The notes under the pieces: model-generated
What the model was told of the DNA's origin: nothing
Databases searched by the model: none
What the model saw: only the letters and a program-made list of their open reading frames with translations
Part shown: positions 1 through 64,000 of the stretch, in pieces
Layout: the number at the start of each line of letters is the position of its first letter
Numbering within the stretch: position 1 is the first letter of the stretch
Assembly (NCBI GenBank): GCA_965195285.1
Contig: CBDAFS010000041.1
Coordinates: 1 to 64,000, forward strand
Direction of reading: 5' to 3'
Source of the DNA: an uncultured Aminicenantes bacterium
GTDB taxonomy: Bacteria > Acidobacteriota > Aminicenantia > UBA2199
Length of the DNA: 64,000 nucleotides
Translations under genes and position numbers: made by a program

Positions 1-897
1 CAGAAATTACTCAATATCCTGAAAATATTATCAACCAATGGATTTGAAGCGGTTCCCTTTAAAGGACCGGTCATTGCGGTCCAGGCCTACGGTGATATCG
101 GGTTAAGAGCATTTTGTGACCTGGATATTTTAATCAAGAGCAGTGATTTTCCCGTTATTTATGATCTTTTGTTATCGGAAGGTTTTTCATCCCTTAAACC
201 CATGATCGGAAAGCTGAAATCCATATGGAAAAAATCCCGGAGAAATTTTGAATTCAAAGATGAAACCGGTTTTTATGATTTTCACCAGCAGGTATCCCAG
301 GGTCCTGGATTTTTCAGACTGAAAGACAAGTGGAACACGTTTTCTACCGTTGAATTGAATTCACAGGAGGTTCCCTGCTTAAACAACCATGATACCATCT
401 TGATGTTAGCCCTTCATGGGACCCATCATGGCTGGAATATCCTGAAGTTTGTGGCGGATCTGGCTCATTTCATCCATTCCCGTGAGTCAGAAATCAACTG
501 GGAGGTTCTGGTTGAAAAAGCCAGAAAGATGGGATCATTGAGGATGGTAATGATCGGGTTGTTGCTGGGTCAGGATTTTTGCGGTTTGGAAATACCACCT
601 TTGATCCAGGATTTGATTCAAAACGATAAAAAAATCAGAAATCTGACTGGATATTTCAGATTACAGACCCTGAAAAAAAGGAAGTCAAACCAGGTTCCGG
701 TGATGGCCGTTCCCCGGTCTTTGGATTCCCAATATTATCAGTTCAGATATATGATCTATTATCTGTTTAATCCCACCAACCTGGATGTGTTAGCAATAAG
801 GTTGCCGGGATTTTTATATCCGCTATATTATGTGATTCGACCGGTGAGGTTGGGGATTAATTTAGTAAAGAAGATTTTTAATAGGAAAATAAATTAG
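1..897 (+). CDS. Nucleotidyltransferase family protein (NTP_transf_5-like), 5'-truncated by window edge
   Basis: Frame 1 is open from base 1: QKLLNILKILSTNGFEAVPFKGPVIAVQAYGDIGLRAFCDLDILI has the KG...R...DLD motif; later HGTHHGW...LKFVADL is typical of this family. Confidence 0.75.
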   Translation, partial: QKLLNILKILSTNGFEAVPFKGPVIAVQAYGDIGLRAFCDLDILIKSSDFPVIYDLLLSEGFSSLKPMIGKLKSIWKKSRRNFEFKDETGFYDFHQQVSQGPGFFRLKDKWNTFSTVELNSQEVPCLNNHDTILMLALHGTHHGWNILKFVADLAHFIHSRESEINWEVLVEKARKMGSLRMVMIGLLLGQDFCGLEIPPLIQDLIQNDKKIRNLTGYFRLQTLKKRKSNQVPVMAVPRSLDSQYYQFRYMIYYLFNPTNLDVLAIRLPGFLYPLYYVIRPVRLGINLVKKIFNRKIN

Positions 898-1012
898 GTA
901 AAGGTTAAGGTAAAGGTAAAGTAGAAAGAAAGGTAAAGACAAAGAAAGATAAAAATTGAGGATATTTTCCAAGTTTTAATTTTTTTCTTAACCTTAACCT
1001 TTGCCTTTACCT
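897..1012. repeat. Simple-sequence GGTAAA/GGTTAA tract followed by its reverse complement (fold-back spacer)
   Basis: GGTAAAGGTTAAGGTAAAGGTAAAG right after the stop codon; CTTAACCTTAACCTTTGCCTTTACCT at ~988-1012. Confidence 0.7.
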
Positions 1013-1040
1013 GAGATAAGATTGATAAGGGAAATTGTAA

Positions 1041-2126
1041 ATGAGATATCTATTCGACATCGGTCATCCGGCTGAGTTCCATTACTTTAAATTGGTGATC
1101 CGTAATCTGGAGGAAAAGGGTCATCAGGTGCTGATTACAGCCCGGGATAAGGATGTTACTCTGGAATTGTTGAAAAAATCCGGATTGGATTATGTCAATA
1201 TTGGAAAAAACCTGCCTTCTAAAATTGGCAAGGTGTTTTCCCTTTTCCGAAATGATTTTCAAATTTTGAAAGCCATTAATAAATTTAAGCCTGATTTAAT
1301 CATAAACTTTTTTTCTCCTTTTGCCGCCCAGGCCGGCTGGCTGGCCCGGATTCCGGTATTGGGATTTCATGATACCGAGATTGCCGGAATCAGTATCAAG
1401 TTAGCTCAACCGTTTACCGATATGGTGGTGGTCCCCGAGTGTTATACCCGGATATTGCCAAAGAAAAAACTCATCCGGTTTAAGGGTTATTTTGAATTAT
1501 GTCACCTTCATCCCAATCATTTCATCCCTGATCCATCTGTCCGGGATATTTTAGGAATAGATAAAAATGAAAAATTCATATTGATCCGATTTGTATCTCA
1601 CCGTGCCATCCATGATACCGGTTTCAGAGGCATGTCTTTGGAAATGAAACGAAAAGCGGTGAAAGAATTTTTAACATTTAGCCGGGTGTTTATTTCCTCG
1701 GAAGAACCATTACCCGAAGATTTAGCAGACTATGAATTGAATGTTCCGGTTGAAAAGATTCACGATGTGTTAACATATGCCAGCCTCTGTTACGGGGAAA
1801 GCGCCACCATGTCTGCCGAGAGTGCGGTATTAGGAACACCGGCTGTATTTTTAGATGAAAAGGGCCGGGGGTATACCCATGATCTGGAAAAGGAATATGG
1901 TCTGGTGTTTAATTATTCCATGAGTAAAGAAGATCAGGAGAGTTCCATTGACAAAGGAATTGAATTGATAAAAAACCATGATCACCAACACTGGCAGAAG
2001 CAACAGGAAAAATTACTCGGGGATCATATTGATGTGACTGCCTTCATGAGCTGGCTGATCGAACAATATCCGGAGAGTGTGGAGGTTATAAAAAGGGATC
2101 CCGATTATCAATTCGGGTTTATGTGA
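1041..2126 (+). CDS. DUF354-family predicted glycosyltransferase
   Basis: N-terminal FDIGHPAEFHYFK, ITARDKD, GESATMSAESAVLGTPA motifs. Confidence 0.8.
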   Translation: MRYLFDIGHPAEFHYFKLVIRNLEEKGHQVLITARDKDVTLELLKKSGLDYVNIGKNLPSKIGKVFSLFRNDFQILKAINKFKPDLIINFFSPFAAQAGWLARIPVLGFHDTEIAGISIKLAQPFTDMVVVPECYTRILPKKKLIRFKGYFELCHLHPNHFIPDPSVRDILGIDKNEKFILIRFVSHRAIHDTGFRGMSLEMKRKAVKEFLTFSRVFISSEEPLPEDLADYELNVPVEKIHDVLTYASLCYGESATMSAESAVLGTPAVFLDEKGRGYTHDLEKEYGLVFNYSMSKEDQESSIDKGIELIKNHDHQHWQKQQEKLLGDHIDVTAFMSWLIEQYPESVEVIKRDPDYQFGFM

Positions 2127-2162
2127 AGGATGTGGAAGATCTCACACCAACAATAATACTTT

Positions 2163-2205
2163 AGGTTAAGGTTGAGGTTAAGGCTGAGGTTAAGGTTGAG
2201 GTAAA
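2163..2205 (+). repeat. Tandem hexamer (AGGTTA/AGGTTG)n
   Basis: AGGTTAAGGTTGAGGTTAAGGCTGAGGTTAAGGTTGAGGTAAA. Confidence 0.8.
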
Positions 2206-2235
2206 GTGATAAGATGAAAAACAAGTTCATGATTC

Positions 2236-2907
2236 ATGAGCGCTGATTTAATAATGAAAGAGAAATATTTTGATTTGGACCATATTGATCGCCAGGCTGA
2301 AAGTTTGCTGAATGAAGTTAAAAATGAACTTGAGGTTCATCCTCTGGAGTTGAAGCCGGCGCAGGCGGCCCTGCTGGTAATGGATATGCAGGGTTTTTTT
2401 GTAGAGCCGGATTCCCATGCGTTCATACCCGCTGCCCGGGCTATCCTTCCCAATATCCTGAAACTTCAAAATGTCTTTCTGGAAAACAATAGTCCCGTAT
2501 TTCAAACCCGACACCTGAATACGGTTGAGAATGCCGGAAGGATGGGGGAGTGGTGGTCAGAGTTGATGACTGCCGATCATCCCCTGAATCAGATCACTGC
2601 TGCCCTGAGAGATCCAAGGGCGGTGCAATTGGAAAAAAACCAGTATGATGCCTTTTACGACACCGATCTCTTATCTTTGCTCCGGGACCGGGAAGTCAGT
2701 CAACTGGTCATTACCGGGGTCATGGCCCACCTATGCTGCGAGACAACGGCCCGTTCGGCATTTGTCAGGGGATTTGAGGTGTTTTTTGTGGTGGATGGCA
2801 CCGCCACCTTTAACCGGGATTTTCATCGGGCCACCCTGTTGAACCTTTCCCATGGATTTGCGGTTCCCCTGATGAGTTGTGATATAATGGATGCCTTTAA
2901 AAAATGA
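2236..2907 (+). CDS. Isochorismatase/cysteine hydrolase family protein
   Basis: LLVMDMQ (Asp), EKNQYDAF (Lys), GVMAHLCCETTAR (Cys) catalytic triad. Confidence 0.9.
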   Translation: MSADLIMKEKYFDLDHIDRQAESLLNEVKNELEVHPLELKPAQAALLVMDMQGFFVEPDSHAFIPAARAILPNILKLQNVFLENNSPVFQTRHLNTVENAGRMGEWWSELMTADHPLNQITAALRDPRAVQLEKNQYDAFYDTDLLSLLRDREVSQLVITGVMAHLCCETTARSAFVRGFEVFFVVDGTATFNRDFHRATLLNLSHGFAVPLMSCDIMDAFKK

Positions 2908-3806
2908 AAACCAAACCCGAAGTGATCATCGTGGGAGCCGGTCCGGCCGGAATGGCCACGGCCCTGCAATTAAAACGGTATGGAATAGATACCATTTTAT
3001 TTGAAAAAGATCGATTGGGCGGACTGCTGATAAATGCCCGGCTGGTGGAAAATGTCTTGGGTTTTCCCGAGGGAATTTCCGGCCCGGACCTGGTTGATTT
3101 ATATGAACGGCAGTTGAAAAAATTCAATATAGATGTGATCCACCAAACGGTTATGGAACTAAATTATAATGAGATAAGAGAAACCTTCTCGGTCAGTATT
3201 GATGGGGGATCACAATACCCGGCCGGGGTGGTGGTGGTGGCCAGCGGCACCCGGGCCAACGAATGGGATCAATTGAATTTTATACATCCTGAAATGAAAA
3301 AATACATTTTTCATGAAGTGGTTTCCCTCCTGGATGAGAAAGGAAAGAAGATCATCATCATCGGGGCCGGGGATGCCGCCTTTGATTATGCCCTCAACCT
3401 GTCTGATGAAAATGAGGTGTTGATCCTCAACCGGGGAACCGAAATCAAGGCCCTCCCGGTATTGCAGGACCGGGTCAGAGAGAATCCGGATATCGGCTAT
3501 CTGGACCGGGCAACAATTGAATCCATTGACCGGGGAAAACAACGGCCTTTAGCGGTGGGTATTCAACAAAATGGTAAAAACACGATCCGGGAAACAAATT
3601 GTATTGTTTGCGCCTTAGGGCGGGAACCGGATAAACGCTTTTATGCCCCCGCTCTTAACAAATTAGAGGAGCAGTTGATTCTCAGGGGCAACCTCCACCT
3701 GGTCGGGGATGTGAGTAACGGCTCATACCGCCAGGTGTCTATTGCCATTGGCAACGGGATCCAGGCGGCCATGGAAATTTATCATCAATGGGGGAAAGGG
3801 CAATGA
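2904..3806 (+). CDS. NAD(P)/FAD-dependent oxidoreductase, thioredoxin-reductase-like, lacking CxxC
   Basis: GAGPAG FAD motif, VENVLGFPEGISG, GAGDAA NAD(P) motif, C-terminal GDV...RQ...A.G.G; ATGA overlap with upstream gene. Confidence 0.85.
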   Translation: MKTKPEVIIVGAGPAGMATALQLKRYGIDTILFEKDRLGGLLINARLVENVLGFPEGISGPDLVDLYERQLKKFNIDVIHQTVMELNYNEIRETFSVSIDGGSQYPAGVVVVASGTRANEWDQLNFIHPEMKKYIFHEVVSLLDEKGKKIIIIGAGDAAFDYALNLSDENEVLILNRGTEIKALPVLQDRVRENPDIGYLDRATIESIDRGKQRPLAVGIQQNGKNTIRETNCIVCALGREPDKRFYAPALNKLEEQLILRGNLHLVGDVSNGSYRQVSIAIGNGIQAAMEIYHQWGKGQ

Positions 3807-4750
3807 AAATCTTAGCCAGGGCCGGAACCAAAGCCGTGGCCATGGTGTACTTGGCTGAAATGTCTGCCTCCCGCTTTGTTGAGTTTGTGGAATCGGTTCA
3901 GCCGCCCTTATCCCGGTCGGAAAAATGGGTGTTGATCATCTCCACCCTGTTCGGATGTCCCGTGGATTGTGAGATGTGTGATGCCGGCGGCCGCTACCGG
4001 GGCAAACTGTCTCGACTGGAAATGTTGGAACAGATTGATTACCTGATCCGGCAGTATTTTCCTGATAATGAGATTCCGGTGAAAAAATTCAAGATCCAAT
4101 TTGCCCGCATGGGCGAGCCGGCTTTTAATGACGAGGTGTTAGCGGTTTTATCCGAATTGCCCCGAAAATACCGGGCGCCGGGCCTGATGCCCAGCCTGTC
4201 CACCATTGCACCCAGGGGGTGTGATGGGTTTTTTGACCGATTGAAAGACATCAAGAATCAATATTATCCGGGCGGGCATTTTCAATTGCAATTTTCCATC
4301 CACACCACCGATGAATCGCTGAGAGACCGGATCATCCCGGCGGACAAATGGAATTTCAGCGAAATCGCTGAATACGGTGAACAATTTTTTCAGAATGGTG
4401 ATCGCAAGATCACACTGAATTTTGCTCTGGCCGACCATTTGCCGGTCTCGGCCGGCGTGCTGGAATCAACCTTTGATCCCGGCCGTTTTGTGATCAAAAT
4501 CACCCCGGTGAATCCCACTCTGAAGGTCAGGGAAAAACGAATCAACAGTTTGATTGTCAATGAATCCCAGGCGTTGAGCCTGGACTGGGTCCGGCAGCTG
4601 CGGAAGGATGGCTATGAGGTGATAATCAGCATCGGTGAGCTGGAAGAGAATAAAATCGGAAGCAACTGCGGCCAGTACATTCGAAAATATCTGGAAGATT
4701 CTAAAAACATGGTTAATGATTCCTATCAATATAAGTTAGAGAAAATATAA
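3803..4750 (+). CDS. RlmN/Cfr-related radical SAM protein
   Basis: CPVDCEMC cluster motif, MGEP, SIH, C-terminal SNCGQ; ATG at 3803 overlaps the upstream stop. Confidence 0.8.
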   Translation: MKILARAGTKAVAMVYLAEMSASRFVEFVESVQPPLSRSEKWVLIISTLFGCPVDCEMCDAGGRYRGKLSRLEMLEQIDYLIRQYFPDNEIPVKKFKIQFARMGEPAFNDEVLAVLSELPRKYRAPGLMPSLSTIAPRGCDGFFDRLKDIKNQYYPGGHFQLQFSIHTTDESLRDRIIPADKWNFSEIAEYGEQFFQNGDRKITLNFALADHLPVSAGVLESTFDPGRFVIKITPVNPTLKVREKRINSLIVNESQALSLDWVRQLRKDGYEVIISIGELEENKIGSNCGQYIRKYLEDSKNMVNDSYQYKLEKI

Positions 4751-4859
4751 TACCCTGTAGTTTCAGGGCTCTCACAGGATTCCCTTTCACTTTACCCAAA
4801 AACGTTCTCGTTTTTGGGAGCGTTCCACCAATTTTCCAAATAATATTGATAAATACTCA

Positions 4860-5445
4860 ATGTGTAATTGTTTGGAATTTTGAATTTTTGTCATTCGAAT
4901 TTGTTTCGGATTTCGTGCTTCGTGTTTAGGATTTATTTTTTTTCTTAACCTTAACCTGAGAATTCAGGAGCCAGAAGACAGAAGTCAGAATAAATAAAAT
5001 CCCAAATCCGAAATCCGAAACAAATTCAAAATTCAAAGATTCAAAACAAATATAAATAAAGATTAGAAGTCAGGAGATAGAAGACAGAAGTTTTTACTTA
5101 ACCTTAATCTCAACCTTAACCTGAGTTTTAAGTTTTCCCTGAATGAGATGACTATCATTTCTTAATAAAATAAAGATAAGTTACCGGGCGAATTGCCATT
5201 CGCCCCTACGGTTGACCAAATAATCTTCACGCTTTACGCCTTCACACTTCACGAAAGATTTTAAGACTTTCAACTTTTACGAAAGATTTTAAGATTTTTA
5301 CGCTTCACTCTTTACGTCTCACTCTTTTTACTTTACCTTTACCTTAACCTAAGCCTGAGAAGACAGAAGTTGAGAAGATAAGAAATTCAGAAGTTTAAGA
5401 ACGTAGAACATAGATGTTAGAAATAGAACTACCTACTACTTACTT
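4860..5445. repeat. Composite low-complexity intergenic repeat block (heptamer/hexamer tracts plus one REP palindrome at 5186-5209)
   Basis: TTCGAATTTGTTTCGGATTT with inverted AAATCCGAAACAAATTCAAA, CAGAAGA tracts, AACCTT tracts, GGGCGAATTGCCATTCGCCCCTAC. Confidence 0.75.
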
Positions 5446-5446
5446 C

Positions 5447-6088
5447 CTACGACTTACTATTTACTTCCTTGTCCAATAAGAATAACTTCAGTTGCCGGAA
5501 TGCCTGACTGCGGTGGGATATCCGGTTTTTTTCTTCTGCGGTCATTTCAGCAAAGGTTTTTTCTAACCGGGGATAATAAAACACCGGATCATAACCAAAC
5601 CCCCTTGACCCTTTTTTTTCTTTTTGCAAAATACCCTCAACGGTTCCCCGGAAGGATTTGATCAGGCGGCCGTTTTTGCTCAGGGCCAGCACAGTCACAA
5701 AGGCAGCCCCACGGTCTACATGGGGTCTCATTTCCTTCAGCAATTTTTCAATATTCCGTTCATTATCGGCATCCGGACCGGCATAGCGGGCCGAATGAAT
5801 GCCCGGTCTCCCCCCCAGGGCATCTGCGGTCAATCCAGAGTCTTCTCCAACCGTGAGTATATCCGGGGCCAGGCGGCTGTAGAAGATTGATTTTCCTGAT
5901 GCATTCTCTAAAAAGGTTTTTCCCGTTTCCGGATAGGGGGTATCAATACCCAGGTCAGCGAGGGAGAGGAGTTCAAAGAGGGGATTGTCCTCCTGTAGCA
6001 GGCTGCGAATCTCCCGGAGTTTGCCCGGGTTGGTGGTGGCAATCAGGAGTTTTAATAAATCCATTGAATTATTGACACGGTCAGCCAT
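5447..6088 (-). CDS. rdgB: Non-canonical purine NTP pyrophosphatase (RdgB/HAM1)
   Basis: ATTNPGKLREI, EDSGL, PGIHSARYAG, GFGYDPVF, EKNRISHR motifs. Confidence 0.95.
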   Translation of the reverse strand: MADRVNNSMDLLKLLIATTNPGKLREIRSLLQEDNPLFELLSLADLGIDTPYPETGKTFLENASGKSIFYSRLAPDILTVGEDSGLTADALGGRPGIHSARYAGPDADNERNIEKLLKEMRPHVDRGAAFVTVLALSKNGRLIKSFRGTVEGILQKEKKGSRGFGYDPVFYYPRLEKTFAEMTAEEKNRISHRSQAFRQLKLFLLDKEVNSKS

Positions 6089-6117
6089 TTCGGAGAGGGG
6101 TTGATGTGTCCCGATCT

Positions 6118-6765
6118 CTACAAGTTTTCACTACTGATTTCTTTGACCCCTTTTAGCTGAATGACTTTTTCCACGAATTCCCGGTTCTTGATATCCGAGG
6201 TGATCAGCACGATTTCGATTAAATAAGCCCGCTTGATCTTACTGAGGTTGACATTGATATAGCGGATTCCCGATTCGGTCATGATCTCCTTGATCTCGGC
6301 CAGGATGGCGGCCCGGTCCTCGGTCTTGATGATGTAGGCATATGACTTTTTCTGCTTTTCAATCACCCGGATGATGGGCCGGAAGGCAGTCAGGATGATC
6401 AGGATAAACAGGGTTACGATAAAGGCAATGAAATAGTAGCCGATACCCACTGCCATACCAATGGCGGCCACGCTCCAGATGGTGGCAGCTGTGGTCAGGC
6501 CGTGCACGGCAAACCGGGCCTGAATGATGGCCCCGGCCCCTAAGAATCCGATCCCGGTCACGATCTGGGAGGCAATCCGGCTGGGGTCGGCCAGGCTGAA
6601 GGATTCGGCCAGCTTGATGGACAGGATGGTCAACAGCACACTGCCGATGGCAATCAGGATATTGGTTCGTAATCCGGCTTCCTTCTGGGCGATTTCCCGC
6701 TCCAGGCCGATGAGGCCGCCAAGAGTGGCTGCCAAAAATATTTTTAAAAGGATTTCCAGTTCCAT
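6118..6765 (-). CDS. MgtC/SapB family membrane protein with C-terminal ACT-like domain
   Basis: GGLIGLERE, AGLRT, DPSRIASQIVTGIGFLGAGAI, GLTTAATIW. Confidence 0.9.
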   Translation of the reverse strand: MELEILLKIFLAATLGGLIGLEREIAQKEAGLRTNILIAIGSVLLTILSIKLAESFSLADPSRIASQIVTGIGFLGAGAIIQARFAVHGLTTAATIWSVAAIGMAVGIGYYFIAFIVTLFILIILTAFRPIIRVIEKQKKSYAYIIKTEDRAAILAEIKEIMTESGIRYINVNLSKIKRAYLIEIVLITSDIKNREFVEKVIQLKGVKEISSENL

Positions 6766-6766
6766 C

Positions 6767-7672
6767 TTATTTGAAAATAAAAGCAAGGATAAATATGACC
6801 ACTAAAAACAGGGTATAGAAAGCAAAATGGGGATTTTTCAATAATTTTTCAGGTTCTTCGGCAGCTTCCGGGTCACTGAGTGATTTTTTCAAAAAAATGA
6901 TCAGGTAGATAATGATAAAGGGAAGGGAAAAGAGAAAGGTATAGTATTGAATCTTCAAGGCAAACAGAGAAAAGGTCAGAACAAAAAGCAATCCGTTGAT
7001 GATCATAAAGGACATCAGCATCCGGTGGCTGTATTTTTTCAGGGAGAGCCGGTAACCGGCTGATTCCGCTTCGGTCAGGAATTTTTTTTCAGCCACCCGC
7101 TTGCCGATCATCAGAAAATTGCCGAAACACCACCAGGCTACCAGCAGGCTCAGCGGAGGAAAAGAGGTCTGTACAATATACCAGCCGATTAAAAAGCGGA
7201 TGGGGTTGTTGGCCGACTCCACCGTAGAATCCAGAAAGGGCACATCCTTGAGCCGTACCGGCGGTACATTGTAGAGAACGCCAGCCACCAGCAGGGCCAG
7301 CAGGCTGAATACAAAGGTGATGTTGTACAGCAAAAGGGCAATCGTGATCGAGACCGCTACCATCAGCGACCACAAAAAGAGCAGCTTGACCGGGCTTATC
7401 TGGTTGTTTATCAGGGGCCGGTTTTTCTTCTGGGGGTGGTGTTTGTCATAGGGGGCATCGGTGATTTCATTGACAATGTAGTTGGCGGTGGAGATCAGCC
7501 AGGTCAGACCAAACCCCAGCCCCAGCCTGAATAGCAGGTCAACCAGGTTGACGGTTTTGAGTAATTCGGGTGACAAAATAAATACGGCTATAAAACCGGG
7601 GATGATGGCCAGGCTGCGGGGCCAGCGCTCCAGCCTCAGGGATTGCAGGTACAATTTAATTTTTTCGCGCAT
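6767..7672 (-). CDS. UbiA prenyltransferase family (decaprenyl-phosphate phosphoribosyltransferase-like)
   Basis: NYIVNEITDAPYDKHHPQKKNRP, LKDVPFLD, GKRVAE; multiple TM helices. Confidence 0.85.
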   Translation of the reverse strand: MREKIKLYLQSLRLERWPRSLAIIPGFIAVFILSPELLKTVNLVDLLFRLGLGFGLTWLISTANYIVNEITDAPYDKHHPQKKNRPLINNQISPVKLLFLWSLMVAVSITIALLLYNITFVFSLLALLVAGVLYNVPPVRLKDVPFLDSTVESANNPIRFLIGWYIVQTSFPPLSLLVAWWCFGNFLMIGKRVAEKKFLTEAESAGYRLSLKKYSHRMLMSFMIINGLLFVLTFSLFALKIQYYTFLFSLPFIIIYLIIFLKKSLSDPEAAEEPEKLLKNPHFAFYTLFLVVIFILAFIFK

Positions 7673-8543
7673 AAATTTCCCAGGAATCGAATAATTGTAA
7701 TTTCAAGTGTACCTTTTTCAATAATTTTTGTAAAGTTTTTTTCTGCTTCAAACCGGGAAAAAATCGAGTCAGCAGGTAAAAAATGCTGAAATGCCAGGCA
7801 TAACGGTGAAATTTGATAATGTCGAAACCATGGTTGGCTAACAAGACCTTCAGCGACTTCCGGTTGAAGAAGTTGAGGTGGGCGATGCGGAAGTGCCACC
7901 ACCTTTTGCCCATCAGTTTCACGGCCAGGCTGTTGATGTCCGGCGTGACAATCACCAGGATTCCGTCTTTCCGGATCAACCCTTCCAGCCGGGTCATGAA
8001 GGGTTCGGGTTCGGCCAGGTGTTCGAGTATATCAACCAGGGTGATTACTGAAAATTTTTCGGAGTTTGGAAAAGTTTCAACTACACCCTGAAACAGTTCT
8101 ATGCCGTACTGCTCCCGGGCCTGGTTTACCAGGAACCGGGAAGGTTCGATGCCCATTATACGGTAGCCCTGCTTTTGGGCCAGGTCTAAAAATATGCCAC
8201 TGGCCGCCCCGATATCCAGCAAATGGTTGCCGGGCTTGTCGATCCGGCTCAGCCGCTTCAGGATGGTTCTGAAATTTCGGGACCGGCCCTCGGATTCCAG
8301 GCTGTATTCCGGGTCTTCCAGATCCCGGTAGAATGTGGCCAGGTCTTGCTCATTGAGGGTGGGGTTGGAAAATACAAAACCGCAATCCCGGCATTTATGA
8401 AAATTCCACATCTGGCCGTAATGGCTGTCCGTGATTCTGAAATGATCGGGGCCGATACTGTCCGGGTCAAAGGAGCCTTTTCGATAGTTATATGTCCGGG
8501 CGGAGTCGCAGACCGGGCAGTTGTTTCTTTGAACCCATTTCAT
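7656..8543 (-). CDS. Class I SAM-dependent methyltransferase with N-terminal Zn-binding CxxC pairs
   Basis: CPVC...CRDCG, LLDIGAASG, DILEHL, TPD. Confidence 0.85.
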   Translation of the reverse strand: MKWVQRNNCPVCDSARTYNYRKGSFDPDSIGPDHFRITDSHYGQMWNFHKCRDCGFVFSNPTLNEQDLATFYRDLEDPEYSLESEGRSRNFRTILKRLSRIDKPGNHLLDIGAASGIFLDLAQKQGYRIMGIEPSRFLVNQAREQYGIELFQGVVETFPNSEKFSVITLVDILEHLAEPEPFMTRLEGLIRKDGILVIVTPDINSLAVKLMGKRWWHFRIAHLNFFNRKSLKVLLANHGFDIIKFHRYAWHFSIFYLLTRFFPGLKQKKTLQKLLKKVHLKLQLFDSWEIYARKN

Positions 8544-8596
8544 TCGATATTTATATCACAGTTTTGCTTTCAGGAAAAGGCTTGGAGACGTGAAAC

Positions 8597-8930
8597 ATAA
8601 AGGTAAAGATAAAGGTAAAGGCAAAGGTTAAGGTTGAGGTAAAGGAAAAGGTAAAGGTTAAGGTAAAGGAAAAGACGTAAGGCGTAATACGTAAAGCGTA
8701 AAATGTGATAAGTAATTGGAAAAATGTAGGGGCGAATGGCAATTCGCCCATTTATTTATATCGATTTTTCATATTGGTTGTAATAATCATCCCTTTCAGG
8801 GCAAACTGCCGTTTGCCCCTACAAGAGCATTCTCATTAGATTCATTATTGTTTTGTTTTGAACCTTCGAATTTTGAATTTGTTTCGGATTTAGAATTTGG
8901 GATTTGTTTTTTCTGGCTTCTTTCTCCTAA
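8597..8930. repeat. Composite repeat block: (AAGGTA)n tract, REP doublet 8726-8822, TTCGAAT heptamers
   Basis: GTAGGGGCGAATGGCAATTCGCCC (8726-8749) and inverted GGGCAAACTGCCGTTTGCCCCTAC (8799-8822); near reverse-complement copy at ~21380-21612. Confidence 0.8.
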
Positions 8931-9014
8931 GATAAAGTGTAATTGAAAGATAAATAATTTTTTTTATTCTATTGAAAAAAAACAATGCTTATGTTAATTT
9001 TTATATTCAAATAA

Positions 9015-10028
<1,014 letters not shown>

Positions 10029-10035
10029 CAGTGAA

Positions 10036-11214
10036 ATGAAATATTTAAAAGACATTGAAGCCAAGGATAAATGTGTTTTGGTGCGCAATGATTTCAATGT
10101 GCCCCTGAACCAAAAGAGGGAAATTTTAGATGACACACGGATAAGGGCCTCTTTGCCCACCATCGAGTATCTTATCGAGAGCGGAGCTAAGATTGTTCTG
10201 TGTTCCCATCTGGGGCGGCCCCAGGGGGAATTCAAGCCGGAGTTCAGCCTGAGACCGGTTGCCCACCGCTTATCAGAGCTGCTGGACCGCCCGGTTCAAT
10301 TTCAGGCTGAGATCACCGGAGAAAAAGTTGATGCCGCCAAAGCCTCCCTGAAACCCGGGGAAATCCTGTTGTTAGAAAACCTGCGCTTTCATCCCGGGGA
10401 AACCGGTAATGACCCGGACTTTGCCCGAGATCTGGCCCGGGGTATTGATGTGTATGTGAACGATGCCTTCAGCACTTCTCACCGGGATCATGCCTCGATT
10501 ACCGGGATAACCCGGCTGGTGCCGGTAGCAGTGGCCGGGCTGTTGTTGAAAAAGGAAGTGGATTATCTGAGCCTGGTTGTTGAAAAGCCCAGTGAAAATT
10601 ATGTCCTCATCTTAGGTGGGAACAAGGTATCGGAGAAGATCCCGGTAATCAACAACCTGTTAGAACGGGCCACCACCATTCTGATCGGGGGGGCCATGGC
10701 CTATACTTTTTTAAAGGCCCAGGGCGTTAAAGTGGGCATGTCCAAGGTGGAGGATGCGTATTTGCCCATGTGCCGGGAGATAATGGAAAAAGCCAAGGTC
10801 AGCGGGTGCAAATTGATGCTGCCCGTGGATCATGTGGCGGCGGTGAAGATCGAAGCCAATGTGACCATTCGCATGGTGGAAAAAGGCAAGGAAATCCCCG
10901 AGGATATGATGGGCCTGGATATCGGGTATGAAACCGTGGAGCGGTACATGGCCGAAATCCGCCGCGCAGCTCTGGTCGTTTGGAACGGCCCCATGGGGGT
11001 TTTTGAAGTGGATGATTTTTCGGGCGGCACCATGTCCGTGGCCAAAGCCATTGCCGATGTTTCAGCCACCTCGATTGTGGGTGGGGGTGACTCGGTAGCA
11101 GCCCTGATCAAGGCCGGTGTCTCTGATAACATATCCCATATATCAACCGGGGGCGGGGCCTCCCTGGAGTTTCTTTCCGGAAAAATCTTAGCCGGAATCG
11201 AGGCGCTTTCCTGA
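10036..11214 (+). CDS. pgk: Phosphoglycerate kinase
   Basis: DFNVPL, SHLGRP, LLENLRF, WNGPMGVFE, HISTGGGASLE. Confidence 0.98.
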   Translation: MKYLKDIEAKDKCVLVRNDFNVPLNQKREILDDTRIRASLPTIEYLIESGAKIVLCSHLGRPQGEFKPEFSLRPVAHRLSELLDRPVQFQAEITGEKVDAAKASLKPGEILLLENLRFHPGETGNDPDFARDLARGIDVYVNDAFSTSHRDHASITGITRLVPVAVAGLLLKKEVDYLSLVVEKPSENYVLILGGNKVSEKIPVINNLLERATTILIGGAMAYTFLKAQGVKVGMSKVEDAYLPMCREIMEKAKVSGCKLMLPVDHVAAVKIEANVTIRMVEKGKEIPEDMMGLDIGYETVERYMAEIRRAALVVWNGPMGVFEVDDFSGGTMSVAKAIADVSATSIVGGGDSVAALIKAGVSDNISHISTGGGASLEFLSGKILAGIEALS

Positions 11215-11264
11215 ACATTGATTAACAGACATCAATAAAATTTTTAAAAGGAGACCTGGATATC

Positions 11265-12029
11265 ATGAGTGAAACAACCGAATACATCATTGCCGGTAAC
11301 TGGAAAATGCAAAAAACAGTGGTTGAAAGCCAGGATTTCTTCACCGAGCTGGACCAGCGGATCCGGGAGCACTCAGGTGTGGAAGTGTTGATTTTTCCTC
11401 CCTACACCTCTTTGTATGCCCTCAGGGGATTGTCGAAAAAGATCAAAATCGGTTCTCAGAACATATTTTATGAGGAGCATGGGGCTTTTACCGGGGAAAT
11501 CTCCCCCCTGATGCTGGAGAATCTGGTGGATTATGTGCTGATTGGCCATTCGGAAAGACGACATGTATTCAAGGAGACCGATGAGGAGATCAACAAAAAG
11601 GTCAGGGTGGCTTTACAACATGGCTTCAGGGTGATTCTATGTGTGGGCGAAACCCTGGATGAACGGGAACGGGAACAAACCTTTGAAAGAATCAGAAGCC
11701 AGGTAAACAAAGGCCTGGAGGATCTTGATCGCAAGTACCTGAACCGGTTGGCCATTGCCTATGAGCCGGTCTGGGCCATTGGAACCGGAAAAAATGCCAC
11801 TACGGAACAGGCCCAGGAGGTTCATACCTTTATTCGTGACGTGTTGGCCGATTATGTTGACAATCCCGGGCAAACCCGGATTTTATACGGCGGGTCGGTT
11901 AAAGCGGAGAATAGCTTTGATTTGCTGGCCAGGCCGGACATCAACGGGGTTCTGGTGGGAGGAGCATCCTTGAACGTGGACTCTTTTTCTGGTATAATAG
12001 ACCATTCATATAAACTGATTGACCGATAG
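11265..12029 (+). CDS. tpiA: Triosephosphate isomerase
   Basis: AGNWKM, GHSERR, AYEPVWAIGTG, LVGGASL. Confidence 0.98.
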   Translation: MSETTEYIIAGNWKMQKTVVESQDFFTELDQRIREHSGVEVLIFPPYTSLYALRGLSKKIKIGSQNIFYEEHGAFTGEISPLMLENLVDYVLIGHSERRHVFKETDEEINKKVRVALQHGFRVILCVGETLDEREREQTFERIRSQVNKGLEDLDRKYLNRLAIAYEPVWAIGTGKNATTEQAQEVHTFIRDVLADYVDNPGQTRILYGGSVKAENSFDLLARPDINGVLVGGASLNVDSFSGIIDHSYKLIDR

Positions 12030-12038
12030 GAGGAAATC

Positions 12039-12392
12039 TTGGAAGGTTTTTTATTGGCTGTTCATATATTTGTGTCCCTGTTGCTAATTATCGTGGTGTT
12101 GTTGCAGAGCGGAAAAAGCGCTGATCTGGCCGGTGCCTTCGGGGGAGCGGGCAGCCAGTCGACTTTCGGTCCCCGCGGGGTAGCCTCCATAATGGGAAAA
12201 TTGACCACGGTCTTAGCCATTTTGTTTATGGTGTTGACCCTGATGTTGATGATTGTTGCTTCCAGAAAGACCAATGTAAAATCGGTACTGGATAAAGAAG
12301 AAGTCAAGCAGGAAGAAAAACAAGAGAGCATTAAACCCCCGCCCCAGCAAGACCAGGAAGAAAAAAAATCCACTGATTTACCGATAGAATAA
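12039..12392 (+). CDS. secG: Preprotein translocase subunit SecG
   Basis: VLLQSGKSADLAGAFGGAGSQSTFG, two TM helices, canonical position after tpiA. Confidence 0.95.
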   Translation: MEGFLLAVHIFVSLLLIIVVLLQSGKSADLAGAFGGAGSQSTFGPRGVASIMGKLTTVLAILFMVLTLMLMIVASRKTNVKSVLDKEEVKQEEKQESIKPPPQQDQEEKKSTDLPIE

Positions 12393-12405
12393 ATAGCTTG
12401 AATAG

Positions 12406-12489
<84 letters not shown>

Positions 12490-12493
12490 GATC

Positions 12494-12580
12494 GGAGAGG
12501 TGCGTGAGCGGCTGAAACGGGCTGCCTGCTAAGCAGTTGTTCCTGTAAAGGAACCGTGGGTTCGAATCCCACCCTCTCCG
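12494..12580 (+). tRNA. tRNA-Ser(GCT)
   Basis: GGAGAGG...CCTCTCC acceptor, GCTGC-CTGCTAA-GCAGT anticodon arm, long variable arm, GGTTCGAATCC. Confidence 0.95.
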
Positions 12581-12595
12581 TTTTAACAAAAAAAT

Positions 12596-12763
12596 GGACG
12601 AATGGCCATTCGCCCCTACATTTTTCCAATTACTAATCACATTTTACGCTTTACGTATTACGCCTTACGTCTTCCCCTTTCCCTCAACCTTTCCCTTTAC
12701 CTTTGCCTTTACCTTTATCTTTGCCTTTACCTCTACCTTTACCTTTACCTTTATCTTTGCCTT
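12596..12763 (-). repeat. REP palindrome (12596-12619) plus (TTTACC)n tract; reverse-complement relative of 8597-8750
   Basis: GGACGAATGGCCATTCGCCCCTACATTTTTCCAATTACT...TTACGTATTACGCCTTACGTC...CCTTTACCTTTGCC. Confidence 0.8.
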
Positions 12764-12850
12764 ATAAAATCTTAACTTTCCTATAAAAAAATCACCATTT
12801 AGTGATATAATTAAATAATCAGGAATTAAACATTATAAGGAGAAAATATC

Positions 12851-13612
12851 ATGAAGAGAGTATTTATTTTTATGTTAGTCATTTTGTTTTTAAGCAGTTT
12901 GAGTTTATTGGCTGAAACCCTGGATGAGATTTTAGCCAAGAATTATGAATCAAAGGGAGGGCTGGAAAAATTAAAGTCCATCACTTCGATAAAAATCAAG
13001 GGAAAGATTGTCCAGGCCATGATGAACATGGAAATGCCCATGGAGATCTGGTACAAAAAACCCAATAAAATCAGGATGGAGTCGGAATTCCAGGGCCGGA
13101 AAGTGGTTCAGGGTTATGATGGAAACATTGCCTGGTGGATCATGCCATTTTTAGGCAGCGATGACCCCCAGGAAATGGCGGAAGAACAGGCCAGGGAAGT
13201 AAAGGAAATGGCTGAATCCATGGATCCGCTGATGGATTATAAGGAAAAGGGATACAAACTGGAACTGGTGGGAAAGGAAGACATGGAAGGCACTGAAGTC
13301 TATAAATTGAAGATGACTAAAAAAAATGACAAGGTGGAGTTTTTTTATCTGGATACAGAAAGTGGGATTGAGTTGAAATCTTCCAGTTATGTCAAGCGGG
13401 GCGAGAATGAAATTTTAGTGGAAACCTTTTTCGGCGACTACCAGGAAGTGGACGGGGTGGTGATGGCTTTTCAGATGGAAGTGAAAGCCGACAATCAATC
13501 CAGTGTAACCATGACCTTTCAAGAATTCAAATTCAATGAAGAAATGGATGATGCCCTGTTTGTGATGCCTCCCAAAAAAGAGGCCGAGAAAACCGGAGAA
13601 GAAGATAAATGA
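12851..13612 (+). CDS. LolA-like outer-membrane lipoprotein-sorting protein
   Basis: Signal peptide; DEILAKNYESKGGLEKLKSI, KKPNKIRME, GYDG, LVGKEDMEG. Confidence 0.75.
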   Translation: MKRVFIFMLVILFLSSLSLLAETLDEILAKNYESKGGLEKLKSITSIKIKGKIVQAMMNMEMPMEIWYKKPNKIRMESEFQGRKVVQGYDGNIAWWIMPFLGSDDPQEMAEEQAREVKEMAESMDPLMDYKEKGYKLELVGKEDMEGTEVYKLKMTKKNDKVEFFYLDTESGIELKSSSYVKRGENEILVETFFGDYQEVDGVVMAFQMEVKADNQSSVTMTFQEFKFNEEMDDALFVMPPKKEAEKTGEEDK

Positions 13613-16600
13613 ATCGCTCCGGCCTGTTTTTTTACTGTATTTTTGCGGTTTTTTTCCTGTTTTTGATAGCCGGAAACGCCGAGGAAATAAAATTAGACAG
13701 CGCTTCTTTCGGGGGTATCAAGGCCCGGATGATCGGGCCGGCCATTATGAGCGGGCGCATAACCGATATTCAGGCGGTTGAATCGGATCCCCGGATCATC
13801 TATGTGGCCACGGCCAGCGGCGGCATCTGGAAATCGGTCAATGGTGGTACTACCTTCAAACAGATCTTCAGGGATCACACCATGTCGGTGGAGACCATTG
13901 CCATTGAACAAAAGAATTCCCAGGTAATCTGGGCCGGAACCGGAGAGTGTAATGTCCGTAACAGTGTCTCAGTTGGTACCGGACTTTATCGAACTTCCGA
14001 TGGCGGTAAAAACTGGGCATTTATGGGTTTCAAAGATTCTGAGAGAATCAGTCAGGTTGTGATTGATCCCCGGAATTCAAAAACCGTTTATGTGGCGGTG
14101 ATGGGCCATCTGTGGAATGCCAATAATGAGCGCGGATTGTACAAGACAACTGATAACGGCAAAACCTGGAAACGAATCCTTTTTGTGGATGAAAACACCG
14201 GTTGTGCGGATCTGGAAATGGATCCCAAAAATCCGGAAATCCTTTATGCGGCTATGTGGGAATTCAGGCGCCAGCCCTACTTTTTCAATTCTGGAGGGAA
14301 AGGCAGTGGGCTTTTCAAAACCGTAAACGGCGGGAAAACCTGGAAGAAGTTAACCCAAGGATTACCCGGAGGGAACCTGGGTAGAATTGCCATTGCTGTG
14401 TCCCCGTCAAAACCGGATACGCTTTACGCCACGGTGGAAGCCAAAAAAAATTCCCTTTACCGTTCCGACAATAAAGGGGAATCCTGGACCAGGGTTAATG
14501 ATACCATCTCCGTTTCCATGCGGCCCTTCTATTTTTCCCATCTGATTGTTGATCCCAATAATAATAACCAATTATATGTTACCGGACTTTTTCTGGGAAC
14601 CAGTGAAAACGGGGGAAAATCATTCAATTTCGGATTTTTTGGCCGTTACCATGCAGATGTTCATGCCATCTGGGTAAATCCCCACAATTCCAACCAGCTG
14701 ATCATCGGAACCGATGGGGGTGTTTATATTTCCCAGAATAAAGGGCGGCAATTCGATATGGTTTCCAGCCTGCCGGTTTCCCAGTTCTACCATGTTTATT
14801 ATGATATGCAGATACCCTACAATGTATACGGCGGACTGCAGGATAACGGCTCCTGGTACGGTCCTTCCAAAAGTCATGCTGGCGGTATACAAAACAAGGA
14901 CTGGCATAATGTGGGTTATGGCGACGGTTTCCATGTGTATCCCCATCAAAACCAGCCCCATATTGTATACTGGGAGTGGCAGGGTGGTCGCATTGCCCGA
15001 ACCAATCAAAAAACCAATGAGATCAAAGATATCCAGCCCGTGCCAACCAGAAAGGGAGAAGCTGATTACCGCTATAACTGGAATGCAGGCATGGCCCTGA
15101 GTCCCTCCAATCCGGACGGGATTTACATCGGTGCCCAGTATTTGTTTAAATCAACCGACCGGGGAGATACCTGGAAAAAAATATCCCCTGATCTCACCAC
15201 CAATGATCATAAAAAACAGCAGCAGTACAAATCCGGCGGTCTGACTGTAGATGATACCACTGCAGAGAATCATTGTACCATCTTTACCATTGCCGAATCA
15301 CCCAAGGATGCCAATGTCATCTGGGTGGGAACCGATGATGGCAATTTGCAGGTTACCCGGAACGGGGGTAAATCCTGGAAAAATGTGGTGAAGAACATAA
15401 CCGGACTTCCGGCCTGTACCTGGTGTTCGACGGTTGAAGCCAGTCATTTTGATGCCGGAACCGCATACGTGACCTTTGACGGACATCGAACCGGAGATAT
15501 GAAATCTTATGTTTATAAAACCATTGATTATGGAAAAACCTGGAAAAGTTTGAAAACTGACAATCTGGAAGGATATTGCCATGTTATCCGTGAGGATCTG
15601 GTGAACAAAGATCTTCTATTTCTGGGAACCGAGTTTGGCCTTTTTGTTTCCATTGATGCCGGCCAAAACTGGGGCCACCTGAAAGAAGCATTACCCAGGG
15701 TATCAATCAGGGATCTGGTCATCCATCCCCGTGAACATGATCTGATCATTGCCACCCATGGTTTAGGTATTCAAATCATTGATGATATTACCCCATTGCG
15801 CCATTTAAACGCTGAGGTTTTAAATTCCGAGGCCTTGGTTTTGCCTTCCAAAACCGCGATTTTGGAGATCCCGAATATATTCCAGGAATTCCCACCGGAT
15901 TCCGAATTTATTGGCGACAATCCTCCCGGTGGTGCAGCCATTGCCTATTATCTAAAAAAACGCCATATCTTTGGCACCTTAAAACTGGAGATTCTGGATG
16001 CCTCCGGAAAGGTGATCCAGACCCTTCCCACCACCAAGAGGAAAGGACTTAACCGGTTGTACTGGGGAATGCGCCTGAAACCACCCAAGGCGGCCGGCGC
16101 ACCCGGTTTGTCCATGTTTGTCTTTCAGGGTCCAATGGTCGAGGAGGGTATTTATACGGCCAGGCTGGTAAAAGGGAAAAAAACTTTTCTGGGAAAAATC
16201 GAACTGATTCCCAATGCCGTGTCCGGACACAGCAAGGCTGACAGACAGTGGAGGCACAAAACCGTCATGGAGCTTTACCGGATGCAGGAAGGGTTGGGTT
16301 ATGTGGCCAATATGGTTTCAGATTTGTCAAAAAAAATAGAAAAAAGGCTGGAAAAAATCCAAGACCGGAAGATAAAAAAACGATTGGCATCTTTCCGAAA
16401 AAAAATAGATGAGTTTCATTCCAGCATTGTTCAGCATGCAGGAATTATGGCCGGTGACAAACTGAGGGAAAAAGTGATGGCTCTTTACAGTTCGGTTATT
16501 CAATATGGCGGCCGCCCAACTCAGTCTCAGATATATTACCTTTCGGTTTTAAAGGATCGAATCAATCAGGCCGAGTCAAAATTCAAACAGATAAAGGACA

Positions 16601-16692
16601 AAGATCTGCCATTTCTTAATGCCTTTTTGAAAAAGAAAAATCTGGAAGAATTCAAACTGATAACCCGCGAGGAATACAGTAAGAAAGATTAA
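13609..16692 (+). CDS. VPS10/BNR-repeat beta-propeller protein (sortilin-like putative glycosyl hydrolase)
   Basis: IGPAIMSGRITD, repeated S/T-x-D/N-G-G-x-T-W Asp-boxes, GGLQDNG, GDGF. Confidence 0.9.
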   Translation: MNRSGLFFYCIFAVFFLFLIAGNAEEIKLDSASFGGIKARMIGPAIMSGRITDIQAVESDPRIIYVATASGGIWKSVNGGTTFKQIFRDHTMSVETIAIEQKNSQVIWAGTGECNVRNSVSVGTGLYRTSDGGKNWAFMGFKDSERISQVVIDPRNSKTVYVAVMGHLWNANNERGLYKTTDNGKTWKRILFVDENTGCADLEMDPKNPEILYAAMWEFRRQPYFFNSGGKGSGLFKTVNGGKTWKKLTQGLPGGNLGRIAIAVSPSKPDTLYATVEAKKNSLYRSDNKGESWTRVNDTISVSMRPFYFSHLIVDPNNNNQLYVTGLFLGTSENGGKSFNFGFFGRYHADVHAIWVNPHNSNQLIIGTDGGVYISQNKGRQFDMVSSLPVSQFYHVYYDMQIPYNVYGGLQDNGSWYGPSKSHAGGIQNKDWHNVGYGDGFHVYPHQNQPHIVYWEWQGGRIARTNQKTNEIKDIQPVPTRKGEADYRYNWNAGMALSPSNPDGIYIGAQYLFKSTDRGDTWKKISPDLTTNDHKKQQQYKSGGLTVDDTTAENHCTIFTIAESPKDANVIWVGTDDGNLQVTRNGGKSWKNVVKNITGLPACTWCSTVEASHFDAGTAYVTFDGHRTGDMKSYVYKTIDYGKTWKSLKTDNLEGYCHVIREDLVNKDLLFLGTEFGLFVSIDAGQNWGHLKEALPRVSIRDLVIHPREHDLIIATHGLGIQIIDDITPLRHLNAEVLNSEALVLPSKTAILEIPNIFQEFPPDSEFIGDNPPGGAAIAYYLKKRHIFGTLKLEILDASGKVIQTLPTTKRKGLNRLYWGMRLKPPKAAGAPGLSMFVFQGPMVEEGIYTARLVKGKKTFLGKIELIPNAVSGHSKADRQWRHKTVMELYRMQEGLGYVANMVSDLSKKIEKRLEKIQDRKIKKRLASFRKKIDEFHSSIVQHAGIMAGDKLREKVMALYSSVIQYGGRPTQSQIYYLSVLKDRINQAESKFKQIKDKDLPFLNAFLKKKNLEEFKLITREEYSKKD

Positions 16693-16752
16693 TTCACCTG
16701 AAAACTGGTTAATGGGTGGCGCAATTCTGAGAATATAAAAAGAGGAATAAAA

Positions 16753-17298
16753 ATGGAACGAGATCAGGCTTTGAAGCTTGTTCAGAAGGAAATAAAAAAC
16801 AAAAACCTCATCAAACATTCCCTGGCTGTTGAGGCCTGCATGAGGGCATTTGCCCGGAAGTTTGGTGAGGATGAAGACAAGTGGGGGCTGGCCGGTATTC
16901 TCCATGATCTGGATTACGAATATACTGCCGATGATCCGGACCGGCATGCCCTGAAAACCGCGGAGATGCTGGAGGAATTTGACCTGCCCGGGGACATTAT
17001 TCATGCCATCAAGGCCCACAATTCCAAGGTGTCCTTTGAATCCAAAATGGATATTACCCTGTATACCGTGGACCCCACCACCGGTTTTATCATTGCCTGC
17101 GCCCTGATGCATCCCACTAAAAAACTGAGTTCGGTTGACCTGAAACGGATGAAAAAGCGGTTCAAGGAGAAAAATTTTGCCAGAGGCGCCCACCGGGACC
17201 AGATCCGGGAATGTGAAAAACTGGAAATTGAACTGGATGAATTTCTGGAGATATGCCTGGCCGCCATGCAGGAGATCAATAAAGAGTTAGAGTTGTAG
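16753..17298 (+). CDS. HDIG-domain metal-dependent phosphohydrolase
   Basis: KHSLAVEACM, GILHDLDYE, AIKAH, FKEKNFA. Confidence 0.85.
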   Translation: MERDQALKLVQKEIKNKNLIKHSLAVEACMRAFARKFGEDEDKWGLAGILHDLDYEYTADDPDRHALKTAEMLEEFDLPGDIIHAIKAHNSKVSFESKMDITLYTVDPTTGFIIACALMHPTKKLSSVDLKRMKKRFKEKNFARGAHRDQIRECEKLEIELDEFLEICLAAMQEINKELEL

Positions 17299-17760
17299 GT
17301 AAGGTAAAGGTAAAGGTAAAGGGGAAGGTAAAGGTAAAGGGAAAGGTAAAGGTAAAGGGGAAGACGTAAGGCGTGAATAGTAAATAGTAATTAGTAATGT
17401 GTAAACAAAAATTAGTAAAAAATGTGTCAACTTTTAATCAGGACGAGACAACGTAAGTCGTAAATAGTAATTAGTAAGTAGTAATTAGTAATTTGTAAAG
17501 TGTAAGTAGTGAAGAGTGAAGACGTAAGTCGTAAATAGTAATTGGTAATTCGTAAAGTGTGAAAAGTAATACTTAAAAACAACTGGTAATCCGATGGTTA
17601 TTTGCTCGTTACACTCGCGTTATTCTATGGTAATTTGATTGCAACTCGTAAAGTGTAATGCGTGAAGCTGGAAGGCGTAAAACGTAAGTTGTGAAGTTTT
17701 TTTACTAATTACTACTTACTTCTTACTACTTACTTCTTACTATTTACTATTTACTATATT
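17298..17760. repeat. Long simple-sequence block: (GGTAAA)n, AGTAATT/ACGTAAG heptamers, then inverted TTACTAC tracts
   Basis: Read directly from sequence; includes an ~80-bp segment (17584-17666) repeated inverted at 20091-20165. Confidence 0.8.
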
Positions 17761-17837
17761 GACAAGTGTTACCAAAAAATGATACATAATAAGTGATAAT
17801 TAATTAAAATATTAAAAAACTGACGGGGTTAACCAGC

Positions 17838-20009
17838 ATGCAAAAAGATCATATTAAGGGATTCAGATTGATAATTGCCGGGGTGGCTATCCTATTTGTA
17901 CTGATAGTGATTGTCCGGATTTTTTTTGATGAGAGCAAAAACTTTCCCCCGCTGTTCATTAATAGTACTACCCTGATCATCTCGCTGTGGACCATCATCA
18001 TCCTGTTCAGTCTGACCTTTCTGTTCATCCTGTTGAGAAATATCATCAAACTGTATTACAGCCGGAGCAAGGATGAGACCGGCGGCCGGTTCAAGAACCG
18101 GCTGGTTTTTTTCTTCATTGCTTTTTCAATCATTCCCACTCTCCTGATTTTTTTCTTTGCCACCGATCTGATCGAGCGGGGGATTGAAAAATGGTTTAAC
18201 GTCGATATCGACGGTATCATGGCCAAAACCGAAGAACTGGAGCCCAGTTATTATGAGCGGGCCAAGGAGGAGTTAAAGCATTTTTCCAACATCATGGCCA
18301 CCGATATCAAGAAATACAAGAAGTATACCTATGAAAACCGGATATTTCTGGATAATTCCATCAAGAAACAGATGAAAGAGTACAAACTGGATGTGGTCAA
18401 TATTTACCGGAATGACAAAGAGACTCTGACCAAATTCAACCCGGTGATACCCCTGCAGGAATACAAGGATTTGCCCCGGGATATTGTCTGGAGAAGCCTG
18501 GGCGGGGATGATTATTTTCCCATTGATTCACTGAAGAAGGGAGTGCTGATTCGAAGCGGGGTTAGGTTTACAACCCCGGAGGGGGATCGCATCCTGGTCA
18601 TCACCGGCAAGTATTATCCGGACCGCTACATTAAGAATCTGAAAAGCCTGTCAGCCATGGTCAATAAATACAATCAGTTGAAACCCATCAAAACACCGGT
18701 CAAGACCACTTACTTTCTGCTGTTTATGTTCATCACCATCCTGATCATCTTTTCGGCCTCCTGGCTGGGGTTTTACCTGGCCAAGGGTATCACTACCCCC
18801 ATTGATAAACTGGCCGCAGCTGCATCGGAAATCACCAAGGGTAACCTGGACGTGCGCATCGATTACACGGCCAAGGATGAATTCAATTCCCTGATTTCCG
18901 AATTCAATAAAATGGTTACCGACCTGAGGGAAAACCGGGATAAACTGAACAAGAGGACCATTGAATTAAAACAGCGGCGCAGCCTGACCGAAACCATCCT
19001 GAACAACATCACCTCGGGCGTCATTGCCCTGAATTCAACCGGGGAGATAATCGATATCAACCCGGAAGCCGAAAGAATGTTTTCCCTGAGATCCAGCGGG
19101 GTGTTGAAGACCCATTTTACAGAGGCATTGGCCGAGCGCCAGTACAAGGATATCAGCTCCATCATTGAAAAGGCCTATAAGACCAAATTTAAAATCATTG
19201 AAAAGGAATTGAATTTCAAAATAAAGGGCAAGATACTAAACCTGGCTACCAAAATCACCCATATCCGCAACCCGGTCAATAAAAAATTCTCCGGCCTGCT
19301 GGTGGTGTTAACCGATCTGACCGCCCTGATCAAGGCCCAGAGGCTTTTGGTATGGAGAGAGGTGGCCAAGCGTATCGCTCATGAGATTAAAAACCCCCTG
19401 ACCCCCATTCAAATCTCTTCCCAGCGCATATTGAAGGCCCTGGAGTTGCCGGATGATAAATTCAGGAAAATAGTGGAGGATAGCCTGAACATCATCCTCC
19501 AGGAACTGGATTCCATAAAAAACCTGGCCGAGGAGTTTTCTCAGTATGCCCGCCTGCCCGAGGTGAATTTTACCACCGGGGACATCAACCAGATTCTGGA
19601 AAAGTTAGTCTCGGTGTACTCTTCTATTTACAACAATGTTGAGTTCAAGGTGGACCTGGATGTTGATATTCCGGCCCTGGTCAAGATGGACACCGAACAG
19701 ATCAAACGGATTTTCGTTAACCTGATTGACAATGGTATCGACGCCATGAACAAAGAAGGTATCCTGGAAATCTCCAGTAAATACATCAAAAGCAGCCAGT
19801 TCATTAAAATTGAAATTGCCGATATCGGTCCGGGCATCAGTGATGAAGACAAGGGAAAGCTGTTCATTCCCTACTTTTCCAATAAAAGCGGGGGAACCGG
19901 GCTGGGCCTTGCCATTGCTCACAACATCATTGAAGAACACAACGGGCTGATCACGGTAGTGGACAACACCCCCCAGGGGGCCAAGTTCATCATAGAAATC
20001 CCGGCTTGA
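17838..20009 (+). CDS. NtrY-like sensor histidine kinase (HAMP-PAS-HisKA-HATPase)
   Basis: WREVAKRIAHEIKNPLTPIQ H-box, NLIDNG, DIGPGI, GTGLGL; NtrY-type N-terminal TM region. Confidence 0.9.
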   Translation: MQKDHIKGFRLIIAGVAILFVLIVIVRIFFDESKNFPPLFINSTTLIISLWTIIILFSLTFLFILLRNIIKLYYSRSKDETGGRFKNRLVFFFIAFSIIPTLLIFFFATDLIERGIEKWFNVDIDGIMAKTEELEPSYYERAKEELKHFSNIMATDIKKYKKYTYENRIFLDNSIKKQMKEYKLDVVNIYRNDKETLTKFNPVIPLQEYKDLPRDIVWRSLGGDDYFPIDSLKKGVLIRSGVRFTTPEGDRILVITGKYYPDRYIKNLKSLSAMVNKYNQLKPIKTPVKTTYFLLFMFITILIIFSASWLGFYLAKGITTPIDKLAAAASEITKGNLDVRIDYTAKDEFNSLISEFNKMVTDLRENRDKLNKRTIELKQRRSLTETILNNITSGVIALNSTGEIIDINPEAERMFSLRSSGVLKTHFTEALAERQYKDISSIIEKAYKTKFKIIEKELNFKIKGKILNLATKITHIRNPVNKKFSGLLVVLTDLTALIKAQRLLVWREVAKRIAHEIKNPLTPIQISSQRILKALELPDDKFRKIVEDSLNIILQELDSIKNLAEEFSQYARLPEVNFTTGDINQILEKLVSVYSSIYNNVEFKVDLDVDIPALVKMDTEQIKRIFVNLIDNGIDAMNKEGILEISSKYIKSSQFIKIEIADIGPGISDEDKGKLFIPYFSNKSGGTGLGLAIAHNIIEEHNGLITVVDNTPQGAKFIIEIPA

Positions 20010-20184
20010 GGAGTCAGAAGACAGAAGATAGAAGTTGAGAAGATAAGAAGTTCTGAAGTTGAGAATTTCAGAAGTTTCACACCTTACGTCTTCACGCATT
20101 ACGTTAAACAACTGAATTACCATTGAATTACGCGAGTATAACGAGCAAATTACTACCAATTACCAATCTCAAATTACTAAATTT
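20010..20184. repeat. Simple-sequence block (CAGAAGA/AATTACC heptamers)
   Basis: GAGTCAGAAGACAGAAGATAGAAGTTGAGAAGATAAGAAG; AATTACC repeats. Confidence 0.7.
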
Positions 20185-21273
20185 CTATTGTTCCCGGGTT
20201 TGAAACTGTTCTGAAATACTGATTTCCATCTCATAAATAATGGTCATGATCCCGTATTCCGGATCGTGAAGAAGGGATTCCCGGACCTCATTCAGGTAAT
20301 CCAGGATATTTTGTCTCAACACCGGCAGGGCTTTCTTCTTGGTCTGGTAGTGATCCCAGACATCCCAGATGATGATTCCCACGGCAATGATGGTTCCCAG
20401 GAACCGGCCGCCCACTTTGGCTGCTACCTTTCCGCCGGTTTTGGTGGCCATTTTTGTAGCAGCCTTGGCAGTCATTTTTGCCGATATCCGGCTGCTGATT
20501 TTGACGATGATGGGTTTGATGGACCTGAACATCAGGACCATGCCCCCGGCGGTCACCCCGGCAATGGCCTTCAGGGAGAGAGAGGTCTGGCGGTTGGCTT
20601 CTACATTCTTGACCATGATGGCGATATCCCGGAGGTATCGATCCCAGTCAGCCCGCGTGATGTTGTATTCTTCGGGGATTTTACTGAATTCACGGTTCAG
20701 GTGGGTCGAATACTCGGTGATGACTTCAGTTAGTATTCGCTCTACTTCCAGCTGGGCAATTTGGGGCCGCAACACCCGGATGGCAAATTCCTCCTGAACT
20801 TCCTGGGTAATCATCTCGGCCGGGGAAGGGTTGTCACTATCCACCCAGTTTAAAACCTGATACATCAGGCTTTTCAGGCCGATCTTCTGCTGCGTCCAGT
20901 AACTGAAATACCAGTTTAAAAAATCATCATCTACCCGTTTCATCTGCTTCTTGATCCAGGTGTCCAGTTTCTGTGATGCCAGTTCCTGGGTCTGGATTCG
21001 GGCTTCCTGCATGACCGTTCCGATTTTCTGATTGACCTTGGCCCATTCGACCTTAGTGGTTACCGGTTTTTTGATGACTTCAGGCACTTTATCCAGTGTG
21101 CCCGATTTTTTGAACAAAAAGGTTTTACCCAGTACTGCCAGTACAATTAAAACCACCAGGATCCAGAGGATCTTGCTGAATGATCTTAAAAAATGCCCCC
21201 AGGCTTCGATTCTCCGGGATTTACCTTCGTAGCTTTTGTCTACATTTCCATTCTGTTTATCGGATTTACCCAT
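20185..21273 (-). CDS. Hypothetical membrane-anchored helical protein
   Basis: 362-aa ORF with RBS (GAGAGG), N-terminal TM helix, Ala/Lys/Gly-rich hydrophobic hairpin. Confidence 0.7.
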   Translation of the reverse strand: MGKSDKQNGNVDKSYEGKSRRIEAWGHFLRSFSKILWILVVLIVLAVLGKTFLFKKSGTLDKVPEVIKKPVTTKVEWAKVNQKIGTVMQEARIQTQELASQKLDTWIKKQMKRVDDDFLNWYFSYWTQQKIGLKSLMYQVLNWVDSDNPSPAEMITQEVQEEFAIRVLRPQIAQLEVERILTEVITEYSTHLNREFSKIPEEYNITRADWDRYLRDIAIMVKNVEANRQTSLSLKAIAGVTAGGMVLMFRSIKPIIVKISSRISAKMTAKAATKMATKTGGKVAAKVGGRFLGTIIAVGIIIWDVWDHYQTKKKALPVLRQNILDYLNEVRESLLHDPEYGIMTIIYEMEISISEQFQTREQ

Positions 21274-21329
21274 GGTTTACCTCTCTTCGAAATGATTGCT
21301 TGTGATTATAGCATAAGTTTATTTTTCCC

Positions 21330-21743
21330 TCTACTTTTACCTTTGTCTTTCCTTAACTTGATAATACAGGAGATAGGAGATAGAAGACAGAAGTCAGAAT
21401 AAATAAAATCCGAAATCCCAAATTCGAAATCCGAAACAAATTCAAATGTTCAAAATTCGAAACAAAACAATAATGAATCCCATGAGAATGATCTTGTAGG
21501 GGCAAACGGCGGTTTGCCCTGAAAGAGATGATTATTACAACCAATATAAAAAATTGATATGACCAAATGGGCGAATTGCCATTCGCCCCTACATTTTTCC
21601 AATTACTTATCATGATGCATAATTTACAATAAAATTACCATGAATTACACGAGCGAAGCGAATGAATTACCATCGAATTACAAGTTTCACTTCAATTTTC
21701 ACTCTTTACACTTTACGTATTACGCCTTTACCTCAACCTTTAC
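21330..21743. repeat. Composite repeat block with REP doublet 21496-21592
   Basis: GTAGGGGCAAACGGCGGTTTGCCC and GGGCGAATTGCCATTCGCCCCTAC; inverted near-copy of ~8700-8930. Confidence 0.8.
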
Positions 21744-22535
21744 CTATAGCATTTCCAGCTCTTGGTCTGTAATGGTCATCTGTTCGATGGGTGCCTGAAA
21801 AACGATTTCACCGTTTTTAATTACCGAAACAAAGTCAGCGATGGCCCGAACCCTTTTTAAATGGTGGGAAATGAACAGAATACCGATTCGGTAACGGGCC
21901 AGTATGGATTGAATATGCTTCATGAGCCGGGAGGCCATGATCTCATCCAAAGAACTGAGGGGCTCATCCAGAATGATAAATTCCGGATTCAGGATCAGGG
22001 CACGGGCCAGGACGATTCGCTGCAGCTCACCCCCGGACAACTCGGATGGATATCGTTTCAGGTAGGGTCGGGGGACCCGAATTACCTCCAGCATGTCACT
22101 GATTTTTTGTTGAATTTGCTTTTTTTTAAACCGTGCTATTTTCAGAGGTTCGGCTAATATCCGGTAAATACTGAAGGTCGGGTTTACCGCCAGATAGGGA
22201 TTCTGGAACAGGATCTGGTTCCTTTTTCTGAATTCCCGGGTATTGACCTGGTTGAGGCTTGTACTTTTGTAGCGAATGTGGCCGGAATCAAAATCCTCAA
22301 GTTTAAATAAAATTCTGGACAGGGTGGATTTACCGGAGCCCGAAGGCCCGACCAGGGCATTTATTTTGTTTTCATACAGTTTTAGGTCGATTCCCTTCAA
22401 TGCATGAAACGTTTCTTTTTTTCTTGCAAATGATTTCTTTTGGTATGACTTGACAACCTGCCGGCATTCAAACCGGACAGGGATATCTTTAGAAATTGGG
22501 GATAGATGTGATAATATAACACTCTGGCCGGTCAT
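21744..22535 (-). CDS. ABC transporter ATP-binding protein (DppF/OppF-like)
   Basis: GPSGSGKST, LFQNP, LSGGELQR, ILDEP, FISH. Confidence 0.9.
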   Translation of the reverse strand: MTGQSVILSHLSPISKDIPVRFECRQVVKSYQKKSFARKKETFHALKGIDLKLYENKINALVGPSGSGKSTLSRILFKLEDFDSGHIRYKSTSLNQVNTREFRKRNQILFQNPYLAVNPTFSIYRILAEPLKIARFKKKQIQQKISDMLEVIRVPRPYLKRYPSELSGGELQRIVLARALILNPEFIILDEPLSSLDEIMASRLMKHIQSILARYRIGILFISHHLKRVRAIADFVSVIKNGEIVFQAPIEQMTITDQELEML

Positions 22536-22539
22536 CTCT

Positions 22540-24573
22540 TTATTTTTTTATATATTTCAGAGCCTGGTTAACTGCTTTGAGCAGGGGTTTAACCGATATC
22601 TTGGAACCCACAGCTTTTTTCATCCATAGTTGAGGAATGATGTTTCCTGTAGCACATAATCTTTCCATTTCTTGGGCTACGTTTTTATCTTTCATCCAAT
22701 CTTCAATCTGGAACTGGATTATATGGCCGATGGCGTAATCCGGCAGATATAACGGGTAGGCAATCATATGGGAATAAATGGCCAGTATTGGCTGGTCTTT
22801 AATCCTGAAAACCGGAGCATAGTATTTGTTCCATATTTCTTTGGCAATAGATATTATGGCTGCTTTAAGTTGAGCCGGTGTGGCATCGGGATGTTGATAC
22901 ATCCAGTTCCAGGCCTTCATATCAACCAGAGATACGCCCATGATTTCATACGCATTCCAGAAAATATCCAGGGCTTTTAAATGATGCTCATGGGTTTTGT
23001 CCCGCTTAATTCCCAGAATATCCAGATCTCTATCTTGAAAAATATAGGCAAAACATTCGGTAAAAGCTGCATTGGGAACACCGTTCAGTGCATAATAATC
23101 CACATCATGAAGTGTCAAGGTTTGCTCGACAGTGTGTCCCAGCTCATGCACGGCAATGTTAAATCCTTTGTAATTCATTCCCCCTTTGGGTGCCCGGGTT
23201 CTCAGACGGGATTTGGCGGTTTTCATGGCAGCTCCTGCTGCATGTCCGGCTCCGCGTGAAGCATCAACTTGAATTTTTCCAGCTATAAATTTTGCCCGCT
23301 CTTTTGTCCAGCCCAGTTTTACCAGTATCTCCTCTATTCCTGTTTCAAAAGCCTGTGTATTCGGATACTTCTTCGAAACTATCTTATCCAGTTCTTCTTC
23401 TGGAATTTTGGTTAAACTTTTAAATCCTGGATACCAGATGTCAAAAGCATGCAATCGGCGTTTTAATCTTCTTCTGATTAATCTTGTCACTTTTTTTACT
23501 TCTTTTGATGAAAGTAATTCTTTGAATAATGTCTCGACCTCAGCTTCAGGGATTTCCCGGTTGGATTCGAATCTTCTTTTGATAAAATTAGGAAAAAAAG
23601 GATTATGTTGATCAGCCATCCTGATGGCCTTAAATACATTTAATAAGTTCTGGTATCGGGTATCAGGTTCAGGCCCGGCTGCGACTTCTTTCCCATTTTT
23701 ATATACCTTATTGGAAAAAGGATTCCACTGTAATGATGCGTTATTTATTACCTTTTCAGGAATTTCTTGTTTGATGATGCGTTCCATGACTTTATAAATC
23801 ATCTTTTGCTTGAAGAGTCCCTGCGGGTCTTTATATCTTGCTTTTAATTCATCCCGGATTCCCCAATGGGTAATGAGTTTCAGCTTTTCAGGGAAATAGG
23901 ATTTTATTTGTTCATCGATCAATTTACCCATGAAAATATTGTATTGAGCGATGTAGGTGTCAGACTGGGTCATGATATTGGATATTTTTTGGTTTATTAT
24001 AGCAGGAGTACGGGAAGAGAACTGATTCCCGGTCCTGGCATAAGCCCACTCTCTCCGGTTCCATATTTCCCCCTTGATGATTAATTCATCAAGCGAGTAG
24101 TGGGGGAAATTCAAAAGAACAATAAAGGCAATTTTATTTTTAAAAAAATCTTCGCTAACATGTGATGCCGGATTATATTGCCCAAATACCATATCAATGG
24201 GCATAATTTCACCCCAATCTAAATCCAGCGGCCGGCGTAAATCCAAAATCATTTCTGTATAATAGCCATTGATAACTTCGGAAAAGGTTTCCAATCTTTT
24301 AAAATTGGATTCCAGTACTTCCGGGGAACTGATGAAGTATTTTTGACAAAATGCAAGAAATTCATCTCTATTGCCATCTTCTTTGGTCCAGAAAAGGGAT
24401 GTCTGTTTAACACCCCTCTCGATTCGGAATCGGTTTTGGTCACTATGTTTCGTTAACAGTGTTTTCTGAACCGTTTCAATGGTTTTCTGGTCAATATAAT
24501 TGGTGCTGGTGAAAACTGTGACCGAAAGAATAAAGAAACAAAAAACAAATAATCTTAAAATTCCCTTTTTCAT
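22540..24573 (-). CDS. Secreted putative zinc metallopeptidase (gluzincin/M3-like)
   Basis: Signal peptide; HELGH followed ~27 aa later by FTECFA (third ligand Glu); later YSH...Y. Confidence 0.65.
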   Translation of the reverse strand: MKKGILRLFVFCFFILSVTVFTSTNYIDQKTIETVQKTLLTKHSDQNRFRIERGVKQTSLFWTKEDGNRDEFLAFCQKYFISSPEVLESNFKRLETFSEVINGYYTEMILDLRRPLDLDWGEIMPIDMVFGQYNPASHVSEDFFKNKIAFIVLLNFPHYSLDELIIKGEIWNRREWAYARTGNQFSSRTPAIINQKISNIMTQSDTYIAQYNIFMGKLIDEQIKSYFPEKLKLITHWGIRDELKARYKDPQGLFKQKMIYKVMERIIKQEIPEKVINNASLQWNPFSNKVYKNGKEVAAGPEPDTRYQNLLNVFKAIRMADQHNPFFPNFIKRRFESNREIPEAEVETLFKELLSSKEVKKVTRLIRRRLKRRLHAFDIWYPGFKSLTKIPEEELDKIVSKKYPNTQAFETGIEEILVKLGWTKERAKFIAGKIQVDASRGAGHAAGAAMKTAKSRLRTRAPKGGMNYKGFNIAVHELGHTVEQTLTLHDVDYYALNGVPNAAFTECFAYIFQDRDLDILGIKRDKTHEHHLKALDIFWNAYEIMGVSLVDMKAWNWMYQHPDATPAQLKAAIISIAKEIWNKYYAPVFRIKDQPILAIYSHMIAYPLYLPDYAIGHIIQFQIEDWMKDKNVAQEMERLCATGNIIPQLWMKKAVGSKISVKPLLKAVNQALKYIKK

Positions 24574-24652
24574 TTAACCCTCCTGATTTATACTTTTTAT
24601 CTTTTGGTTTAACTGGGATAAGATATAATTGACTCGCTTTTCCGGTCATTTA

Positions 24653-25111
24653 TCACTGCATGATTTCGGGCCGGTCGTCGGAATCATCTCCGTTCGTATC
24701 ATCCGGGCCGTGGAACCGGCTGTTTTTAACCTGCCAGTGGCTGGATTGAATTTTATTTTTCATATAGGTTAGCAGCCAGCCCACAAACAGTTTTCGGGAC
24801 TGGGGCAGGATCAAAGAGAATCCCAGTAGATCGGTGATGAATCCCGGGGTGATGAGCATCAGCCCGCCAACCAAAATCAGCAATCCCTGAATCAGTTCAT
24901 CTCCGGGGATTTGACCCTGGTTCAGTGAATTTCTAATCCTGGATATAATACCGGCACCCTGGGATCGGGCAAATGCAGCTCCCAGAATCCCGGTCAGGAT
25001 GATAATCAGGATGGTGTTCAGGGTTCCCAGGACCTTTCCCAGCTTGATCAGAAGGGAGAGTTCGATGAGGGGAACAACTACAAACAGAAAGAGCAGCCTG
25101 GGAAATACCAT
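24653..25111 (-). CDS. fxsA: FxsA family membrane protein
   Basis: VPLIELSLLI, TGILGAAFARSQG, GGLMLITPGFITDLLG. Confidence 0.9.
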   Translation of the reverse strand: MVFPRLLFLFVVVPLIELSLLIKLGKVLGTLNTILIIILTGILGAAFARSQGAGIISRIRNSLNQGQIPGDELIQGLLILVGGLMLITPGFITDLLGFSLILPQSRKLFVGWLLTYMKNKIQSSHWQVKNSRFHGPDDTNGDDSDDRPEIMQ

Positions 25112-25183
25112 GTTAGCGGTCCACCGTTTTAGAAATGCTCATCATGGAATTTATAACACAAAAGTTTTTAACAGTAAAGCGGT

Positions 25184-25384
25184 TCAGGCAATAGATGAAG
25201 CCTGGCTGCTGATATGATCCCGGGCAGCCTTAAGGGTTTTGAACTGGTATTTTTGACGGGAATCCCTGACCTCATATACAATCGATCTATTCTGAAAATC
25301 GGTTATTTTGGTTACCACCATGGATTCGTTGTGATTGATTTCCGAAATGATTTTTTCAAATTTCTTAATCGGTGTTGGTTGCAT
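25184..25384 (-). CDS. Small hypothetical protein, divergent from the repressor
   Basis: 66-aa ORF preceded by AAGGAG RBS. Confidence 0.6.
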   Translation of the reverse strand: MQPTPIKKFEKIISEINHNESMVVTKITDFQNRSIVYEVRDSRQKYQFKTLKAARDHISSQASSIA

Positions 25385-25576
25385 GTTGGCTCCTTGCTGA
25401 TTTTTGACCGGATTTTACATGATACCGGTAATTTGGGAAATGGGTTACGAAAATAAACATCATATATAATTAATAATATAAAATGCAATATAAAGCAACA
25501 AAAAATATTAAAAAATATAATTTAATTGAAAAAATAAATAATTAATACAATATAATAATAGGGTCAAACAGTATAA

Positions 25577-26287
25577 ATGATATATTCGGGGCTTCAGGAT
25601 ATTATCAAAGATAAAATCAGAAATATTATTGAGTCCCGATTTTCCAATAAAAAAGAGTTTGCCCAATTTGTGGGCATAAACAAGGCTACCATTTATCAGG
25701 CAGTGGATATACCCTCAAAAAAAGATTTTACCCTGAATCATTTGTTTTCCATTGCCGAACGAGTGAAGATCCCGGTTTACAATTTGCTTCATCCGGAATC
25801 ACTGCTGCCCGGTTCCCGGGTTGATGAGTTGGTCAATAAAGCACAGGAATTCCGCGACCAATTCAGGATGGTACCGGAAATCGAAGCCGTGGCCTGCGGT
25901 CATCTGTCTAATATAGCGGCCGATCATATCATTCATTATAAGGTATTCAACCGCCAGTATCTGAAAGATACCTTCAAGCCCTTTATCACCCGGGCCAGCG
26001 GTGATTCCATGTTTCCCACTTTTTCCGATGGGGACCTGATCCTGTTTGACCGGAACCCGGATAAATTGATTAATCCCCATGATGATCATATTTATATAAT
26101 CAACACCAGTCCTTTTTCCGAAGATTTAGCTTTGACCATTAAAAGGGCCATCATCAAGGAAAATGACCTGTGGCTAATTCCGGATAATAACCAATACCGC
26201 ACCGAGACCATTGAAATGGATGAAAAATCCTCGCCCCTGCAGTATATCCTGGGTGTGGCCATCTGGGTGGGCAAAGAGTTGAAGTAG
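25577..26287 (+). CDS. CI/LexA-like repressor (XRE HTH + S24 peptidase)
   Basis: N-terminal HTH (KKEFAQFVGINKATIY), VACG cleavage-type site, GDSM and TIKR Ser/Lys dyad. Confidence 0.85.
   Translation: MIYSGLQDIIKDKIRNIIESRFSNKKEFAQFVGINKATIYQAVDIPSKKDFTLNHLFSIAERVKIPVYNLLHPESLLPGSRVDELVNKAQEFRDQFRMVPEIEAVACGHLSNIAADHIIHYKVFNRQYLKDTFKPFITRASGDSMFPTFSDGDLILFDRNPDKLINPHDDHIYIINTSPFSEDLALTIKRAIIKENDLWLIPDNNQYRTETIEMDEKSSPLQYILGVAIWVGKELK
26204..26286 (+). repeat. 83-bp direct repeat, copy 1 (3' end of repressor gene)
   Basis: GAGACCATTGAAATGGATG...GGCAAAGAGTTGAAGTA; 82/83 identical to 31121-31203. Confidence 0.95.
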
Positions 26288-26344
26288 AATTAAGTTTAAA
26301 AAGTTAATAGCAGATAACAATCATTTTTATCAATCGTTTTAAAA

Positions 26345-26372
26345 TTGACAATTTTTTTATTTTTTGTATGAT
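26345..26372 (+). promoter_or_regulatory. Putative sigma70 promoter for the S8 protease unit
   Basis: TTGACA-16 nt-TATGAT. Confidence 0.5.
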
Positions 26373-26418
26373 ATTTATATAATTCTCAGCATGTTTATTA
26401 TATTTATAGAGAGGTAAA

Positions 26419-29307
26419 ATGAAAAAATTCATATGTTTTATGATTGCCCTTCTTATGACCTTTTTGTTTATATATTCAGATGTTGAGAACCGAAAAAGTG
26501 ACAAATATCAACCAAAAATAGATAAAACAGATGAGATAAAGAGCAATAAACTTATTGGTCCTTTAAAAGAGGTGGTAAAGATCTACCGGGAAGTTCCAAA
26601 ATTGACCTGCTTGGATATTGCCAGATATCGAAGCAACAAGTTCGAAGCCTTAGGAAAAAAATCCGAGCTGTTGACTCAGGAGGAAATGGAAAGTTTGATA
26701 TTTACATATCCGACATTAAAAAATCAAGGAAAAAAGGACATGGGGAAAAAAAGTGATCTTCTGATTAATGCCCTTATTCATCCAGAAATTCAGAAAAGAT
26801 GGAAAAATCCTCCCTATGATGTTCTTAGATGCAACATTGAAGTTAAGGGGAATCCATATAATCTGGAGAATAGTTACTTAAAAATCAGGAGTGTGTCCAG
26901 GATTGGGAATAAGACAATTGCCAATATTGAAGTCGCCGGAATAGAAATCGAAAATGTTGCTGAAAAGAATTCAGTAATCCGGATTGAACCGATATTCAAG
27001 AATAAAACAAATAATAATATTGCTACCGTTGTAACCGGAGTTGCTCGAATCAGGAACGGTCTGTTCAATAACATCTATACCAAGGGATATACAGGCAGTG
27101 GAGTTATTGCAGGTATTATTGATACCGGAATTGACTGGAGTCATGAGGATTTTATTGATCCTTTGACCAATACCACCCGTATTTTATATATCTGGGATAC
27201 CGAAGACTCAACCGGTCCGACACCATCCAGTGTATTTGGTGGAAGCTTATCAAGTCTGACTTATGGAACGGTCTGGACAAAAAATGATATTGATGATGGG
27301 ATGTGTACTTCAATAGATTCCTATGGACACGGTACCCATGTTGCCGGCAGTGTATCGGGAAATGGTTATGCTACCGGCAGATATACTGGTATGGCACCCA
27401 ATGCGGATATTATTATTGTAAAAGGATTGGATAATAATGGCATCCTTTTTATATATGAAATTGCAGCATCACTGGGTCAGCCTTGTGTGGTGAATATGTC
27501 CTATGGGCCTGATTATCCTCTCCTCTACATATCTTATTGGCCTGAGCCCTGGCCGGCTGATGGAACCAGCCTGAGAGCTCAGATGATAGATGGATGGAAC
27601 AGTACTTACGGACCTGGTTGTATTCCGATTAAGGCAGCCGGGAATGAAGGGCACTGGAATACCTATTCCGATTTATCAGGAGGTAATTATCCATATATGG
27701 TCGGAGGATATCATTCCCAGGCTTCTCTGGCCGGCTTGGCCTCAAGTACCCATTATATGGAGGTTCCCGACTATGCAGCATTATGGAATGGATGGGGATT
27801 AGGTACTCCGACTGCCAGCGACTGTCCATACATTCTTATCGGGATGTGGTATGAACAGCCGGTACAGATTACCATTATTTCTCCCAACGGACATACGATT
27901 GGACCGATGATTCATGGAAATACCGGGAGTGCACCCACAACCGGAGATGGCCGGTGCTATTTTAATCTGTCAAATACCACTGCTGCTGCCAATGGTTTTT
28001 TCTATGGTGCCCTGCAATTGTTATATAATACAGATCCAGCTACGGAGCCAGCACCCGGTACCTGGGAGATTCAGGTTGATCCGATTCCAAACGGATCAAT
28101 TGCAAATCCAATGATTGATATCTGGGTTAATGATATACGATATATAGGGGGGGTTTTTGGAATTTCCTGGTATCCGTCAAGAGTTAAATTTAATGGTCAG
28201 AATACCCATTCAAATTATATTATTGATGAAGGAGCATCTCCCTTTTTGTTATGTGTGGGTTCATGGACTACCCGAAACACCTGGACCGATATTGATGGAA
28301 ATCAAAATACTAATTTTACTCAATCCTGGTTGAATGACATCACCTATTTTTCTTCACCAGGGCCTTCGCGGGATAGAAGAATTAAGCCTGATATTGCTGC
28401 ACCGGGAGATATTATTGTTTCTTCCCTTAGTAAAGATGCAGGCTGGACCAATGAATTTCTGGTGGACTCCCGTCATGGTGTTTATTCAGGTACTTCAATG
28501 TCTACAGCCCAGGTTTCTGGAGGTGTGGCTTTGATTCTGGAAAAATATCCGGTTCAGGATGTGAATAGTATACGGGGCCTCATATCTCAGTGGGCACTTA
28601 ATGATAGTTATACGGCTCAGAGAGGCGAGAGTGCGTTTGGTTATGGAAAATTCAGTGTATTGGGGCTCAACGATCCCCCAATTGCGGTTTTAAAAAAGGA
28701 TAAAGAGCAAATTTCTCTGGATAGTCAGGATAAAACAGTGGTTTTTGATGGATCTGATTCTTATGATCCCGAAACGTTCCCTCTGTCATACCGTTTTGCT
28801 TTAGAAACTGAAATCATAACATCCTATTCAAGATCTAAAGTTAAGGCAAATAATTTAAACTATAGTTTTGTGGAAAATGGCTCCACAGCCACATTGGAAC
28901 CGGATCCCTATGCAGAAGTAACCTATAAGGTTACCCTGGTTGTTAATGATACCATTGCAGATAGCAGTAGGGCCGTAACAACAATTGAGGCCAGGTATTT
29001 TCCACTGTATCCACCCAGTAATGTATTTTTAGAAAAAATTGAAAATAATCTAATTTTTTATACGGAATATATAAATCGACTTGGCTGGCAACATAATCCA
29101 GCCAATAAGGGTGAGATAAAGAATTATAGAATTTACAGGAAGGAGAAAGGGCAGATTGATGATTTTTATCAGGTGCTTACCTCTGTGGAAGGTGATGTGT
29201 TGAATTTTGATGATAGAGGTTTAAGTATGGATGGATTTTATACTTATAAAATTACCTCAGTGAATTATGGAGATAAAGAGAGTGCTCCGGTTGTGGTGTC
29301 AAATTGA
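26419..29307 (+). CDS. Secreted S8 subtilisin-like serine peptidase with PKD-like and C-terminal FN3-like domains
   Basis: IIDTGID, HGTHVAG, AAGNEG, KPDIAAPG, GTSMS; FDGSDSYDPE; YRIYRK...YTYKITSVN. Confidence 0.9.
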   Translation: MKKFICFMIALLMTFLFIYSDVENRKSDKYQPKIDKTDEIKSNKLIGPLKEVVKIYREVPKLTCLDIARYRSNKFEALGKKSELLTQEEMESLIFTYPTLKNQGKKDMGKKSDLLINALIHPEIQKRWKNPPYDVLRCNIEVKGNPYNLENSYLKIRSVSRIGNKTIANIEVAGIEIENVAEKNSVIRIEPIFKNKTNNNIATVVTGVARIRNGLFNNIYTKGYTGSGVIAGIIDTGIDWSHEDFIDPLTNTTRILYIWDTEDSTGPTPSSVFGGSLSSLTYGTVWTKNDIDDGMCTSIDSYGHGTHVAGSVSGNGYATGRYTGMAPNADIIIVKGLDNNGILFIYEIAASLGQPCVVNMSYGPDYPLLYISYWPEPWPADGTSLRAQMIDGWNSTYGPGCIPIKAAGNEGHWNTYSDLSGGNYPYMVGGYHSQASLAGLASSTHYMEVPDYAALWNGWGLGTPTASDCPYILIGMWYEQPVQITIISPNGHTIGPMIHGNTGSAPTTGDGRCYFNLSNTTAAANGFFYGALQLLYNTDPATEPAPGTWEIQVDPIPNGSIANPMIDIWVNDIRYIGGVFGISWYPSRVKFNGQNTHSNYIIDEGASPFLLCVGSWTTRNTWTDIDGNQNTNFTQSWLNDITYFSSPGPSRDRRIKPDIAAPGDIIVSSLSKDAGWTNEFLVDSRHGVYSGTSMSTAQVSGGVALILEKYPVQDVNSIRGLISQWALNDSYTAQRGESAFGYGKFSVLGLNDPPIAVLKKDKEQISLDSQDKTVVFDGSDSYDPETFPLSYRFALETEIITSYSRSKVKANNLNYSFVENGSTATLEPDPYAEVTYKVTLVVNDTIADSSRAVTTIEARYFPLYPPSNVFLEKIENNLIFYTEYINRLGWQHNPANKGEIKNYRIYRKEKGQIDDFYQVLTSVEGDVLNFDDRGLSMDGFYTYKITSVNYGDKESAPVVVSN

Positions 29308-29320
29308 TCGGGAGAAAAAG

Positions 29321-29887
29321 ATGAAAAAAGTAATTGTATTGATACTGAGTCTGATATTATTGGGAAATATGGCCTATTCAATCGATTTGGAATTCGGGAT
29401 CGATTTTGGAGGAAGAACTGTATCTGAAAGTGAAATAAAAAATGTATATGGTGGAACCGAATTTATTTATTGTCCTTATATTTCAGCCAATATTACCAAC
29501 CGGTTAACACTGGGTATTGGTTATGAGGGTGGTTCCAGGTCTGAAGGCAGTATCGGCATTTACAATGAAAAATCAACTTTTAAAATATCTGGATTTGAAG
29601 TATTTATGGCCTACCGGATAAAATTAAAAAAGCTTACTCCCTTTGTTAAGCTGGGATATGGATTTTATACCTACCAGCAGGTGGTAGAGAGTGAATATGT
29701 CAATGAAATTGATGAGGGAAAATCCGCACTTTCACTGGCCGGAGGAGTTAAATATCATATTACTAAGAGATTGTTTGCCCGGGTGGAACTAAAATATGTT
29801 CCCATGAAAGTCATGCCTTTGGATGTTGAAGTGGATCTCAGCGGCTTGAGATATGCCATCGGACTTGGTTATCGGTTTGAACTTTAG
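29321..29887 (+). CDS. Small outer-membrane beta-barrel protein
   Basis: Signal peptide, amphipathic strands, PFVKLGYG, C-terminal GLGYRF. Confidence 0.75.
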   Translation: MKKVIVLILSLILLGNMAYSIDLEFGIDFGGRTVSESEIKNVYGGTEFIYCPYISANITNRLTLGIGYEGGSRSEGSIGIYNEKSTFKISGFEVFMAYRIKLKKLTPFVKLGYGFYTYQQVVESEYVNEIDEGKSALSLAGGVKYHITKRLFARVELKYVPMKVMPLDVEVDLSGLRYAIGLGYRFEL

Positions 29888-29940
29888 AGATCAAACCGGT
29901 TGGTTGATAAGATAATAAGGTGTGGTCGTAATAACATTCA

Positions 29941-31086
29941 ATGCCAGAGAATGTGATGAATTCAGATTTTATGCTTAATCCCCTGAAAAATAGGATCAAA
30001 ACCATTTTATGGTTGATACTGCTGCTGGGAATCGATTTATGTTCAGTTGATTTACTATGGAAAAAACCGCTGAATAGTGAAATTTCAGGCTCCCCGGTAT
30101 ATTTTAGTAATCACATTGTTTTTACAACCAAATCCGGAGATCTCTTCTGTGTTAAACCGGATGGACACACAATATGGCAGAAGCAATTCAATCATTCGAT
30201 CATGTCTGCTCCATCAATGGATGAAAATGGAGATATATTTGTTGGCACAACCGGAGCAAAGATATACTGTCTTTCTCTCGCAGGAGAAATAAAGTGGGAG
30301 GTTAAATTAAGTTCGGGAATCAGAACTACACCTCTGGTTTCAGAAGAGAAAATAATTGTTGCTGATGAATCGGGAATGGTATATGCCTTGAACAAAAATA
30401 ACCAAAAGATAGTTTGGCAGATCAATCTGAGCCTTCCCGTTTTTGCCTCGCCTGTTTTTCTCAGAGATAAAAAAAGTATAGTGGTCCCCACAAAAGATCA
30501 CTATGTTTATGTTCTTGATGTGAATGGGTTTATCTGCTGGAAATTTAAAGCCCGGGGGGTCATATTTTCGTCTCCAGCTATCTCCAAGAATAATGAAATA
30601 TATATTACCTCCATGGATCATCATATTTATAAGTTGTCTCCCGCGGGAGAGCTGTTATGGACGTTTAAGGCCCAGCGATGGATTATTTCATCTCCGGTTA
30701 TAGATCAAAATGGTAATGTATATTTTGGAAGTTATGATAACTATTTTTACTGCTTGTCTGGCAATGGAAAATTGAAATGGAAGCAAAAGGGAAAAGGTGG
30801 ATTTAATGCATCTCCGGTCATTGATTCGGGGGGAAATATCTATACCGGAGATAGTTCTGGTACATTCTACGCTTTTAGTTCTCAGGGAAAAGTGTTCTGG
30901 ACATATAAAATTGATGATTTTATCAGAAGCGGGTTTTCAATTTATTCTCCAAAGACAATATTAATAACAGGATCGCTTGATGGATTTCTTTATGCATTTA
31001 AGATAAAAGGAGTACTTTCCGAATCGGCCTGGTGGCCGAAACACCTTGGAAATAATCGAAATTCAGGTCATAAAGAAATGAAGTGA
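29941..31086 (+). CDS. PQQ-like beta-propeller repeat protein
   Basis: Repeated SSPxI-D-x-x-G-x-x-Y...G-x-x-x-W units; C-terminal WPKHLGNNRNSG. Confidence 0.85.
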   Translation: MPENVMNSDFMLNPLKNRIKTILWLILLLGIDLCSVDLLWKKPLNSEISGSPVYFSNHIVFTTKSGDLFCVKPDGHTIWQKQFNHSIMSAPSMDENGDIFVGTTGAKIYCLSLAGEIKWEVKLSSGIRTTPLVSEEKIIVADESGMVYALNKNNQKIVWQINLSLPVFASPVFLRDKKSIVVPTKDHYVYVLDVNGFICWKFKARGVIFSSPAISKNNEIYITSMDHHIYKLSPAGELLWTFKAQRWIISSPVIDQNGNVYFGSYDNYFYCLSGNGKLKWKQKGKGGFNASPVIDSGGNIYTGDSSGTFYAFSSQGKVFWTYKIDDFIRSGFSIYSPKTILITGSLDGFLYAFKIKGVLSESAWWPKHLGNNRNSGHKEMK

Positions 31087-31120
31087 TATTGTAATCATAT
31101 AAAAAATACAGTCCCGGGCA

Positions 31121-31203
31121 GAGACCATTGAAATGGATGAAAAATCATCGCCCCTGCAGTATATCCTGGGTGTGGCCATCTGGGTGGGCAAAGAGTTGAA
31201 GTA
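31121..31203 (+). repeat. 83-bp direct repeat, copy 2 (orphan 3' fragment of repressor gene)
   Basis: Matches 26204-26286 with one synonymous change (TCC to TCA); followed by TAA instead of TAG. Confidence 0.95.
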
Positions 31204-31325
31204 AGTGTCCTGTTAAGATTCGGTTAAAAAAAAAATTATTTTGCTTGATTATATTTTTTTGTTTCATTACAATTTTTTCATTGCGATTCAAAACTGCATG
31301 TAAAAATTTTAGAAGAGGAGGAAGT

Positions 31326-32570
31326 ATGAAGAAATTTTCCACAGTTCTATTGGTTTCAATCCTAACCCTTATCTTTTCCATTTCTCTTTTCTCAAACGGT
31401 CTCAACCTGAACAGTATCGGATCACGAGCCAGTGCTATGGGGACAGCCTTTATCGGGCTGGCTGATGACTTCAGCGCGGTTTTCTTTAATCCCGCCGGCC
31501 TGACCCAGATGAAAAAGGCCAATCTGACCATTTTCGGTACCAATTTGATTCCCACCGGTACCTACCAGTTTGAAGCGGCTGGAATTGATACCCAGACCGA
31601 CAGCGAGATGCATCCCTCCGGTGCGCTGGCCTACTTCAATCCCGTATCGGATAAACTGGTACTGGGTTTGGCCGTTTATGTGCCCTCGGGCAGCGGCGGC
31701 TCCTGGAATGGGGACGACCTTGCTCCCTTGGCAGGAGGGATTTCTTACAATTGGTCAAGTAAGATCTTTGCCATTTCCCTTTCACCGGTAATTGCCTATC
31801 AAATAACCGATAACTTCTCGGTTGGCGCCACCCTGAATATCAGTTATGGCATGTTGTCCACCGAATCACCCGGAGTCGGCCAGTATTCCGAAGATTTATC
31901 CGGAATATCTTTCGGAGCCACATTGGGTGTGCTGTTTGCTCCCTCTGATTTTATCAGCATCGGGGCCTCTTTAAGAACAGCCTCCAAAATCAATTTTGAG
32001 GGTGATGCCGTCATGGAAGGTTTTGCTCTTTTAGGCCAGGAAACAACGGCCACTGCCTCCCGGGATGCCACCTGGCCTATGGTGGCCGGAATCGGTGTGG
32101 CCATAAAACCCATCGATAAATTGATTATTGTGATTGATGCCGTATGGACAAACTGGGCCAAGCTGGATATGATTGAGGTCGAGTATGATGACCCCGGCTG
32201 GCAGCCCACTCTGGATGCAGTCAATGTGGATTATGATTATGATCTGAGATGGGAAGACACCTGGCAGATCAAATTGGGTCTGGAATATCAGGTTTCCGAG
32301 TGTATTGCCCTAAGAGCAGGCTGGTATTCTGACCCGGCTCCCTCTCCCATTGCCACCCAGAATATCCTGCTTCCCAACATCGATTACAATGCCATTACCG
32401 CCGGTATCGGCTATAAGAAGAACAAGATTGCCATTGATTTTGGTTTCGAATATATCATGGGTACAGACAGGGAGGTTCCGATAACAGAACCGGATGCCAT
32501 GCCCGGTACCCACGGTATGAAGGTATTGGTTCCCAATCTCACCTTCACCTATTATTTCGGAGGAGAATAG
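31326..32570 (+). CDS. OmpP1/FadL family outer-membrane transporter
   Basis: NGLNLNSIGSRASAMGTAFIGLADDFSAVFFNPAGL; GAGGAGG RBS before ATG 31326. Confidence 0.9.
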   Translation: MKKFSTVLLVSILTLIFSISLFSNGLNLNSIGSRASAMGTAFIGLADDFSAVFFNPAGLTQMKKANLTIFGTNLIPTGTYQFEAAGIDTQTDSEMHPSGALAYFNPVSDKLVLGLAVYVPSGSGGSWNGDDLAPLAGGISYNWSSKIFAISLSPVIAYQITDNFSVGATLNISYGMLSTESPGVGQYSEDLSGISFGATLGVLFAPSDFISIGASLRTASKINFEGDAVMEGFALLGQETTATASRDATWPMVAGIGVAIKPIDKLIIVIDAVWTNWAKLDMIEVEYDDPGWQPTLDAVNVDYDYDLRWEDTWQIKLGLEYQVSECIALRAGWYSDPAPSPIATQNILLPNIDYNAITAGIGYKKNKIAIDFGFEYIMGTDREVPITEPDAMPGTHGMKVLVPNLTFTYYFGGE

Positions 32571-32580
32571 AGTTAATTCA

Positions 32581-33360
32581 TTAGACTATATTGATTTTTA
32601 ATCCGATCGGACAGTGGTCCGAACCGTAGACACCGGAAAGTATATAGGAGTCGGCAATCCTGTCAACCAGATTGTCATTGACAAAAAAATAGTCGATCCG
32701 CCACCCGATATTCTTTTCCCGGGCCCTGAACCGGTAGGTCCACCAGGTATACTGTTCCGGCTCCTGATTGAAGAGCCGGAAGGTATCCTGGTATCCGGAG
32801 GCGATCAGCTTGTCGATCCAGGCCCTTTCGATCGGTAAGAATCCCGATCGGTCTTCATTGTTCTTGGGATTTTTAAGGTCAATGGGTTTATGGGCTGTGT
32901 TGTAATCGCCCATGATGATCAGGTTTTTGCCGCTGTCTTTCAAGCGGTTGAAGTAATTCAGGCTCTCATCATAGAATTTCAATTTATACTGCAGCCGCTC
33001 CTCACTCATCTGGCCGTTGGGAAAATAGATGTTAAATACAGTAAATGTCTCATACTCCAGCTCGATAATCCGGCCTTCCTGGTTCAGGACTTCATGGGGG
33101 AAGCCGTGGGCCTTAATGGACAGGGGCGGGTTCCGGAAAAAGACCCCGGTGCCGCTGTAACCCTTGCGTTCGGCAAAATTCCAGGCGGTCCGGTAAGTCG
33201 AAGATTGATGGATCTCTTCGGGAAGCTGGTGTTCCTGGAGCTTGGTTTCCTGGATGCCCAGGATATCCGGTTTCTGCGCCTCCAGAAAATCCATAAAACC
33301 CTTATTGATGACCGCCCGCAATCCGTTTACATTCCAGCATAAAACATTGATGGTTTTCAT
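32581..33360 (-). CDS. xth: Exodeoxyribonuclease III
   Basis: WNVNGLRA, QETK, GYSG, YFPNG, GDYNTAH, GWRIDYF, GSDHCP. Confidence 0.95.
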   Translation of the reverse strand: MKTINVLCWNVNGLRAVINKGFMDFLEAQKPDILGIQETKLQEHQLPEEIHQSSTYRTAWNFAERKGYSGTGVFFRNPPLSIKAHGFPHEVLNQEGRIIELEYETFTVFNIYFPNGQMSEERLQYKLKFYDESLNYFNRLKDSGKNLIIMGDYNTAHKPIDLKNPKNNEDRSGFLPIERAWIDKLIASGYQDTFRLFNQEPEQYTWWTYRFRAREKNIGWRIDYFFVNDNLVDRIADSYILSGVYGSDHCPIGLKINIV

Positions 33361-33446
33361 GAGGTTATTGTACCGGAATCCCGGGCGGACTTGCAAGGTC
33401 GTTTTCAACACTTGACACTTGACTGGCTTTTTTTTATCATTGGTTT

Positions 33447-35333
33447 ATGATGGGCATCAATTATTTCTCCAAAACCATCCTGTTCTATATGACGATGGTG
33501 CTGGTGGGTACCGGGGTTCTTTCCGCTCAACAGAGGGGCATAGAATTGTTGATCAAGGACAAATCCGGTAAAAAGGTTGGATTTTACCAGAAGAGCCATG
33601 CCCTGATCATCGGGGTGAGCGATTATACCGGAGGCTGGCCCGATATCGAAAGTATTCCGGATGAAATTAAAAAACTGAAGCGTTCACTGAGTGATCATGG
33701 TTTTAAGGTCCAGATCATCATGGACCCGGACAGTAAAAAATTATTTCAGGCCTACACCCTGTTTATCAACCAGCATGGTTACAATCCGGATAACCGTCTG
33801 CTGTTTTTCTTCTCCGGCCATGGGTACTCCCGCCAGGCAGGGAAAAAGGGGTACCTGGTTCCCGCTGATGCGCCAGACCCCCGAAAAGATGAAATAGGCT
33901 TTCTCCGCAAGTCCCTGAGCATGACCCAGATCCTCACCTGGTCCCGCCAAATTGAATCAAGGCATGCCCTGTTTTTGTTTGATTCCTGCTTTTCCGGGAC
34001 TATTTTTAAAACCCGGGCTCTGCCCAGTCAACCCCCGCATATTACCGATCTGACTTCCCGGCCGATCCGGCAGTTCATCTCTGCCGGAAGTGCGGGTGAA
34101 GAAGTGCCGGCCCGCAGTGTGTTTACTCCCTCGTTTATCCGGGGAATCAACGGTCAGGCTGATCTGAATAAAGACGGTTATGTAACCGGTACCGAACTGG
34201 GAATTTTCCTGCACGATACCGTGGTGAATTACCAAAAAGGTCAGACCCCTCAGTACGGTAAGATCAAGGATCCGGATCTGGATGAGGGTGATTTTGTTTT
34301 TAAGATTCCCAAGCAGGTGTCTTCACCCAATCCGCCCCAGGCCAGAATCGTCAATGACCCGGAACTGGATTGCTGGATGCTGGTAAAAAACTCTGATGAA
34401 ATCTCCGATGTCCAGTACTATTTGAAAAATTATCCCAAGGGAAAGTTTATGGTACCGGCCCGGTTGAAACTCAAACAGATCCGGCGACGGCAACAAGTAC
34501 CCAGAGCTGATAAAGTCCGGAAACCAACCCGGAAAACCAATGCCGAATGGGTGAATGACAAGGGTGATTACTGGATATATGTCGATGGAAAATCCTATGG
34601 TGCCAATACCAAAAGCGAATGGATTGACAATAACCTGCTGGTCTATGTGGAGGCCCTGAAGCAGTACTACATCATGAAGGATTACAAGCACCGGGATGAC
34701 AATACCCTGCGTCCGGCCCAGCCGGTTACTACGCCCAACCAGACCCTGTGGAGAAACGAGAACGGATTGTTCTGGCTCTATGTGGATGGTAAATCCTGCA
34801 GCAATATCAAGAGCGATTGGGCCGGTGATGACGTGCTGGCCTTTGTGCCCTCTCTCCAGTGGTATTACCTGATGGAGGATTACCGTCATCGAAATGATAA
34901 TACCCTGAGACCGGCCGAGCCGATCTATTCACCCAACGGGACCCTGTGGCGGAACCAGAACCAGAATTTCTGGGTTTATGTCAATGGTAAATCCTACGGA
35001 TCGAGTACTCGCTGGGTATGGATCGATCAACATCTTCTGATCTATGTTCCGGAATTGCAACACTATTACCAGCTGGAGAATTACAAAACCCGGGCGGATA
35101 ATAAGCTCAGGCCGGCCCTGCCTCTGGTCAGTGGCAATAGAACACTGTGGAGACGAAAAGACAATCTCTACTGGCTGTATGTCGATGGAAAACCGGTACA
35201 CAAGGAATCCACCAGCAGCAGGCAGGGCAATGACCTGCTGGTGTCGGTATCCTCCCTGAATCAACAATTTGTATTGCAGAATTACAAGAACCGGGACGAT
35301 AACACACTGCGTCCGGCCCTGATCAAACGATGA
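33447..35333 (+). CDS. Secreted caspase-family (C14) peptidase with four C-terminal ~67-aa repeats
   Basis: ALIIGVSDY, FFSGHG, FDSCFSG dyad; repeats W-x(7)-W-x-YVDGK...DNTLRPA. Confidence 0.85.
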   Translation: MMGINYFSKTILFYMTMVLVGTGVLSAQQRGIELLIKDKSGKKVGFYQKSHALIIGVSDYTGGWPDIESIPDEIKKLKRSLSDHGFKVQIIMDPDSKKLFQAYTLFINQHGYNPDNRLLFFFSGHGYSRQAGKKGYLVPADAPDPRKDEIGFLRKSLSMTQILTWSRQIESRHALFLFDSCFSGTIFKTRALPSQPPHITDLTSRPIRQFISAGSAGEEVPARSVFTPSFIRGINGQADLNKDGYVTGTELGIFLHDTVVNYQKGQTPQYGKIKDPDLDEGDFVFKIPKQVSSPNPPQARIVNDPELDCWMLVKNSDEISDVQYYLKNYPKGKFMVPARLKLKQIRRRQQVPRADKVRKPTRKTNAEWVNDKGDYWIYVDGKSYGANTKSEWIDNNLLVYVEALKQYYIMKDYKHRDDNTLRPAQPVTTPNQTLWRNENGLFWLYVDGKSCSNIKSDWAGDDVLAFVPSLQWYYLMEDYRHRNDNTLRPAEPIYSPNGTLWRNQNQNFWVYVNGKSYGSSTRWVWIDQHLLIYVPELQHYYQLENYKTRADNKLRPALPLVSGNRTLWRRKDNLYWLYVDGKPVHKESTSSRQGNDLLVSVSSLNQQFVLQNYKNRDDNTLRPALIKR

Positions 35334-35872
35334 ACATGAAACGACAATCATATATTTTCAGAATTGTTATGGTGATCGGTGCGGCCTGCTGGATGGCGTT
35401 TTCAGGAATCGGATGGGCAGGGGATACCGCTCCGGAGGCCATGCAAAAAATGGCACCCTTTATTGGAAAATGGAAAACGGTCTCCCTGTATCCGGAGCGG
35501 GGCTTGATGGTCCCGGGTCAACTGGAATATCGCTGGGTACTGGGAAAAAATTGGGTGCTGGTCATCTTCGAGGGGCAGCACCCGGAACGAAAATACTGGG
35601 AAGCCATTGCCATGATCAGGTATGATCCCGAAAAAAAATGTTATATATCACATGATTATTTCAACGAAAGGGATCCCGTTCTGATGACCGGTTTTTGGAT
35701 CAATTCCCGCACGATTCGCTTCGAGATAAGGGATGATAACGGGTCATCCGGGATCGATTACACGGTCAACCCAGACGGAAGCATCTATCAGGAAAACTGG
35801 ATCCTGCCCAAGGGCAAAGAGAGGAAAGTCACCCTGAAAACAGACTATACTCGATGTTTGCCAGATAATTAA
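35330..35872 (+). CDS. Secreted DUF1579-like beta-barrel protein
   Basis: Signal peptide; MAPFIGKW, WVLGKNW, YDPEKK pattern. Confidence 0.55.
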   Translation: MNMKRQSYIFRIVMVIGAACWMAFSGIGWAGDTAPEAMQKMAPFIGKWKTVSLYPERGLMVPGQLEYRWVLGKNWVLVIFEGQHPERKYWEAIAMIRYDPEKKCYISHDYFNERDPVLMTGFWINSRTIRFEIRDDNGSSGIDYTVNPDGSIYQENWILPKGKERKVTLKTDYTRCLPDN

Positions 35873-35909
35873 TTGAGGTAAAGGTTAAGGTAGCGTAAAA
35901 TGCATACAC

Positions 35910-35933
35910 GTAGGGGCAAACGGCGGTTTGCCC
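35910..35933 (+). repeat. GTAG-type REP palindrome (singleton)
   Basis: GTAGGGGCAAACGGCGGTTTGCCC, identical to 21496-21519. Confidence 0.85.
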
Positions 35934-36293
35934 TCTAATCGGATAATATTATTGAATTAATGATTACGGGCTTTCGCAAACATCTACTCCACTTTACCCA
36001 AAAATGCTCTCATTTTTGGGAGCGTTTCAGCATTTTTTGACATGCGAGAAAATGCTTTCACAAGCCGTTCCGGAGATGGTTTGCTACGCCCTGAATATAT
36101 TTCTTTACCTTTTCCTCTATCTTTACCTAAGATTATGATCAATGAGCGTTGAACTGAATGTAAAGCCATGACCCCTATGAGGGATGTTTCACATCACCCG
36201 GAGGGTGAAGGATTTCCAAAAAAACCTATAAAAAGGTTGAAATTATTATCTTGATCTTTATAATAATTGTATTGAGACTTGAGGAGGTCAAAT

Positions 36294-36464
36294 ATGAAGC
36301 TTAATGCACCCAAAAAAATGGTATGGTTTCTATCATTAATTTTAGCCATTATCAGTATTGTTGCTTATTTTGTGGTCATTCCGGTGATCACCGGAATTAC
36401 CTTCTGGGTAATGGTTGCAGCCTGGCTCTTGCTGTTTCTGGCTACTTTTCTAAAAGGTTTTTAG
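36294..36464 (+). CDS. Small two-TM membrane protein
   Basis: GAGGAGG RBS, MKLNAPKKMVW...LKGF, two hydrophobic helices; TTGAAA-16-TATAAT upstream. Confidence 0.75.
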   Translation: MKLNAPKKMVWFLSLILAIISIVAYFVVIPVITGITFWVMVAAWLLLFLATFLKGF

Positions 36465-36601
36465 CCTTGGATTTGTTTATTAACCAAGTAACGTAACCAA
36501 ACGATCCGGGGAAAAACGGAAAAAACCGAATTTCCCCGGAGTCCTTTTAATGGAGTTAATTCCCTGAAACCTGAACTGGGTTTCTGGCCGGGGAAAAACC
36601 A

Positions 36602-36799
36602 ATGAAAATCCTGATCAATGACCAGATGATTGAAATATTTGAAGGTGCCCGTCTGCAAGATGCGGTTCGCAAATATTCCGAAACAGAATTGAAACTGATC
36701 GAAAAAGAAGACAGAAAAATTGTTGACAGAGAGGGAAATCCCTTGGCCCTGGACGGAGAACTCTCAGATGGAGAATATTTTTATATTATAGAATGTTAA
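36602..36799 (+). CDS. Small hypothetical protein, possible beta-grasp (ThiS/ubiquitin-like) fold
   Basis: MKILIND..IEI..GARLQDAV...LDGELSDGE pattern; no C-terminal GG. Confidence 0.55.
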   Translation: MKILINDQMIEIFEGARLQDAVRKYSETELKLIEKEDRKIVDREGNPLALDGELSDGEYFYIIEC

Positions 36800-36948
36800 A
36801 AAACAAGCCTTTTATTGCCTTTTGATTCCTACCCTTCTTGTCTGTAATACCCCATAAGTTTTCGGCTTCCGAGCAATTATAATAAAACTGCTATGAAGAC
36901 GATAACAATAAAGTGATCCAATACCGGATCATTCAGAAGGAGATAAAA

Positions 36949-37242
36949 TTATTTACTGACTCGATCCTTTAGGGTTTTTCCGGCTTTGAAGGTCACATAA
37001 TTTTTGGCCGGAATCTGCATTTTCTGTCCGGTTTTTGGGTTAACTCCCATGCGGGCTTTCCGGGGAACAGTCTTAAAGGTTCCGAAACCGGGAATGGTGA
37101 CTTTCTTTCCCGCATCAAGCTCAACCGCGATGATCCCTTTTCCGGATTTGGCATTAAAAATAGAATCAACGGCTGCCTCAGAATCTTTTAAGGAAAGGCC
37201 GGTTTTTTTTGACAGTTTCTTAACAAGTTCTGTCTTGTTCAT
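36949..37242 (-). CDS. hup: HU family DNA-binding protein
   Basis: MNKTELV, IPGFGTF, RKARMGVNPKTG, FKAGKTLKD; GGAGG RBS. Confidence 0.95.
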   Translation of the reverse strand: MNKTELVKKLSKKTGLSLKDSEAAVDSIFNAKSGKGIIAVELDAGKKVTIPGFGTFKTVPRKARMGVNPKTGQKMQIPAKNYVTFKAGKTLKDRVSK

Positions 37243-37443
37243 ATTTTTACCTCCGTGTATTTAAAAAAATAAAAAAAATCCTTAACAATTGTCTTTCCCT
37301 GCTCCCCATGTTTCAATAAACAGGAAACAGTAAAATGTTTATTTTTACTTAATTCTTACTATAATAATAAAAGAAAAAACATTTTTTTCCAATAAAGAAA
37401 ATTATTTTTTTAAAATTTTTAATGGGAAAAGGGATTATTCTTT

Positions 37444-37773
37444 CTATTTCTTGTCTTTTGTTTTCGTGTTGCAGATTTTGCAGGGGGTATAACCTTGCTT
37501 GATGGCCTCGGCAAGATTCATTTCCTTGGCATCTTTTTTGATCATATGGCAACCTTTCTTATGGTATTTTTTTTCGCTGGCATTGACCAACACTTTGGTT
37601 TCTTCCTGGGCAATGGGTTTGCAGACTTTGCAGGGGGTGTAGCCTTTCTTAACGGCCTCACTCAGAGTAACCCGGGTTTTCCCGGTTTTTACCAGGCTGC
37701 AATTTTTCTTGTGATATTTTTTTCCGCCCTCTTTTATATATACATAGGTTTCCGATGATTTTTTTAAAGCTGA
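37444..37773 (-). pseudogene. 5'-truncated gene with two tandem Ada-type metal-binding domains (absent from the ORF track)
   Basis: Manual translation: ...YVYIKEGGKKYHKKNC...LSEAVKKGYTPCKVCKP...KKYHKKGC...LAEAIKQGYTPCKIC...TAG; no start codon ahead of the first domain, frame runs into the GGGGTC motif at 37774 and then a stop. Confidence 0.75.
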
Positions 37774-38857
37774 GGGGTCAAATCTTTATTATTGACAAAT
37801 AGAAATGAATTAAGACGCCTGGCAGGAGAACCATGGGTGACCCGGGAATAAAAAGTTACAGTCTCCTATTAATAACTTGAGCAATGGCTTTGATATATTC
37901 AGGTCCCATCCGGCAACACCCGCCAATAATATCAGCCCCAAGATCCAGCCATTCATCAACCATCAATTGGCAAAATGATAAATCAGAAGAACCTGACCAG
38001 GTTTTACTGGCTGCATGGTATATTTCTCCGGAATTGGGATAAACCACCACTTTTTTATCACCCGATTTCTCTTTAATTGCCCTGATCAATGGGGAAATTA
38101 AATTTGGTGCCGTACAATTGACACCAATAGCAAATACTCCTGGGTGAGAAGCAAAAAATGCAGCACAATCCTCTATGGGAGTTCCGTCATTCAGATGGCA
38201 TTCATCTTTACAGGAGAAAGACACCCAGGCCTGTTTTTTGGTATTCTTCAGGATTTCCGCCAATACCCTGGCTTCCTGAAAGCTTGGCATGGTCTCACAG
38301 GCAAAAAAATCTGCTCCCGACGTATCCAACAACTCAATTCTCGGTTGGTGAAATTCTGTAAGTTCCTCATCGGATAAACCGTAATGACCGCTATATTCCG
38401 AGCCATCAGACATAAAAGCGCCATATGGTCCAATACTGGCTGCCACCAGAGGCGAATAACTATTGGGTTGTGATGCCTCAAAATCTTTTATTGCCTCCTG
38501 GGCAAGGGTAACCGATTTTAGAATTAATGTTTCGGCTGTAGCCCGATCATGACCCAGAGCCAAAAAACCCGGAATGCTGGCCTGGTAGCTGGAAGTGATG
38601 ATGCATCGTGCACCCGTTTTTAGGTAAGCTAAATGGGCTTGCTTGATGGCCTCGGGATTAGAATCCAACAATCTGGCAGACCATAACCAATGATTCAGGT
38701 CACATCCCTGACTTTCCAGCTGGTTTGAGAGACCACCGTCTATCAATAATGGATATTTGATGTTCATTTGATTACAAAGAGTTTATTAAAATTTTTCAAA
38801 AATTTTTGACACAAATTTGACACAAATCAAAAATGTGGCAATGCAAGACCTGACCCC
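37774..38857. mobile_element. GGGG-bounded unit A: left motif, tRNA-Arg 3' fragment (37816-37849), mmuM, TGACACA direct repeats, right motif
   Basis: GGGGTCAAATCTTTATTATTGACA (37774, +) and GGGGTCAGGTCTTGCATTGCCACA (38857, -). Confidence 0.55.
37856..38767 (-). CDS. mmuM: Homocysteine S-methyltransferase
   Basis: LIDGGL, LWSA, AASIGPYGA, GSEY, GVNC, YPNSGE, IGGCC. Confidence 0.93.
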   Translation of the reverse strand: MNIKYPLLIDGGLSNQLESQGCDLNHWLWSARLLDSNPEAIKQAHLAYLKTGARCIITSSYQASIPGFLALGHDRATAETLILKSVTLAQEAIKDFEASQPNSYSPLVAASIGPYGAFMSDGSEYSGHYGLSDEELTEFHQPRIELLDTSGADFFACETMPSFQEARVLAEILKNTKKQAWVSFSCKDECHLNDGTPIEDCAAFFASHPGVFAIGVNCTAPNLISPLIRAIKEKSGDKKVVVYPNSGEIYHAASKTWSGSSDLSFCQLMVDEWLDLGADIIGGCCRMGPEYIKAIAQVINRRL

Positions 38858-38868
38858 ATTTATTTTTT

Positions 38869-39420
38869 TTAGTTGGGAACAGCTAATCCTCTTAACTTCC
38901 CTCCATTATCTCCCAGGATTATTGAAAAAAGAACACATATACCATTTAGGATCAAATACAACCATAAAGCCAAAGGAGCTTGGAACATGATCAATAAGGC
39001 CAGGATTGAGGAGAGGAGAAAAAAGAGTATGGCTACGGTGATCTTTAATTTTAAAATAGGGGTGTTTAATTTTTTAAATTGGGTTTTACCAACCAATAAT
39101 CCGGTTATTATTGCCCCTAATACCGATAAGGGTAAAAGAACTGAAAGAACCTGGCTGCACGATAAAAGATTGAATGGGCAAGGAAAAAACAAGATCAGGT
39201 GAAAGAACAGTAATCCCAAAATAATAACTGCAATTGCCTGGGGAAAATGAACCACCATAGAATGGAGATTTAAATCAAGAATTTTCCTCCTCTTTTCGGA
39301 AACTTTGTCATTATACCCTTCAAAGGCGTTTTTTGAAACTCCACAGGCAGGACAAAATTCCCCTAGTTTATGTTGATCAATAATAAATCCGCAGACTTTA
39401 CAAATAACTTTATTTTTCAT
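38869..39420 (-). CDS. Rubredoxin-like domain fused to DUF2231-like membrane domain
   Basis: CKVCG...CPACG; HSMVVHFPQA; four TM helices; GDNGGKL; AGGAG RBS. Confidence 0.75.
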   Translation of the reverse strand: MKNKVICKVCGFIIDQHKLGEFCPACGVSKNAFEGYNDKVSEKRRKILDLNLHSMVVHFPQAIAVIILGLLFFHLILFFPCPFNLLSCSQVLSVLLPLSVLGAIITGLLVGKTQFKKLNTPILKLKITVAILFFLLSSILALLIMFQAPLALWLYLILNGICVLFSIILGDNGGKLRGLAVPN

Positions 39421-39514
39421 CTCTCCTCCTATTTATTGTCTGAAATAGTAAATGATTCAAGATTCTTTTGCAAGTAAGTAAAAGTAATAAGGGGTGTAAA
39501 ATTTAGGAGTGTAA

Positions 39515-39673
39515 GGGGTGATATTGTTTGACAGTGTGACATTTATTTTTACAGCAGTTAGGAAAAGTAATTTAAAGGGTGAGGGAACCTGCACCTGGCA
39601 GGGATCGAACCTTTTTTTTATTTTTATTTAAAAAAAACGATAAGTGGATTTCAATACTTCAAAAGACCGTCCC
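39515..39673. repeat. GGG-bounded unit B containing tRNA-Arg 3' end (39591-39612)
   Basis: GGGGTGATATTGTTTGACAGTGTGACATTT (+), GCACCTGGCAGGGATCGAACCT (21/22 match to the tRNA), GGGACGGTCTTTTGAAGTATTGA (-). Confidence 0.7.
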
Positions 39674-40520
39674 TTTTTGTCCCTTTTTGTCTTTTTGTAA
39701 TATGACGCTCTAGACTGGATATGAATTTTTGTAATCCTGCGATATAAAGTTGTTCTGAAAGGATAACCCCTTCATTGTGACTCCCTCTAATTGAGAGAAA
39801 TTCTTTGGGGGAACGTGCAGAATCATAGAGTTTTTGACCGTTGCTATAGGAAATGATCTCATCATCCCGGCTATGAATAATCAGCACCGGGCAGTTGATT
39901 TTTTTTAAGTATTTTGATGTGTTATATTTAAAATGGGATAAAAGTTTAACTGGAAAAATCGGATATAGTTTTGCCCCCAACTCAGGGATTGAAGTAAAAG
40001 AAGATTCAACGATTAATCCTCTGGGATTATATTTTTGAGCTAGCCAGGCTGCTATTGATCCTCCCAGGGAGCGGCCAAAAACAATTATTTTATTGTTTGA
40101 AATCTTTAATTCATTTACCAGATAATTCCAGGCTGCCTCTGCATCCAGATATGTGCCCTTTTCAGTGGTTCGACCTTCACTCTGACCGTATCCTCGATAA
40201 TCGAATATGAAGGTGTTTAATTGAAGATGATGAAAAATTTTAATAGATTCGAGTCGATGGGAAATATTCCCGGCATTTCCATGACAGAATAAAATAGTTG
40301 CCTTTGGTTTTTTAGTGGGAATAAACCAGGCAGAAATTAACACATCATCAGAGGTTTTATAACATATTTCTTGATATTCCAGATTAATGCTTTTTGGGGT
40401 TTGCAAAATATCTCTTTTTGGAAAATAAACAAACCTGGATTGAAAGAAAAAAAGGTAGGCAACTAATACTATGTATATAAAAGCTGCTGAGATTACAATA
40501 GTAAAAAAAAATCGGGACAT
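39651..40520 (-). CDS. Alpha/beta hydrolase (ABHD13/17-like)
   Basis: CHGNAGNI, DYRGYG, GRSLGG nucleophile, HSRDDEI, GSHN. Confidence 0.92.
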   Translation of the reverse strand: MSRFFFTIVISAAFIYIVLVAYLFFFQSRFVYFPKRDILQTPKSINLEYQEICYKTSDDVLISAWFIPTKKPKATILFCHGNAGNISHRLESIKIFHHLQLNTFIFDYRGYGQSEGRTTEKGTYLDAEAAWNYLVNELKISNNKIIVFGRSLGGSIAAWLAQKYNPRGLIVESSFTSIPELGAKLYPIFPVKLLSHFKYNTSKYLKKINCPVLIIHSRDDEIISYSNGQKLYDSARSPKEFLSIRGSHNEGVILSEQLYIAGLQKFISSLERHITKRQKGTKRDGLLKY

Positions 40521-40639
40521 TGAATTTACCGTCAACTTAAAAAAATAATTTTACCAAATCAATAATAATAATATCTTTTGATATTATATCAGGAAAAATG
40601 AGTTGTTGCCAAAGAAACATAGAAAAATCGAGAAAAATC

Positions 40640-40906
40640 GGGGACGTTGCTTGACAGTGTGACATTTGTTTTTACAGCAGTGAGGAAAAGGTGTTTTAAA
40701 GGGGTAGGGGAAAACGCGCCTGGCAGGGAAACCATGGGTGGACCGGGATTAGGAAAACTATGTCCCAAAAAAAGAAAACCCTGAATTATCAATACTATAC
40801 AACGTTTTCAGGATTTCAAAGTTGAAAATTTGTGAAAAATTTTGTAAATATTTTGGCACAAATCTGGCACAATTATACAAAATGTAGCAATGCAAGTCTT
40901 GCCCTC
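40640..40906. repeat. GGGG-bounded unit C: tRNA-Arg 3' half (40715-40755) plus TGGCACA direct repeats
   Basis: GGGGACGTTGCTTGACAGTGTGACATTT (+); CGCGCCTGGCAGGGAAACCATGGGTGGACCGGGATTAGGAA; TTTTGGCACAAATCTGGCACAA; GAGGGCAAGACTTGCATTGCTACA (-). Confidence 0.75.
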
Positions 40907-41032
40907 ATCGATTTTTTCTCCTGGATTGAAGGTAGATTTTTTTTTGGATTTATCATGAGAATTTTGTAAATTTACAATAAAAATTCCAACTTTTTTAAGT
41001 TTTTTCGTAATAATAAATAGGGAAGAACCAAA

Positions 41033-42202
41033 ATGAAGTATCTATTTATGAAGAAGATAATGATGTTGATCATTTTTATTGTAATGACCTCTGTTTCCTG
41101 TGATAAAACCAATGATGAATGGGTCTATTCAGTGCCGGTAAATCACAACGATGGCTGGGAGACCGCTTCTGTGGAGGATGTCGGAATCAGTCTACAACCT
41201 CTCACTTCAATGATGAATTATTACAACACAATAGAACACAAGATCCACTCCATCCTGATTGTTAAAAACGGCAAACTTGTTTTTGAAGAGTATTTTCCGG
41301 GATATACTGTTGGCAGCAGCAGTAATGATTTTGAGGGGGATTACGTCACTTTTTCCTGGGATAGGGTTCATATAACGTGTTCGGTCACCAAAAGTTTTAC
41401 CTCTGCTCTGGTAGGGATCGCCATTGACAAAAAATTTATCAAAAATGAGAAGGTAACCATTTTTTCCTATTTCCCGGATTACAGCCACTTACAGGATAAG
41501 CAGAAAAACAAGATCACCATTGAACATCTGGTGACCATGACTGCAGGCCTGGAATGGGATGACAGTGAAGGCCCTGAATCAGACAGGAACCAAATATGGC
41601 AGGAGTCAGATCCCATTGGATTCATTCTTGACCGGCCGGTGGTGGATGAACCAGGCACAGTTTATTTATATTCCGGTGGAAATATCAACCTGGCCGGGGA
41701 GATCATTAAACGGGCCAGCGGGCTGGATGCTTCTGCCTTTTCCGGGGAACATCTGTTTAATCATCTGGGAGTTACCCAGTTCCAGTGGGGATATTATCAA
41801 AACAATGTTGTTCACTGCTCAGGTGACCTGTTTATCACCCCTCGCACTATGGCAAAATTCGGCACCCTTTTTCTCAATAAAGGGATCTGGAAGAACACAC
41901 GGATTATTTCAGAACAGTGGATAAACAAATCAGTATCCCCATATATTCAACTACCTCAGCCCAATAATTCTGTAACTCCTGCTGACTCCTATGGTTATGC
42001 CTGGTGGATCTATGATTACGAATTGGATGGCGGTTATAAGGTCCATTCCTATTCAGCCCGGGGTAGGGGCGGGCAGGATATCATCATGCTCCCGGTCCTG
42101 GATACAGTAGTTGTATTTACCCAGGGATATTACCTCACCCATTATCATCAGGCACAACATATTATGGATCGTTACATTCTGAAAGCAATTTTAAATATTT
42201 AG
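41033..42202 (+). CDS. Serine hydrolase, beta-lactamase/AmpC-like family (probable lipoprotein)
   Basis: SVTK (SxxK), ITIEHLVTMTAGL, PGTVYLYS, ARGRGGQ; lipobox-like SVSC. Confidence 0.9.
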   Translation: MKYLFMKKIMMLIIFIVMTSVSCDKTNDEWVYSVPVNHNDGWETASVEDVGISLQPLTSMMNYYNTIEHKIHSILIVKNGKLVFEEYFPGYTVGSSSNDFEGDYVTFSWDRVHITCSVTKSFTSALVGIAIDKKFIKNEKVTIFSYFPDYSHLQDKQKNKITIEHLVTMTAGLEWDDSEGPESDRNQIWQESDPIGFILDRPVVDEPGTVYLYSGGNINLAGEIIKRASGLDASAFSGEHLFNHLGVTQFQWGYYQNNVVHCSGDLFITPRTMAKFGTLFLNKGIWKNTRIISEQWINKSVSPYIQLPQPNNSVTPADSYGYAWWIYDYELDGGYKVHSYSARGRGGQDIIMLPVLDTVVVFTQGYYLTHYHQAQHIMDRYILKAILNI

Positions 42203-42321
42203 CTTAATGAAGATGCGATGAAAAAGGGGTCATATGGTGAGGGACGGTGCCTGACTTTATGACTTTATTGTCCATTCGATTAAGCATCATAAAATGGGGG
42301 CAGGTCACTTTGATAAAAATA

Positions 42322-42394
42322 CGCGCCTGGCAGGGATCGAACCTGCGGCACCGGGATTAGGAATCCCGCGCTCTATCCTCTGAGCTACAGGCGC
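42322..42394 (-). tRNA. tRNA-Arg(CCT)
   Basis: GCGCCTGTAGCTCAGAGGATAGAGCGCGGGATTCCTAATCCCGGTGCCGCAGGTTCGATCCCTGCCAGGCGCG folds as a full cloverleaf; TACAAT just upstream. Confidence 0.95.
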
Positions 42395-42412
42395 ATGGAG
42401 AGATTGTATCAA

Positions 42413-42571
42413 AGGTAGAGGTAAAGGTAAAGGTTGAGGTTAAGGTTGAGGGGAAAACGTAAATCGTGAGTCGTAAGTCGTGAATTGTAAGGCATTAGGG
42501 TAGGGGCGAATGGCAATTCGCCCTTTTTTATTGAATGGCTGTTATCCGGGCAAACCGTTGTTTGCCCCTAC
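42413..42571. repeat. (AGGTAA)n tract and REP doublet 42500-42571
   Basis: GTAGGGGCGAATGGCAATTCGCCC and GGGCAAACCGTTGTTTGCCCCTAC. Confidence 0.8.
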
Positions 42572-42603
42572 ATGATTATAATTGTTTTGAGATTGATCAG
42601 CAC

Positions 42604-43863
42604 TTAAAAATAAAACCTGAATGATGTGTATACCATATCCGGGTAGGCGCCGAATTCAGAGTGGAGCAGGGGTGAATTCTCTTCAAGTGGGTTCGGAACA
42701 TATTCGGGTTTTTTCCCCACTCCGATATAGGCCCCGGCAGCAATATAAATATTTTCGGCGATGTTGTATTCAACCTGAGGTGAAAATGAGAGGGACAAAT
42801 CACTGAGATTGGCCAGCAGGAATCCGGTGGCGGTGATCAGCCCCGTGATCTGTTTGGTGATTCCCAGACCCAGATAGTGTTTTCCTAATAAATAAACCGC
42901 TCCGTCTCTGAATGCCGGTGAATCAAGGATGTTTAGATAGTTTTCGGCCTGATTTTCTCCGGCCGAACTGTAGTGGTATTCCACAAATGTGTATACACCA
43001 CCCCTGAAATTGAAATCAAGACCGAAAGAAGCTCTGAAGTACGGATCTTCCTTTTCCGGTTCCGAGTTGAAGAAATCCGGTGACACATAGGCCATCTCCA
43101 GCCAGATACTGGCGCCTCCGACTGCCCGTGACAGATCGAAACCGATCAGCAGGTTTTCTCTGAAGGACATCAGCAGCAGACTCAGGTCAGTCTTCAGCAG
43201 ATAGGTCTTTCCCCTCAGGAAGAAGGCACTTTTATCGCCCCTGAAATCGTCACCGGCCACAAAGCCGATATCCAGTTCATCCATCATGCCCAGCGGGATT
43301 CTCACCCTCAGGGCATCCACTCCGCGGCGTTCTTCGGTGTCCAGTTCGTTGAAGCTGAAGGGGGCTATAACATCTGTCGGATTGATGATCCGGGCGCTTC
43401 CCCAGGCAATGGCCTGCCTCCCCAGAAAAATATCGCCGAATTTGAATTTAAGAGTAACATAAAAACGGTCCAGGTTTTGAAACAGCCCGAAACTTTCCGG
43501 AGTGATATCGGACCTGGGATAGATTTGAGAGGGAAAATCAGCAAACCGGTAGTCGAGCGGTTCGATTCCGAAGGAATAGATATCCTGATTGAAAAGACGT
43601 GAGTCCTGAATCCGGGGATAGATATCATAGGCCGTATGCAGCGAGAACCACTCGGCAGGTTTATACCTGATTTGAATCCGCAGCCGGTTATTGACCGCTC
43701 CCATATCCGGATCCTTCAGGCTTTCATCGCCCATCTGATAGCGGGGTTGAATAAGCAGGGTAGAAAAGTTTTTTACATAACCCGAAATTTCGAACGGATT
43801 TTCGGCTGAAGCAGGCAGGGCAATTAAAAGCAGGACAATCAGGATTTTCCAGGGACGTTGCAT
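42604..43863 (-). CDS. Putative outer-membrane beta-barrel protein of the ABC/LolA-like operon
   Basis: Signal peptide, LDR..., GRQAIAWG...NPTD motif, C-terminal FRFYF. Confidence 0.75.
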   Translation of the reverse strand: MQRPWKILIVLLLIALPASAENPFEISGYVKNFSTLLIQPRYQMGDESLKDPDMGAVNNRLRIQIRYKPAEWFSLHTAYDIYPRIQDSRLFNQDIYSFGIEPLDYRFADFPSQIYPRSDITPESFGLFQNLDRFYVTLKFKFGDIFLGRQAIAWGSARIINPTDVIAPFSFNELDTEERRGVDALRVRIPLGMMDELDIGFVAGDDFRGDKSAFFLRGKTYLLKTDLSLLLMSFRENLLIGFDLSRAVGGASIWLEMAYVSPDFFNSEPEKEDPYFRASFGLDFNFRGGVYTFVEYHYSSAGENQAENYLNILDSPAFRDGAVYLLGKHYLGLGITKQITGLITATGFLLANLSDLSLSFSPQVEYNIAENIYIAAGAYIGVGKKPEYVPNPLEENSPLLHSEFGAYPDMVYTSFRFYF

Positions 43864-43873
43864 GTTGATCCGT

Positions 43874-44575
43874 CTATTTTTTGCGAATGTCCTCAGATAT
43901 TTGACCGTCTTTCAGGGTGATCACCCGGGTGGCTTTTTCCATGACCATGGGGTCATGAGTGGAAAACAGAAAGGTCATTCCGGTGTTTTGATTCAGGGTG
44001 TGCATCATATCGATCAGGTTGGATCCGGTTTCCGAATCCAGATTGGCAGTCGGTTCATCAGCCAGAATAAGTGCTGGACGTGAGACCATGGCCCGGGCGA
44101 TGGCTACCCGCTGTTGTTGTCCGCCTGATAATTTGGGCGGGACTCGGCTCTCCATTTCAAGTAATCCTACCTGGTCCAGCATATTCCTGACCCGTTCATG
44201 CCGTTCCTCTTTTTTTATCCCCTGCAGCATCATGATGTATTCAACATTTTCACGTACCGTGAGGACAGGGATAAGGTTGTAGGCCTGAAAAATAAATCCG
44301 ATTTGATCCCGGCGAAAATCCGACAGCTGACGTCCGTTCATTTCAGATAGTGCATTTCCTTTCAACCATATTTTACCCGAGGTCGGGGTGTCCAATCCGG
44401 ATATAATATTGAGCAGAGTGGTTTTTCCAGATCCGGAGGGTCCTACAATGGCCGTGAACTCACCGGGTCCTATGGTCAGATTGACACCCCTGACCGCATG
44501 AACTTCCATGCCGTTATCCTGATAGGTTTTTTTCAGATCTTCTGTGATGATGATGAAATCATTTTGGCGATTCAT
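43874..44575 (-). CDS. LolD/MacB-type ABC ATP-binding protein
   Basis: [36 protein letters not shown]. Confidence 0.93.
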
Positions 44576-44589
44576 GGTTGTTCCTCCTG

Positions 44590-45822
44590 TTATAGGCTAC
44601 GACGGATGGCATCGGTTATTGACATGCGGGATGCCACTATTGCCGGATATATTCCCACCAGCAGGGTAAAAGCAAACAGCCCTGCGGGATAGATAATGAA
44701 TTGATAGATTTTCATGACCGGATAGAGTAAATCATTGAAGGTGGTACCGGCAAATTCAATTCCCCGGTAATCGATTCCGGTCTGGGCCATGATTCCGGTA
44801 ATAATCAGGCTTATAATAATGCCGATGACCGCACTGATTATTCCCAGAGAACCGGATTCGGCCAGCATCAGTTTAAACACTCCCCAGGGACGTGTTCCCA
44901 CTGCTCTGAGAATACCGAATTCAAAGAGACGCTCATAAAGGGACATAAACAGGGTATTGATAATCCCGAATATGACCACGATAATCAGCAGGAATGCCAG
45001 TATAACTTTGAATGCCCCGGTCATCTCAAACATGGTTTTGAGTTGGGGCAATAACTCCTCCCAGCTGATTGCTTTATTACCGTGATCGGAGAAGGTTTTC
45101 CAGAAAGGGAGATCTTCTTGGGAGGCATATTTTAATTGGCTGAATTTTATAGCGATTTCGTGGACTTGGTCCCCGATTCCCAGCATCTGCTGGGCAACTG
45201 GCAGGCGGATAAAGGCCATACCCTGGTCCATCTCTTTGATGGAAAAATGGTATATCCCGGAGACCCGGAACATTTCCTGGGAGAGATCTCCGCTGTGAGC
45301 GGTTGATACGGTTGCCACCAGTCGATCACCCAGTCCAATTTCAAGTATTTCAGCCAGTTTGCTGCCGATGACAATATCACGGGGATTGGCTTCGGAGAAA
45401 AAATTTCCCTCTTTGATAGCGTCATCGATCTTGGAAATGGCTCTTTCTCTCTGGGGATCGATTCCCACCAGCAGAACGGAATTCACATTGGCCGGAGAGG
45501 TGATCATGGCCATGGCCAGGGTGCGAGGACTGTAGCCTTCCACCAGGGGATCGGTTTTCAGGCCTTTGATCACCTCTTCTGATTGGTTGACGGTTAGAGT
45601 CGTATCGCGACTGGTTTGAAAACCCTCCCGGTGAATCTGGGCCTCTCCGATAAATGAATCGGTTGCCGAACGGATGGCCACATCTTCCATGCCGATAATC
45701 AGGCCGTCATAGAAGATCAGGCAGGCCAGGCCGATACCGATGGCAATTCCGGCGATGATGGTACGCCGCTTGTTGCGCAGAACGTTTCTCCAGGCAAGTT
45801 TGATATAAAACCACATAGTCAT
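44590..45822 (-). CDS. LolC/E-type (FtsX) ABC permease
   Basis: LAWRNVLRNKRRT, NTLFMSLYERLFEFGILRAVG. Confidence 0.9.
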   Translation of the reverse strand: MTMWFYIKLAWRNVLRNKRRTIIAGIAIGIGLACLIFYDGLIIGMEDVAIRSATDSFIGEAQIHREGFQTSRDTTLTVNQSEEVIKGLKTDPLVEGYSPRTLAMAMITSPANVNSVLLVGIDPQRERAISKIDDAIKEGNFFSEANPRDIVIGSKLAEILEIGLGDRLVATVSTAHSGDLSQEMFRVSGIYHFSIKEMDQGMAFIRLPVAQQMLGIGDQVHEIAIKFSQLKYASQEDLPFWKTFSDHGNKAISWEELLPQLKTMFEMTGAFKVILAFLLIIVVIFGIINTLFMSLYERLFEFGILRAVGTRPWGVFKLMLAESGSLGIISAVIGIIISLIITGIMAQTGIDYRGIEFAGTTFNDLLYPVMKIYQFIIYPAGLFAFTLLVGIYPAIVASRMSITDAIRRSL

Positions 45823-45829
45823 TTCTCCT

Positions 45830-47050
45830 TTAATGTATCCGCATCGATTTTGCAGCATCGGTCCGGGCTGCTTTTAAAGCCGGAAGGAATCCCACCACAA
45901 GTGACGATATCAGGATGGTAATAGCCGGGATATAGAAGCTGCGGGCATTGATTTCCGCCTTGAAGGTGTCGAAGGTCATGCCGCCATAGGAAAACTCCAT
46001 GCCCATATTGATGCCGTGGGTTGTCAGAATGCTGTTGATGATCCAGGCCATACCGAAACCGATAATGATCGAAAAGAAAGCCATGATGTTGACCTCGGTC
46101 ATGACCAGTTTAACGATTTGACTGGGCCGGGTGCCGATGGCTTTCAGTACCCCATACTCACGGGTTCGTTCCAGAACCGACATTAAAACCGTGTTCAATA
46201 CGCCGACTGCCACGATCAATACGATGATCACCAGCGAGATCCACATACCTTCCATATCCGCCTTCATGGCCAGGTAGAAGGACCGGGCAAATACCTGCCA
46301 GGGATTGACCGACAGTTCAGGTCTGTTTATTAATGTTGAAATGGTATCGGTCATCGGTTTTACCTTATTCAGATGACCGATGTTAATGGCAATTTCATGG
46401 ATCCGGTTTCCCAGTACCAGCAATTCCTGGGCATCTTGTATGTGTAGATAGAATGATATGCGATCTGACATCAGGTCGCCGGAATCGACCAGACCTACTA
46501 TGGTGTAGCGATCGTTGGCAATTGAACCATCGGCTCCCTGGGAGACAATGACAATGTCGTCCCGGACATCGGCATTGAGTAATTTGGCCAGCTCTTTTCC
46601 CAGCAGAACCTGATGGTCGGCACGGTTGGAGAAGTATTGTCCCTGGGAGACCTTTTTATGAAACTGGGTGGTCATTTGTTCGCGGGTTGGGTCGATACCG
46701 ATGATGCGAACGCCGGCACTTTTTTCCTTGACCGAGACCAGACCGGCCGAATACACCCGGGGTGCAAACGAATCGATTTCAGTCAGTGTCTGAAGCTGAT
46801 TTTGAATGCCTGAATAATCATTGATGGTTTTGTAGAGGGATGGACGGTCCAGGTAATGTTGTTCATGGATCTGGATGTGACCGAAGTTGTGGCGGGTAAA
46901 GTTATCGATGATATGGTTGTAGCTCCCATCGGCCCAGCCGATAAACACAGCAGCCATCACAAATCCGCCGAACATGCTCAAAATGGTGAGAATGGTCCGG
47001 CGCTTCTGCCGAAAAATGTTGCGGAAAGCGATTTTAAGCAGCATGATCAA
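45830..47050 (-). CDS. LolC/E-type (FtsX) ABC permease
   Basis: IAFRNIFRQKRRT, NTVLMSVLERTREYGVLKAIG. Confidence 0.9.
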   Translation of the reverse strand: MIMLLKIAFRNIFRQKRRTILTILSMFGGFVMAAVFIGWADGSYNHIIDNFTRHNFGHIQIHEQHYLDRPSLYKTINDYSGIQNQLQTLTEIDSFAPRVYSAGLVSVKEKSAGVRIIGIDPTREQMTTQFHKKVSQGQYFSNRADHQVLLGKELAKLLNADVRDDIVIVSQGADGSIANDRYTIVGLVDSGDLMSDRISFYLHIQDAQELLVLGNRIHEIAINIGHLNKVKPMTDTISTLINRPELSVNPWQVFARSFYLAMKADMEGMWISLVIIVLIVAVGVLNTVLMSVLERTREYGVLKAIGTRPSQIVKLVMTEVNIMAFFSIIIGFGMAWIINSILTTHGINMGMEFSYGGMTFDTFKAEINARSFYIPAITILISSLVVGFLPALKAARTDAAKSMRIH

Positions 47051-47811
47051 ATCCTTGAGCGCAGGTTTCTCAGACTAAAGGTGTCGTCCGGAATCTTGAT
47101 GTCAAAGCGGGCTTCAATGTAGCGGACAAGCGTCCTGTTTCCCTCTTTATGGGTCGATATGAGTTCCATGACCGATGGTATGGTTCGGTCATCAAATGTT
47201 TTTATGCCCCGATAAACCATTTCTCGCATTAACTTTCCTCTTTCATCATAATATTTCTGCCAGACTGGAAGATAGTCATTTTTCCTGACAGCGATGATAA
47301 CATATCCCCAAACGATTGGACGGTCCTTTTTGGGAATGCATTTGATATATATTTCCCCCGGCTTCGGATCGTCTATAGCTGTCATTTCAAAATGGTAATC
47401 CTTGAGAAAGGTATATTCTTTAACCAGGTCGTCGTTGGTGAAATCCGAACCCATCCAGGAGCTCATCATCATCGAGGGTGGAATTTTCATGACTTTATTG
47501 GTCTTGGGAAGAAAGTTCCACATTTCGTTTCCGATACGTAGTGTGGTCATGCCCTGTTCCTTTTTGGGTTCAAGAATGCGGATAAATGTATTTTCCGCTC
47601 CCTTACTCCAGATATTGATCTTTAGTGTCCGTTTCCAGTGGGGAGTAACGATTTCCATTTCAACCAGGGCCATGCTGGAATCACTGCGATAAAGTTCATC
47701 TACTCTTCTCAATATTTCGATCGCATCCTGGGTTTGACCTGCACCCAGGGACGCCGAAGATATGAAACTGAAGAGGATGAAACACAATATAACTGCGATC
47801 GATGCTTTCAT
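47047..47811 (-). CDS. Outer-membrane lipoprotein-sorting protein (LolA-like)
   Basis: Signal peptide; MWNFLP, SWMGSDFTNDDL, FSLRNLR. Confidence 0.85.
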   Translation of the reverse strand: MKASIAVILCFILFSFISSASLGAGQTQDAIEILRRVDELYRSDSSMALVEMEIVTPHWKRTLKINIWSKGAENTFIRILEPKKEQGMTTLRIGNEMWNFLPKTNKVMKIPPSMMMSSWMGSDFTNDDLVKEYTFLKDYHFEMTAIDDPKPGEIYIKCIPKKDRPIVWGYVIIAVRKNDYLPVWQKYYDERGKLMREMVYRGIKTFDDRTIPSVMELISTHKEGNRTLVRYIEARFDIKIPDDTFSLRNLRSRI

Positions 47812-47878
47812 GATTTTTCTCCTTGTAGATAAAATAAATTGAAAGGCAATCCTGATTTATATTTTTTTGACATTTGTT

Positions 47879-48496
47879 TCATCTTATGGAAATTCCCTCC
47901 AGAACCATACGAACCATCTCTTTCATGGTTTTGTCAAAATCAATGGTTTTATCCAAGAGCCACTGGACCATGATGCCATCATTCATGCCCAGAATTATTA
48001 TAGCCATGTTCTTGGCATCCAGGTCTTTTCTGAAACTGCCTTCTCTGATTCCATCTTTTATCAGGTCCTCACACAATTTTCTGTAGGCCTGGTAAAAGAT
48101 GTTCATTTCCTTGAACAGGATGTTTTTTGCCTGAATGTTTTTGATGCTCTCCGCCCAGAAATCAAATATCAATTCCATGAGTTGCCTGTTTTCGGGTAAT
48201 TGCATGGTTCGGGTAAAGGCATCGAAAACCTGCTTGAGTTTTTCAATGGAGGGGAGAGAGGATAGCAGGATCTCTTCAAAATCAAACTCGAGTTCTTTTA
48301 TGAAAAAGTAAAAGGAATTATTAATGATTTCATCTTTGGTTTCGAAATAATCATAGATAGTACCCTTCCCGGTTCCGGCAGCTTCGGCAATATCACTGAT
48401 AGTTGTGCGGGAAAATCCCTTTTGGGCAAATAATTTGATGGCTGCCCTGATAATCAATTCCTTTTTTTCTTTTTTATCAACAATTTTTGCGCTCAT
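47879..48496 (-). CDS. TetR/AcrR family transcriptional regulator
   Basis: LFAQKGFSRTTISDIAEAAGTGKGTIYDYFETKDE HTH. Confidence 0.93.
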   Translation of the reverse strand: MSAKIVDKKEKKELIIRAAIKLFAQKGFSRTTISDIAEAAGTGKGTIYDYFETKDEIINNSFYFFIKELEFDFEEILLSSLPSIEKLKQVFDAFTRTMQLPENRQLMELIFDFWAESIKNIQAKNILFKEMNIFYQAYRKLCEDLIKDGIREGSFRKDLDAKNMAIIILGMNDGIMVQWLLDKTIDFDKTMKEMVRMVLEGISIR

Positions 48497-48506
48497 TGTA
48501 TTTATT

Positions 48507-48526
48507 ATGACCGACTGGTCGGTCAT
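48507..48526. promoter_or_regulatory. Putative TetR operator
   Basis: Palindrome ATGACCGAC-TG-GTCGGTCAT 10 bp upstream of the TetR start. Confidence 0.75.
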
Positions 48527-48613
48527 TTATACCATTGTGATATTAAATGTGAAATATTTCAAGTGAAAATTGAAAAAAAATATATTTATTAGAAAAAGAA
48601 AATAAAAAAAGGA

Positions 48614-48756
48614 GTGGACGTTGCTTGACAGTGTGACATTTTGTTTTTTATTTGATTTAGGGAAAGAATTTAAAAGAGTAGGGGAAACGCGCCTGGCAGG
48701 AGAACCATGGGTGGCACCGGGATTCTTAATGAATGCAAAATATAAGACCTGATCCC
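48614..48756. repeat. GGG-bounded unit D containing tRNA-Arg 3' fragment (48688-48724)
   Basis: GTGGACGTTGCTTGACAGTGTGACATTT (+); CGCGCCTGGCAGGAGAACCATGGGTGGCACCGGGATT; GGGATCAGGTCTTATATTTTGCA (-). Confidence 0.75.
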
Positions 48757-48804
48757 AATATTACAATATTAACTAAATGTCGAGATCAGATAAAAATATT
48801 TATT

Positions 48805-50370
48805 TTAAACTCTTTTTGGAAGTTTTTGTCCTGATGGAGTCATAGCCAGACCCCCAAGAGCCGTACAACGTAGCTCTGATGGCAACATTTTCCCGACTGA
48901 ATATACGGCATCAATGGTTTCATCCAGAGGAATGGGATTTATATATCCGCCTAAAATAAGGTCAGCACAAACAAATGCCGAAGAGGCAGCTACTGCATTT
49001 CGGGTATGGCAGGGTATCTCACAGATCCCCTGGACAAGATCACAGACGGAACCCATTGTATTCTGAAAAGCGATGGCTGCAGAATCACAGGCTTGTTTGG
49101 CATTTCCGCCTGCACTTTCGATAACAGCAGCTGCAGCCATGGCGCCGGCTGTTCCGATTTCCACCTGACATCCGGCAATTTCAGCAGCAAAAGTGGCTCG
49201 CCTGGCAACAATTAAACCGATAGCAGAGGCGGCAAACAAAGCCCGGGCTATTTGTTTGGGTTTCATTTTTTTTTCATCAGCCAGAGAGGTGATCACTCCG
49301 GGGATAGTTCCTGCCGAGCCTCCGGTTGGGGCCGCACAAACAATTCCCATACTGTTATTAATATGCATCACGGCCATAGCTCTGGCTGCAGCCCGAGTAT
49401 GAAGACCGCCTATGGCAAGGCCCCCCATATTCTCCTTTCTGATTATTTCAGAAGCAGTCGGTTGCAGGAGCTGCATCTGGACATTATTTATATCAAGTCC
49501 CCGGTATACGGATTCCTGCATGATTCTATACCGGTAAATCATCTCGTCAAGAGCACTTTTTTTTGATATTCCGAGAAGATTCGCTTCATAAACCAGAGCA
49601 ATTTCTCCCAATGATTGAGCTTGTTTTTCGGCCGTGCGGATCATTTCGCGGGCACTTACAAACAATTCTTTGCCTTTTTTGACTTTGAAAACTGGAGAAG
49701 TTGTCCAAATTTTTTTGATCCCTTCTAATGAATCTATTTTAATTTTATCTTTTTGGGATATTCGATTTTCAAATCGAGCTACAATAACTTTCTCATTTTT
49801 CTGATCAGAAATATCAGGAGAATCTATTAGACCAGCCATTTTTTTTATTCGTGATATCAATTTCCTGGAATCTTTGTGGCAAATAATTACATATTCTACT
49901 GCTTTGCCAGAGAGGAGGACGTTATAACCATTGAGACGGGTAATTTTGATCATTCCTCCTCCGATTGATTGGGCTTCGACAGTGAGTTTTTGATTGCTTT
50001 TTCCGGTTATTTCTATCAGTACAAAGTTGGGATGACTGGCCTGTTTCAATTCGGATATCTTGAAATTAATTTTCCAGCCTTTTTTTTCTGCTATTTTAAG
50101 GGCCTGAAAAAAAAGATCATCCGTTAAGGATAAACCAAGAAGCCCGCTTATCAGAGCAAGATCAACACCCTGTTCCCGGAAAACCCGGGCATAAGAACTG
50201 TCGGGATCAAAAGTAAATTCAATTGCTGTTGGATCCTCTTCAATCATAGAATAAACCAGTCGGCCGATATGATAGGATCCGGCTGTATGAGAACTTGAAG
50301 GTCCCCGCATTACCGGACCCATTACATCATTGAAGATACTGATAAATACCATGCTTTTGCCCGATAACAA
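48805..50370 (-). CDS. Fe-S L-serine dehydratase, fused beta-ACT-alpha type
   Basis: GPVMRGPSSSHTAG, SIGGG, AAPTGGSAG, AGCQVE, GSVCD...EIPC, ELRCTALGGL. Confidence 0.9.
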   Translation of the reverse strand: MLSGKSMVFISIFNDVMGPVMRGPSSSHTAGSYHIGRLVYSMIEEDPTAIEFTFDPDSSYARVFREQGVDLALISGLLGLSLTDDLFFQALKIAEKKGWKINFKISELKQASHPNFVLIEITGKSNQKLTVEAQSIGGGMIKITRLNGYNVLLSGKAVEYVIICHKDSRKLISRIKKMAGLIDSPDISDQKNEKVIVARFENRISQKDKIKIDSLEGIKKIWTTSPVFKVKKGKELFVSAREMIRTAEKQAQSLGEIALVYEANLLGISKKSALDEMIYRYRIMQESVYRGLDINNVQMQLLQPTASEIIRKENMGGLAIGGLHTRAAARAMAVMHINNSMGIVCAAPTGGSAGTIPGVITSLADEKKMKPKQIARALFAASAIGLIVARRATFAAEIAGCQVEIGTAGAMAAAAVIESAGGNAKQACDSAAIAFQNTMGSVCDLVQGICEIPCHTRNAVAASSAFVCADLILGGYINPIPLDETIDAVYSVGKMLPSELRCTALGGLAMTPSGQKLPKRV

Positions 50371-50636
50371 GTTATCACAAAAGGATTAAAAAGGAAATTA
50401 GTAAAAAAATCGGGATCAGGTCTCTTCATGACAAAAAAATGAAAAAATGAAAAAATGAAAAAATGGGGACGAAAAAATGGGGACGGTGCTTGACTATTTG
50501 ACTTTTTCAAATCTTCTTCCTGCTTCTGAAAAAGAACCTGTAAAAAAGTGGGGTGGATGCTTTAAAACCTGTTAATATCGAATATTATGATTAAATAATC
50601 AACGTTGAACCTTGAACATTGAATGTGGAACTTAAA

Positions 50637-50708
50637 CGCGCCTGGCAGGAAAACCATGGGTGGACCGGGATTAGGGATCCCGCGCTCTATCCTCTGAGCT
50701 ACAGGCGC
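50637..50708 (-). pseudogene. Degenerate full-length copy of tRNA-Arg(CCT)
   Basis: Identical acceptor and D arms; anticodon loop TCCCTAA (U33 to C); T-arm replaced by TCCACCCATGGTTTT; TGCTATAAT upstream. Confidence 0.85.
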
Positions 50709-50841
50709 AAGGGGATATTATAGCAAAATTTCCCTTCCAAGTCACGGCAGGCATTACGAAATACTACCATTCTGGTAGCATATTGTGTTATAATAGCGGG
50801 AAGTTGTTTTGAAAATACCATTTTCGCCAGAGGAGGTTAGA

Positions 50842-51393
50842 ATGCTCAAAAGGATTTTTATTTTAATATTGATTGTGTTATTCATTTTGGTCATGTTCTC
50901 TTGCAAGACCGGGAGTGATGTTGACAACCAGGATGATCAGGATACCGATCCGGTGATCGGGGTTTATCTCAATAACATTACCGTAAATTTCATTGAGAAC
51001 GATCAAAACGGAGGCAGTTTTAACCTGGAATCTTTGAAGGGCAAAGTCATTATGCTGGTATTCAGTGCCATGTGGTGCAGCCCCTGCCGTACGGAGGCTT
51101 CAAAATTAATGGAATTGTACAATACCTATAAGGAAAGGGGACTGGAGGTTGTGCAGTGTATTTACCAGGATGAAGATTCCAATCCTGCTGACCTGAGTGA
51201 TATCAAACGCTGGGTTCAGGAATTCAATATCGGTTTTATTGTGGTCAATGATCCGGACTATTCAACCGTTAACACCTATAATTTCAGTTCCATTCCTTTC
51301 AATGTCATCGTTGACCGGGACTTTATCATCAGATACCGGGTTTCCGGATTTAATGAACAGGCGGTTAAAAACGTTATCGAAGACTATCTCTGA
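50842..51393 (+). CDS. TlpA-family thioredoxin-like lipoprotein
   Basis: Lipobox FSC, WCSPC, SIPF; GAGGAGG RBS. Confidence 0.9.
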   Translation: MLKRIFILILIVLFILVMFSCKTGSDVDNQDDQDTDPVIGVYLNNITVNFIENDQNGGSFNLESLKGKVIMLVFSAMWCSPCRTEASKLMELYNTYKERGLEVVQCIYQDEDSNPADLSDIKRWVQEFNIGFIVVNDPDYSTVNTYNFSSIPFNVIVDRDFIIRYRVSGFNEQAVKNVIEDYL

Positions 51394-51395
51394 AA

Positions 51396-51884
51396 ATGAA
51401 AAGAATCGGTTTTTTCCTTCTGGTATTCTGGCTGTTTGGTTCTCAAATCCAGGCCGTGACTGTAACCGATTTCAGCCTGAAAAAAATGGATGGTGATTTT
51501 TTTAAACTAAGCGAGCACCTGGGCAGTAAGATCATTGTCATTGATTTCTGGGCCTTCTGGTGCAAACCCTGCAAGAAGTTGTTAAAACGATTGAACACCA
51601 TCCAGAAACAATACCGGGGACAGGTTGAGGTACTGGCCATTTCAATAGATGAGGCCTCGGCTTTTTCCACGGTTGAGAGTTACATCAAGGCCAGGAGATT
51701 TGAATTTACGGTGTTGTTTGATGCGGAAAACAAAGTGGCTCGCTTGTACAATCCCACCCTGAAAATCCCCTTTACCATGATTGTAGACTATCAGGGCAAT
51801 ATTGTCTATGTCCATACCGGGTACATTCCCGGAGTGGAAAGTGAGATTGAAGATAAAATAAAGAATATTCTCAGTTCAAAGTAA
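51396..51884 (+). CDS. TlpA-family thioredoxin-like protein
   Basis: Signal peptide, IDFWAFWCKPC, AISID, IPF. Confidence 0.9.
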   Translation: MKRIGFFLLVFWLFGSQIQAVTVTDFSLKKMDGDFFKLSEHLGSKIIVIDFWAFWCKPCKKLLKRLNTIQKQYRGQVEVLAISIDEASAFSTVESYIKARRFEFTVLFDAENKVARLYNPTLKIPFTMIVDYQGNIVYVHTGYIPGVESEIEDKIKNILSSK

Positions 51885-51885
51885 C

Positions 51886-53286
51886 TTGAAGAAAACCATA
51901 TCATTTTACCTTGTGGTCCTGGTATTGCTGGGGCTGCCTCTCGGGCTGGCTGCATTTTCGGTTAGGAGCCTGCAGTTTCTGGTGACCAATGAGTTGATCT
52001 ATCAATATAATGAGGTTGCCGAGGAGAAACACTAATATCACGAGTTAATTTCCCTTTCCGCCAGTTTAAAGAACTGGTCGCTGGGTCTCACCCTGAGGGG
52101 ATTTAATTTCTACAAACAAACCCCCAATAACACCCTGGACAACCTGAAAGTGGATATCTACCGGTTTTATATCCGTTATCAGAAGTCCCACTGGAAAGTC
52201 AATGCCGGTGATTTCTATGCTTTACTGGGTCGGGGAATGGTTTTATCGGTTTTAAAAAACGAGGATGTACTGAGAGAGCGAACCATTACCGGCGGTGATA
52301 TTGGCTACCACCGGGGGAGACTCGACTTCAGGATACTGGCCGGAGTGGTCAAGGATGAGACCGAGGATCAAAAGTGGGCCCTGGTTGGTGGCGAAACCAG
52401 CCTGGAATGGCTTGAAGACAACTATCTGGGCTTGCATTTCAGTTATATCAATGATATGGATTCCCGGCTCCAGCTGGGTCAACGGTTGACATATTCCCTC
52501 AGCGCCAGCGGTAATAAGCTTTTAAAACATTTTAGTTATTACGCCGAATTTGCCAGGCTGGACTTTCTGGAAAACGGTTTATTGGCCGAGAACGGGTATG
52601 GCCTTTATTCGAGCCTGACCTTTAATTATGCCCCTGTCACCTGTTTGGTTGAATATAAAAAATACCATCATTTCAACAATGAAATGAACAATCCCCCGGT
52701 TGCTGACCGGGAGGATGAAGTCTCATCCATTTCAGATACCGATGGGGTCAGGTTTCAGGTGCAGTATGCCCTGTTCAACCCGGATCTGATATTTTTTGTC
52801 AACCACGGGCGCTACCGGGAGTATGAAGATAAGGGAGATCATACCTATGGGGGACTGATTCTTGAGGATCTCTGGGATCGTCTGGATGTTTCAGTGTCCT
52901 ATGGGATCAAGGATATACTTTATCCCATAAAGAAATTTAAATTTGACCTGGTTTATCAGATTTCCAACCGCTGGAGCCTTGAATTTTCAGCCCGGAATAA
53001 ACATTACCGGGACGGGGAATTTGTCTTCAAGGAGCAGGATCATTCCCTTCAGGTATCCCTGGCACCTGTTTTATCGTTTTATTTTCTGCATCAATACTCC
53101 CATAACCGGATCATGGATCTTAATCATTTTTATAGCGGGGGGATCAAGCTGATTCTGAAGGGAATCACGGTTATCGAACTCTCTCTGGGCACGGTCCGGG
53201 GGGGGCAGATGTGCAGTGGAGGCCAGTGTTTTGTGGTTCCGCCCTTCAAGGGAGTCAAGTTTTCAATTTTCCATATATTCAAATAA
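51886..53286 (+). pseudogene. Outer-membrane beta-barrel (DUF6029-like) interrupted by an in-frame TAA at 52033-52035
   Basis: TTG 51886 gives signal peptide MKKTISFYLVVLVLLGLPLGLAA in frame with ORF 52150-53286; GDFYALLGRG; C-terminal GGQMCSGGQCFVVPPFKG. Confidence 0.7.
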
Positions 53287-53369
53287 TGTGACCATCATTC
53301 AATTGATATCTGAATATTGGTTTGTCAATGGATTTGAAAAAAATGTTGGAATGATGTATAAATCGGATT

Positions 53370-55061
53370 ATGGAAAAACACAATGATATCCCTCAAACCC
53401 TGAATGATTTTTTGGATTCATCAGTCGAAAAGTTTGCCGACCGCCCGGCTCTGGGTTTTGCCAACCAGACCCCGATAACCTACCGGGAATTTCTGAATAA
53501 AGTGATTGCCGTGGCCGGCCTTCTGGAGAAAAAAGGCGTCCTGAAAGGGGACCGTGTGGCTATTCTGGGTGATAATTCTCCCAACTGGGGAATCAGTTAT
53601 TTTGCTATTCTACGGGCCGGGGCCATTGCGGTCCCCATTCTACCCAATTTGCCGGAATCCGATATTCGGCATATTTTGGTCGATTCCGAAGTCCAGGTGC
53701 TTTTCACCACTCAGAAGCAACTGGAAAAAGCAGGAGACCTGGGAAAGGGGAAGCTGAAACACATCATCACCCTGGATGATTTCCTGACCGATGACCAGAC
53801 TCTGACCGTGGAACCGATATCCGATCTTCTGGACCGGGCCATTGATTTTATAAAAAAAATCCCACGGACCATCGGATTGCAATCCGGGAAAGTCAGTGCT
53901 GAAGATCTGGCCTCAATCATCTATACGTCGGGAACATCCGGTCATTCAAAAGCGGTCATGCTGACCCATCATAATCTGATTTCCAATGTTATGACCATGC
54001 CAATCCTGATAAATATCCAGGTTGGCTGGACTTTTCTTTCCCTCATCACCTTGGCCCATTCCCTTGAGTTCACCACCGGTTTTTTATTTCCGATTTGGAG
54101 TGGCGCCCGCATTGTCTACCTGGGCAAAACCCCGACTCCCCCGCTAATCGAAAAAGCCTGCCAGGCTGAAAAACCCCAGGTGATTTGTGCCGTGCCCATA
54201 ATTCTGGAAAAAATCTACAAGAAAAAAGTACTGACTGTTCTGGAAAAAAACCTATTAATCAAGATGTTAACCCGCCTACCCGGAATAAAGAGTAAGATAT
54301 ATAAAAAAATAAATAAGAAAGTGATGGAGTTCTTCGGTGGAGAGTTGGTTGTCATGGCCATTGGCGGGGCCTCTTTTAATCTGGAAGCCGAACAATTTTT
54401 CCACAGAGCCGGTTTTCCCTACATGGTGGGATACGGATTAACCGAAACCTCGCCTTTGCTGGCCGGTGGTCCGTTCGAAGACAAAACCATTAAAATTTCT
54501 TCGACCGGAAAACCCATACCAGGTGTGGAAATCCGAATTTTAAATACAAACCCGAAAACCGGGATCGGGGAGATTGTTGCCCGGGGACCCAATATCATGA
54601 AAGGGTATTACAAGAATCCCGAATTGACCCGGGAGGTTCTGGATGAACAGGGCTGGTTCAAGACCGGAGACCTGGGTCGGTTGGATAAATACAATAACCT
54701 TTACATTACCGGAAGATCCAAGAATATGATCCTGATGTCCAATGGAGAGAATATATATCCGGAGGCCATTGAAGGAAAAATCAATTCCAGCTTTTTTATC
54801 ATAGAATCTCTGGTTATTGAGAACAACGGGCTGTTGGAGGCCTGGGTGTACCCGGATTATGATCTGATTGATCAGGAAACCAAGGGAAAGACCGAGAAGC
54901 AGAAAGGGGAATTCATCGTTAATGTGCTGGACCAGTTGAAAGTGGAGATCAATTCTCAAGTGTCTTCGTTTTCAAGGCTTTCCCGGGTAATTGAACAGAA
55001 AGAGCCCTTTGAAAAAACCGCTACTTTGAAGATAAAACGTTACCTGTATTCCCATGGGTGA
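53370..55061 (+). CDS. Long-chain fatty acid-CoA ligase (AMP-binding)
   Basis: YTSGTSGHSK, GYGLTETSP, GWFKTGDLG, GRSKN...GENIYPE. Confidence 0.93.
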   Translation: MEKHNDIPQTLNDFLDSSVEKFADRPALGFANQTPITYREFLNKVIAVAGLLEKKGVLKGDRVAILGDNSPNWGISYFAILRAGAIAVPILPNLPESDIRHILVDSEVQVLFTTQKQLEKAGDLGKGKLKHIITLDDFLTDDQTLTVEPISDLLDRAIDFIKKIPRTIGLQSGKVSAEDLASIIYTSGTSGHSKAVMLTHHNLISNVMTMPILINIQVGWTFLSLITLAHSLEFTTGFLFPIWSGARIVYLGKTPTPPLIEKACQAEKPQVICAVPIILEKIYKKKVLTVLEKNLLIKMLTRLPGIKSKIYKKINKKVMEFFGGELVVMAIGGASFNLEAEQFFHRAGFPYMVGYGLTETSPLLAGGPFEDKTIKISSTGKPIPGVEIRILNTNPKTGIGEIVARGPNIMKGYYKNPELTREVLDEQGWFKTGDLGRLDKYNNLYITGRSKNMILMSNGENIYPEAIEGKINSSFFIIESLVIENNGLLEAWVYPDYDLIDQETKGKTEKQKGEFIVNVLDQLKVEINSQVSSFSRLSRVIEQKEPFEKTATLKIKRYLYSHG

Positions 55062-55108
55062 TACATTGAAAGCCTGGCCAGCCCGTTCGGTTTTTCGTCC
55101 AATTTGCC

Positions 55109-56011
55109 ATGACCGGAAATAGTCGTTTGAATGAAGCCCTGCGGATAACCCGGATCGGGATTGTTGCCAATATAACCCTGATCATACTTAAATTTACCGG
55201 TGGAATCATCGGGAGAAGCGGGGCGGTTATTGCCGATGCGGTGCACTCTTTTGCGGACTTTGCCACAGATATCATTGTGATTATCGGATTGAAACTATCC
55301 GATAAACCTGCCGATAACACCCATCGCTACGGGCATGGCAAATTCGAGACCCTTTCCTCACTGATCCTGGGTGTTATTTTACTGGCCACCGGTATCGGTA
55401 TTTGCTGGTCCGGAATCGGAAACATCATTCATTTTATTGGAAAAGAATCCATATACCGGCCAACCTGGATTGCATTTGTGGCGGCACTGATATCGGTAAT
55501 CATAAAGGAATGGCTTTATATCATTACCATTCGAAGCGGGAAAAAATTGAACAGCCAGTCCCTGATTGCCAATGCCATCAACCACCGCTCGGATGCCTTA
55601 TCATCCATCGGTGTTATGATCGGAATTGCCGGAGCAGTTTTTCTGGGGGAAAAATGGAGTGTGCTGGATCCTGTGGCCGCTGTCATCGTGGGGATTTTCA
55701 TTTTCAAGGCTTCATTTTCAATTATCCGAAGCAGTATTGATGAGTTTCTGGAGGCATCGCTGGGAGATCAGATTGAAAGTGAAATTCTGGACATAAGCGG
55801 ACGGATTTCAGGTGTCCGTAATCCCCATAACCTTAAAACCCGAAAAGTCGGGAAAAATATGGTAATCGATATTCATATCGAGGTAGATCCCCGGCTGAAT
55901 ATCAAAACGGCCCATGATATTTCCGACCGGATGGAAGAAGAGCTGAAACGTCGATACGGTTCCGAGACTGTGATCTCGGTTCATATAGAACCGGGCCAGA
56001 CAAGTCAGTAA
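55109..56011 (+). CDS. Cation diffusion facilitator (FieF-like)
   Basis: ADAVHSFAD, HRYGHGKFE, NHRSD, DIHIEV, VHIEP. Confidence 0.93.
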   Translation: MTGNSRLNEALRITRIGIVANITLIILKFTGGIIGRSGAVIADAVHSFADFATDIIVIIGLKLSDKPADNTHRYGHGKFETLSSLILGVILLATGIGICWSGIGNIIHFIGKESIYRPTWIAFVAALISVIIKEWLYIITIRSGKKLNSQSLIANAINHRSDALSSIGVMIGIAGAVFLGEKWSVLDPVAAVIVGIFIFKASFSIIRSSIDEFLEASLGDQIESEILDISGRISGVRNPHNLKTRKVGKNMVIDIHIEVDPRLNIKTAHDISDRMEEELKRRYGSETVISVHIEPGQTSQ

Positions 56012-56020
56012 ACGGAGGAT

Positions 56021-57265
56021 GTGATGAAAAAAATATTGATTTTCAACGTGATCATTTTATTCCTGATTGGGGCAGGTTTGTTTTCCGATTCCCATCAGGA
56101 TACCCTTCCAATCGGGCCTTCCCCATATAAGTATGATCTGGGAAAAATTGAAAAAAATCAGATCTATAAAACCGGGTCCGGTAAAATTGTCAATCTTTCA
56201 GATCTGGTTCTGGCTGCCGGTTCAACGGACCTGATTGTCATCGGGGAATCTCATGATAATTATGACTGTCATGTATTCCAGAGGGATTTGATTGAAGCCC
56301 TGTACCGGAAATATCCCCGAATAATTGTGGGCTTTGAGTTTTTTAAAAGAGAAGATGATGAAGCCCTGGAATTGTGGCGGAATGGACAGATTTCGGAATC
56401 GGAACTAATCCGGAAAACCGGCTGGTATCAAAAAACCTCTTATAATTTCGGATATACCCGTTTGATCATGGATGTCCTGAAAAAATACCGGATCAAAACC
56501 ATTGGCCTCAATGTATCGCGAGATATCCTGCGTAAGGTTTCCAGAAAGGGATTCGATTCACTGAGCCCTGATGAAAAAAAATTGTTTCCCGGCATTAAGG
56601 TTTCTCATCCCCAGCACCGCTATTTGATCAAGACCATTTTCGGGGATTTTGCCCTGCAAGTTCCGTTCTGGTTTGAAAATGTCTATGATTCCCAGAAATG
56701 CTGGGATGTGGTGATGGCTGAATCCATGAGACAGACACTGGCCAAAAGGGAATTCAGAGGGTACAAAGGGATTATCATTGCCGGCAGTTTTCATGTGGCC
56801 TACCATCTGGGCATACCCTTCCGGTTTCAACGCTCAGACAAAAGGGCCCGGCTCACCACTATTATGCCGGTACTGATTCCAACCAAAGATAAGGAATCCG
56901 ACCCTGAGGAACATCCCATGAAAAAAATGTTTGCCAAGAACTTGCCAGCGGTCGCTGTATTTTCACGCGGAATTGGGGATTATGTTTTTTCAATAACCAA
57001 GCCCCAGCATTCCCATTTTCCGGAATGGGGATTCTCCTGTAAAAAAATCAACGATACCATTCAAATTACTGCCATCAAAAAAAAGGGCCTGGCCGAGAAA
57101 TACGGACTCAAAAAGGGTGATATCATTGTGATGGCCGATGGAGAGAACCTGAAAACCATGGAACAGTTGCGATTCATTCTGGCCTCCAAAGAGTGGGGGG
57201 GTGATATTAGACTCCGGCTGGATCGGAAAATTGAGTTAAAAAAAAATGAAAGCAAACGGCCTTGA
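56021..57265 (+). CDS. ChaN-family protein with C-terminal PDZ-like domain
   Basis: IGESHDN..H, GFEFF, WDVVMAESM, AGSFHV; GLAEKYGLKKGDII. Confidence 0.8.
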   Translation: MMKKILIFNVIILFLIGAGLFSDSHQDTLPIGPSPYKYDLGKIEKNQIYKTGSGKIVNLSDLVLAAGSTDLIVIGESHDNYDCHVFQRDLIEALYRKYPRIIVGFEFFKREDDEALELWRNGQISESELIRKTGWYQKTSYNFGYTRLIMDVLKKYRIKTIGLNVSRDILRKVSRKGFDSLSPDEKKLFPGIKVSHPQHRYLIKTIFGDFALQVPFWFENVYDSQKCWDVVMAESMRQTLAKREFRGYKGIIIAGSFHVAYHLGIPFRFQRSDKRARLTTIMPVLIPTKDKESDPEEHPMKKMFAKNLPAVAVFSRGIGDYVFSITKPQHSHFPEWGFSCKKINDTIQITAIKKKGLAEKYGLKKGDIIVMADGENLKTMEQLRFILASKEWGGDIRLRLDRKIELKKNESKRP

Positions 57266-57310
57266 TGGCAAGATCGGGTTGTCCATAAGAAGCTGGACTC
57301 CGGTCATGGT

Positions 57311-57340
57311 TTGACTTTTGGTTTTGCTTATCTGTATAAT
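57311..57340 (+). promoter_or_regulatory. Putative sigma70 promoter of the OPT gene
   Basis: TTGACT-18 nt-TATAAT. Confidence 0.5.
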
Positions 57341-57377
57341 ATTTTTTTATTTTGAATCTGGATAAAAGGAGAAATGC

Positions 57378-59486
57378 ATGAGCAAAGAATTTAAACCCTA
57401 CGTACCTGTTGAAAGTACAATGAAGGAGTTTACATTTAAAGCGATCTTCCTGGGTATTATTTTGGCCATTGTGCTTGGTGCTGCCAATGCCTATCTGGGC
57501 TTGAAAGCCGGTATGACGGTGGCAGCCACTTTTCCGGCAGCGGTTATTGCCATGGCGGTTCTCAGGATTTTCAAGGGAACCATCCTGGAAGAAAACCTGG
57601 CCAGGACCACCGGCGCGGTCGGAGAGGCACTGGCGGCCGGTGCCATTTTTACCATTCCGGCTTTTGTCATGACCGGGGTTTGGGACAGCTTCAGTTATGT
57701 CAAAGCCACAGTCCTGATGCTGGTGGGTGGTGTCTTGGGTGTTCTTTTTGTGATCATTTTGAGAAGAACCATGATCGAAGATCAGACCTTGCCCTATCCA
57801 GAGAGCAAGGCCTGTGCCCAGATTGTCAAGAGCGGTCAGAGTGGTGCTACCGGAGCCGGGTTGGTATTCGGTACCATGGGATTGGCCGGTTTAATTGAAT
57901 TGCTCCGGCATGACCAGGGGTTTTCACTGATAAAAAGATACTTCCAGGGTTTCTTGAAACTGGGAAAATCGAAGATTTCTCTGCTGGATGGCAACAGCAA
58001 TGTGATTGAATCCGGAGCCGGGCAGGCAGCTGAATTCGGCAAAGACGGGGGGCTGCTATTGATCAGCCCGGAAGCCTCACCCGCTTTTCTGGGTGTGGGA
58101 TACATTATCGGTTTCAGACTGGCGGCTATTACTTTTTCCGGTGGAGTGTTCGGATGGCTGTTTTTGATGCCCGTGGTATTGTTTTTAATGAGCGGGGATC
58201 TATTGCCCTTTGGTGCGGGCGGCGACTGGATTGCTATTGCCAAGTCCGCCTACAATTCAACCGTGAAACCCATTGCTGTGGGAGGCATGCTGGTGGGTGC
58301 ATTTTATACCCTTTTCTCCATGCGTAAAAACCTGATCGGGGGAATTTCCAGAGGGATAGCGGATATTAAAAAAGTCGGAAAATCGGATGAGACGGTTTCC
58401 CGGGTTGATAAAGATTTACCTTTCGGAATGGTTATTGTTGCCATACTCATCATTGTGGTGGTCATGATCGGAATCTTCCAGCAGTTTATCAAAACTCCGG
58501 AGAGTTCAGGGTGGGGTGGCGCCATTGGTTCGGCTCTGGTCATGGCTCTGGCCGGGTTTTTGTTTGCCGCAGTGGCCGGCTATCTGGTGGGGATCATCGG
58601 TTCTTCATCCAATCCCATTTCGGGTTTAACCCTGACCACTCTGTTGATTGCTGCGCTTTTGATGGTGGTCCTGGGACTGAAAGGAGATCCGGGTGTGGCG
58701 GCAACACTGGCCGTGGCCACTATTGTTTGCTGTGTGGCGGGTGTGGCCGGTGATATGATGCAGGATTGGAAAGTCGGTCATATATTAGGTGGTACTCCCT
58801 GGAAAATGCAGATCGGCGGAATGATCGGTGTGGTTGCGGCTGCCCTGTTTTTGATTTTTCCCATCATGCTGCTGGATAAAGTTCCCGGAGATCCGACCGC
58901 TCATGCCATTGGTTCTGATGCCCTTCCCGCACCCCAAGCTGGTTTAATGGCCATGATGTCCAAGGGTATCGTGGGCGGTGAAATGGCCTGGCCCCTGGTA
59001 ATAGCGGGTATGTTATTTGCCATGGGACTGATTTTAATCAAATCGCCTTCTCCCATGCTTATTGCAGTAGGCATGTATCTGCCCTTCAGAACCACAGCAG
59101 CTATTTTCATTGGCGGTATCATCAAGTATTTTGTCGAGAAAAAAACCAATAAATATGCTGAAGTCAAATCAGCCCATAAGAAATTAGCCGGAGAGGAAAA
59201 GGCCGGTTTTATTGAAAGCATCAGGGAAAAATCCGAAAATATTGGTTTGTTGCTAGCCTCGGGCTTGGTGGCGGGTGAGGCGCTGACCGGAATTTTACTG
59301 GCTGCATTTGTATCCATCAAGGAGGATTTCCTGAATAAATTAATCGGAAACCTGACCCCGGACAAAGAAGCCATTGTGGCCAATGGAGTTGTCGGAACTA
59401 TTTTGTATTTTGGAACGCTGGCTTTTCTGGCCTACATGATGATTCAGATACCGCTGAAGAAAATCCGGGAAAATAATAACAGTTGA
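57378..59486 (+). CDS. OPT-family oligopeptide transporter
   Basis: ANAYLGLKAGMTV, ILEEN, GSSSNPISG, GDMMQDWKVGH..GGTPWK, LPAPQA, ASGLVAGE. Confidence 0.93.
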   Translation: MSKEFKPYVPVESTMKEFTFKAIFLGIILAIVLGAANAYLGLKAGMTVAATFPAAVIAMAVLRIFKGTILEENLARTTGAVGEALAAGAIFTIPAFVMTGVWDSFSYVKATVLMLVGGVLGVLFVIILRRTMIEDQTLPYPESKACAQIVKSGQSGATGAGLVFGTMGLAGLIELLRHDQGFSLIKRYFQGFLKLGKSKISLLDGNSNVIESGAGQAAEFGKDGGLLLISPEASPAFLGVGYIIGFRLAAITFSGGVFGWLFLMPVVLFLMSGDLLPFGAGGDWIAIAKSAYNSTVKPIAVGGMLVGAFYTLFSMRKNLIGGISRGIADIKKVGKSDETVSRVDKDLPFGMVIVAILIIVVVMIGIFQQFIKTPESSGWGGAIGSALVMALAGFLFAAVAGYLVGIIGSSSNPISGLTLTTLLIAALLMVVLGLKGDPGVAATLAVATIVCCVAGVAGDMMQDWKVGHILGGTPWKMQIGGMIGVVAAALFLIFPIMLLDKVPGDPTAHAIGSDALPAPQAGLMAMMSKGIVGGEMAWPLVIAGMLFAMGLILIKSPSPMLIAVGMYLPFRTTAAIFIGGIIKYFVEKKTNKYAEVKSAHKKLAGEEKAGFIESIREKSENIGLLLASGLVAGEALTGILLAAFVSIKEDFLNKLIGNLTPDKEAIVANGVVGTILYFGTLAFLAYMMIQIPLKKIRENNNS

Positions 59487-59836
59487 AAAATAAAGAAGAG
59501 AACTTATTAGATCTGATTCCAGAAATCATTTGCCAATGGGGAAAAAACCAGGAGGGTAAAATTTACATCCTGGTTCCCCGGTTCAGGAGTCCTCTGCTCA
59601 GAAAGATAGGAATGAAGTTTGGGCGGTCCGAATGGGTCAGGATTATTTTAGATGAAAAAGGAACCAAATCCTGGAGGTTGATAAATGGCAAACGGAGTGT
59701 TCACGAAATCGGAGAATTGCTGGAAAAGGAAATGGGAGACTCGGTAAAGCCGGTTTATGACCGGTTATCCCAGTTCATAACCATCCTGTTCAAGAATAAA
59801 TTCATTGTCTTTAAAAATTACCATCCCAAGAATTGA
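59483..59836 (+). CDS. PqqD-like (RiPP recognition element-type) small protein
   Basis: NLLDLIP, LDEKGTKSWRLINGKRSVHEIGELL winged-helix pattern; overlaps the OPT stop. Confidence 0.7.
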   Translation: MKNKEENLLDLIPEIICQWGKNQEGKIYILVPRFRSPLLRKIGMKFGRSEWVRIILDEKGTKSWRLINGKRSVHEIGELLEKEMGDSVKPVYDRLSQFITILFKNKFIVFKNYHPKN

Positions 59837-59861
59837 ATAACCAGTAGTTTTTTTTTCTTTT

Positions 59862-59944
59862 CTTAACCTTAACCTCAACCTGAGGAGTCAGGAGTCAGAA
59901 GCCAGGAGACAGAAGATAGAAGCCAGAAATTTTTACTTAACCTG
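59862..59944. repeat. Simple-sequence block (AACCTT and CAGRAG tracts)
   Basis: CTTAACCTTAACCTCAACCTGAGGAGTCAGGAGTCAGAAGCCAGGAGACAGAAG. Confidence 0.7.
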
Positions 59945-59995
59945 GAATTAATTCTGACGAGTTGCTCTTGCTCCTGCGAGCTACCTGACCATTCA

Positions 59996-61381
59996 TTACG
60001 AATCTTTGATTTCGGGTATTTCCAGCCCGTACTGGGGGTTCTTTTTATCTTCCTGCTTCAGCAACAGGGCAAACAGGAATCCAAATAGACCCAGTCCGGC
60101 AAACATGAGTATGGTATAGGTATAGTTCAGGTTGGCGGTTCCGTCCCTGAGCATTTCAATGGTGATTCCGGGATTGACCAGGTCGGTGATTTTGCCGGCC
60201 AGAATGGGAAAGGCGAAAAGACCCAGATTCTGAATGGATGTCATGATTCCATAGGCGGTTCCCAGTCGCTTCTCTTCCACCAGTCGAGCCACGGCTGGCC
60301 ACATGGCTGCTGGGACCAGTGAAAGGGAGATGCCCAGAATAAACATGGATATGAAGGGAGTCACATGAGTCAGAGCCAGGGTTAAATGGGTCACCAGGAT
60401 CATCCCTGACCCGAAGGTCATCAGTGTCGCCCGTTTACCCTTTCGGTCCACAAACAACCCGAAGATAGGCGTGAACACAATAGTTCCCCATATGATCAAA
60501 CTGGTTAGCATGCCGCTGAGTTTTAAAGAGAAATTGAATTTGTTGTGCAGGAAATCCGGACAAAACGCCTGAAAGGGGAAAACCGCCGAATAAAAGGTGA
60601 GGCAGAGCAGGGAGATCAAGATAAATGATCTGTTTTTCAATATTTCAACGATGTCTCTGAAATGAAACTTTTCATCAGCCTCTAACATAGACTTGGATCG
60701 GGTGTTTTTTTCGTATTTTTTATCGTAAAAATTGTATATCAGGAAGAATAGAAATCCCACTCCCATGAAAACCGAGGCCACCCAGAGGGCGGTGGTCCAG
60801 CCTGACTTGGTTTCAATGAGAATGGGTGAGAAAATAAGTGCCGCTGCAGTTCCAAGCCGGGCGATGGCTAGGTTTACGGCAAAGCCAAAGGCCAGTTCCT
60901 TGCCCCGAAACCATTTGACTATTATCTTGTTGATGACCACGATACTGGTTTCGGCACCGAGACCGTACAGCAACCGGCCTAATATCATCATTTTTAGTTC
61001 AGGTGAATACTGGGGAAGAAAAGAGTTGAACAAAACATATCCGAATCCATTATCCCTGAAAAGGTCGCTGGCCCCATAGGCTGTTATCAATGCACCCATG
61101 GCACAAAATAGGGTGAATAATGCCCCTGTCTTCCGGATGCCGAAACGATCCAGAAATATCCCCCCAAAAACAGCCATTAACAGAAAGGTATTGGGGAATG
61201 AGTAGAATGAAACCAACATTCCGTACTCGGTAGAGCTGAAACCCAGCTGAATCTGCATGGTTTCCTTTATGGAAGACATGGCATCATAAACATAATAATT
61301 GGTCATGATTACTATGCTAACCAGAAATAAGAATCCCCATCTCAGCAATCGCTGGTTGGTTGATTTTTGTGTATCGGTCAT
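59996..61381 (-). CDS. MFS transporter (MFSD1-like)
   Basis: NYYVYD, YSFPN, GGIFLDRFG, GRLLYGLGAE, WFRGKELA, GTAYG. Confidence 0.9.
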   Translation of the reverse strand: MTDTQKSTNQRLLRWGFLFLVSIVIMTNYYVYDAMSSIKETMQIQLGFSSTEYGMLVSFYSFPNTFLLMAVFGGIFLDRFGIRKTGALFTLFCAMGALITAYGASDLFRDNGFGYVLFNSFLPQYSPELKMMILGRLLYGLGAETSIVVINKIIVKWFRGKELAFGFAVNLAIARLGTAAALIFSPILIETKSGWTTALWVASVFMGVGFLFFLIYNFYDKKYEKNTRSKSMLEADEKFHFRDIVEILKNRSFILISLLCLTFYSAVFPFQAFCPDFLHNKFNFSLKLSGMLTSLIIWGTIVFTPIFGLFVDRKGKRATLMTFGSGMILVTHLTLALTHVTPFISMFILGISLSLVPAAMWPAVARLVEEKRLGTAYGIMTSIQNLGLFAFPILAGKITDLVNPGITIEMLRDGTANLNYTYTILMFAGLGLFGFLFALLLKQEDKKNPQYGLEIPEIKDS

Positions 61382-61458
61382 GAGAATCTCCAGGAAAAGA
61401 AGTCATTATAAATAAGATTATTTCAAAAAGCAAATGGTTGAAACCCGGTGAGGGAGCC

Positions 61459-61487
61459 TTGACAATAAAAAATCAAATTTATACAAT
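61459..61487 (+). promoter_or_regulatory. Putative sigma70 promoter
   Basis: TTGACA-17 nt-TACAAT, followed by GGGAGG RBS. Confidence 0.65.
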
Positions 61488-61514
61488 TATTGTATTGATA
61501 ACGGGAGGTTATAA

Positions 61515-61961
61515 ATGAGTAAAAAATTGTTGATTGTTTTATTTGTGGCATTGTGTTTTATTTTTTCTGCATCCCTTTCTTTTGGTATTGATGATGACGC
61601 CAAAAAAGAGGAAAAGACAACCGAGGCCAATACCAAGGCCGAGAAGAGCAAGGCTGAGGCTAAAGATGAGAATATTAAAGAAGATGTCCAGCTCAATGAT
61701 CCCAGCAAGGAAATTGAAAAGAAAAGAGGCGGTTGCGGGATTCAATACAGGAATCATACTCCATGGACAATAAAAGTCTATGCCAACGGCTACTATCGCG
61801 GAACTGTTTATGGCTACAGTACGCTGAGTGTCTATACCAGTTGTAAAACAAGATTGGTTCTGTATGGACGCGCTGATTTTACCAATGGAACCTATTTGAA
61901 ATGGGGTCCCTATGTTTACTATACCCGCCATGCCTGGTTTACCTGGAATCTGTGGCGGTAA
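61515..61961 (+). CDS. Small secreted protein: signal peptide, charged linker, KKR-GG, aromatic two-Cys domain
   Basis: Strong promoter and RBS; sharply tripartite composition. Confidence 0.75.
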   Translation: MSKKLLIVLFVALCFIFSASLSFGIDDDAKKEEKTTEANTKAEKSKAEAKDENIKEDVQLNDPSKEIEKKRGGCGIQYRNHTPWTIKVYANGYYRGTVYGYSTLSVYTSCKTRLVLYGRADFTNGTYLKWGPYVYYTRHAWFTWNLWR

Positions 61962-61997
61962 TCCGGTCAACCCATTCTCAAGTAAATCATTGTATCG

Positions 61998-62017
61998 TTT
62001 CCCCCGGAGGGGGGAAA
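61998..62017 (+). terminator. Putative intrinsic terminator or processing hairpin
   Basis: TTTCCCCC-GGAG-GGGGGAAA followed by a T-run. Confidence 0.45.
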
Positions 62018-62031
62018 GAGTATATTTTTTT

Positions 62032-64000
62032 ATGAAAAAAAGTGCATCCCGAAATAGGGGCCTCGACAAGTATTGGTTTTGTTTAATATCGTTACTGATG
62101 ATTTTGAGTCTTGAACTTGTCCCTCAGACCAGAAGGGCGCTGTTGGTCGGTATTGATATTTATCGGCCCAATCTGACTTCGGTTCAAGAAAATCAGAAAA
62201 TGCTCTCCCAACTCAAAGGCCGCGGATCCTGGGACAATCTGAACGGGGCGGTCAATGACATGAAAGCCATGCGGGATATTTTAATTGCCCGTTTTGGTTT
62301 CAAACCGGGTTTCATCCGGGTTTTGCAAAATGAGTCGGCTACCCGGGAAAATATCATTTCAACCTTCAAAACCCATCTGATCGATTCAGCCTCACCCGGT
62401 GATATCTGCCTGTTTTTCTATGCGGGTCACGGTTCCCAGGTTGCCAATTCCTCAACCAGAGAGGAGGATGGCCTGGATGAAAGTCTGGTACCCTCCGATT
62501 CGTATCGGGGAGCAAGGGATATCAGGGATAAGGAATTGTGGAAACTATACAATGCGGTTCAGGAAAAAGGGGCATGTCTGACCGCTATCGTTGATTCCTG
62601 TCACAGCGGATCCATATCCAGAGGACTGAAAATTCAGGTTAAATACCGATATCTATCTCCGGATTTACGGGATGCTGCCGATTCCACCTGGTTTGAACAG
62701 ACTCCTGCCGAAAAAGGCGCACTCATCATTTCAGCTGCCCAGGATTTTGAACAGGCATCTGAAATTATCGATGAAGACAATCACAAACACGGTCTTTTTA
62801 CATGGGCTTTGCTGAAAACATTGAGAAGCGTTTCAGTTAGTGAACCTGCCAATCGCATTCTCCTCAGGGTAAAAGCCTTAATGCGGGCCCAGGGTAAAAT
62901 CCAGGAACCCAATATTGAAGCCACTCCGGAGCGAAAAAAAGCCCCGCTGTTTGGGATTCGGTCCGGGGAAATTTCAGGACAGACTATCATTGCGGTTCAA
63001 AAGGTATTCAAAGATAAAAACCGGGTCTCGTTTCTGGGAGGGATGGCCGCGGGTATCAGAAAAGGTTGCGAGTTGAAGCGTTTCAAAAATCCAAAGGCTG
63101 CCCGGGTTCGAATTACCGAGGTCAGGGGATTAAGTCTTAGTTTCGGAGATGTCATCCAGGGAGATATCAACCGGATCGCCTCCGGGGATCTCTTTGAAAT
63201 TGACAGATGGGTGATTGCCAACGAATTAAGATTGCGATTGTATATACCAAAGACCGGCTCCGGGTATTCTGCCTTAAAACGGCTGGCTCAGCAGGTATAT
63301 CAGGCGATCAGAGCCAAAGGGATAGTCTGGGTAAGCGATCCCACAGCTGAATCGCCGTCCCATATCATGTTCTGGGAGAATCAGGTCTGGAAACTTAAAC
63401 TGGACGGGGCCGGAACTAAAAACCTGGGTGTCAATCCCCTTGGCAAATTACTTAAAATCATATCGGTCCCCAAACCAACCGAAATCCGTTTTTTCCTCAG
63501 CTTGCCGCCTCCGATTGATCTGTATAATCGGATGGTATCTGAAATTGATGGGGATAACTCCCTGTTAAAATCCGTTGATTCTGCCCCAAGTGCCCACTAC
63601 ATCCTGACCGGGCAGTACCGGGATGGGCTCATCGGCTATGCCCTGTTGCTCCCCAATGTGTCCGGAGATCAGTCAGAGTATCTTCCCCTGCCCACGCGGA
63701 CGGATTGGGTGGAGCTGGAAGGTTCTCAGGGGAATCTGGCCGGGGTTGTGGGAAAACTGAAGCATTACACCGGGCAGATCATGAAGATAAAAGCCTGGCT
63801 GGAAATTGATTCTCCTCCGGATGAATCCAGGTTTCCCTACCATCTGGCCCTGAAGAATACCCGAACCGGAAGATTAAAAACCGAAGGAATTGCCTATCAG
63901 GGTGAAATCTACGGCCTGGTTTTAAAAACCGATAACACCGAAATTTGCCCCAATTTTGATTTTCATTATGTCTATGTATTCTCGATTGACAAATTTGGCA
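62032..64000 (+). CDS. Secreted metacaspase-like (C14) peptidase, 3'-truncated by window edge (absent from the ORF track)
   Basis: Manual translation of the N-terminal part from ATG 62032: RRALLVGID, LNGAVND, FFYAGHGSQ, EEDGLDESLVPSD, IVDSCHSG; the same frame reads FHYVYVFSIDKFG at the window end. Confidence 0.9.
   Translation, partial: MKKSASRNRGLDKYWFCLISLLMILSLELVPQTRRALLVGIDIYRPNLTSVQENQKMLSQLKGRGSWDNLNGAVNDMKAMRDILIARFGFKPGFIRVLQNESATRENIISTFKTHLIDSASPGDICLFFYAGHGSQVANSSTREEDGLDESLVPSDSYRGARDIRDKELWKLYNAVQEKGACLTAIVDSCHSGSISRGLKIQVKYRYLSPDLRDAADSTWFEQTPAEKGALIISAAQDFEQASEIIDEDNHKHGLFTWALLKTLRSVSVSEPANRILLRVKALMRAQGKIQEPNIEATPERKKAPLFGIRSGEISGQTIIAVQKVFKDKNRVSFLGGMAAGIRKGCELKRFKNPKAARVRITEVRGLSLSFGDVIQGDINRIASGDLFEIDRWVIANELRLRLYIPKTGSGYSALKRLAQQVYQAIRAKGIVWVSDPTAESPSHIMFWENQVWKLKLDGAGTKNLGVNPLGKLLKIISVPKPTEIRFFLSLPPPIDLYNRMVSEIDGDNSLLKSVDSAPSAHYILTGQYRDGLIGYALLLPNVSGDQSEYLPLPTRTDWVELEGSQGNLAGVVGKLKHYTGQIMKIKAWLEIDSPPDESRFPYHLALKNTRTGRLKTEGIAYQGEIYGLVLKTDNTEICPNFDFHYVYVFSIDKFG

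Follow-up and report, generated by a model that had tools for sequence, protein, structure and literature searches.

We found that the window, by which we mean the whole 64,000-nucleotide stretch of DNA analyzed, contains six tRNA-Arg(CCT)-derived sequences within 13 kb, all sharing one orientation. On balance, we favor the view that they mark a tRNA-seeded island array without an integrase, which arose by repeated site-specific integration, grew by accretion, and is now largely fossil. Such an array would represent a well-known type of genomic island in compact form, lacking a recombinase of its own. Accretion of tRNA-targeted islands together with decay, for which there are published precedents, explains most of our observations from the genome under study (G000), three congeners (G001, G002, and G003), and metagenome contigs (L041-L044).

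The number and shared orientation of these sequences, as given in the first-pass annotation, were borne out by ARAGORN, a repeat finder, and alignment. ARAGORN identified one intact tRNA-Arg(CCT) gene, unique among the 47 tRNAs of the genome, and the repeat finder and alignment recovered the other five copies (Table 1; u40712 as 40712-40753). Rfam scored the intact gene at 67.6 bits and positions 50637-50708 as a weak tRNA at 33.2 bits. Four of the six copies share a derived AACCATGGGTG block (A-type) that is confined to these copies within the 3.28-Mb genome. A search for GCCTGGCAGG-N(1-4)-AACCATGGGTG gave four genome matches, all inside the array, and its reversed control gave none. This shared block supports the annotated descent of the units from one altered ancestor, and the derived motif was also found in other assemblies. 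Of the three fragments grouped earlier by their leader, u39591 departs from the rest in its normal T-arm and in its junction, which is of a T-arm type; 19 nt of it are 100% identical to tRNA positions 52-70.

Table 1. Features of the array, in window coordinates
Feature	Position	Strand	Remarks
REPa-type short dispersed repeat (GGGGTCAAATC...TTGACAA)	37774..37798	+	5 genome copies, ≤4 mismatches
u37811: degenerate 3' half, derived A-type T-arm block	37811..37852	-	anticodon-loop part decayed
mmuM-like homocysteine S-methyltransferase	37856..38767	-	PF02574, E = 2.9e-76
P-arm-like motif, distal part (ATTAAAATTTTTCAAAAATTTTTGACACAAATTTGACACAA)	38775..38825	+	L044 homology stops inside motif
REPb-type short dispersed repeat	38834..38857	-	10 genome matches, ≤4 mismatches
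Rubredoxin-like-domain protein	38869..39420	-	PF21349, E = 1.6e-7; AT-rich, 35.7% GC
REP-L copy, degenerate	39517..39544	+	"leader" of u39591
u39591: short T-arm-to-3'-end fragment	39591..39612	-	normal T-arm, different junction type
REP-like variant (GGGACGGTCTTTTGAAGTATTGAAAT)	39648..39673	-	other side of u39591
Alpha/beta hydrolase	39651..40535	-	PF12146 and PF00561; AT-rich, 35.4% GC
REP-L copy	40640..40667	+	"leader" of u40712
Spacer ending in AAAGGGGTAGGGGAAAACG	40668..40711	+	equals the intact tRNA's downstream flank in G003
u40712: A-type 3' half	40712..40755	-	anticodon-loop core TTCCTAATCCCGGT intact
P-arm, conserved, ends in TTGGCACAAATCTGGCACAA	40756..40872	+	arm homology to relatives
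Beta-lactamase-family serine hydrolase	41033..42202	+	PF00144
REP-L' copy	42240..42266	+	55 nt past tRNA 3' end
Intact tRNA-Arg(CCT)	42321..42395	-	ARAGORN, Rfam; only one in genome
Six-gene operon	42604..48526	-	between tRNA and u48685; profile matches
REP-L copy	48614..48641	+	"leader" of u48685
u48685: A-type 3' half	48685..48726	-	no P-arm
L-serine dehydratase (sdaA)	48805..50370	-	PF03313, E = 1.2e-56
REP-L' copy	50479..50505	+	after (AAAAAATG)n partial duplications
Flank F, TTGAAC-type repeats	50506..50633	+	orthologue flanks tRNA halves in G001:C126 and L041
u50634: hybrid pseudo-tRNA, 3' part A-type	50634..50709	-

The best-preserved fragment, u40712, carries the window's sole complete P-core-P' junction. 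Its identity to the tRNA covers 13 nt of the 3' acceptor/T-stem strand and then the anticodon stem up to the exact 5' edge of the loop, and TTCCTAATCCCGGT is found at only two places, 40742-40755 and the tRNA. The serine-hydrolase module has identical 14-nt cores on both sides (40742-40755 and 42350-42363), as no other module does. Elsewhere, the core is mismatched (u50634), cut within the loop where tRNA identity ends (u48685), or degenerate (u37811), and a P-arm directly beside the core is absent in three of the four fragments. In G001, G002, and L044, tRNA-Arg(CCT) halves are accompanied by arms that share 72.5-84% identity with the P-arm of u40712. The motif of this P-arm, TTG[AG]CACAAA-N-TG[AG]CACAA, belongs to a family that also occurs at both ends of an integrase island at tRNA-Arg(TCG) on contig C43 of the same genome, and arms of this type further adjoin a tRNA-His half and the tRNA-Ala gene.

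Judged from this anatomy, the units look like att junctions left by tyrosine integrases whose crossover point is the anticodon loop. The same genome contains 17 further tRNA-fragment matches, most of which are 3' fragments 38-54 nt long, 100% identical and beginning at tRNA positions 22-38. Williams is said to have set out, in 2002, integrase sublocation classes in tRNA genes. The first-pass annotation had instead suggested a tRNA-derived site in place of attC. However, the units did not fold (z = +1.3, +1.6, -0.15, and +0.25) and are therefore not attC-like. The remaining full-length copy, u50634, consists of tRNA positions 1-46 followed by an A-type half, the pattern expected of an attL hybrid. 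Its 5' 46 nt match the tRNA at 45 positions (U33 -> C), and it lies where G003 has an intact tRNA. It is a dead hybrid tRNA, apparently at the ancestral site, 8.3 kb from the only live tRNA-Arg(CCT).

The ~75-bp leader described earlier is real but composite. Over 63 nt, positions 39517-39579 match 40640-40702 at 83% identity, and 48607-48702 can be aligned to both; each leader joins tRNA downstream flank to one copy of a REP-like repeat, the TTGACAGTGTGACATTT part of which belongs to a dispersed family with 51 matches genome-wide. Of 63 tRNA genes or fragments, 7 have a REP-like repeat ≤200 nt past the 3' end, compared with an expected total of ~0.2 sites. Given this enrichment, which weighs against the explanation we favor, a role for Y1 enzymes is conceivable. 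Pfam gave 17 Y1_Tnp matches in G000, and at least five of the genes have an inverted REP pair around them. In G002, an inverted pair of the REPa 25-mer brackets a Y1_Tnp gene on C195, and two REPb copies bracket a 159-aa ORF adjoining the tRNA. The REP-like block on the 5' side of u39591 also lies beside a tRNA-Lys T-arm fragment on C15.

The genes between units conform only partly to the earlier description. Single genes had been annotated per interval, but one interval holds two genes and another a six-gene operon encoding a TetR protein, a LolA-like protein, two FtsX/MacB-type permeases, an ABC ATPase, and an unknown 419-aa protein. Cargo was said to lie in either orientation and to be mostly AT-rich; instead, four of five intervals, with 11 of 12 genes, have the same orientation as the tRNA, and just two genes are clearly AT-rich (35.4-35.7% GC, compared with 39-49% in the rest and a genome mean of 42.2%). 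Promoter-like sites of their own seem to be present in several modules.

As annotated, there is no recombinase in cis: contig C41, which carries the array, gave no match to PF00589, PF00239, or PF01797 and so has no integrase, serine recombinase, or Y1 gene, and a six-frame PF00589 search found no integrase gene or detectable remnant in the array or anywhere on C41. This counts against the explanation we favor, as do the few Xer-like integrases of the three congeners (only two each, in genomes 70-91% complete). The suggested search for a recombinase beside the motifs yielded none on C41; the C43 island, which shares the arm, is 10 kb long and encodes a 368-aa PF00589 integrase. Homologues of this integrase at 29-31% identity lie 150-410 nt past the 3' end of tRNA-Arg(CCT) in G013 and G022, genomes of two other genera. 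Within the genus, we found no partner integrase specific for tRNA-Arg(CCT).

To follow the units beyond G000, we compared them across relatives. The unit family occurs in all four genomes of the genus and in none of 68 genomes from 17 other genera of the family. What adjoins the tRNA 5' half is AhpC (u50634 in G000, and G003), the six-gene efflux operon (G000 and G001), or an AMP-binding gene (G002), and the P-arm joins normal or A-type halves and then one of three flank types. Between the tRNA and the first P-arm, G000 has the serine hydrolase and G002 an ankyrin protein plus an ORF; in G001:C71 and G003 this slot is empty. Flank F is 77-81% identical to its counterparts in G001:C126 and L041; to its left lie sdaA in G000, a SpoIIE/GAF gene in L041 (G000 orthologue on C20), and a SecDF-like ORF in G001:C126. 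The module of u37811 and mmuM is 91% identical in L044, where homology starts at the tRNA 3' end and the neighbors on both sides are unrelated; the alpha/beta hydrolase slot there contains an unrelated alpha/beta hydrolase (27% identity over an 88-residue local alignment). In G001, the efflux operon is syntenic with the tRNA at 76% nucleotide identity, and one kinase flank occurs in two contexts, joined to the full tRNA on C71 and to a P-arm with a tRNA half on C261. Because the same units have different neighbor genes in relatives, we conclude that cargo has turned over, as the first-pass annotation anticipated, with differences falling exactly at unit boundaries. Array content was unchanged in a near-identical strain from a separate study.

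These patterns suggest a course of events in which integrations, presumably catalyzed by tyrosine integrases, repeatedly hit the anticodon loop of tRNA-Arg(CCT) and seeded the island. Read in the tRNA direction, a unit would comprise the P-arm, the core (anticodon loop), an element-borne tRNA 3' half, and the downstream flank followed by a REP-like repeat. One element lineage may have borne the non-functional A-type 3' half, and recombination of such an element with a chromosomal tRNA adjoining AhpC/TSA genes would have given the dead hybrid, with the live tRNA now further along the array and joined to the efflux operon. All modules would later have been without an integrase, like cis-mobilizable elements (CIMEs), and exchange at cores over evolutionary time would have placed different genes beside the same units in different genomes. 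Because most cores have decayed and only those of the serine-hydrolase module are identical, the array is probably inactive and mostly fossil, and any remaining mobility would therefore need an integrase in trans. Still, the ~75 nt of flank past the tRNA end common to three units is not predicted by simple serial integration, and an intact tRNA within the array requires an element carrying the tRNA 5' half.

Anticodon-centered tyrosine-integrase islands (the Islander principle) share with the array displaced 3' tRNA fragments that start at the anticodon loop and run in the same direction as the tRNA gene, an att region of ~250 bp that includes arms, and element-borne copies of the tRNA 3' half. 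By contrast, all five intervals of the array lack an integrase, the shortest is 1.1 kb, and the element-borne half is non-functional. Islander discards candidates without an integrase or <2 kb, and it recovered tandems of at least three just four times among 3919 islands. CIMEs, according to PMC5704250 (citing Pavlovic 2004 and Bellanger 2011), have lost integration genes and kept attL and attR; they stack in tandem at the 3' end of the target gene and are mobilized only in trans or in cis with a neighbor. The array resembles this ICE/IME accretion in its missing integration genes and tandem stacking, but its modules hold one to six housekeeping-type genes, it contains no functional partner element, and, unlike in CIME/ICE/IME elements, no conjugation or mobilization genes or remnants were seen in it. 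In the preprint on Prochlorococcus tycheposon islands (10.1101/2020.12.28.424599), successive integrations beside a tRNA push older elements inward and leave scattered partial tRNAs and degenerate elements, and the cargo is made up of small adaptive gene sets. Growth from the tRNA side, partial tRNAs, degenerate elements, and small gene sets are common to both, whereas no hallmark tycheposon genes were seen in the array, its host belongs to a marine-sediment MAG lineage, and its units contain an altered tRNA half together with a REP-like repeat.

A dedicated gene-capture system with its enzyme in trans, as first proposed, is possible, and we regard as rather unlikely the related reading that the array is an active, non-autonomous, integron-like stack of cassettes seeded by tRNA-Arg(CCT). 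The genus's normal mobile unit would then be a module with one gene or a few, delimited by a tRNA-like core with conserved P and P' arms, and it would be excised and inserted at any core by an integrase of C43 type or one encoded in the unassembled 5% of the genome. Both arms are conserved at 72-84% around the core in genomes whose coding DNA is 76-91% identical, and the combinatorial partners of one unit and its restriction to the genus fit this reading. Moreover, integrase-less modules of 0.9-3 kb recur between units in four assemblies (G000, G001:C126, L042/L043, and L044), so pure decay of large islands would need many clean, arm-sparing internal deletions. Intervals between perfect 42-47 nt halves of tRNA-His (8.3 kb) and tRNA-Val (5.7 kb) in G000 likewise lack PF00589. 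The two contexts of the G001 kinase flank are as insertion polymorphism would give, but could stem from mixed strains in this MAG, which is 3% contaminated. However, only one of five G000 modules has identical cores, P-arms at three fragments and a partner integrase are missing as described, and the C43 arm is too diverged for the window unit to retrieve it at E ≤ 1e-5. Integrons comprise intI, attI, and attC cassettes. They share with the array a one-directional stack of mostly co-oriented small modules, a repeated recombination-site-like unit, and variable cargo, but the array has no intI, no attC-like hairpins, apparent promoter-like sites in several modules, and a site built as a duplex, with arms around a core from the tRNA anticodon loop.

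It is quite doubtful that the units never underwent site-specific recombination and that their copies instead arose around the tRNA by homologous recombination and segmental duplication, with genes then reshuffled by REP/Y1 (RAYT-type) systems and the tRNA pieces as mere passengers. The abundance of REP-like repeats and Y1_Tnp genes described above agrees with this, REPs abut P-arms without a tRNA piece (G002:C195, C31 at 15.4 kb, and the window at 38.8 kb), an inverted REP pair encloses u39591, and duplicated segments overrun the tRNA by ~18 nt on the 5' side and ~75-110 nt on the 3' side. Yet identity in u40712 and many other fragments ends exactly at the anticodon loop, which is a tyrosine-integrase signature, and both the arm shared with a bona fide integrase island and the integrases at tRNA-Arg(CCT) in related genera argue in the same direction. 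Neither target duplication nor such transport of flanking genes is known for Y1 enzymes. REP elements, RAYTs, and REPIN doublets are known repeat/transposase systems that share with the array a ~27 nt intergenic dispersed repeat and inverted pairs around IS200-like Y1 genes, assigned here by Pfam. The array repeat differs in having no obvious palindrome and in its strong enrichment, in fixed orientation, just 3' of tRNAs and halves.

Finally, collapse or chimerism at repeated tRNA-like sequences in a MAG is highly improbable: although G000 is a 62-contig draft and the units are repeats where unitigs break, X18 contigs from a run of a different study (depth ~340-370) cover the whole stretch at ~99% identity, u37811, u48685, and the REP-L'/tRNA 3' end are each spanned by a single X18 piece, and the same unit architecture recurs in independent assemblies.

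The intact tRNA-Arg(CCT) gene of the array is the only one for this tRNA among the 47 tRNAs of the source draft, a 3.28-Mb assembly (62 contigs, 94.9% complete) whose contig C41 is 88.6 kb long and contributes its first 64 kb as the window. Using a repeat finder and alignment, we located five more copies in the same orientation as the gene, and each of these units is named here by its start position (see table). The derived block GCCTGGCAGG-NN-AACCATGGGTG, which takes the place of the T-arm in what we call the A-type 3' half, occurs four times in the genome, always within the array, and its reversed control does not occur at all. In u40712, read in the tRNA direction, a 12-nt A-type replacement separates two blocks matching the tRNA: the first is the last 13 nt of the tRNA, and the second is the 3' strand of the anticodon stem up to the exact 5' edge of the anticodon loop. 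The window contains the 14-mer TTCCTAATCCCGGT at just two places, one inside the tRNA and the other inside u40712. One unit, u39591, differs in kind, and the REP-like block on its 5' side is also found ahead of a tRNA-Lys fragment of the T-arm type on C15.

Coordinates of the array and of related loci. Positions without a contig name refer to the window; contigs are those of the genome under study unless G001, a congener, is named.
Feature	Location	Description
Dispersed repeat	36000-36140	~140 nt, at left of region
AAGGTn repeats, inverted copy	36103-36124
41-nt direct repeat	37469-37509; 37619-37659	85% identical, 150 nt apart
ORF	37495-37758	87 aa, no Pfam match
REPa	37774-37798	short REP-like repeat
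u37811	37811 (start)	degenerate copy
REPb	38834-38857	short REP-like repeat
u39591	39591 (start)	19-22 nt, T-arm to 3' end, normal T-arm kept
Partial tandem duplication	40620-40642	precedes REP-like repeat
u40712	40712 (start)	A-type fragment
P-arm	40756-40872	right of u40712, ends in TTGGCACAAATCTGGCACAA
Intact tRNA-Arg(CCT)	42321-42395 (-)	called by ARAGORN
AAGGTn repeats	42404-42460	directly 5' of intact tRNA
u48685	48685 (start)	identity with tRNA ends inside loop
Partial tandem duplication	50434-50480	precedes REP-like repeat
u50634	50634-50709	full-length hybrid pseudo-tRNA
tRNA-Arg(CCT) 3' half with insertion	G001:C126 8260-8345	locus L028
tRNA-His to copy of its 3' half	C62:9930-18324	locus L050, 8.3 kb
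tRNA-Val to copy of its 3' half	C55:75100-80953	locus L051, 5.7 kb
tRNA-Arg(TCG) 3' halves	C32:25792-26031; C32:29165-29404; C43:62156-62395	three copies
PF00589 fragment	C50:38930-39085	86-aa open frame
tRNA-Glu	C50:39221
tRNA-Glu 3' half	C50:30986-31029	8 kb off

The full-length unit is a hybrid, in which tRNA positions 1-46 (45/46 identical, the mismatch being U33 to C) run into an A-type half. Rfam scores it as a weak tRNA (33.2 bits, whereas the intact gene reaches 67.6), it goes uncalled by ARAGORN, and its predicted cloverleaf has no T-arm. Integration has therefore not regenerated the tRNA at this site, and function is kept by the separate intact copy. Because Rfam (E ≤ 0.1) returned only the tRNA and this pseudo-tRNA between positions 35000 and 53000, we set aside a structured-RNA reading of the array. 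Judged by eye, the 12-nt A-type replacement is not the reverse, complement, or reverse complement of the normal T-arm. On a contig of the congener G001 (C126), the T-loop of a tRNA-Arg(CCT) 3' half is interrupted by 66 inserted nt that contain two small hairpins, at the same place as the A-type replacement. This hints that the replacement could be the scar of a small insertion, which we offer as a guess. Hexamer-periodic AAGGTn repeats (AAAGGTAGAGGTAAAGGTAAAGGTTGAGG...) adjoin the intact tRNA, with an inverted copy at 36.1 kb, and similar runs lie upstream of the tRNA in all three congeners (G001, G002, and G003).

To place the array among its relatives, we compared other genomes and metagenome contigs. 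A 258-nt unit was present in 4/4 genomes of the genus vs. 0/68 genomes of 17 other genera in the family (E ≤ 1e-5), and the A-type motif was found in L041-L043, which are metagenome contigs, as well as in L044, a contig from a genome. The first-pass annotation had called for a comparison of cargo across relatives, and its expectation of turnover was borne out: contents vary at unit boundaries, with the same units next to other genes in the genome under study (G000), G001, G002, L041, and L044. The slot from the tRNA to the first P-arm, the conserved arm beside the anticodon-loop core, holds a serine hydrolase in G000 and an ankyrin protein plus a 159-aa ORF in G002, whose arm is 83% identical; it is empty in G001:C71 and G003. 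To the left of flank F and the repeat REP-L', the gene is sdaA in G000, a SecDF-like ORF in G001:C126, and in L041 a SpoIIE/GAF gene whose G000 orthologue lies on C20. G000 and L044 share the mmuM module at 91% identity, with the match extending from the tRNA-like 3' end into the arm, and its neighbors differ on both sides. In L044, the alpha/beta hydrolase of the adjoining slot is unrelated to the one in G000 (27% identity across 88 residues in a local alignment), and G003 has mmuM without the tRNA piece. The kinase flank of G001 exists in two forms, one with the full tRNA (C71) and one with a tRNA half and P-arm (C261), and small between-unit modules recur in G001:C126, L042/L043, and L044. 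L044 is a 5.7-kb contig titled as part of an Anaerolineales MAG. It matches parts of the array at 84-91% identity, but no other contig of that MAG resembles the window; it was probably mis-binned and carries no weight here for taxonomy.

The surroundings of the tRNA also differ. G003 has the order kinase, intact tRNA, AhpC/TSA, and from 50634 rightward it shares gene order with the window (colinear, 93.5% identity); in G001 the kinase and tRNA are followed by an efflux operon, and in G002 the tRNA adjoins an AMP-binding gene that is found at 53.4 kb in the window. In two other genera (G011 and G024), the tRNA likewise lies beside AhpC. Given these AhpC neighbors in G003, G011, and G024, the dead hybrid at 50634 appears to occupy the ancestral tRNA site.

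A sequencing run from another study (X18) has the same array at ~99% identity on contigs that bridge three units, which argues against misassembly. Across runs X18-X21, the organism reaches a depth of about 350. We compared contigs of runs X18, X2, X3, and X5 over positions 35500-52500, ignoring joints with 21-25-letter sides as repeat matches. No module-excision or empty-site joint was listed in these contigs, which is uninformative on mobility because contigs drop rare variants. A joint from 48724 to 40766, with 15 other letters between, is seen only in X18 and looks like a further A-type-plus-P-arm unit elsewhere in that genome, and a joint in X3 from 38858 to 42323 reproduces a G002-like arrangement.

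The P-arm links the array to an integrase-bearing island, as its motif family also stands at both ends of a ~10-kb island at tRNA-Arg(TCG) on C43. Here the tRNA is followed, 50 nt on, by the arm and then by a gene for a 368-aa PF00589 integrase, alongside HTH, SMC-like ATPase, DUF4145, and YaaC-like genes; at the far end, the arm appears again before a 47-nt perfect copy that covers the tRNA from its anticodon stem through its 3' end. The motif also stands ahead of a tRNA-His half on C62 and behind the tRNA-Ala at the end of C41. In G013 and G022, the two genomes in which this adjacency was checked and each of another genus in the family, homologues of the C43 integrase (29-31% identity) are located 150-410 nt past the 3' end of tRNA-Arg(CCT). 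Searching the whole genome outside tRNA genes gave 17 tRNA-fragment hits, and most are 38-54-nt 3' pieces at 100% identity, starting at tRNA positions 22-38. This pattern is the signature of anticodon-centered attP sites, which form one of two large classes in Islander.

The genome has few integrases relative to its tRNA fragments. PF00589 has no match on C41 and six elsewhere (two Xer-like, two full length on C43 and C3, and two fragments), none of which adjoins the array. A serine recombinase can be dismissed as the array's enzyme, as PF00239 has no match in the genome, and a phage origin of the C43-type integrase was dropped because the viral contigs searched contained no relative. Two other loci, on C62 and C55, run from a tRNA to a second 3' half that repeats it perfectly over 42-47 nt, have no PF00589 match, and carry Ser/Thr kinase (422 aa; a 1,202-aa STAND-type protein), HEAT-repeat, and tricorn-like protease genes. 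At the first, the tRNA-His repeat runs ~110 nt past the tRNA and includes a REP-like copy. Three tRNA-Arg(TCG) 3' halves share the same ~85-nt hairpin-containing insert (…CCATGATTCACCTCAAAGTGAATCAGCATG…) at the anticodon loop, between the half and the P-arm. On C50, an integrase fragment sits beside a tRNA-Glu whose 3' half is repeated, and this locus looks like an island caught losing its integrase.

The mechanism and history that we infer treat the units as att junctions. A lineage of elements with a non-functional 3'-half copy in its attP would have recombined at the loop of the chromosomal tRNA, creating the hybrid at 50634 as B-core-P', where P' is the flank opposite the P-arm. The reciprocal product of this event, P-core-B', would correspond to the live gene at 42321; for this, the element would need to have carried the tRNA 5' half and ~18 nt of upstream sequence (repeat D5). 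Other insertions would be marked by junctions downstream (u40712, u39591, and u37811) and upstream (u48685), and the combinatorial flanks of the units show that exchange occurred at the cores. Alternatively, the efflux-tRNA linkage seen in G001 may be the older state, and the hybrid may stem from an exchange between two cores.

Among known systems, the att-junction history agrees best with accretion and decay at a tRNA gene. The array fits the route by which, according to PMC5704250, ICEs and IMEs give rise to CIMEs through accretion and decay. It also matches the growth pattern of the tRNA-seeded islands of Prochlorococcus, in which incoming elements displace earlier ones inward, with partial tRNAs and degenerate elements as remnants (10.1101/2020.12.28.424599). 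The serine-hydrolase module lacks a recombinase and has identical 14-nt cores, one bordered by the P-arm and the other by the P' flank. It thus keeps attL/attR-type sites without integration or transfer genes, whereas the sites of other modules are degenerate. Because two identical cores are found in G000 only in this module, the array is likely to be mostly inert now. CIMEs also descend from an autonomous ICE or IME and can be mobilized by a related element; no transfer-gene remnants were seen in the array, and no partner element was found in the genus. Like an Islander island, the array has a tRNA gene with co-oriented displaced 3' fragments downstream; however, it lacks the integrase that Islander requires in each tRNA-to-fragment interval and falls short of Islander's minimum size. 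Four features are unusual: the integrase-less modules are small and numerous and have no integrase remnants; a dead tRNA half has been propagated, and the live tRNA has moved; ~75 nt of flank past the tRNA end are shared; and REP-like repeats are embedded in units.

We consider it unlikely that this is a still-active cassette system, in which a tyrosine integrase supplied in trans stacks and shuffles non-autonomous modules of one to a few genes at tRNA genes in this genus. Under this same doubtful reading, modules would be bounded by the anticodon-loop core and the conserved P and P' arms, with P' carrying a REP-like site and a tRNA half that is deliberately non-functional. The system, improbable as a whole, would then be a tRNA-seeded, duplex-site analogue of the integron that relocates the live tRNA instead of regenerating it in place. 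Integrons resemble the array in that cassette content differs between relatives at site boundaries. By contrast, they have an intI-type tyrosine recombinase beside the array and attC sites that are imperfect inverted repeats with single-stranded hairpins, neither of which is found here. The four fragments fold no better than shuffled sequence (z = +1.34, +1.64, -0.15, and +0.25) and are therefore not attC-like, so the first-pass proposal of a tRNA-derived site in place of attC is not supported, and with no intI present we reject the integron attC reading. We also set aside the unit as a cargo promoter: 38 sigma-70-like sites vs. 31.8 ± 5.8 in shuffles is no enrichment, and the arm has opposite orientations relative to mmuM and to the serine hydrolase.

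The cargo genes named by the first-pass annotation are indeed in the array, and three points of their description needed correction. Rather than single genes throughout, one interval has two genes and another has a six-gene TetR/LolA-like/FtsX/ABC operon. Instead of either orientation, cargo is co-oriented with the tRNA in 4/5 intervals. Only the rubredoxin-like (35.7% GC) and alpha/beta-hydrolase (35.4%) genes are clearly AT-rich against a genome at 42.2%.

Even if only a fossil, the array is a clean example, from a sediment bacterium that is uncultured, of a tRNA gene seeding a small flexible region, and it shows that island finders demanding an integrase or a minimum size overlook such regions. 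The dead hybrid and relocated live copy indicate that regeneration of the target in place is not obligatory upon integration. Should modules still move through an enzyme acting in trans, integron-like gene stacking would have evolved from ordinary tRNA att sites, with gene-by-gene turnover and no linked recombinase.

The 75-nt leader shared by three units is a composite of two parts. The part nearer the tRNA (AAAGGGGTAGGGGAAAACG) corresponds to the sequence directly downstream of the intact tRNA in G003, and the distal part (GGGGACGTTGCTTGACAGTGTGACATTT, here REP-L) is a member of a dispersed family that also includes the variant REP-L' beside both full-length copies. The degenerate 15-nt core of this family has 51 matches in the genome, and inverted pairs of the repeats bracket Y1_Tnp (IS200-like) genes on C12, C21, C26, C27, and C49. 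With dispersed copies and inverted copies around a Y1-transposase gene, the leader repeat resembles a REP/RAYT system in the arrangement of its copies. RAYTs of such systems recognize a hairpin formed by their REP; in folds of the units, none was predicted across the REP portion. Y1_Tnp has 17 matches in the genome and none on C41. REPa and REPb represent two further short repeat families with the same behavior, and a 328-aa Y1_Tnp gene in G002 is flanked by a REPa pair. REP-like repeats occur ≤200 nt 3' of tRNA genes or fragments at 7/63 sites, compared with 0.003 expected per site, and always in the same relative orientation. Such strong association with the 3' flanks of tRNAs offers an independent clue to the targets of these Y1 elements.

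Most Y1_Tnp matches in G000 lie in open frames of ~300-330 aa, each of which appears to have its own flanking-repeat subtype, and one G002 homologue also has a weak DnaA_C-like helix-turn-helix. In the window and at many genomic REP copies, the 5' (GGGG) end is preceded by partial tandem duplications, such as (AAAAAATG)x4 followed by GGGGACG AAAAAATG GGGGACGG, as if left by the insertion process. The dispersed repeat at the left of the region has copies at 79-90% identity on C16 (two), C44, C30, and C55, with similar ones in G001-G003. The 41-nt direct repeat sits in the small ORF between the HU gene and the array.

Follow-up and report, generated by a model that had tools for sequence, protein, structure and literature searches.

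Probable TIRtron end repeats in an array of tRNA-Arg(CCT) fragments of an uncultured Aminicenantes bacterium

A family of short GGG(G)WC motifs recurs around fragments of tRNA-Arg(CCT) in the genome of an uncultured Aminicenantes bacterium. Our analysis of the 64-kb stretch of DNA that holds them (the window) and of the rest of the genome indicates that these motifs are probably the end repeats (TIRs) of the published TIRtron/TIRYT class, which have colonised an array of att-type junctions of tRNA-Arg(CCT). TIRtrons are a known but little-studied class of small transposons, and the Aminicenantes family is a fresh member of this already described class in an unusual setting. The class was named in 2013, when an enzyme assay was only proposed (PMC3733652), and in the available text of that paper and of PMC6006769 we found no TIRYT enzyme assay.

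TIRtrons are units of about 1 kb. Each encodes a TIRYT, a single-strand DNA transposase of the HUH/Y1 type that resembles RAYTs and in many cases ends in a DnaA_C-like helix-turn-helix (HTH) tail. In the proposed explanation the cognate TIRYT would bind the TIR tail and nick at or just outside the head, and such nicking would turn heads into points of insertion, small duplication and adjacent rearrangement. The window copies would be non-autonomous solo TIRs in a variable array anchored on tRNA-Arg(CCT). Small elements, today without an integrase, would have integrated there site-specifically one after another (CIME-like accretion), and the tRNA 3′ fragments and arm-like sequences would be the att-type junctions that remain. 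At the outer edges of these junction modules lie the TIRs, of which those at 37774, 39673, 42241, 50412 and 50479 would be independent arrivals.

A genome-wide family around Y1 transposase genes

Two strict head patterns, G[GT]GACG[GT][GT][GCT][CT][CT]T (A) and GG[GA]TCA[AG][AGT]TCT (B), were derived solely from sequence that flanks Y1 genes at other loci of the genome. About 190 strict heads occur in the 3.28-Mb genome against 51–60 expected (A heads, 97 against 22–29; B heads, 94 against 29–31; three Markov-1 simulations each), both types being 3–4 times over expectation. The first-pass annotation had noticed the motif only within 37.7–50.5 kb and regarded it as the ends of a cassette system; within the window and its contig the motif is indeed limited to this range, but in the genome it is not, and the motifs belong instead to a genome-wide repeat family. 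Its link to Y1/RAYT-type transposases was borne out, both by the TIRtron/TIRYT literature and by a genome scan for pairing and transposase adjacency of the kind it had proposed: inverted head pairs of about 26 nt each, roughly 1 kb apart (960–1040 bp), flank 13 of the 14 long Y1 (HUH) transposase genes (300–328-aa ORFs at C9, C12, C14, C15, C21, C26, C27, C31, C46, C47, C49, C50 and C61), and the long locus at C30 has one end only.

The proteins match PF01797 (Y1_Tnp; 6.6e-9 for the A-type protein at C26 and 2.1e-14 for the B-type protein at C47), and HYH and (A/V)Y(V/I)xxNP motifs are visible in the translations, the tyrosine of the latter presumably being catalytic. Pfam gave a Bac_DnaA_C match (8.8e-8) in the C-terminal tail of the B-type protein and no HTH match in the A-type tail. 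In the TIRs the conserved head (GGGGACGG.. or GGGGTCA..) lies outermost, and the tail is subfamily-specific and often consists of two short direct repeats. The window motifs were matched by BLAST to the TIRs of the C12, C49, C9, C26 and G002 TIRtrons.

For published TIRtrons the TIR motif is GGGGWSAS, which has been reported singly, in dimers and in clusters (Di Nocera, De Gregorio & Rocco 2013, PMC3733652), and TnpA_REP subclass 2.1, with Bac_DnaA_C or HTH tails (HTH_23, HTH_28), has been equated with TIRYT (Quentin et al. 2018, PMC6006769); the best-defined group in the available text of these papers comes from Acidobacteria. The present family resembles them in its RAYT-like HUH/Y1 gene between terminal inverted repeats at fixed distances, in the DnaA_C-like HTH of the B-type protein, and in the further dispersal of TIRs as singles, dimers and clusters. 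Agreement of the heads with GGGGWSAS is mixed: the B-family GGGGTCAG fits exactly, and GGGGTCAA and the A-family GGGGACGG or GGGTGACGG are off by one position each, which for the A-type heads (GGGGACGG) is position 7 of the consensus. The expansion is unusual, with 14 long TIRYT loci, about ten TIR subfamilies and well over 100 solo TIRs in the genome. B-type doublets of 150–200 bp retain TIRtron end sequence and are thus MITE-like; in the proposed explanation such MITE-like units are deletion derivatives. With its many subfamilies, each with its own TIR tail, and its MITE-like derivatives, the genome offers a rich natural TIRYT system. Strict heads show no enrichment within 500 nt of tRNA genes (6/191; random loci, 2.1%). 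An excess emerges only once tRNA fragments are included, with 24/191 heads nearby against 3.3% at random, a count that includes the window copies.

Motif copies and tRNA fragments in the window

All 11 motif copies that had been annotated in the window are present. Eight match the strict head patterns (37775+, 38856−, 39673−, 40641+, 42241+, 48755−, 50413+ and 50480+), and three are degenerate (39515+, 40906− and 48614+), each a recognisable paralogue of a strict copy. The eight strict matches on the 88.6-kb contig are all confined to 12.7 kb, for which simple arithmetic with eight uniform points gives a chance of ~1e-5; a loose fixed-spacing pattern showed no excess (10 matches, 15 expected). 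The four inward-facing plus/minus pairs also proved correct, each enclosing one tRNA-Arg(CCT) 3′ fragment.

At the left edge, a solo TIR of the B family (GGGGTCAAATCTTTATTATTGACA type; 37774–37799, plus strand, strict head match) lies 13 nt from fragment 1 (37811–37852, minus strand; repeat family D1 and pattern scan), which has a scrambled T-arm 'CCATGGGTG' variant. This TIR matches both TIRs of the TIRYT gene on L014 of G002, and also a doublet at C62:135.3 kb, with 100% identity over 26–28 nt. Its partner is a solo TIR of the B' subtype (GGGGTCAGGTCTTGCATTGCCACA; 38832–38857, minus strand, strict head match), which also occurs at C26, C55, C3 and C31 and twice in the G002 array. Next to it is the distal part of an arm-like element with TTGACACAAATTTGACACAAAT direct repeats (38768–38831; 76% identity over 89 nt to 40829–40917, the U1R/U3R comparison), which lies upstream of a homocysteine S-methyltransferase gene and has relatives beside tRNA-Arg(TCG) fragments and at C15 and C31.

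Fragment 2 (39585–39612, minus strand) has native T-arm sequence, is cut in the T loop and shares 19 nt at 100% identity with the tRNA; the sequence on its right has an 81%-identical counterpart next to a tRNA-Lys fragment (C15:107.2 kb). It is bracketed by a degenerate A-family TIR (39515–39541, plus strand), a paralogue of 40640 (U2/U3, 84% identity over 83 nt) with a partial head copy nearby at 39492, and by a solo A-family TIR (C9 type, GGGACGGTCTTTTGAAGTATTGAAAT; 39648–39692, minus strand, strict head match), for which the duplication scan revealed a 10-nt junction-spanning tandem duplication outside the head. A junction-spanning tandem duplication that differs among strains (GAAAAATCG twice, duplication scan) also accompanies the solo A-family TIR at 40621–40664 (C12 type, plus strand, strict head match). 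This TIR is followed by fragment 3 (40712–40753, minus strand; repeat family), with a variant T arm and an end at the anticodon loop (GGATTAGG) that recurs in G001 contigs C261 and C126, then by an arm-like element (P' arm) with TTGGCACAAATCTGGCACAA (40754–40881; 83% identity to G002 L014 3421–3524, 72–78% to G001 contigs, related to C31:15.4 kb), and then by a degenerate B' TIR (40882–40906, minus strand), a paralogue of 38832–38857.

The functional tRNA-Arg(CCT) (42321–42395, minus strand; ARAGORN, Rfam tRNA 67.6 bits) has a solo A-family TIR 54 nt from its 3′ end (C49 type; 42241–42266, plus strand, strict head match and sequence comparison). Fragment 4 (48685–48726, minus strand; variant T arm, repeat family and pattern scan) stands between a C12-type A-family TIR with the mutated head GTGGACG (48614–48638, plus strand), again a paralogue of 40640 (U3/U5, 82% over 112 nt), and a solo B' TIR (GGGATCAGGTCTTATATTTTGCA; 48733–48756, minus strand, strict head match). 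At the right edge, a solo B-family TIR (50412–50433, plus strand, strict head match) is followed by AAAAAATG repeats, a partial head copy (GGGGACG) and an A-family TIR (50434–50505, plus strand; strict head match and duplication scan). Here a P-arm-like stretch that ends at 50633 has its outer edge; the alignment with G001 C126 (77% identity over 189 nt) starts at the head. Beyond it lies a pseudo-tRNA-Arg(CCT) with a native 5′ half and a variant 3′ half (50634–50710, minus strand), which scores 33.2 bits in Rfam against 67.6 for the real gene and is not called by ARAGORN. It is the ancestral tRNA site, and in G003 a functional tRNA occupies its place.

Modules U2, U3 and U5 are 82–84% identical to one another over 83–112 nt; judged by this identity they are copies of one ancestral module, and their TIRs would thus have been copied along. 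When single units were folded, six of the seven window TIRs tested had no hairpin (minimum free energies 0 to −2.4 kcal/mol; for every unit at least 18 of 200 shuffles folded at least as well), as is expected of TIRs rather than REPs.

The array was compared with related genomes (G001, G002 and G003; G000 is the present genome). Its four fragments and two full-length tRNA-Arg(CCT) copies are all on the minus strand, and the fragments repeat the 3′ part of the tRNA in direct orientation, 3′ of the tRNA-Arg gene; this fits integrase-type recombination better. Empty sites are seen in G003 (L003: a kinase gene, the functional tRNA-Arg(CCT), then 93.7% identity from window position 50634 onward) and at G001 C71 (kinase, tRNA and operon, with neither TIR nor fragment), and an occupied one at G001 C261, where kinase and flank are followed by the 3′ half of the tRNA as far as the anticodon loop and by the arm-like element. 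The search for a tyrosine or serine integrase that serves tRNA-Arg(CCT) gave no candidate: window positions 34–54 kb hold no integrase, and the genome has only six PF00589 matches, one of them a tyrosine integrase in the related tRNA-Arg(TCG) island. Empty sites together with an occupied junction in genomes of one genus are expected for serial site-specific integration without a local integrase.

Boundaries at the heads and alternative origins of the modules

Homology between modules, species and strains repeatedly ends at TIR heads. In seven of the eight pairs compared, 65–81 of 90 positions are identical inward of the head against 9–39 of 60 outside; the exceptional pair, 38857 versus 48756, has little homology inward of the head too (21/90). 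Breakpoints at the first G had been predicted. Many homology edges do coincide with this G or lie no more than about 10 nt away, but the clearest breakpoint, against a 94%-identical relative, is the tRNA 3′ end and not a motif. Short junction-spanning tandem duplications, which vary between strains, cross 26 of 190 heads against 25 of 3000 control sites. Among the 12 strain-level indels listed, four, at three places, lie 9–30 nt outside A-type heads; indels occur at 40631, outside the 40641 head, in X14 and X15, a 4-nt insertion at 42232 in X15 just outside TIR 42241, and a 22-nt deletion in X14 at the 50434–50505 element. TIRs of 26–28 nt are 100% identical between species whose neighbouring genes are 70–92% identical. 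Since homology stops at the heads and duplications across them are enriched and strain-variable, the heads are, on these alignments, real rearrangement points. The flank-plus-head duplications differ between co-occurring strains, and such footprints point to the enzyme cut site.

The TIRs lie at the outer edges of the conserved P and P' arms in several independent comparisons, which incidental colonisation does not predict and which is better fitted by heads that actively create boundaries or by modules that move. One alternative, which we consider unlikely though the strongest of the rivals, is that the modules, each consisting of TIR-A, spacer, tRNA 3′ half, arm and TIR-B', are composite transposons that are non-autonomous and have captured a tRNA att site, as the first-pass annotation had suggested, and that a TIRYT moves them in trans, the array having arisen by module transposition between resident genes. 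The homology stops speak for it, as do the module topology, which with its outermost heads is that of TIRtrons, a P-arm module that adjoins different genes in G000 and G001, and a methyltransferase gene in G003 that adjoins a TIR head where the junction is repeated three times and a tRNA fragment is absent. Against it, the two TIRs of a bracketing pair come from different subfamilies (A and B') and the modules show no end-on-end fold (z +1.36 and +0.28); no module copy or interior was found in the present genome away from tRNA-Arg arrays; all copies are co-oriented on the 3′ side of a tRNA-Arg(-like) gene; the 38857/48756 pair shows little homology in the interior; and the genes between modules differ wholly between G000 and G002 and are thus not resident genes.

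Somewhat less probable still, the module with its TIR borders, composed of TIR-A, P arm, tRNA-Arg core, P' arm and TIR-B', might be a portable attachment site, which TIRYT would move or copy beside any gene and whose core a tyrosine integrase in trans would recombine with other cores and with tRNA-Arg(CCT). If so, single genes would become integrative cassettes piling up at the tRNA, and two unrelated recombinases would yield an integron-like cassette economy with TIR heads as cargo exchange points. A mobile module of this kind would be a new route from single genes to site-specific cassettes.

That the pairing arose by chance, from an intergenic repeat scattered densely over this region, seems quite improbable. 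About 5.8% of random non-ORF positions do have a strict head within 160 nt on one side, the pairs are heterologous, and the inverted partner is missing at some junctions (e.g., Val42 and G001 C126). Yet in 5 of 18 tRNA fragments a head follows within 160 nt of the 3′ side, all five pointing toward the fragment, three modules share the arrangement by descent, and the strict heads of the contig are clustered. We hold it very improbable that the motifs are arm-type or accessory binding sites of a tyrosine integrase system (integron/attC-array-like) that merely resemble transposase ends: the short direct repeats of the tails, the position at the outer limits of both arms and the single-gene cassettes would suit such sites, but these motifs also border 13 Y1 genes and occur as MITE-like doublets at a distance from any att site, tRNA fragments are absent from a co-oriented TIR array at C31:170–176 kb, the arm-like elements next to tRNA-Arg(TCG) fragments lack a strict TIR head, gene orientation within the array is mixed, and no IntI-like gene lies nearby.

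Comparison with other repeat and cassette systems

The preferred reading, TIRtron ends on att-type junctions, places the array beside several known systems. REP/REPIN-RAYT systems (REPtrons), reportedly described by Nunvar in 2010, Bertels and Rainey in 2011 and Ton-Hoang in 2012, likewise have a Y1 gene flanked by inverted short repeats that also spread through intergenic regions, each gene with its own repeat family. REPs are palindromic, 20–40 nt long and tagged by GTAG or CGTC; REPINs form hairpins. Classical REP/REPIN identity was rejected, the units being non-palindromic and the doublets and modules without a hairpin fold. RAYTs are moreover usually single-copy, whereas the present genome has 20 loci. 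IS200/IS605 elements (IS608, ISDra2) share the HUH Y1 transposase of family PF01797; their hairpins are subterminal, and they lack the terminal inverted repeats and the end duplications that the present elements have.

CIMEs were reportedly treated by Pavlovic in 2004 and Bellanger in 2011, and Dehalococcoides is said to carry tandem ssrA islands. Tandem accretion of integrative elements and CIMEs at tRNA genes has been reviewed (PMC5704250, in the text available), and the present array resembles it in the direct repeats of the tRNA 3′ part, in element-like segments with att sites and no integration genes, in attP-like junctions between tandem segments and in relatives with empty and occupied sites. 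It differs in its very small segments (0.8–1.6 kb, one gene each), in arm edges marked by transposase TIRs and in the non-functional element-borne tRNA half, by which one tRNA copy became a pseudogene. Integron cassette arrays also consist of single-gene units separated by a recurring structured site, with cargo wholly different between related genomes. Integrons pair IntI with attI and have attC sites with R''-L''/L'-R' symmetry. Integron identity was rejected, since the array has no integrase nearby, no attC-type imperfect palindrome or significant module fold, genes in mixed orientation, and a tRNA fragment within its recurring site.

TIRs that delimit tRNA att-type modules and junction-spanning tandem duplications at heads are features of the present genome that we did not find in the TIRtron/TIRYT descriptions of PMC3733652 and PMC6006769, as far as their available text goes. 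TIR repeats can also masquerade as cassette boundaries in tRNA-linked islands, which is relevant to the annotation of genomic islands in uncultured lineages.

TIR family and its transposase genes

The motif family, its cognate transposase genes and its spread through the genome are shown by the data. All 11 motif copies listed for the window by the first-pass annotation were found. We derived two patterns for the head, the conserved outer GGGG-type end of the repeat, from ends beside Y1-transposase genes elsewhere in the genome: A (G[GT]GACG[GT][GT][GCT][CT][CT]T) and B (GG[GA]TCA[AG][AGT]TCT). On the 88.6-kb contig these strict patterns match eight of the 11 copies, which are not independent of one another, and have no further matches; the remaining three (39515 and 48614 on the plus strand, 40906 on the minus strand) are degenerate paralogues of strict copies. 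The strict patterns were adopted in place of a loose fixed-spacing pattern that gave 10 matches against 15 expected and missed the real copies. Self-complementarity is absent in six of seven window copies. A promoter or sigma-54-like reading of TTGRCACAAAnnTGRCACA repeats was judged by eye and dropped.

The first-pass annotation did not notice the motif outside 37.7–50.5 kb, which holds for this contig, but strict heads are spread over the whole 3.28-Mb assembly (97 of type A vs. 22–29, and 94 of type B vs. 29–31, in Markov-1 simulations; roughly 28% of the matches are due to chance). Many heads form inverted pairs 960–1040 bp apart around ORFs of 300–328 aa with YHxxxRG...NHYHL motifs. The genome holds 20 Y1 loci by tblastn, 14 long ones and six fragments, and a matching inverted end is present on both sides of 13 of the long loci; the long locus on contig C21 is broken into two ORFs. 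Both the A- and B-type proteins match Pfam Y1_Tnp (IS200-like), and the B type also matches Bac_DnaA_C. The element class is already known: RAYT-like genes between terminal inverted repeats (TIRs) were named TIRtrons and their enzymes TIRYT, with a common TIR motif GGGGWSAS and TIR families occurring singly, as dimers, or in clusters (Di Nocera et al., 2013; PMC3733652). TIRYT corresponds to TnpA_REP subclass 2.1, the tails of which are Bac_DnaA_C, HTH_23 or HTH_28 (Quentin et al., 2018; PMC6006769). Since inverted heads flank Y1 genes and the class has been described, the tie to Y1/RAYT transposases made by the first-pass annotation was right (PMC3733652; PMC6006769), and the unusual part is the setting at tRNA-Arg junctions.

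Each TIR subfamily combines a conserved head with its own tail, which often carries two short direct repeats (TTGACAnnnnTGACA, CTTACTTTATTAC or TTGAAACTTGGAAA). B-type doublets of 150–200 bp keep the TIRtron end sequence and are thus MITE-like deletion derivatives, and several contig ends carry the same repeat, which fits a multi-copy element. The closest public TIRYT loci, in ‘Candidatus Aminicenantes’ MAGs, are 91% and 89% identical. About nine TIR clusters are present in the genome, one of them in the window. Another, on contig C31 (170065–176146; L035), consists of seven co-oriented TIRs, all on the minus strand, placed between single genes over 6 kb without a tRNA fragment, and its genes are scattered over separate short contigs in the three same-genus relatives (G001–G003). 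Because such clusters occur, including this array, TIRs are a general feature of flexible regions of the genome.

tRNA-Arg(CCT) copies and junctions

As first described, each of the four plus/minus motif pairs in the window surrounds one tRNA-Arg(CCT) 3′ fragment. A functional tRNA-Arg(CCT) lies at 42321–42395 (Rfam, 67.6 bits) and a full-length pseudo-tRNA-Arg(CCT) with a scrambled T arm, without an ARAGORN call, at 50634–50710 (33.2 bits); Rfam gave no match over 35.5–51.5 kb beyond these two. G003 has a functional tRNA-Arg(CCT) after its Ser/Thr kinase gene, and the 2865 nt that begin at the 3′ end of this tRNA are 93.7% identical to window 50634–53495; the window pseudo-tRNA is therefore the ancestral site, with the breakpoint at the tRNA and not at a motif. 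Contig C71 of G001 carries the kinase gene, the flank, the tRNA, and an efflux-type operon (75.9% identical to window 42605–48525), with neither a TIR nor a tRNA fragment. C261 of the same genome shows an occupied junction: after the kinase gene and the same flank stands the 3′ half of the tRNA, which extends as far as the anticodon loop, and beyond it come an arm-like element of 130 nt containing TTGGCACAAATTTGACACAA and, last, TIRs. Like the source genome, these are fragmented MAGs, and the repeats themselves are where their contigs end.

The arm-like element also comes after tRNA fragments in the window, at 40754–40881 and 38768–38831, and after four tRNA-Arg(TCG) fragments on contigs C43 and C32, where the island retains a tyrosine integrase. 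tRNA 3′ fragments are common in the source genome (Ala, Val, Arg-TCG, Thr, Glu, His, and Lys). Between the window junctions there is one gene per unit, encoding a homocysteine S-methyltransferase, a rubredoxin-like membrane protein, an alpha/beta hydrolase, and a beta-lactamase-family protein; the genes of the G002 array, an ankyrin protein and a 159-aa protein, are wholly different. The CIME concept describes tandem accretion in which att junctions are kept and the integrase is lost (PMC5704250), and by analogy we read the window array as a CIME-like accretion of small elements that would have kept their att junctions and lost their integrase.

Several further observations concern these loci. 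An 8.3-kb stretch (42321–50710) with the efflux-type operon, TetR, serine dehydratase, and junction module U5 lies between the functional tRNA and its pseudo-copy. The pseudo-copy carries the element-type variant of the 3′ half, a state that a crossover in the anticodon region could have produced by moving the functional 3′ half to the opposite end; the working tRNA is at the 50.6-kb site in G003 and beside the operon in G001. Small inserts occur inside the T loop or anticodon loop of tRNA fragments on C55 (~74338–74450), C43 (~62262–62357), C32 (beside 25829 and 29202), and L011 (2268–2335); an insert of 95–110 nt ending in GAATCATGGGA is common to one tRNA-Val and three tRNA-Arg(TCG) fragments, and the T loop of the tRNA core on C126 of G001 contains a different insert, 66 nt long and with two hairpins. 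Four TTGAAC heptamer-spaced repeats lie directly downstream of tRNA-Arg(CCT) (window 50590–50625, L002 7955–7995, L012 575–615); the run, which may be a protein-binding array, is present in the G001 chromosomal flank as well as in the module sequence that resembles a P arm. On C31 (15400–15510; L015 3400–3510), just after a GATase gene, the arm-like element recurs beside a degenerate B′-type TIR.

Relation between TIRs and tRNA junctions

The homology edges repeatedly meet TIR heads. Modules U2, U3, and U5 share a homologous stretch that takes in the A-type head and the spacer, reaches into the tRNA core, and fades beyond the head. The P-arm stretch 50479–50633 is 77% identical to C126 of G001 from the head on, with other genes beyond, and a B-type head marks the end of the arm-like element in U1, in U3, and on two contigs of G001. 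Likewise, the duplicated flank of tRNA-His begins at a TIR head. Compared across heads, seven of eight pairs have 65–81 of 90 positions identical inside vs. 9–39 of 60 outside; the eighth, 38857 vs. 48756, has merely 21 of 90 inside. In G003 the methyltransferase gene (92% identical) adjoins a TIR head that has three copies of AAAAGATAG in front of it and lacks a tRNA fragment, and in G002 a complete TIRtron occupies the place expected for flank and core. These results favor a real link between TIRs and junctions. Strict heads are also found within 500 nt of tRNA fragments in 24 of 191 cases, vs. 3.3% of random loci. A preference for tRNA genes as such was tested by three proximity counts and is unsupported: a tRNA gene was present within 500 nt for six of 191 heads (vs. 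2.1% of random loci) and within 2 kb for two of 20 Y1 loci (vs. 5–7% of random loci), and a head was present in the 160 nt 3′ of four of 47 tRNAs (vs. 5.8% for random non-ORF positions).

We consider it probable that TIRtron TIRs came to lie at integrase-type tRNA junctions and that three modules were copied. The tRNA fragments would be the product of a separate integrase-type process, and the three modules would have been copied along with their TIRs. The first-pass annotation had raised the possibility that the motifs are the ends of one element, a composite non-autonomous transposon that captured a tRNA att site. The homology edges at heads speak for this idea, but the bracketing pairs combine unlike TIRs (A with B′), the modules U5 and U3 lack end-on-end folding (no signal in a REPIN-like fold test), the module interiors are restricted to tRNA-Arg arrays in this genome, and the inverted partner is missing at some junctions; such a transposon is thus unlikely. 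Somewhat less likely still is that the TIR-bounded att module serves as a portable attachment site making single genes into cassettes. Chance pairing around tRNA fragments is very improbable, and the notion that the TIRs are integrase accessory sites is the most doubtful of all.

Footprint at heads and strain variation

Tandem duplications of 7–19 nt across the flank and the first head bases occur at 26 of 190 heads vs. 25 of 3000 control GGG sites. In the window they are seen at the TIRs 39673, 40641, and 50480, the stretches concerned being 39674–39692, 40621–40640, and 50434–50478, respectively, and their copy number differs between strains (sequencing runs X14 and X15). The available parts of PMC3733652 and PMC6006769 contain no description of such a footprint and report no TIRYT enzyme assay. 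The duplications may be the footprint of TIRYT cleavage. We propose that each TIRYT recognizes the tail of its own TIR and cuts near the head, that heads would gather small duplications and adjacent rearrangements as a result of these cuts, and that solo TIRs, which lack a transposase gene, would arise in trans. The main value of the locus is that this strain-variable footprint gives a handle on the TIRYT enzyme class.

The strain data are Logan contigs rather than raw reads, and several joints have short sides. Among the 12 of 25 indel rows listed, eight fall within 36525–36576 in one run, and the other four mark three positions (40631, 42232, and 50449), each 9–30 nt outside one of the A-type heads at 40640, 42241, and 50479. 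In X15 the methyltransferase and rubredoxin-like genes stand in module contexts unlike those of the window, with edges at 37852 (tRNA fragment end), 38791 and 38829 (arm), and 39491 (partial head). Because the X15 edges and the indels fall there, these data hint that both the tRNA core or arm and the TIR heads act as breakpoints. The X15 joint 39491->40633, which skips 1141 nt, is unproven as a deletion; we interpret it as another allele at the U2 head, since one of its sides spans only 29 nt and its end falls within the repeat, and the hydrolase gene is on its own X15 contig. The joints 37797->42418 (X14), 42268->50480 (X1), and 50507->42244 (X2) were set aside for sides of 25–26 nt or TIR-to-TIR similarity, and 39681->48811 (X2) has a depth of only 2.3. 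Zero depth over 42.9–48.3 kb in X15 is an uncovered stretch and carries no weight by itself.

The window also contains other repeats. Two further dispersed families are located at 35870–36140 and 42400–42530. One is a ~140-nt element 86–90% identical to copies on C16, C44, C30, C55, and C20; the other consists of runs of the GGTAAAGGT type with a hairpin, which adjoin the tRNA on its 5′ side and are found again at 8.6 kb in the window and on C16 and C30. Just left of the first TIR, at 37430–37760, a short Cys-rich minus-strand frame, absent from the list of ORFs of at least 80 aa, contains two 41-nt direct repeats (37469–37509 and 37619–37659) that are 85% identical.
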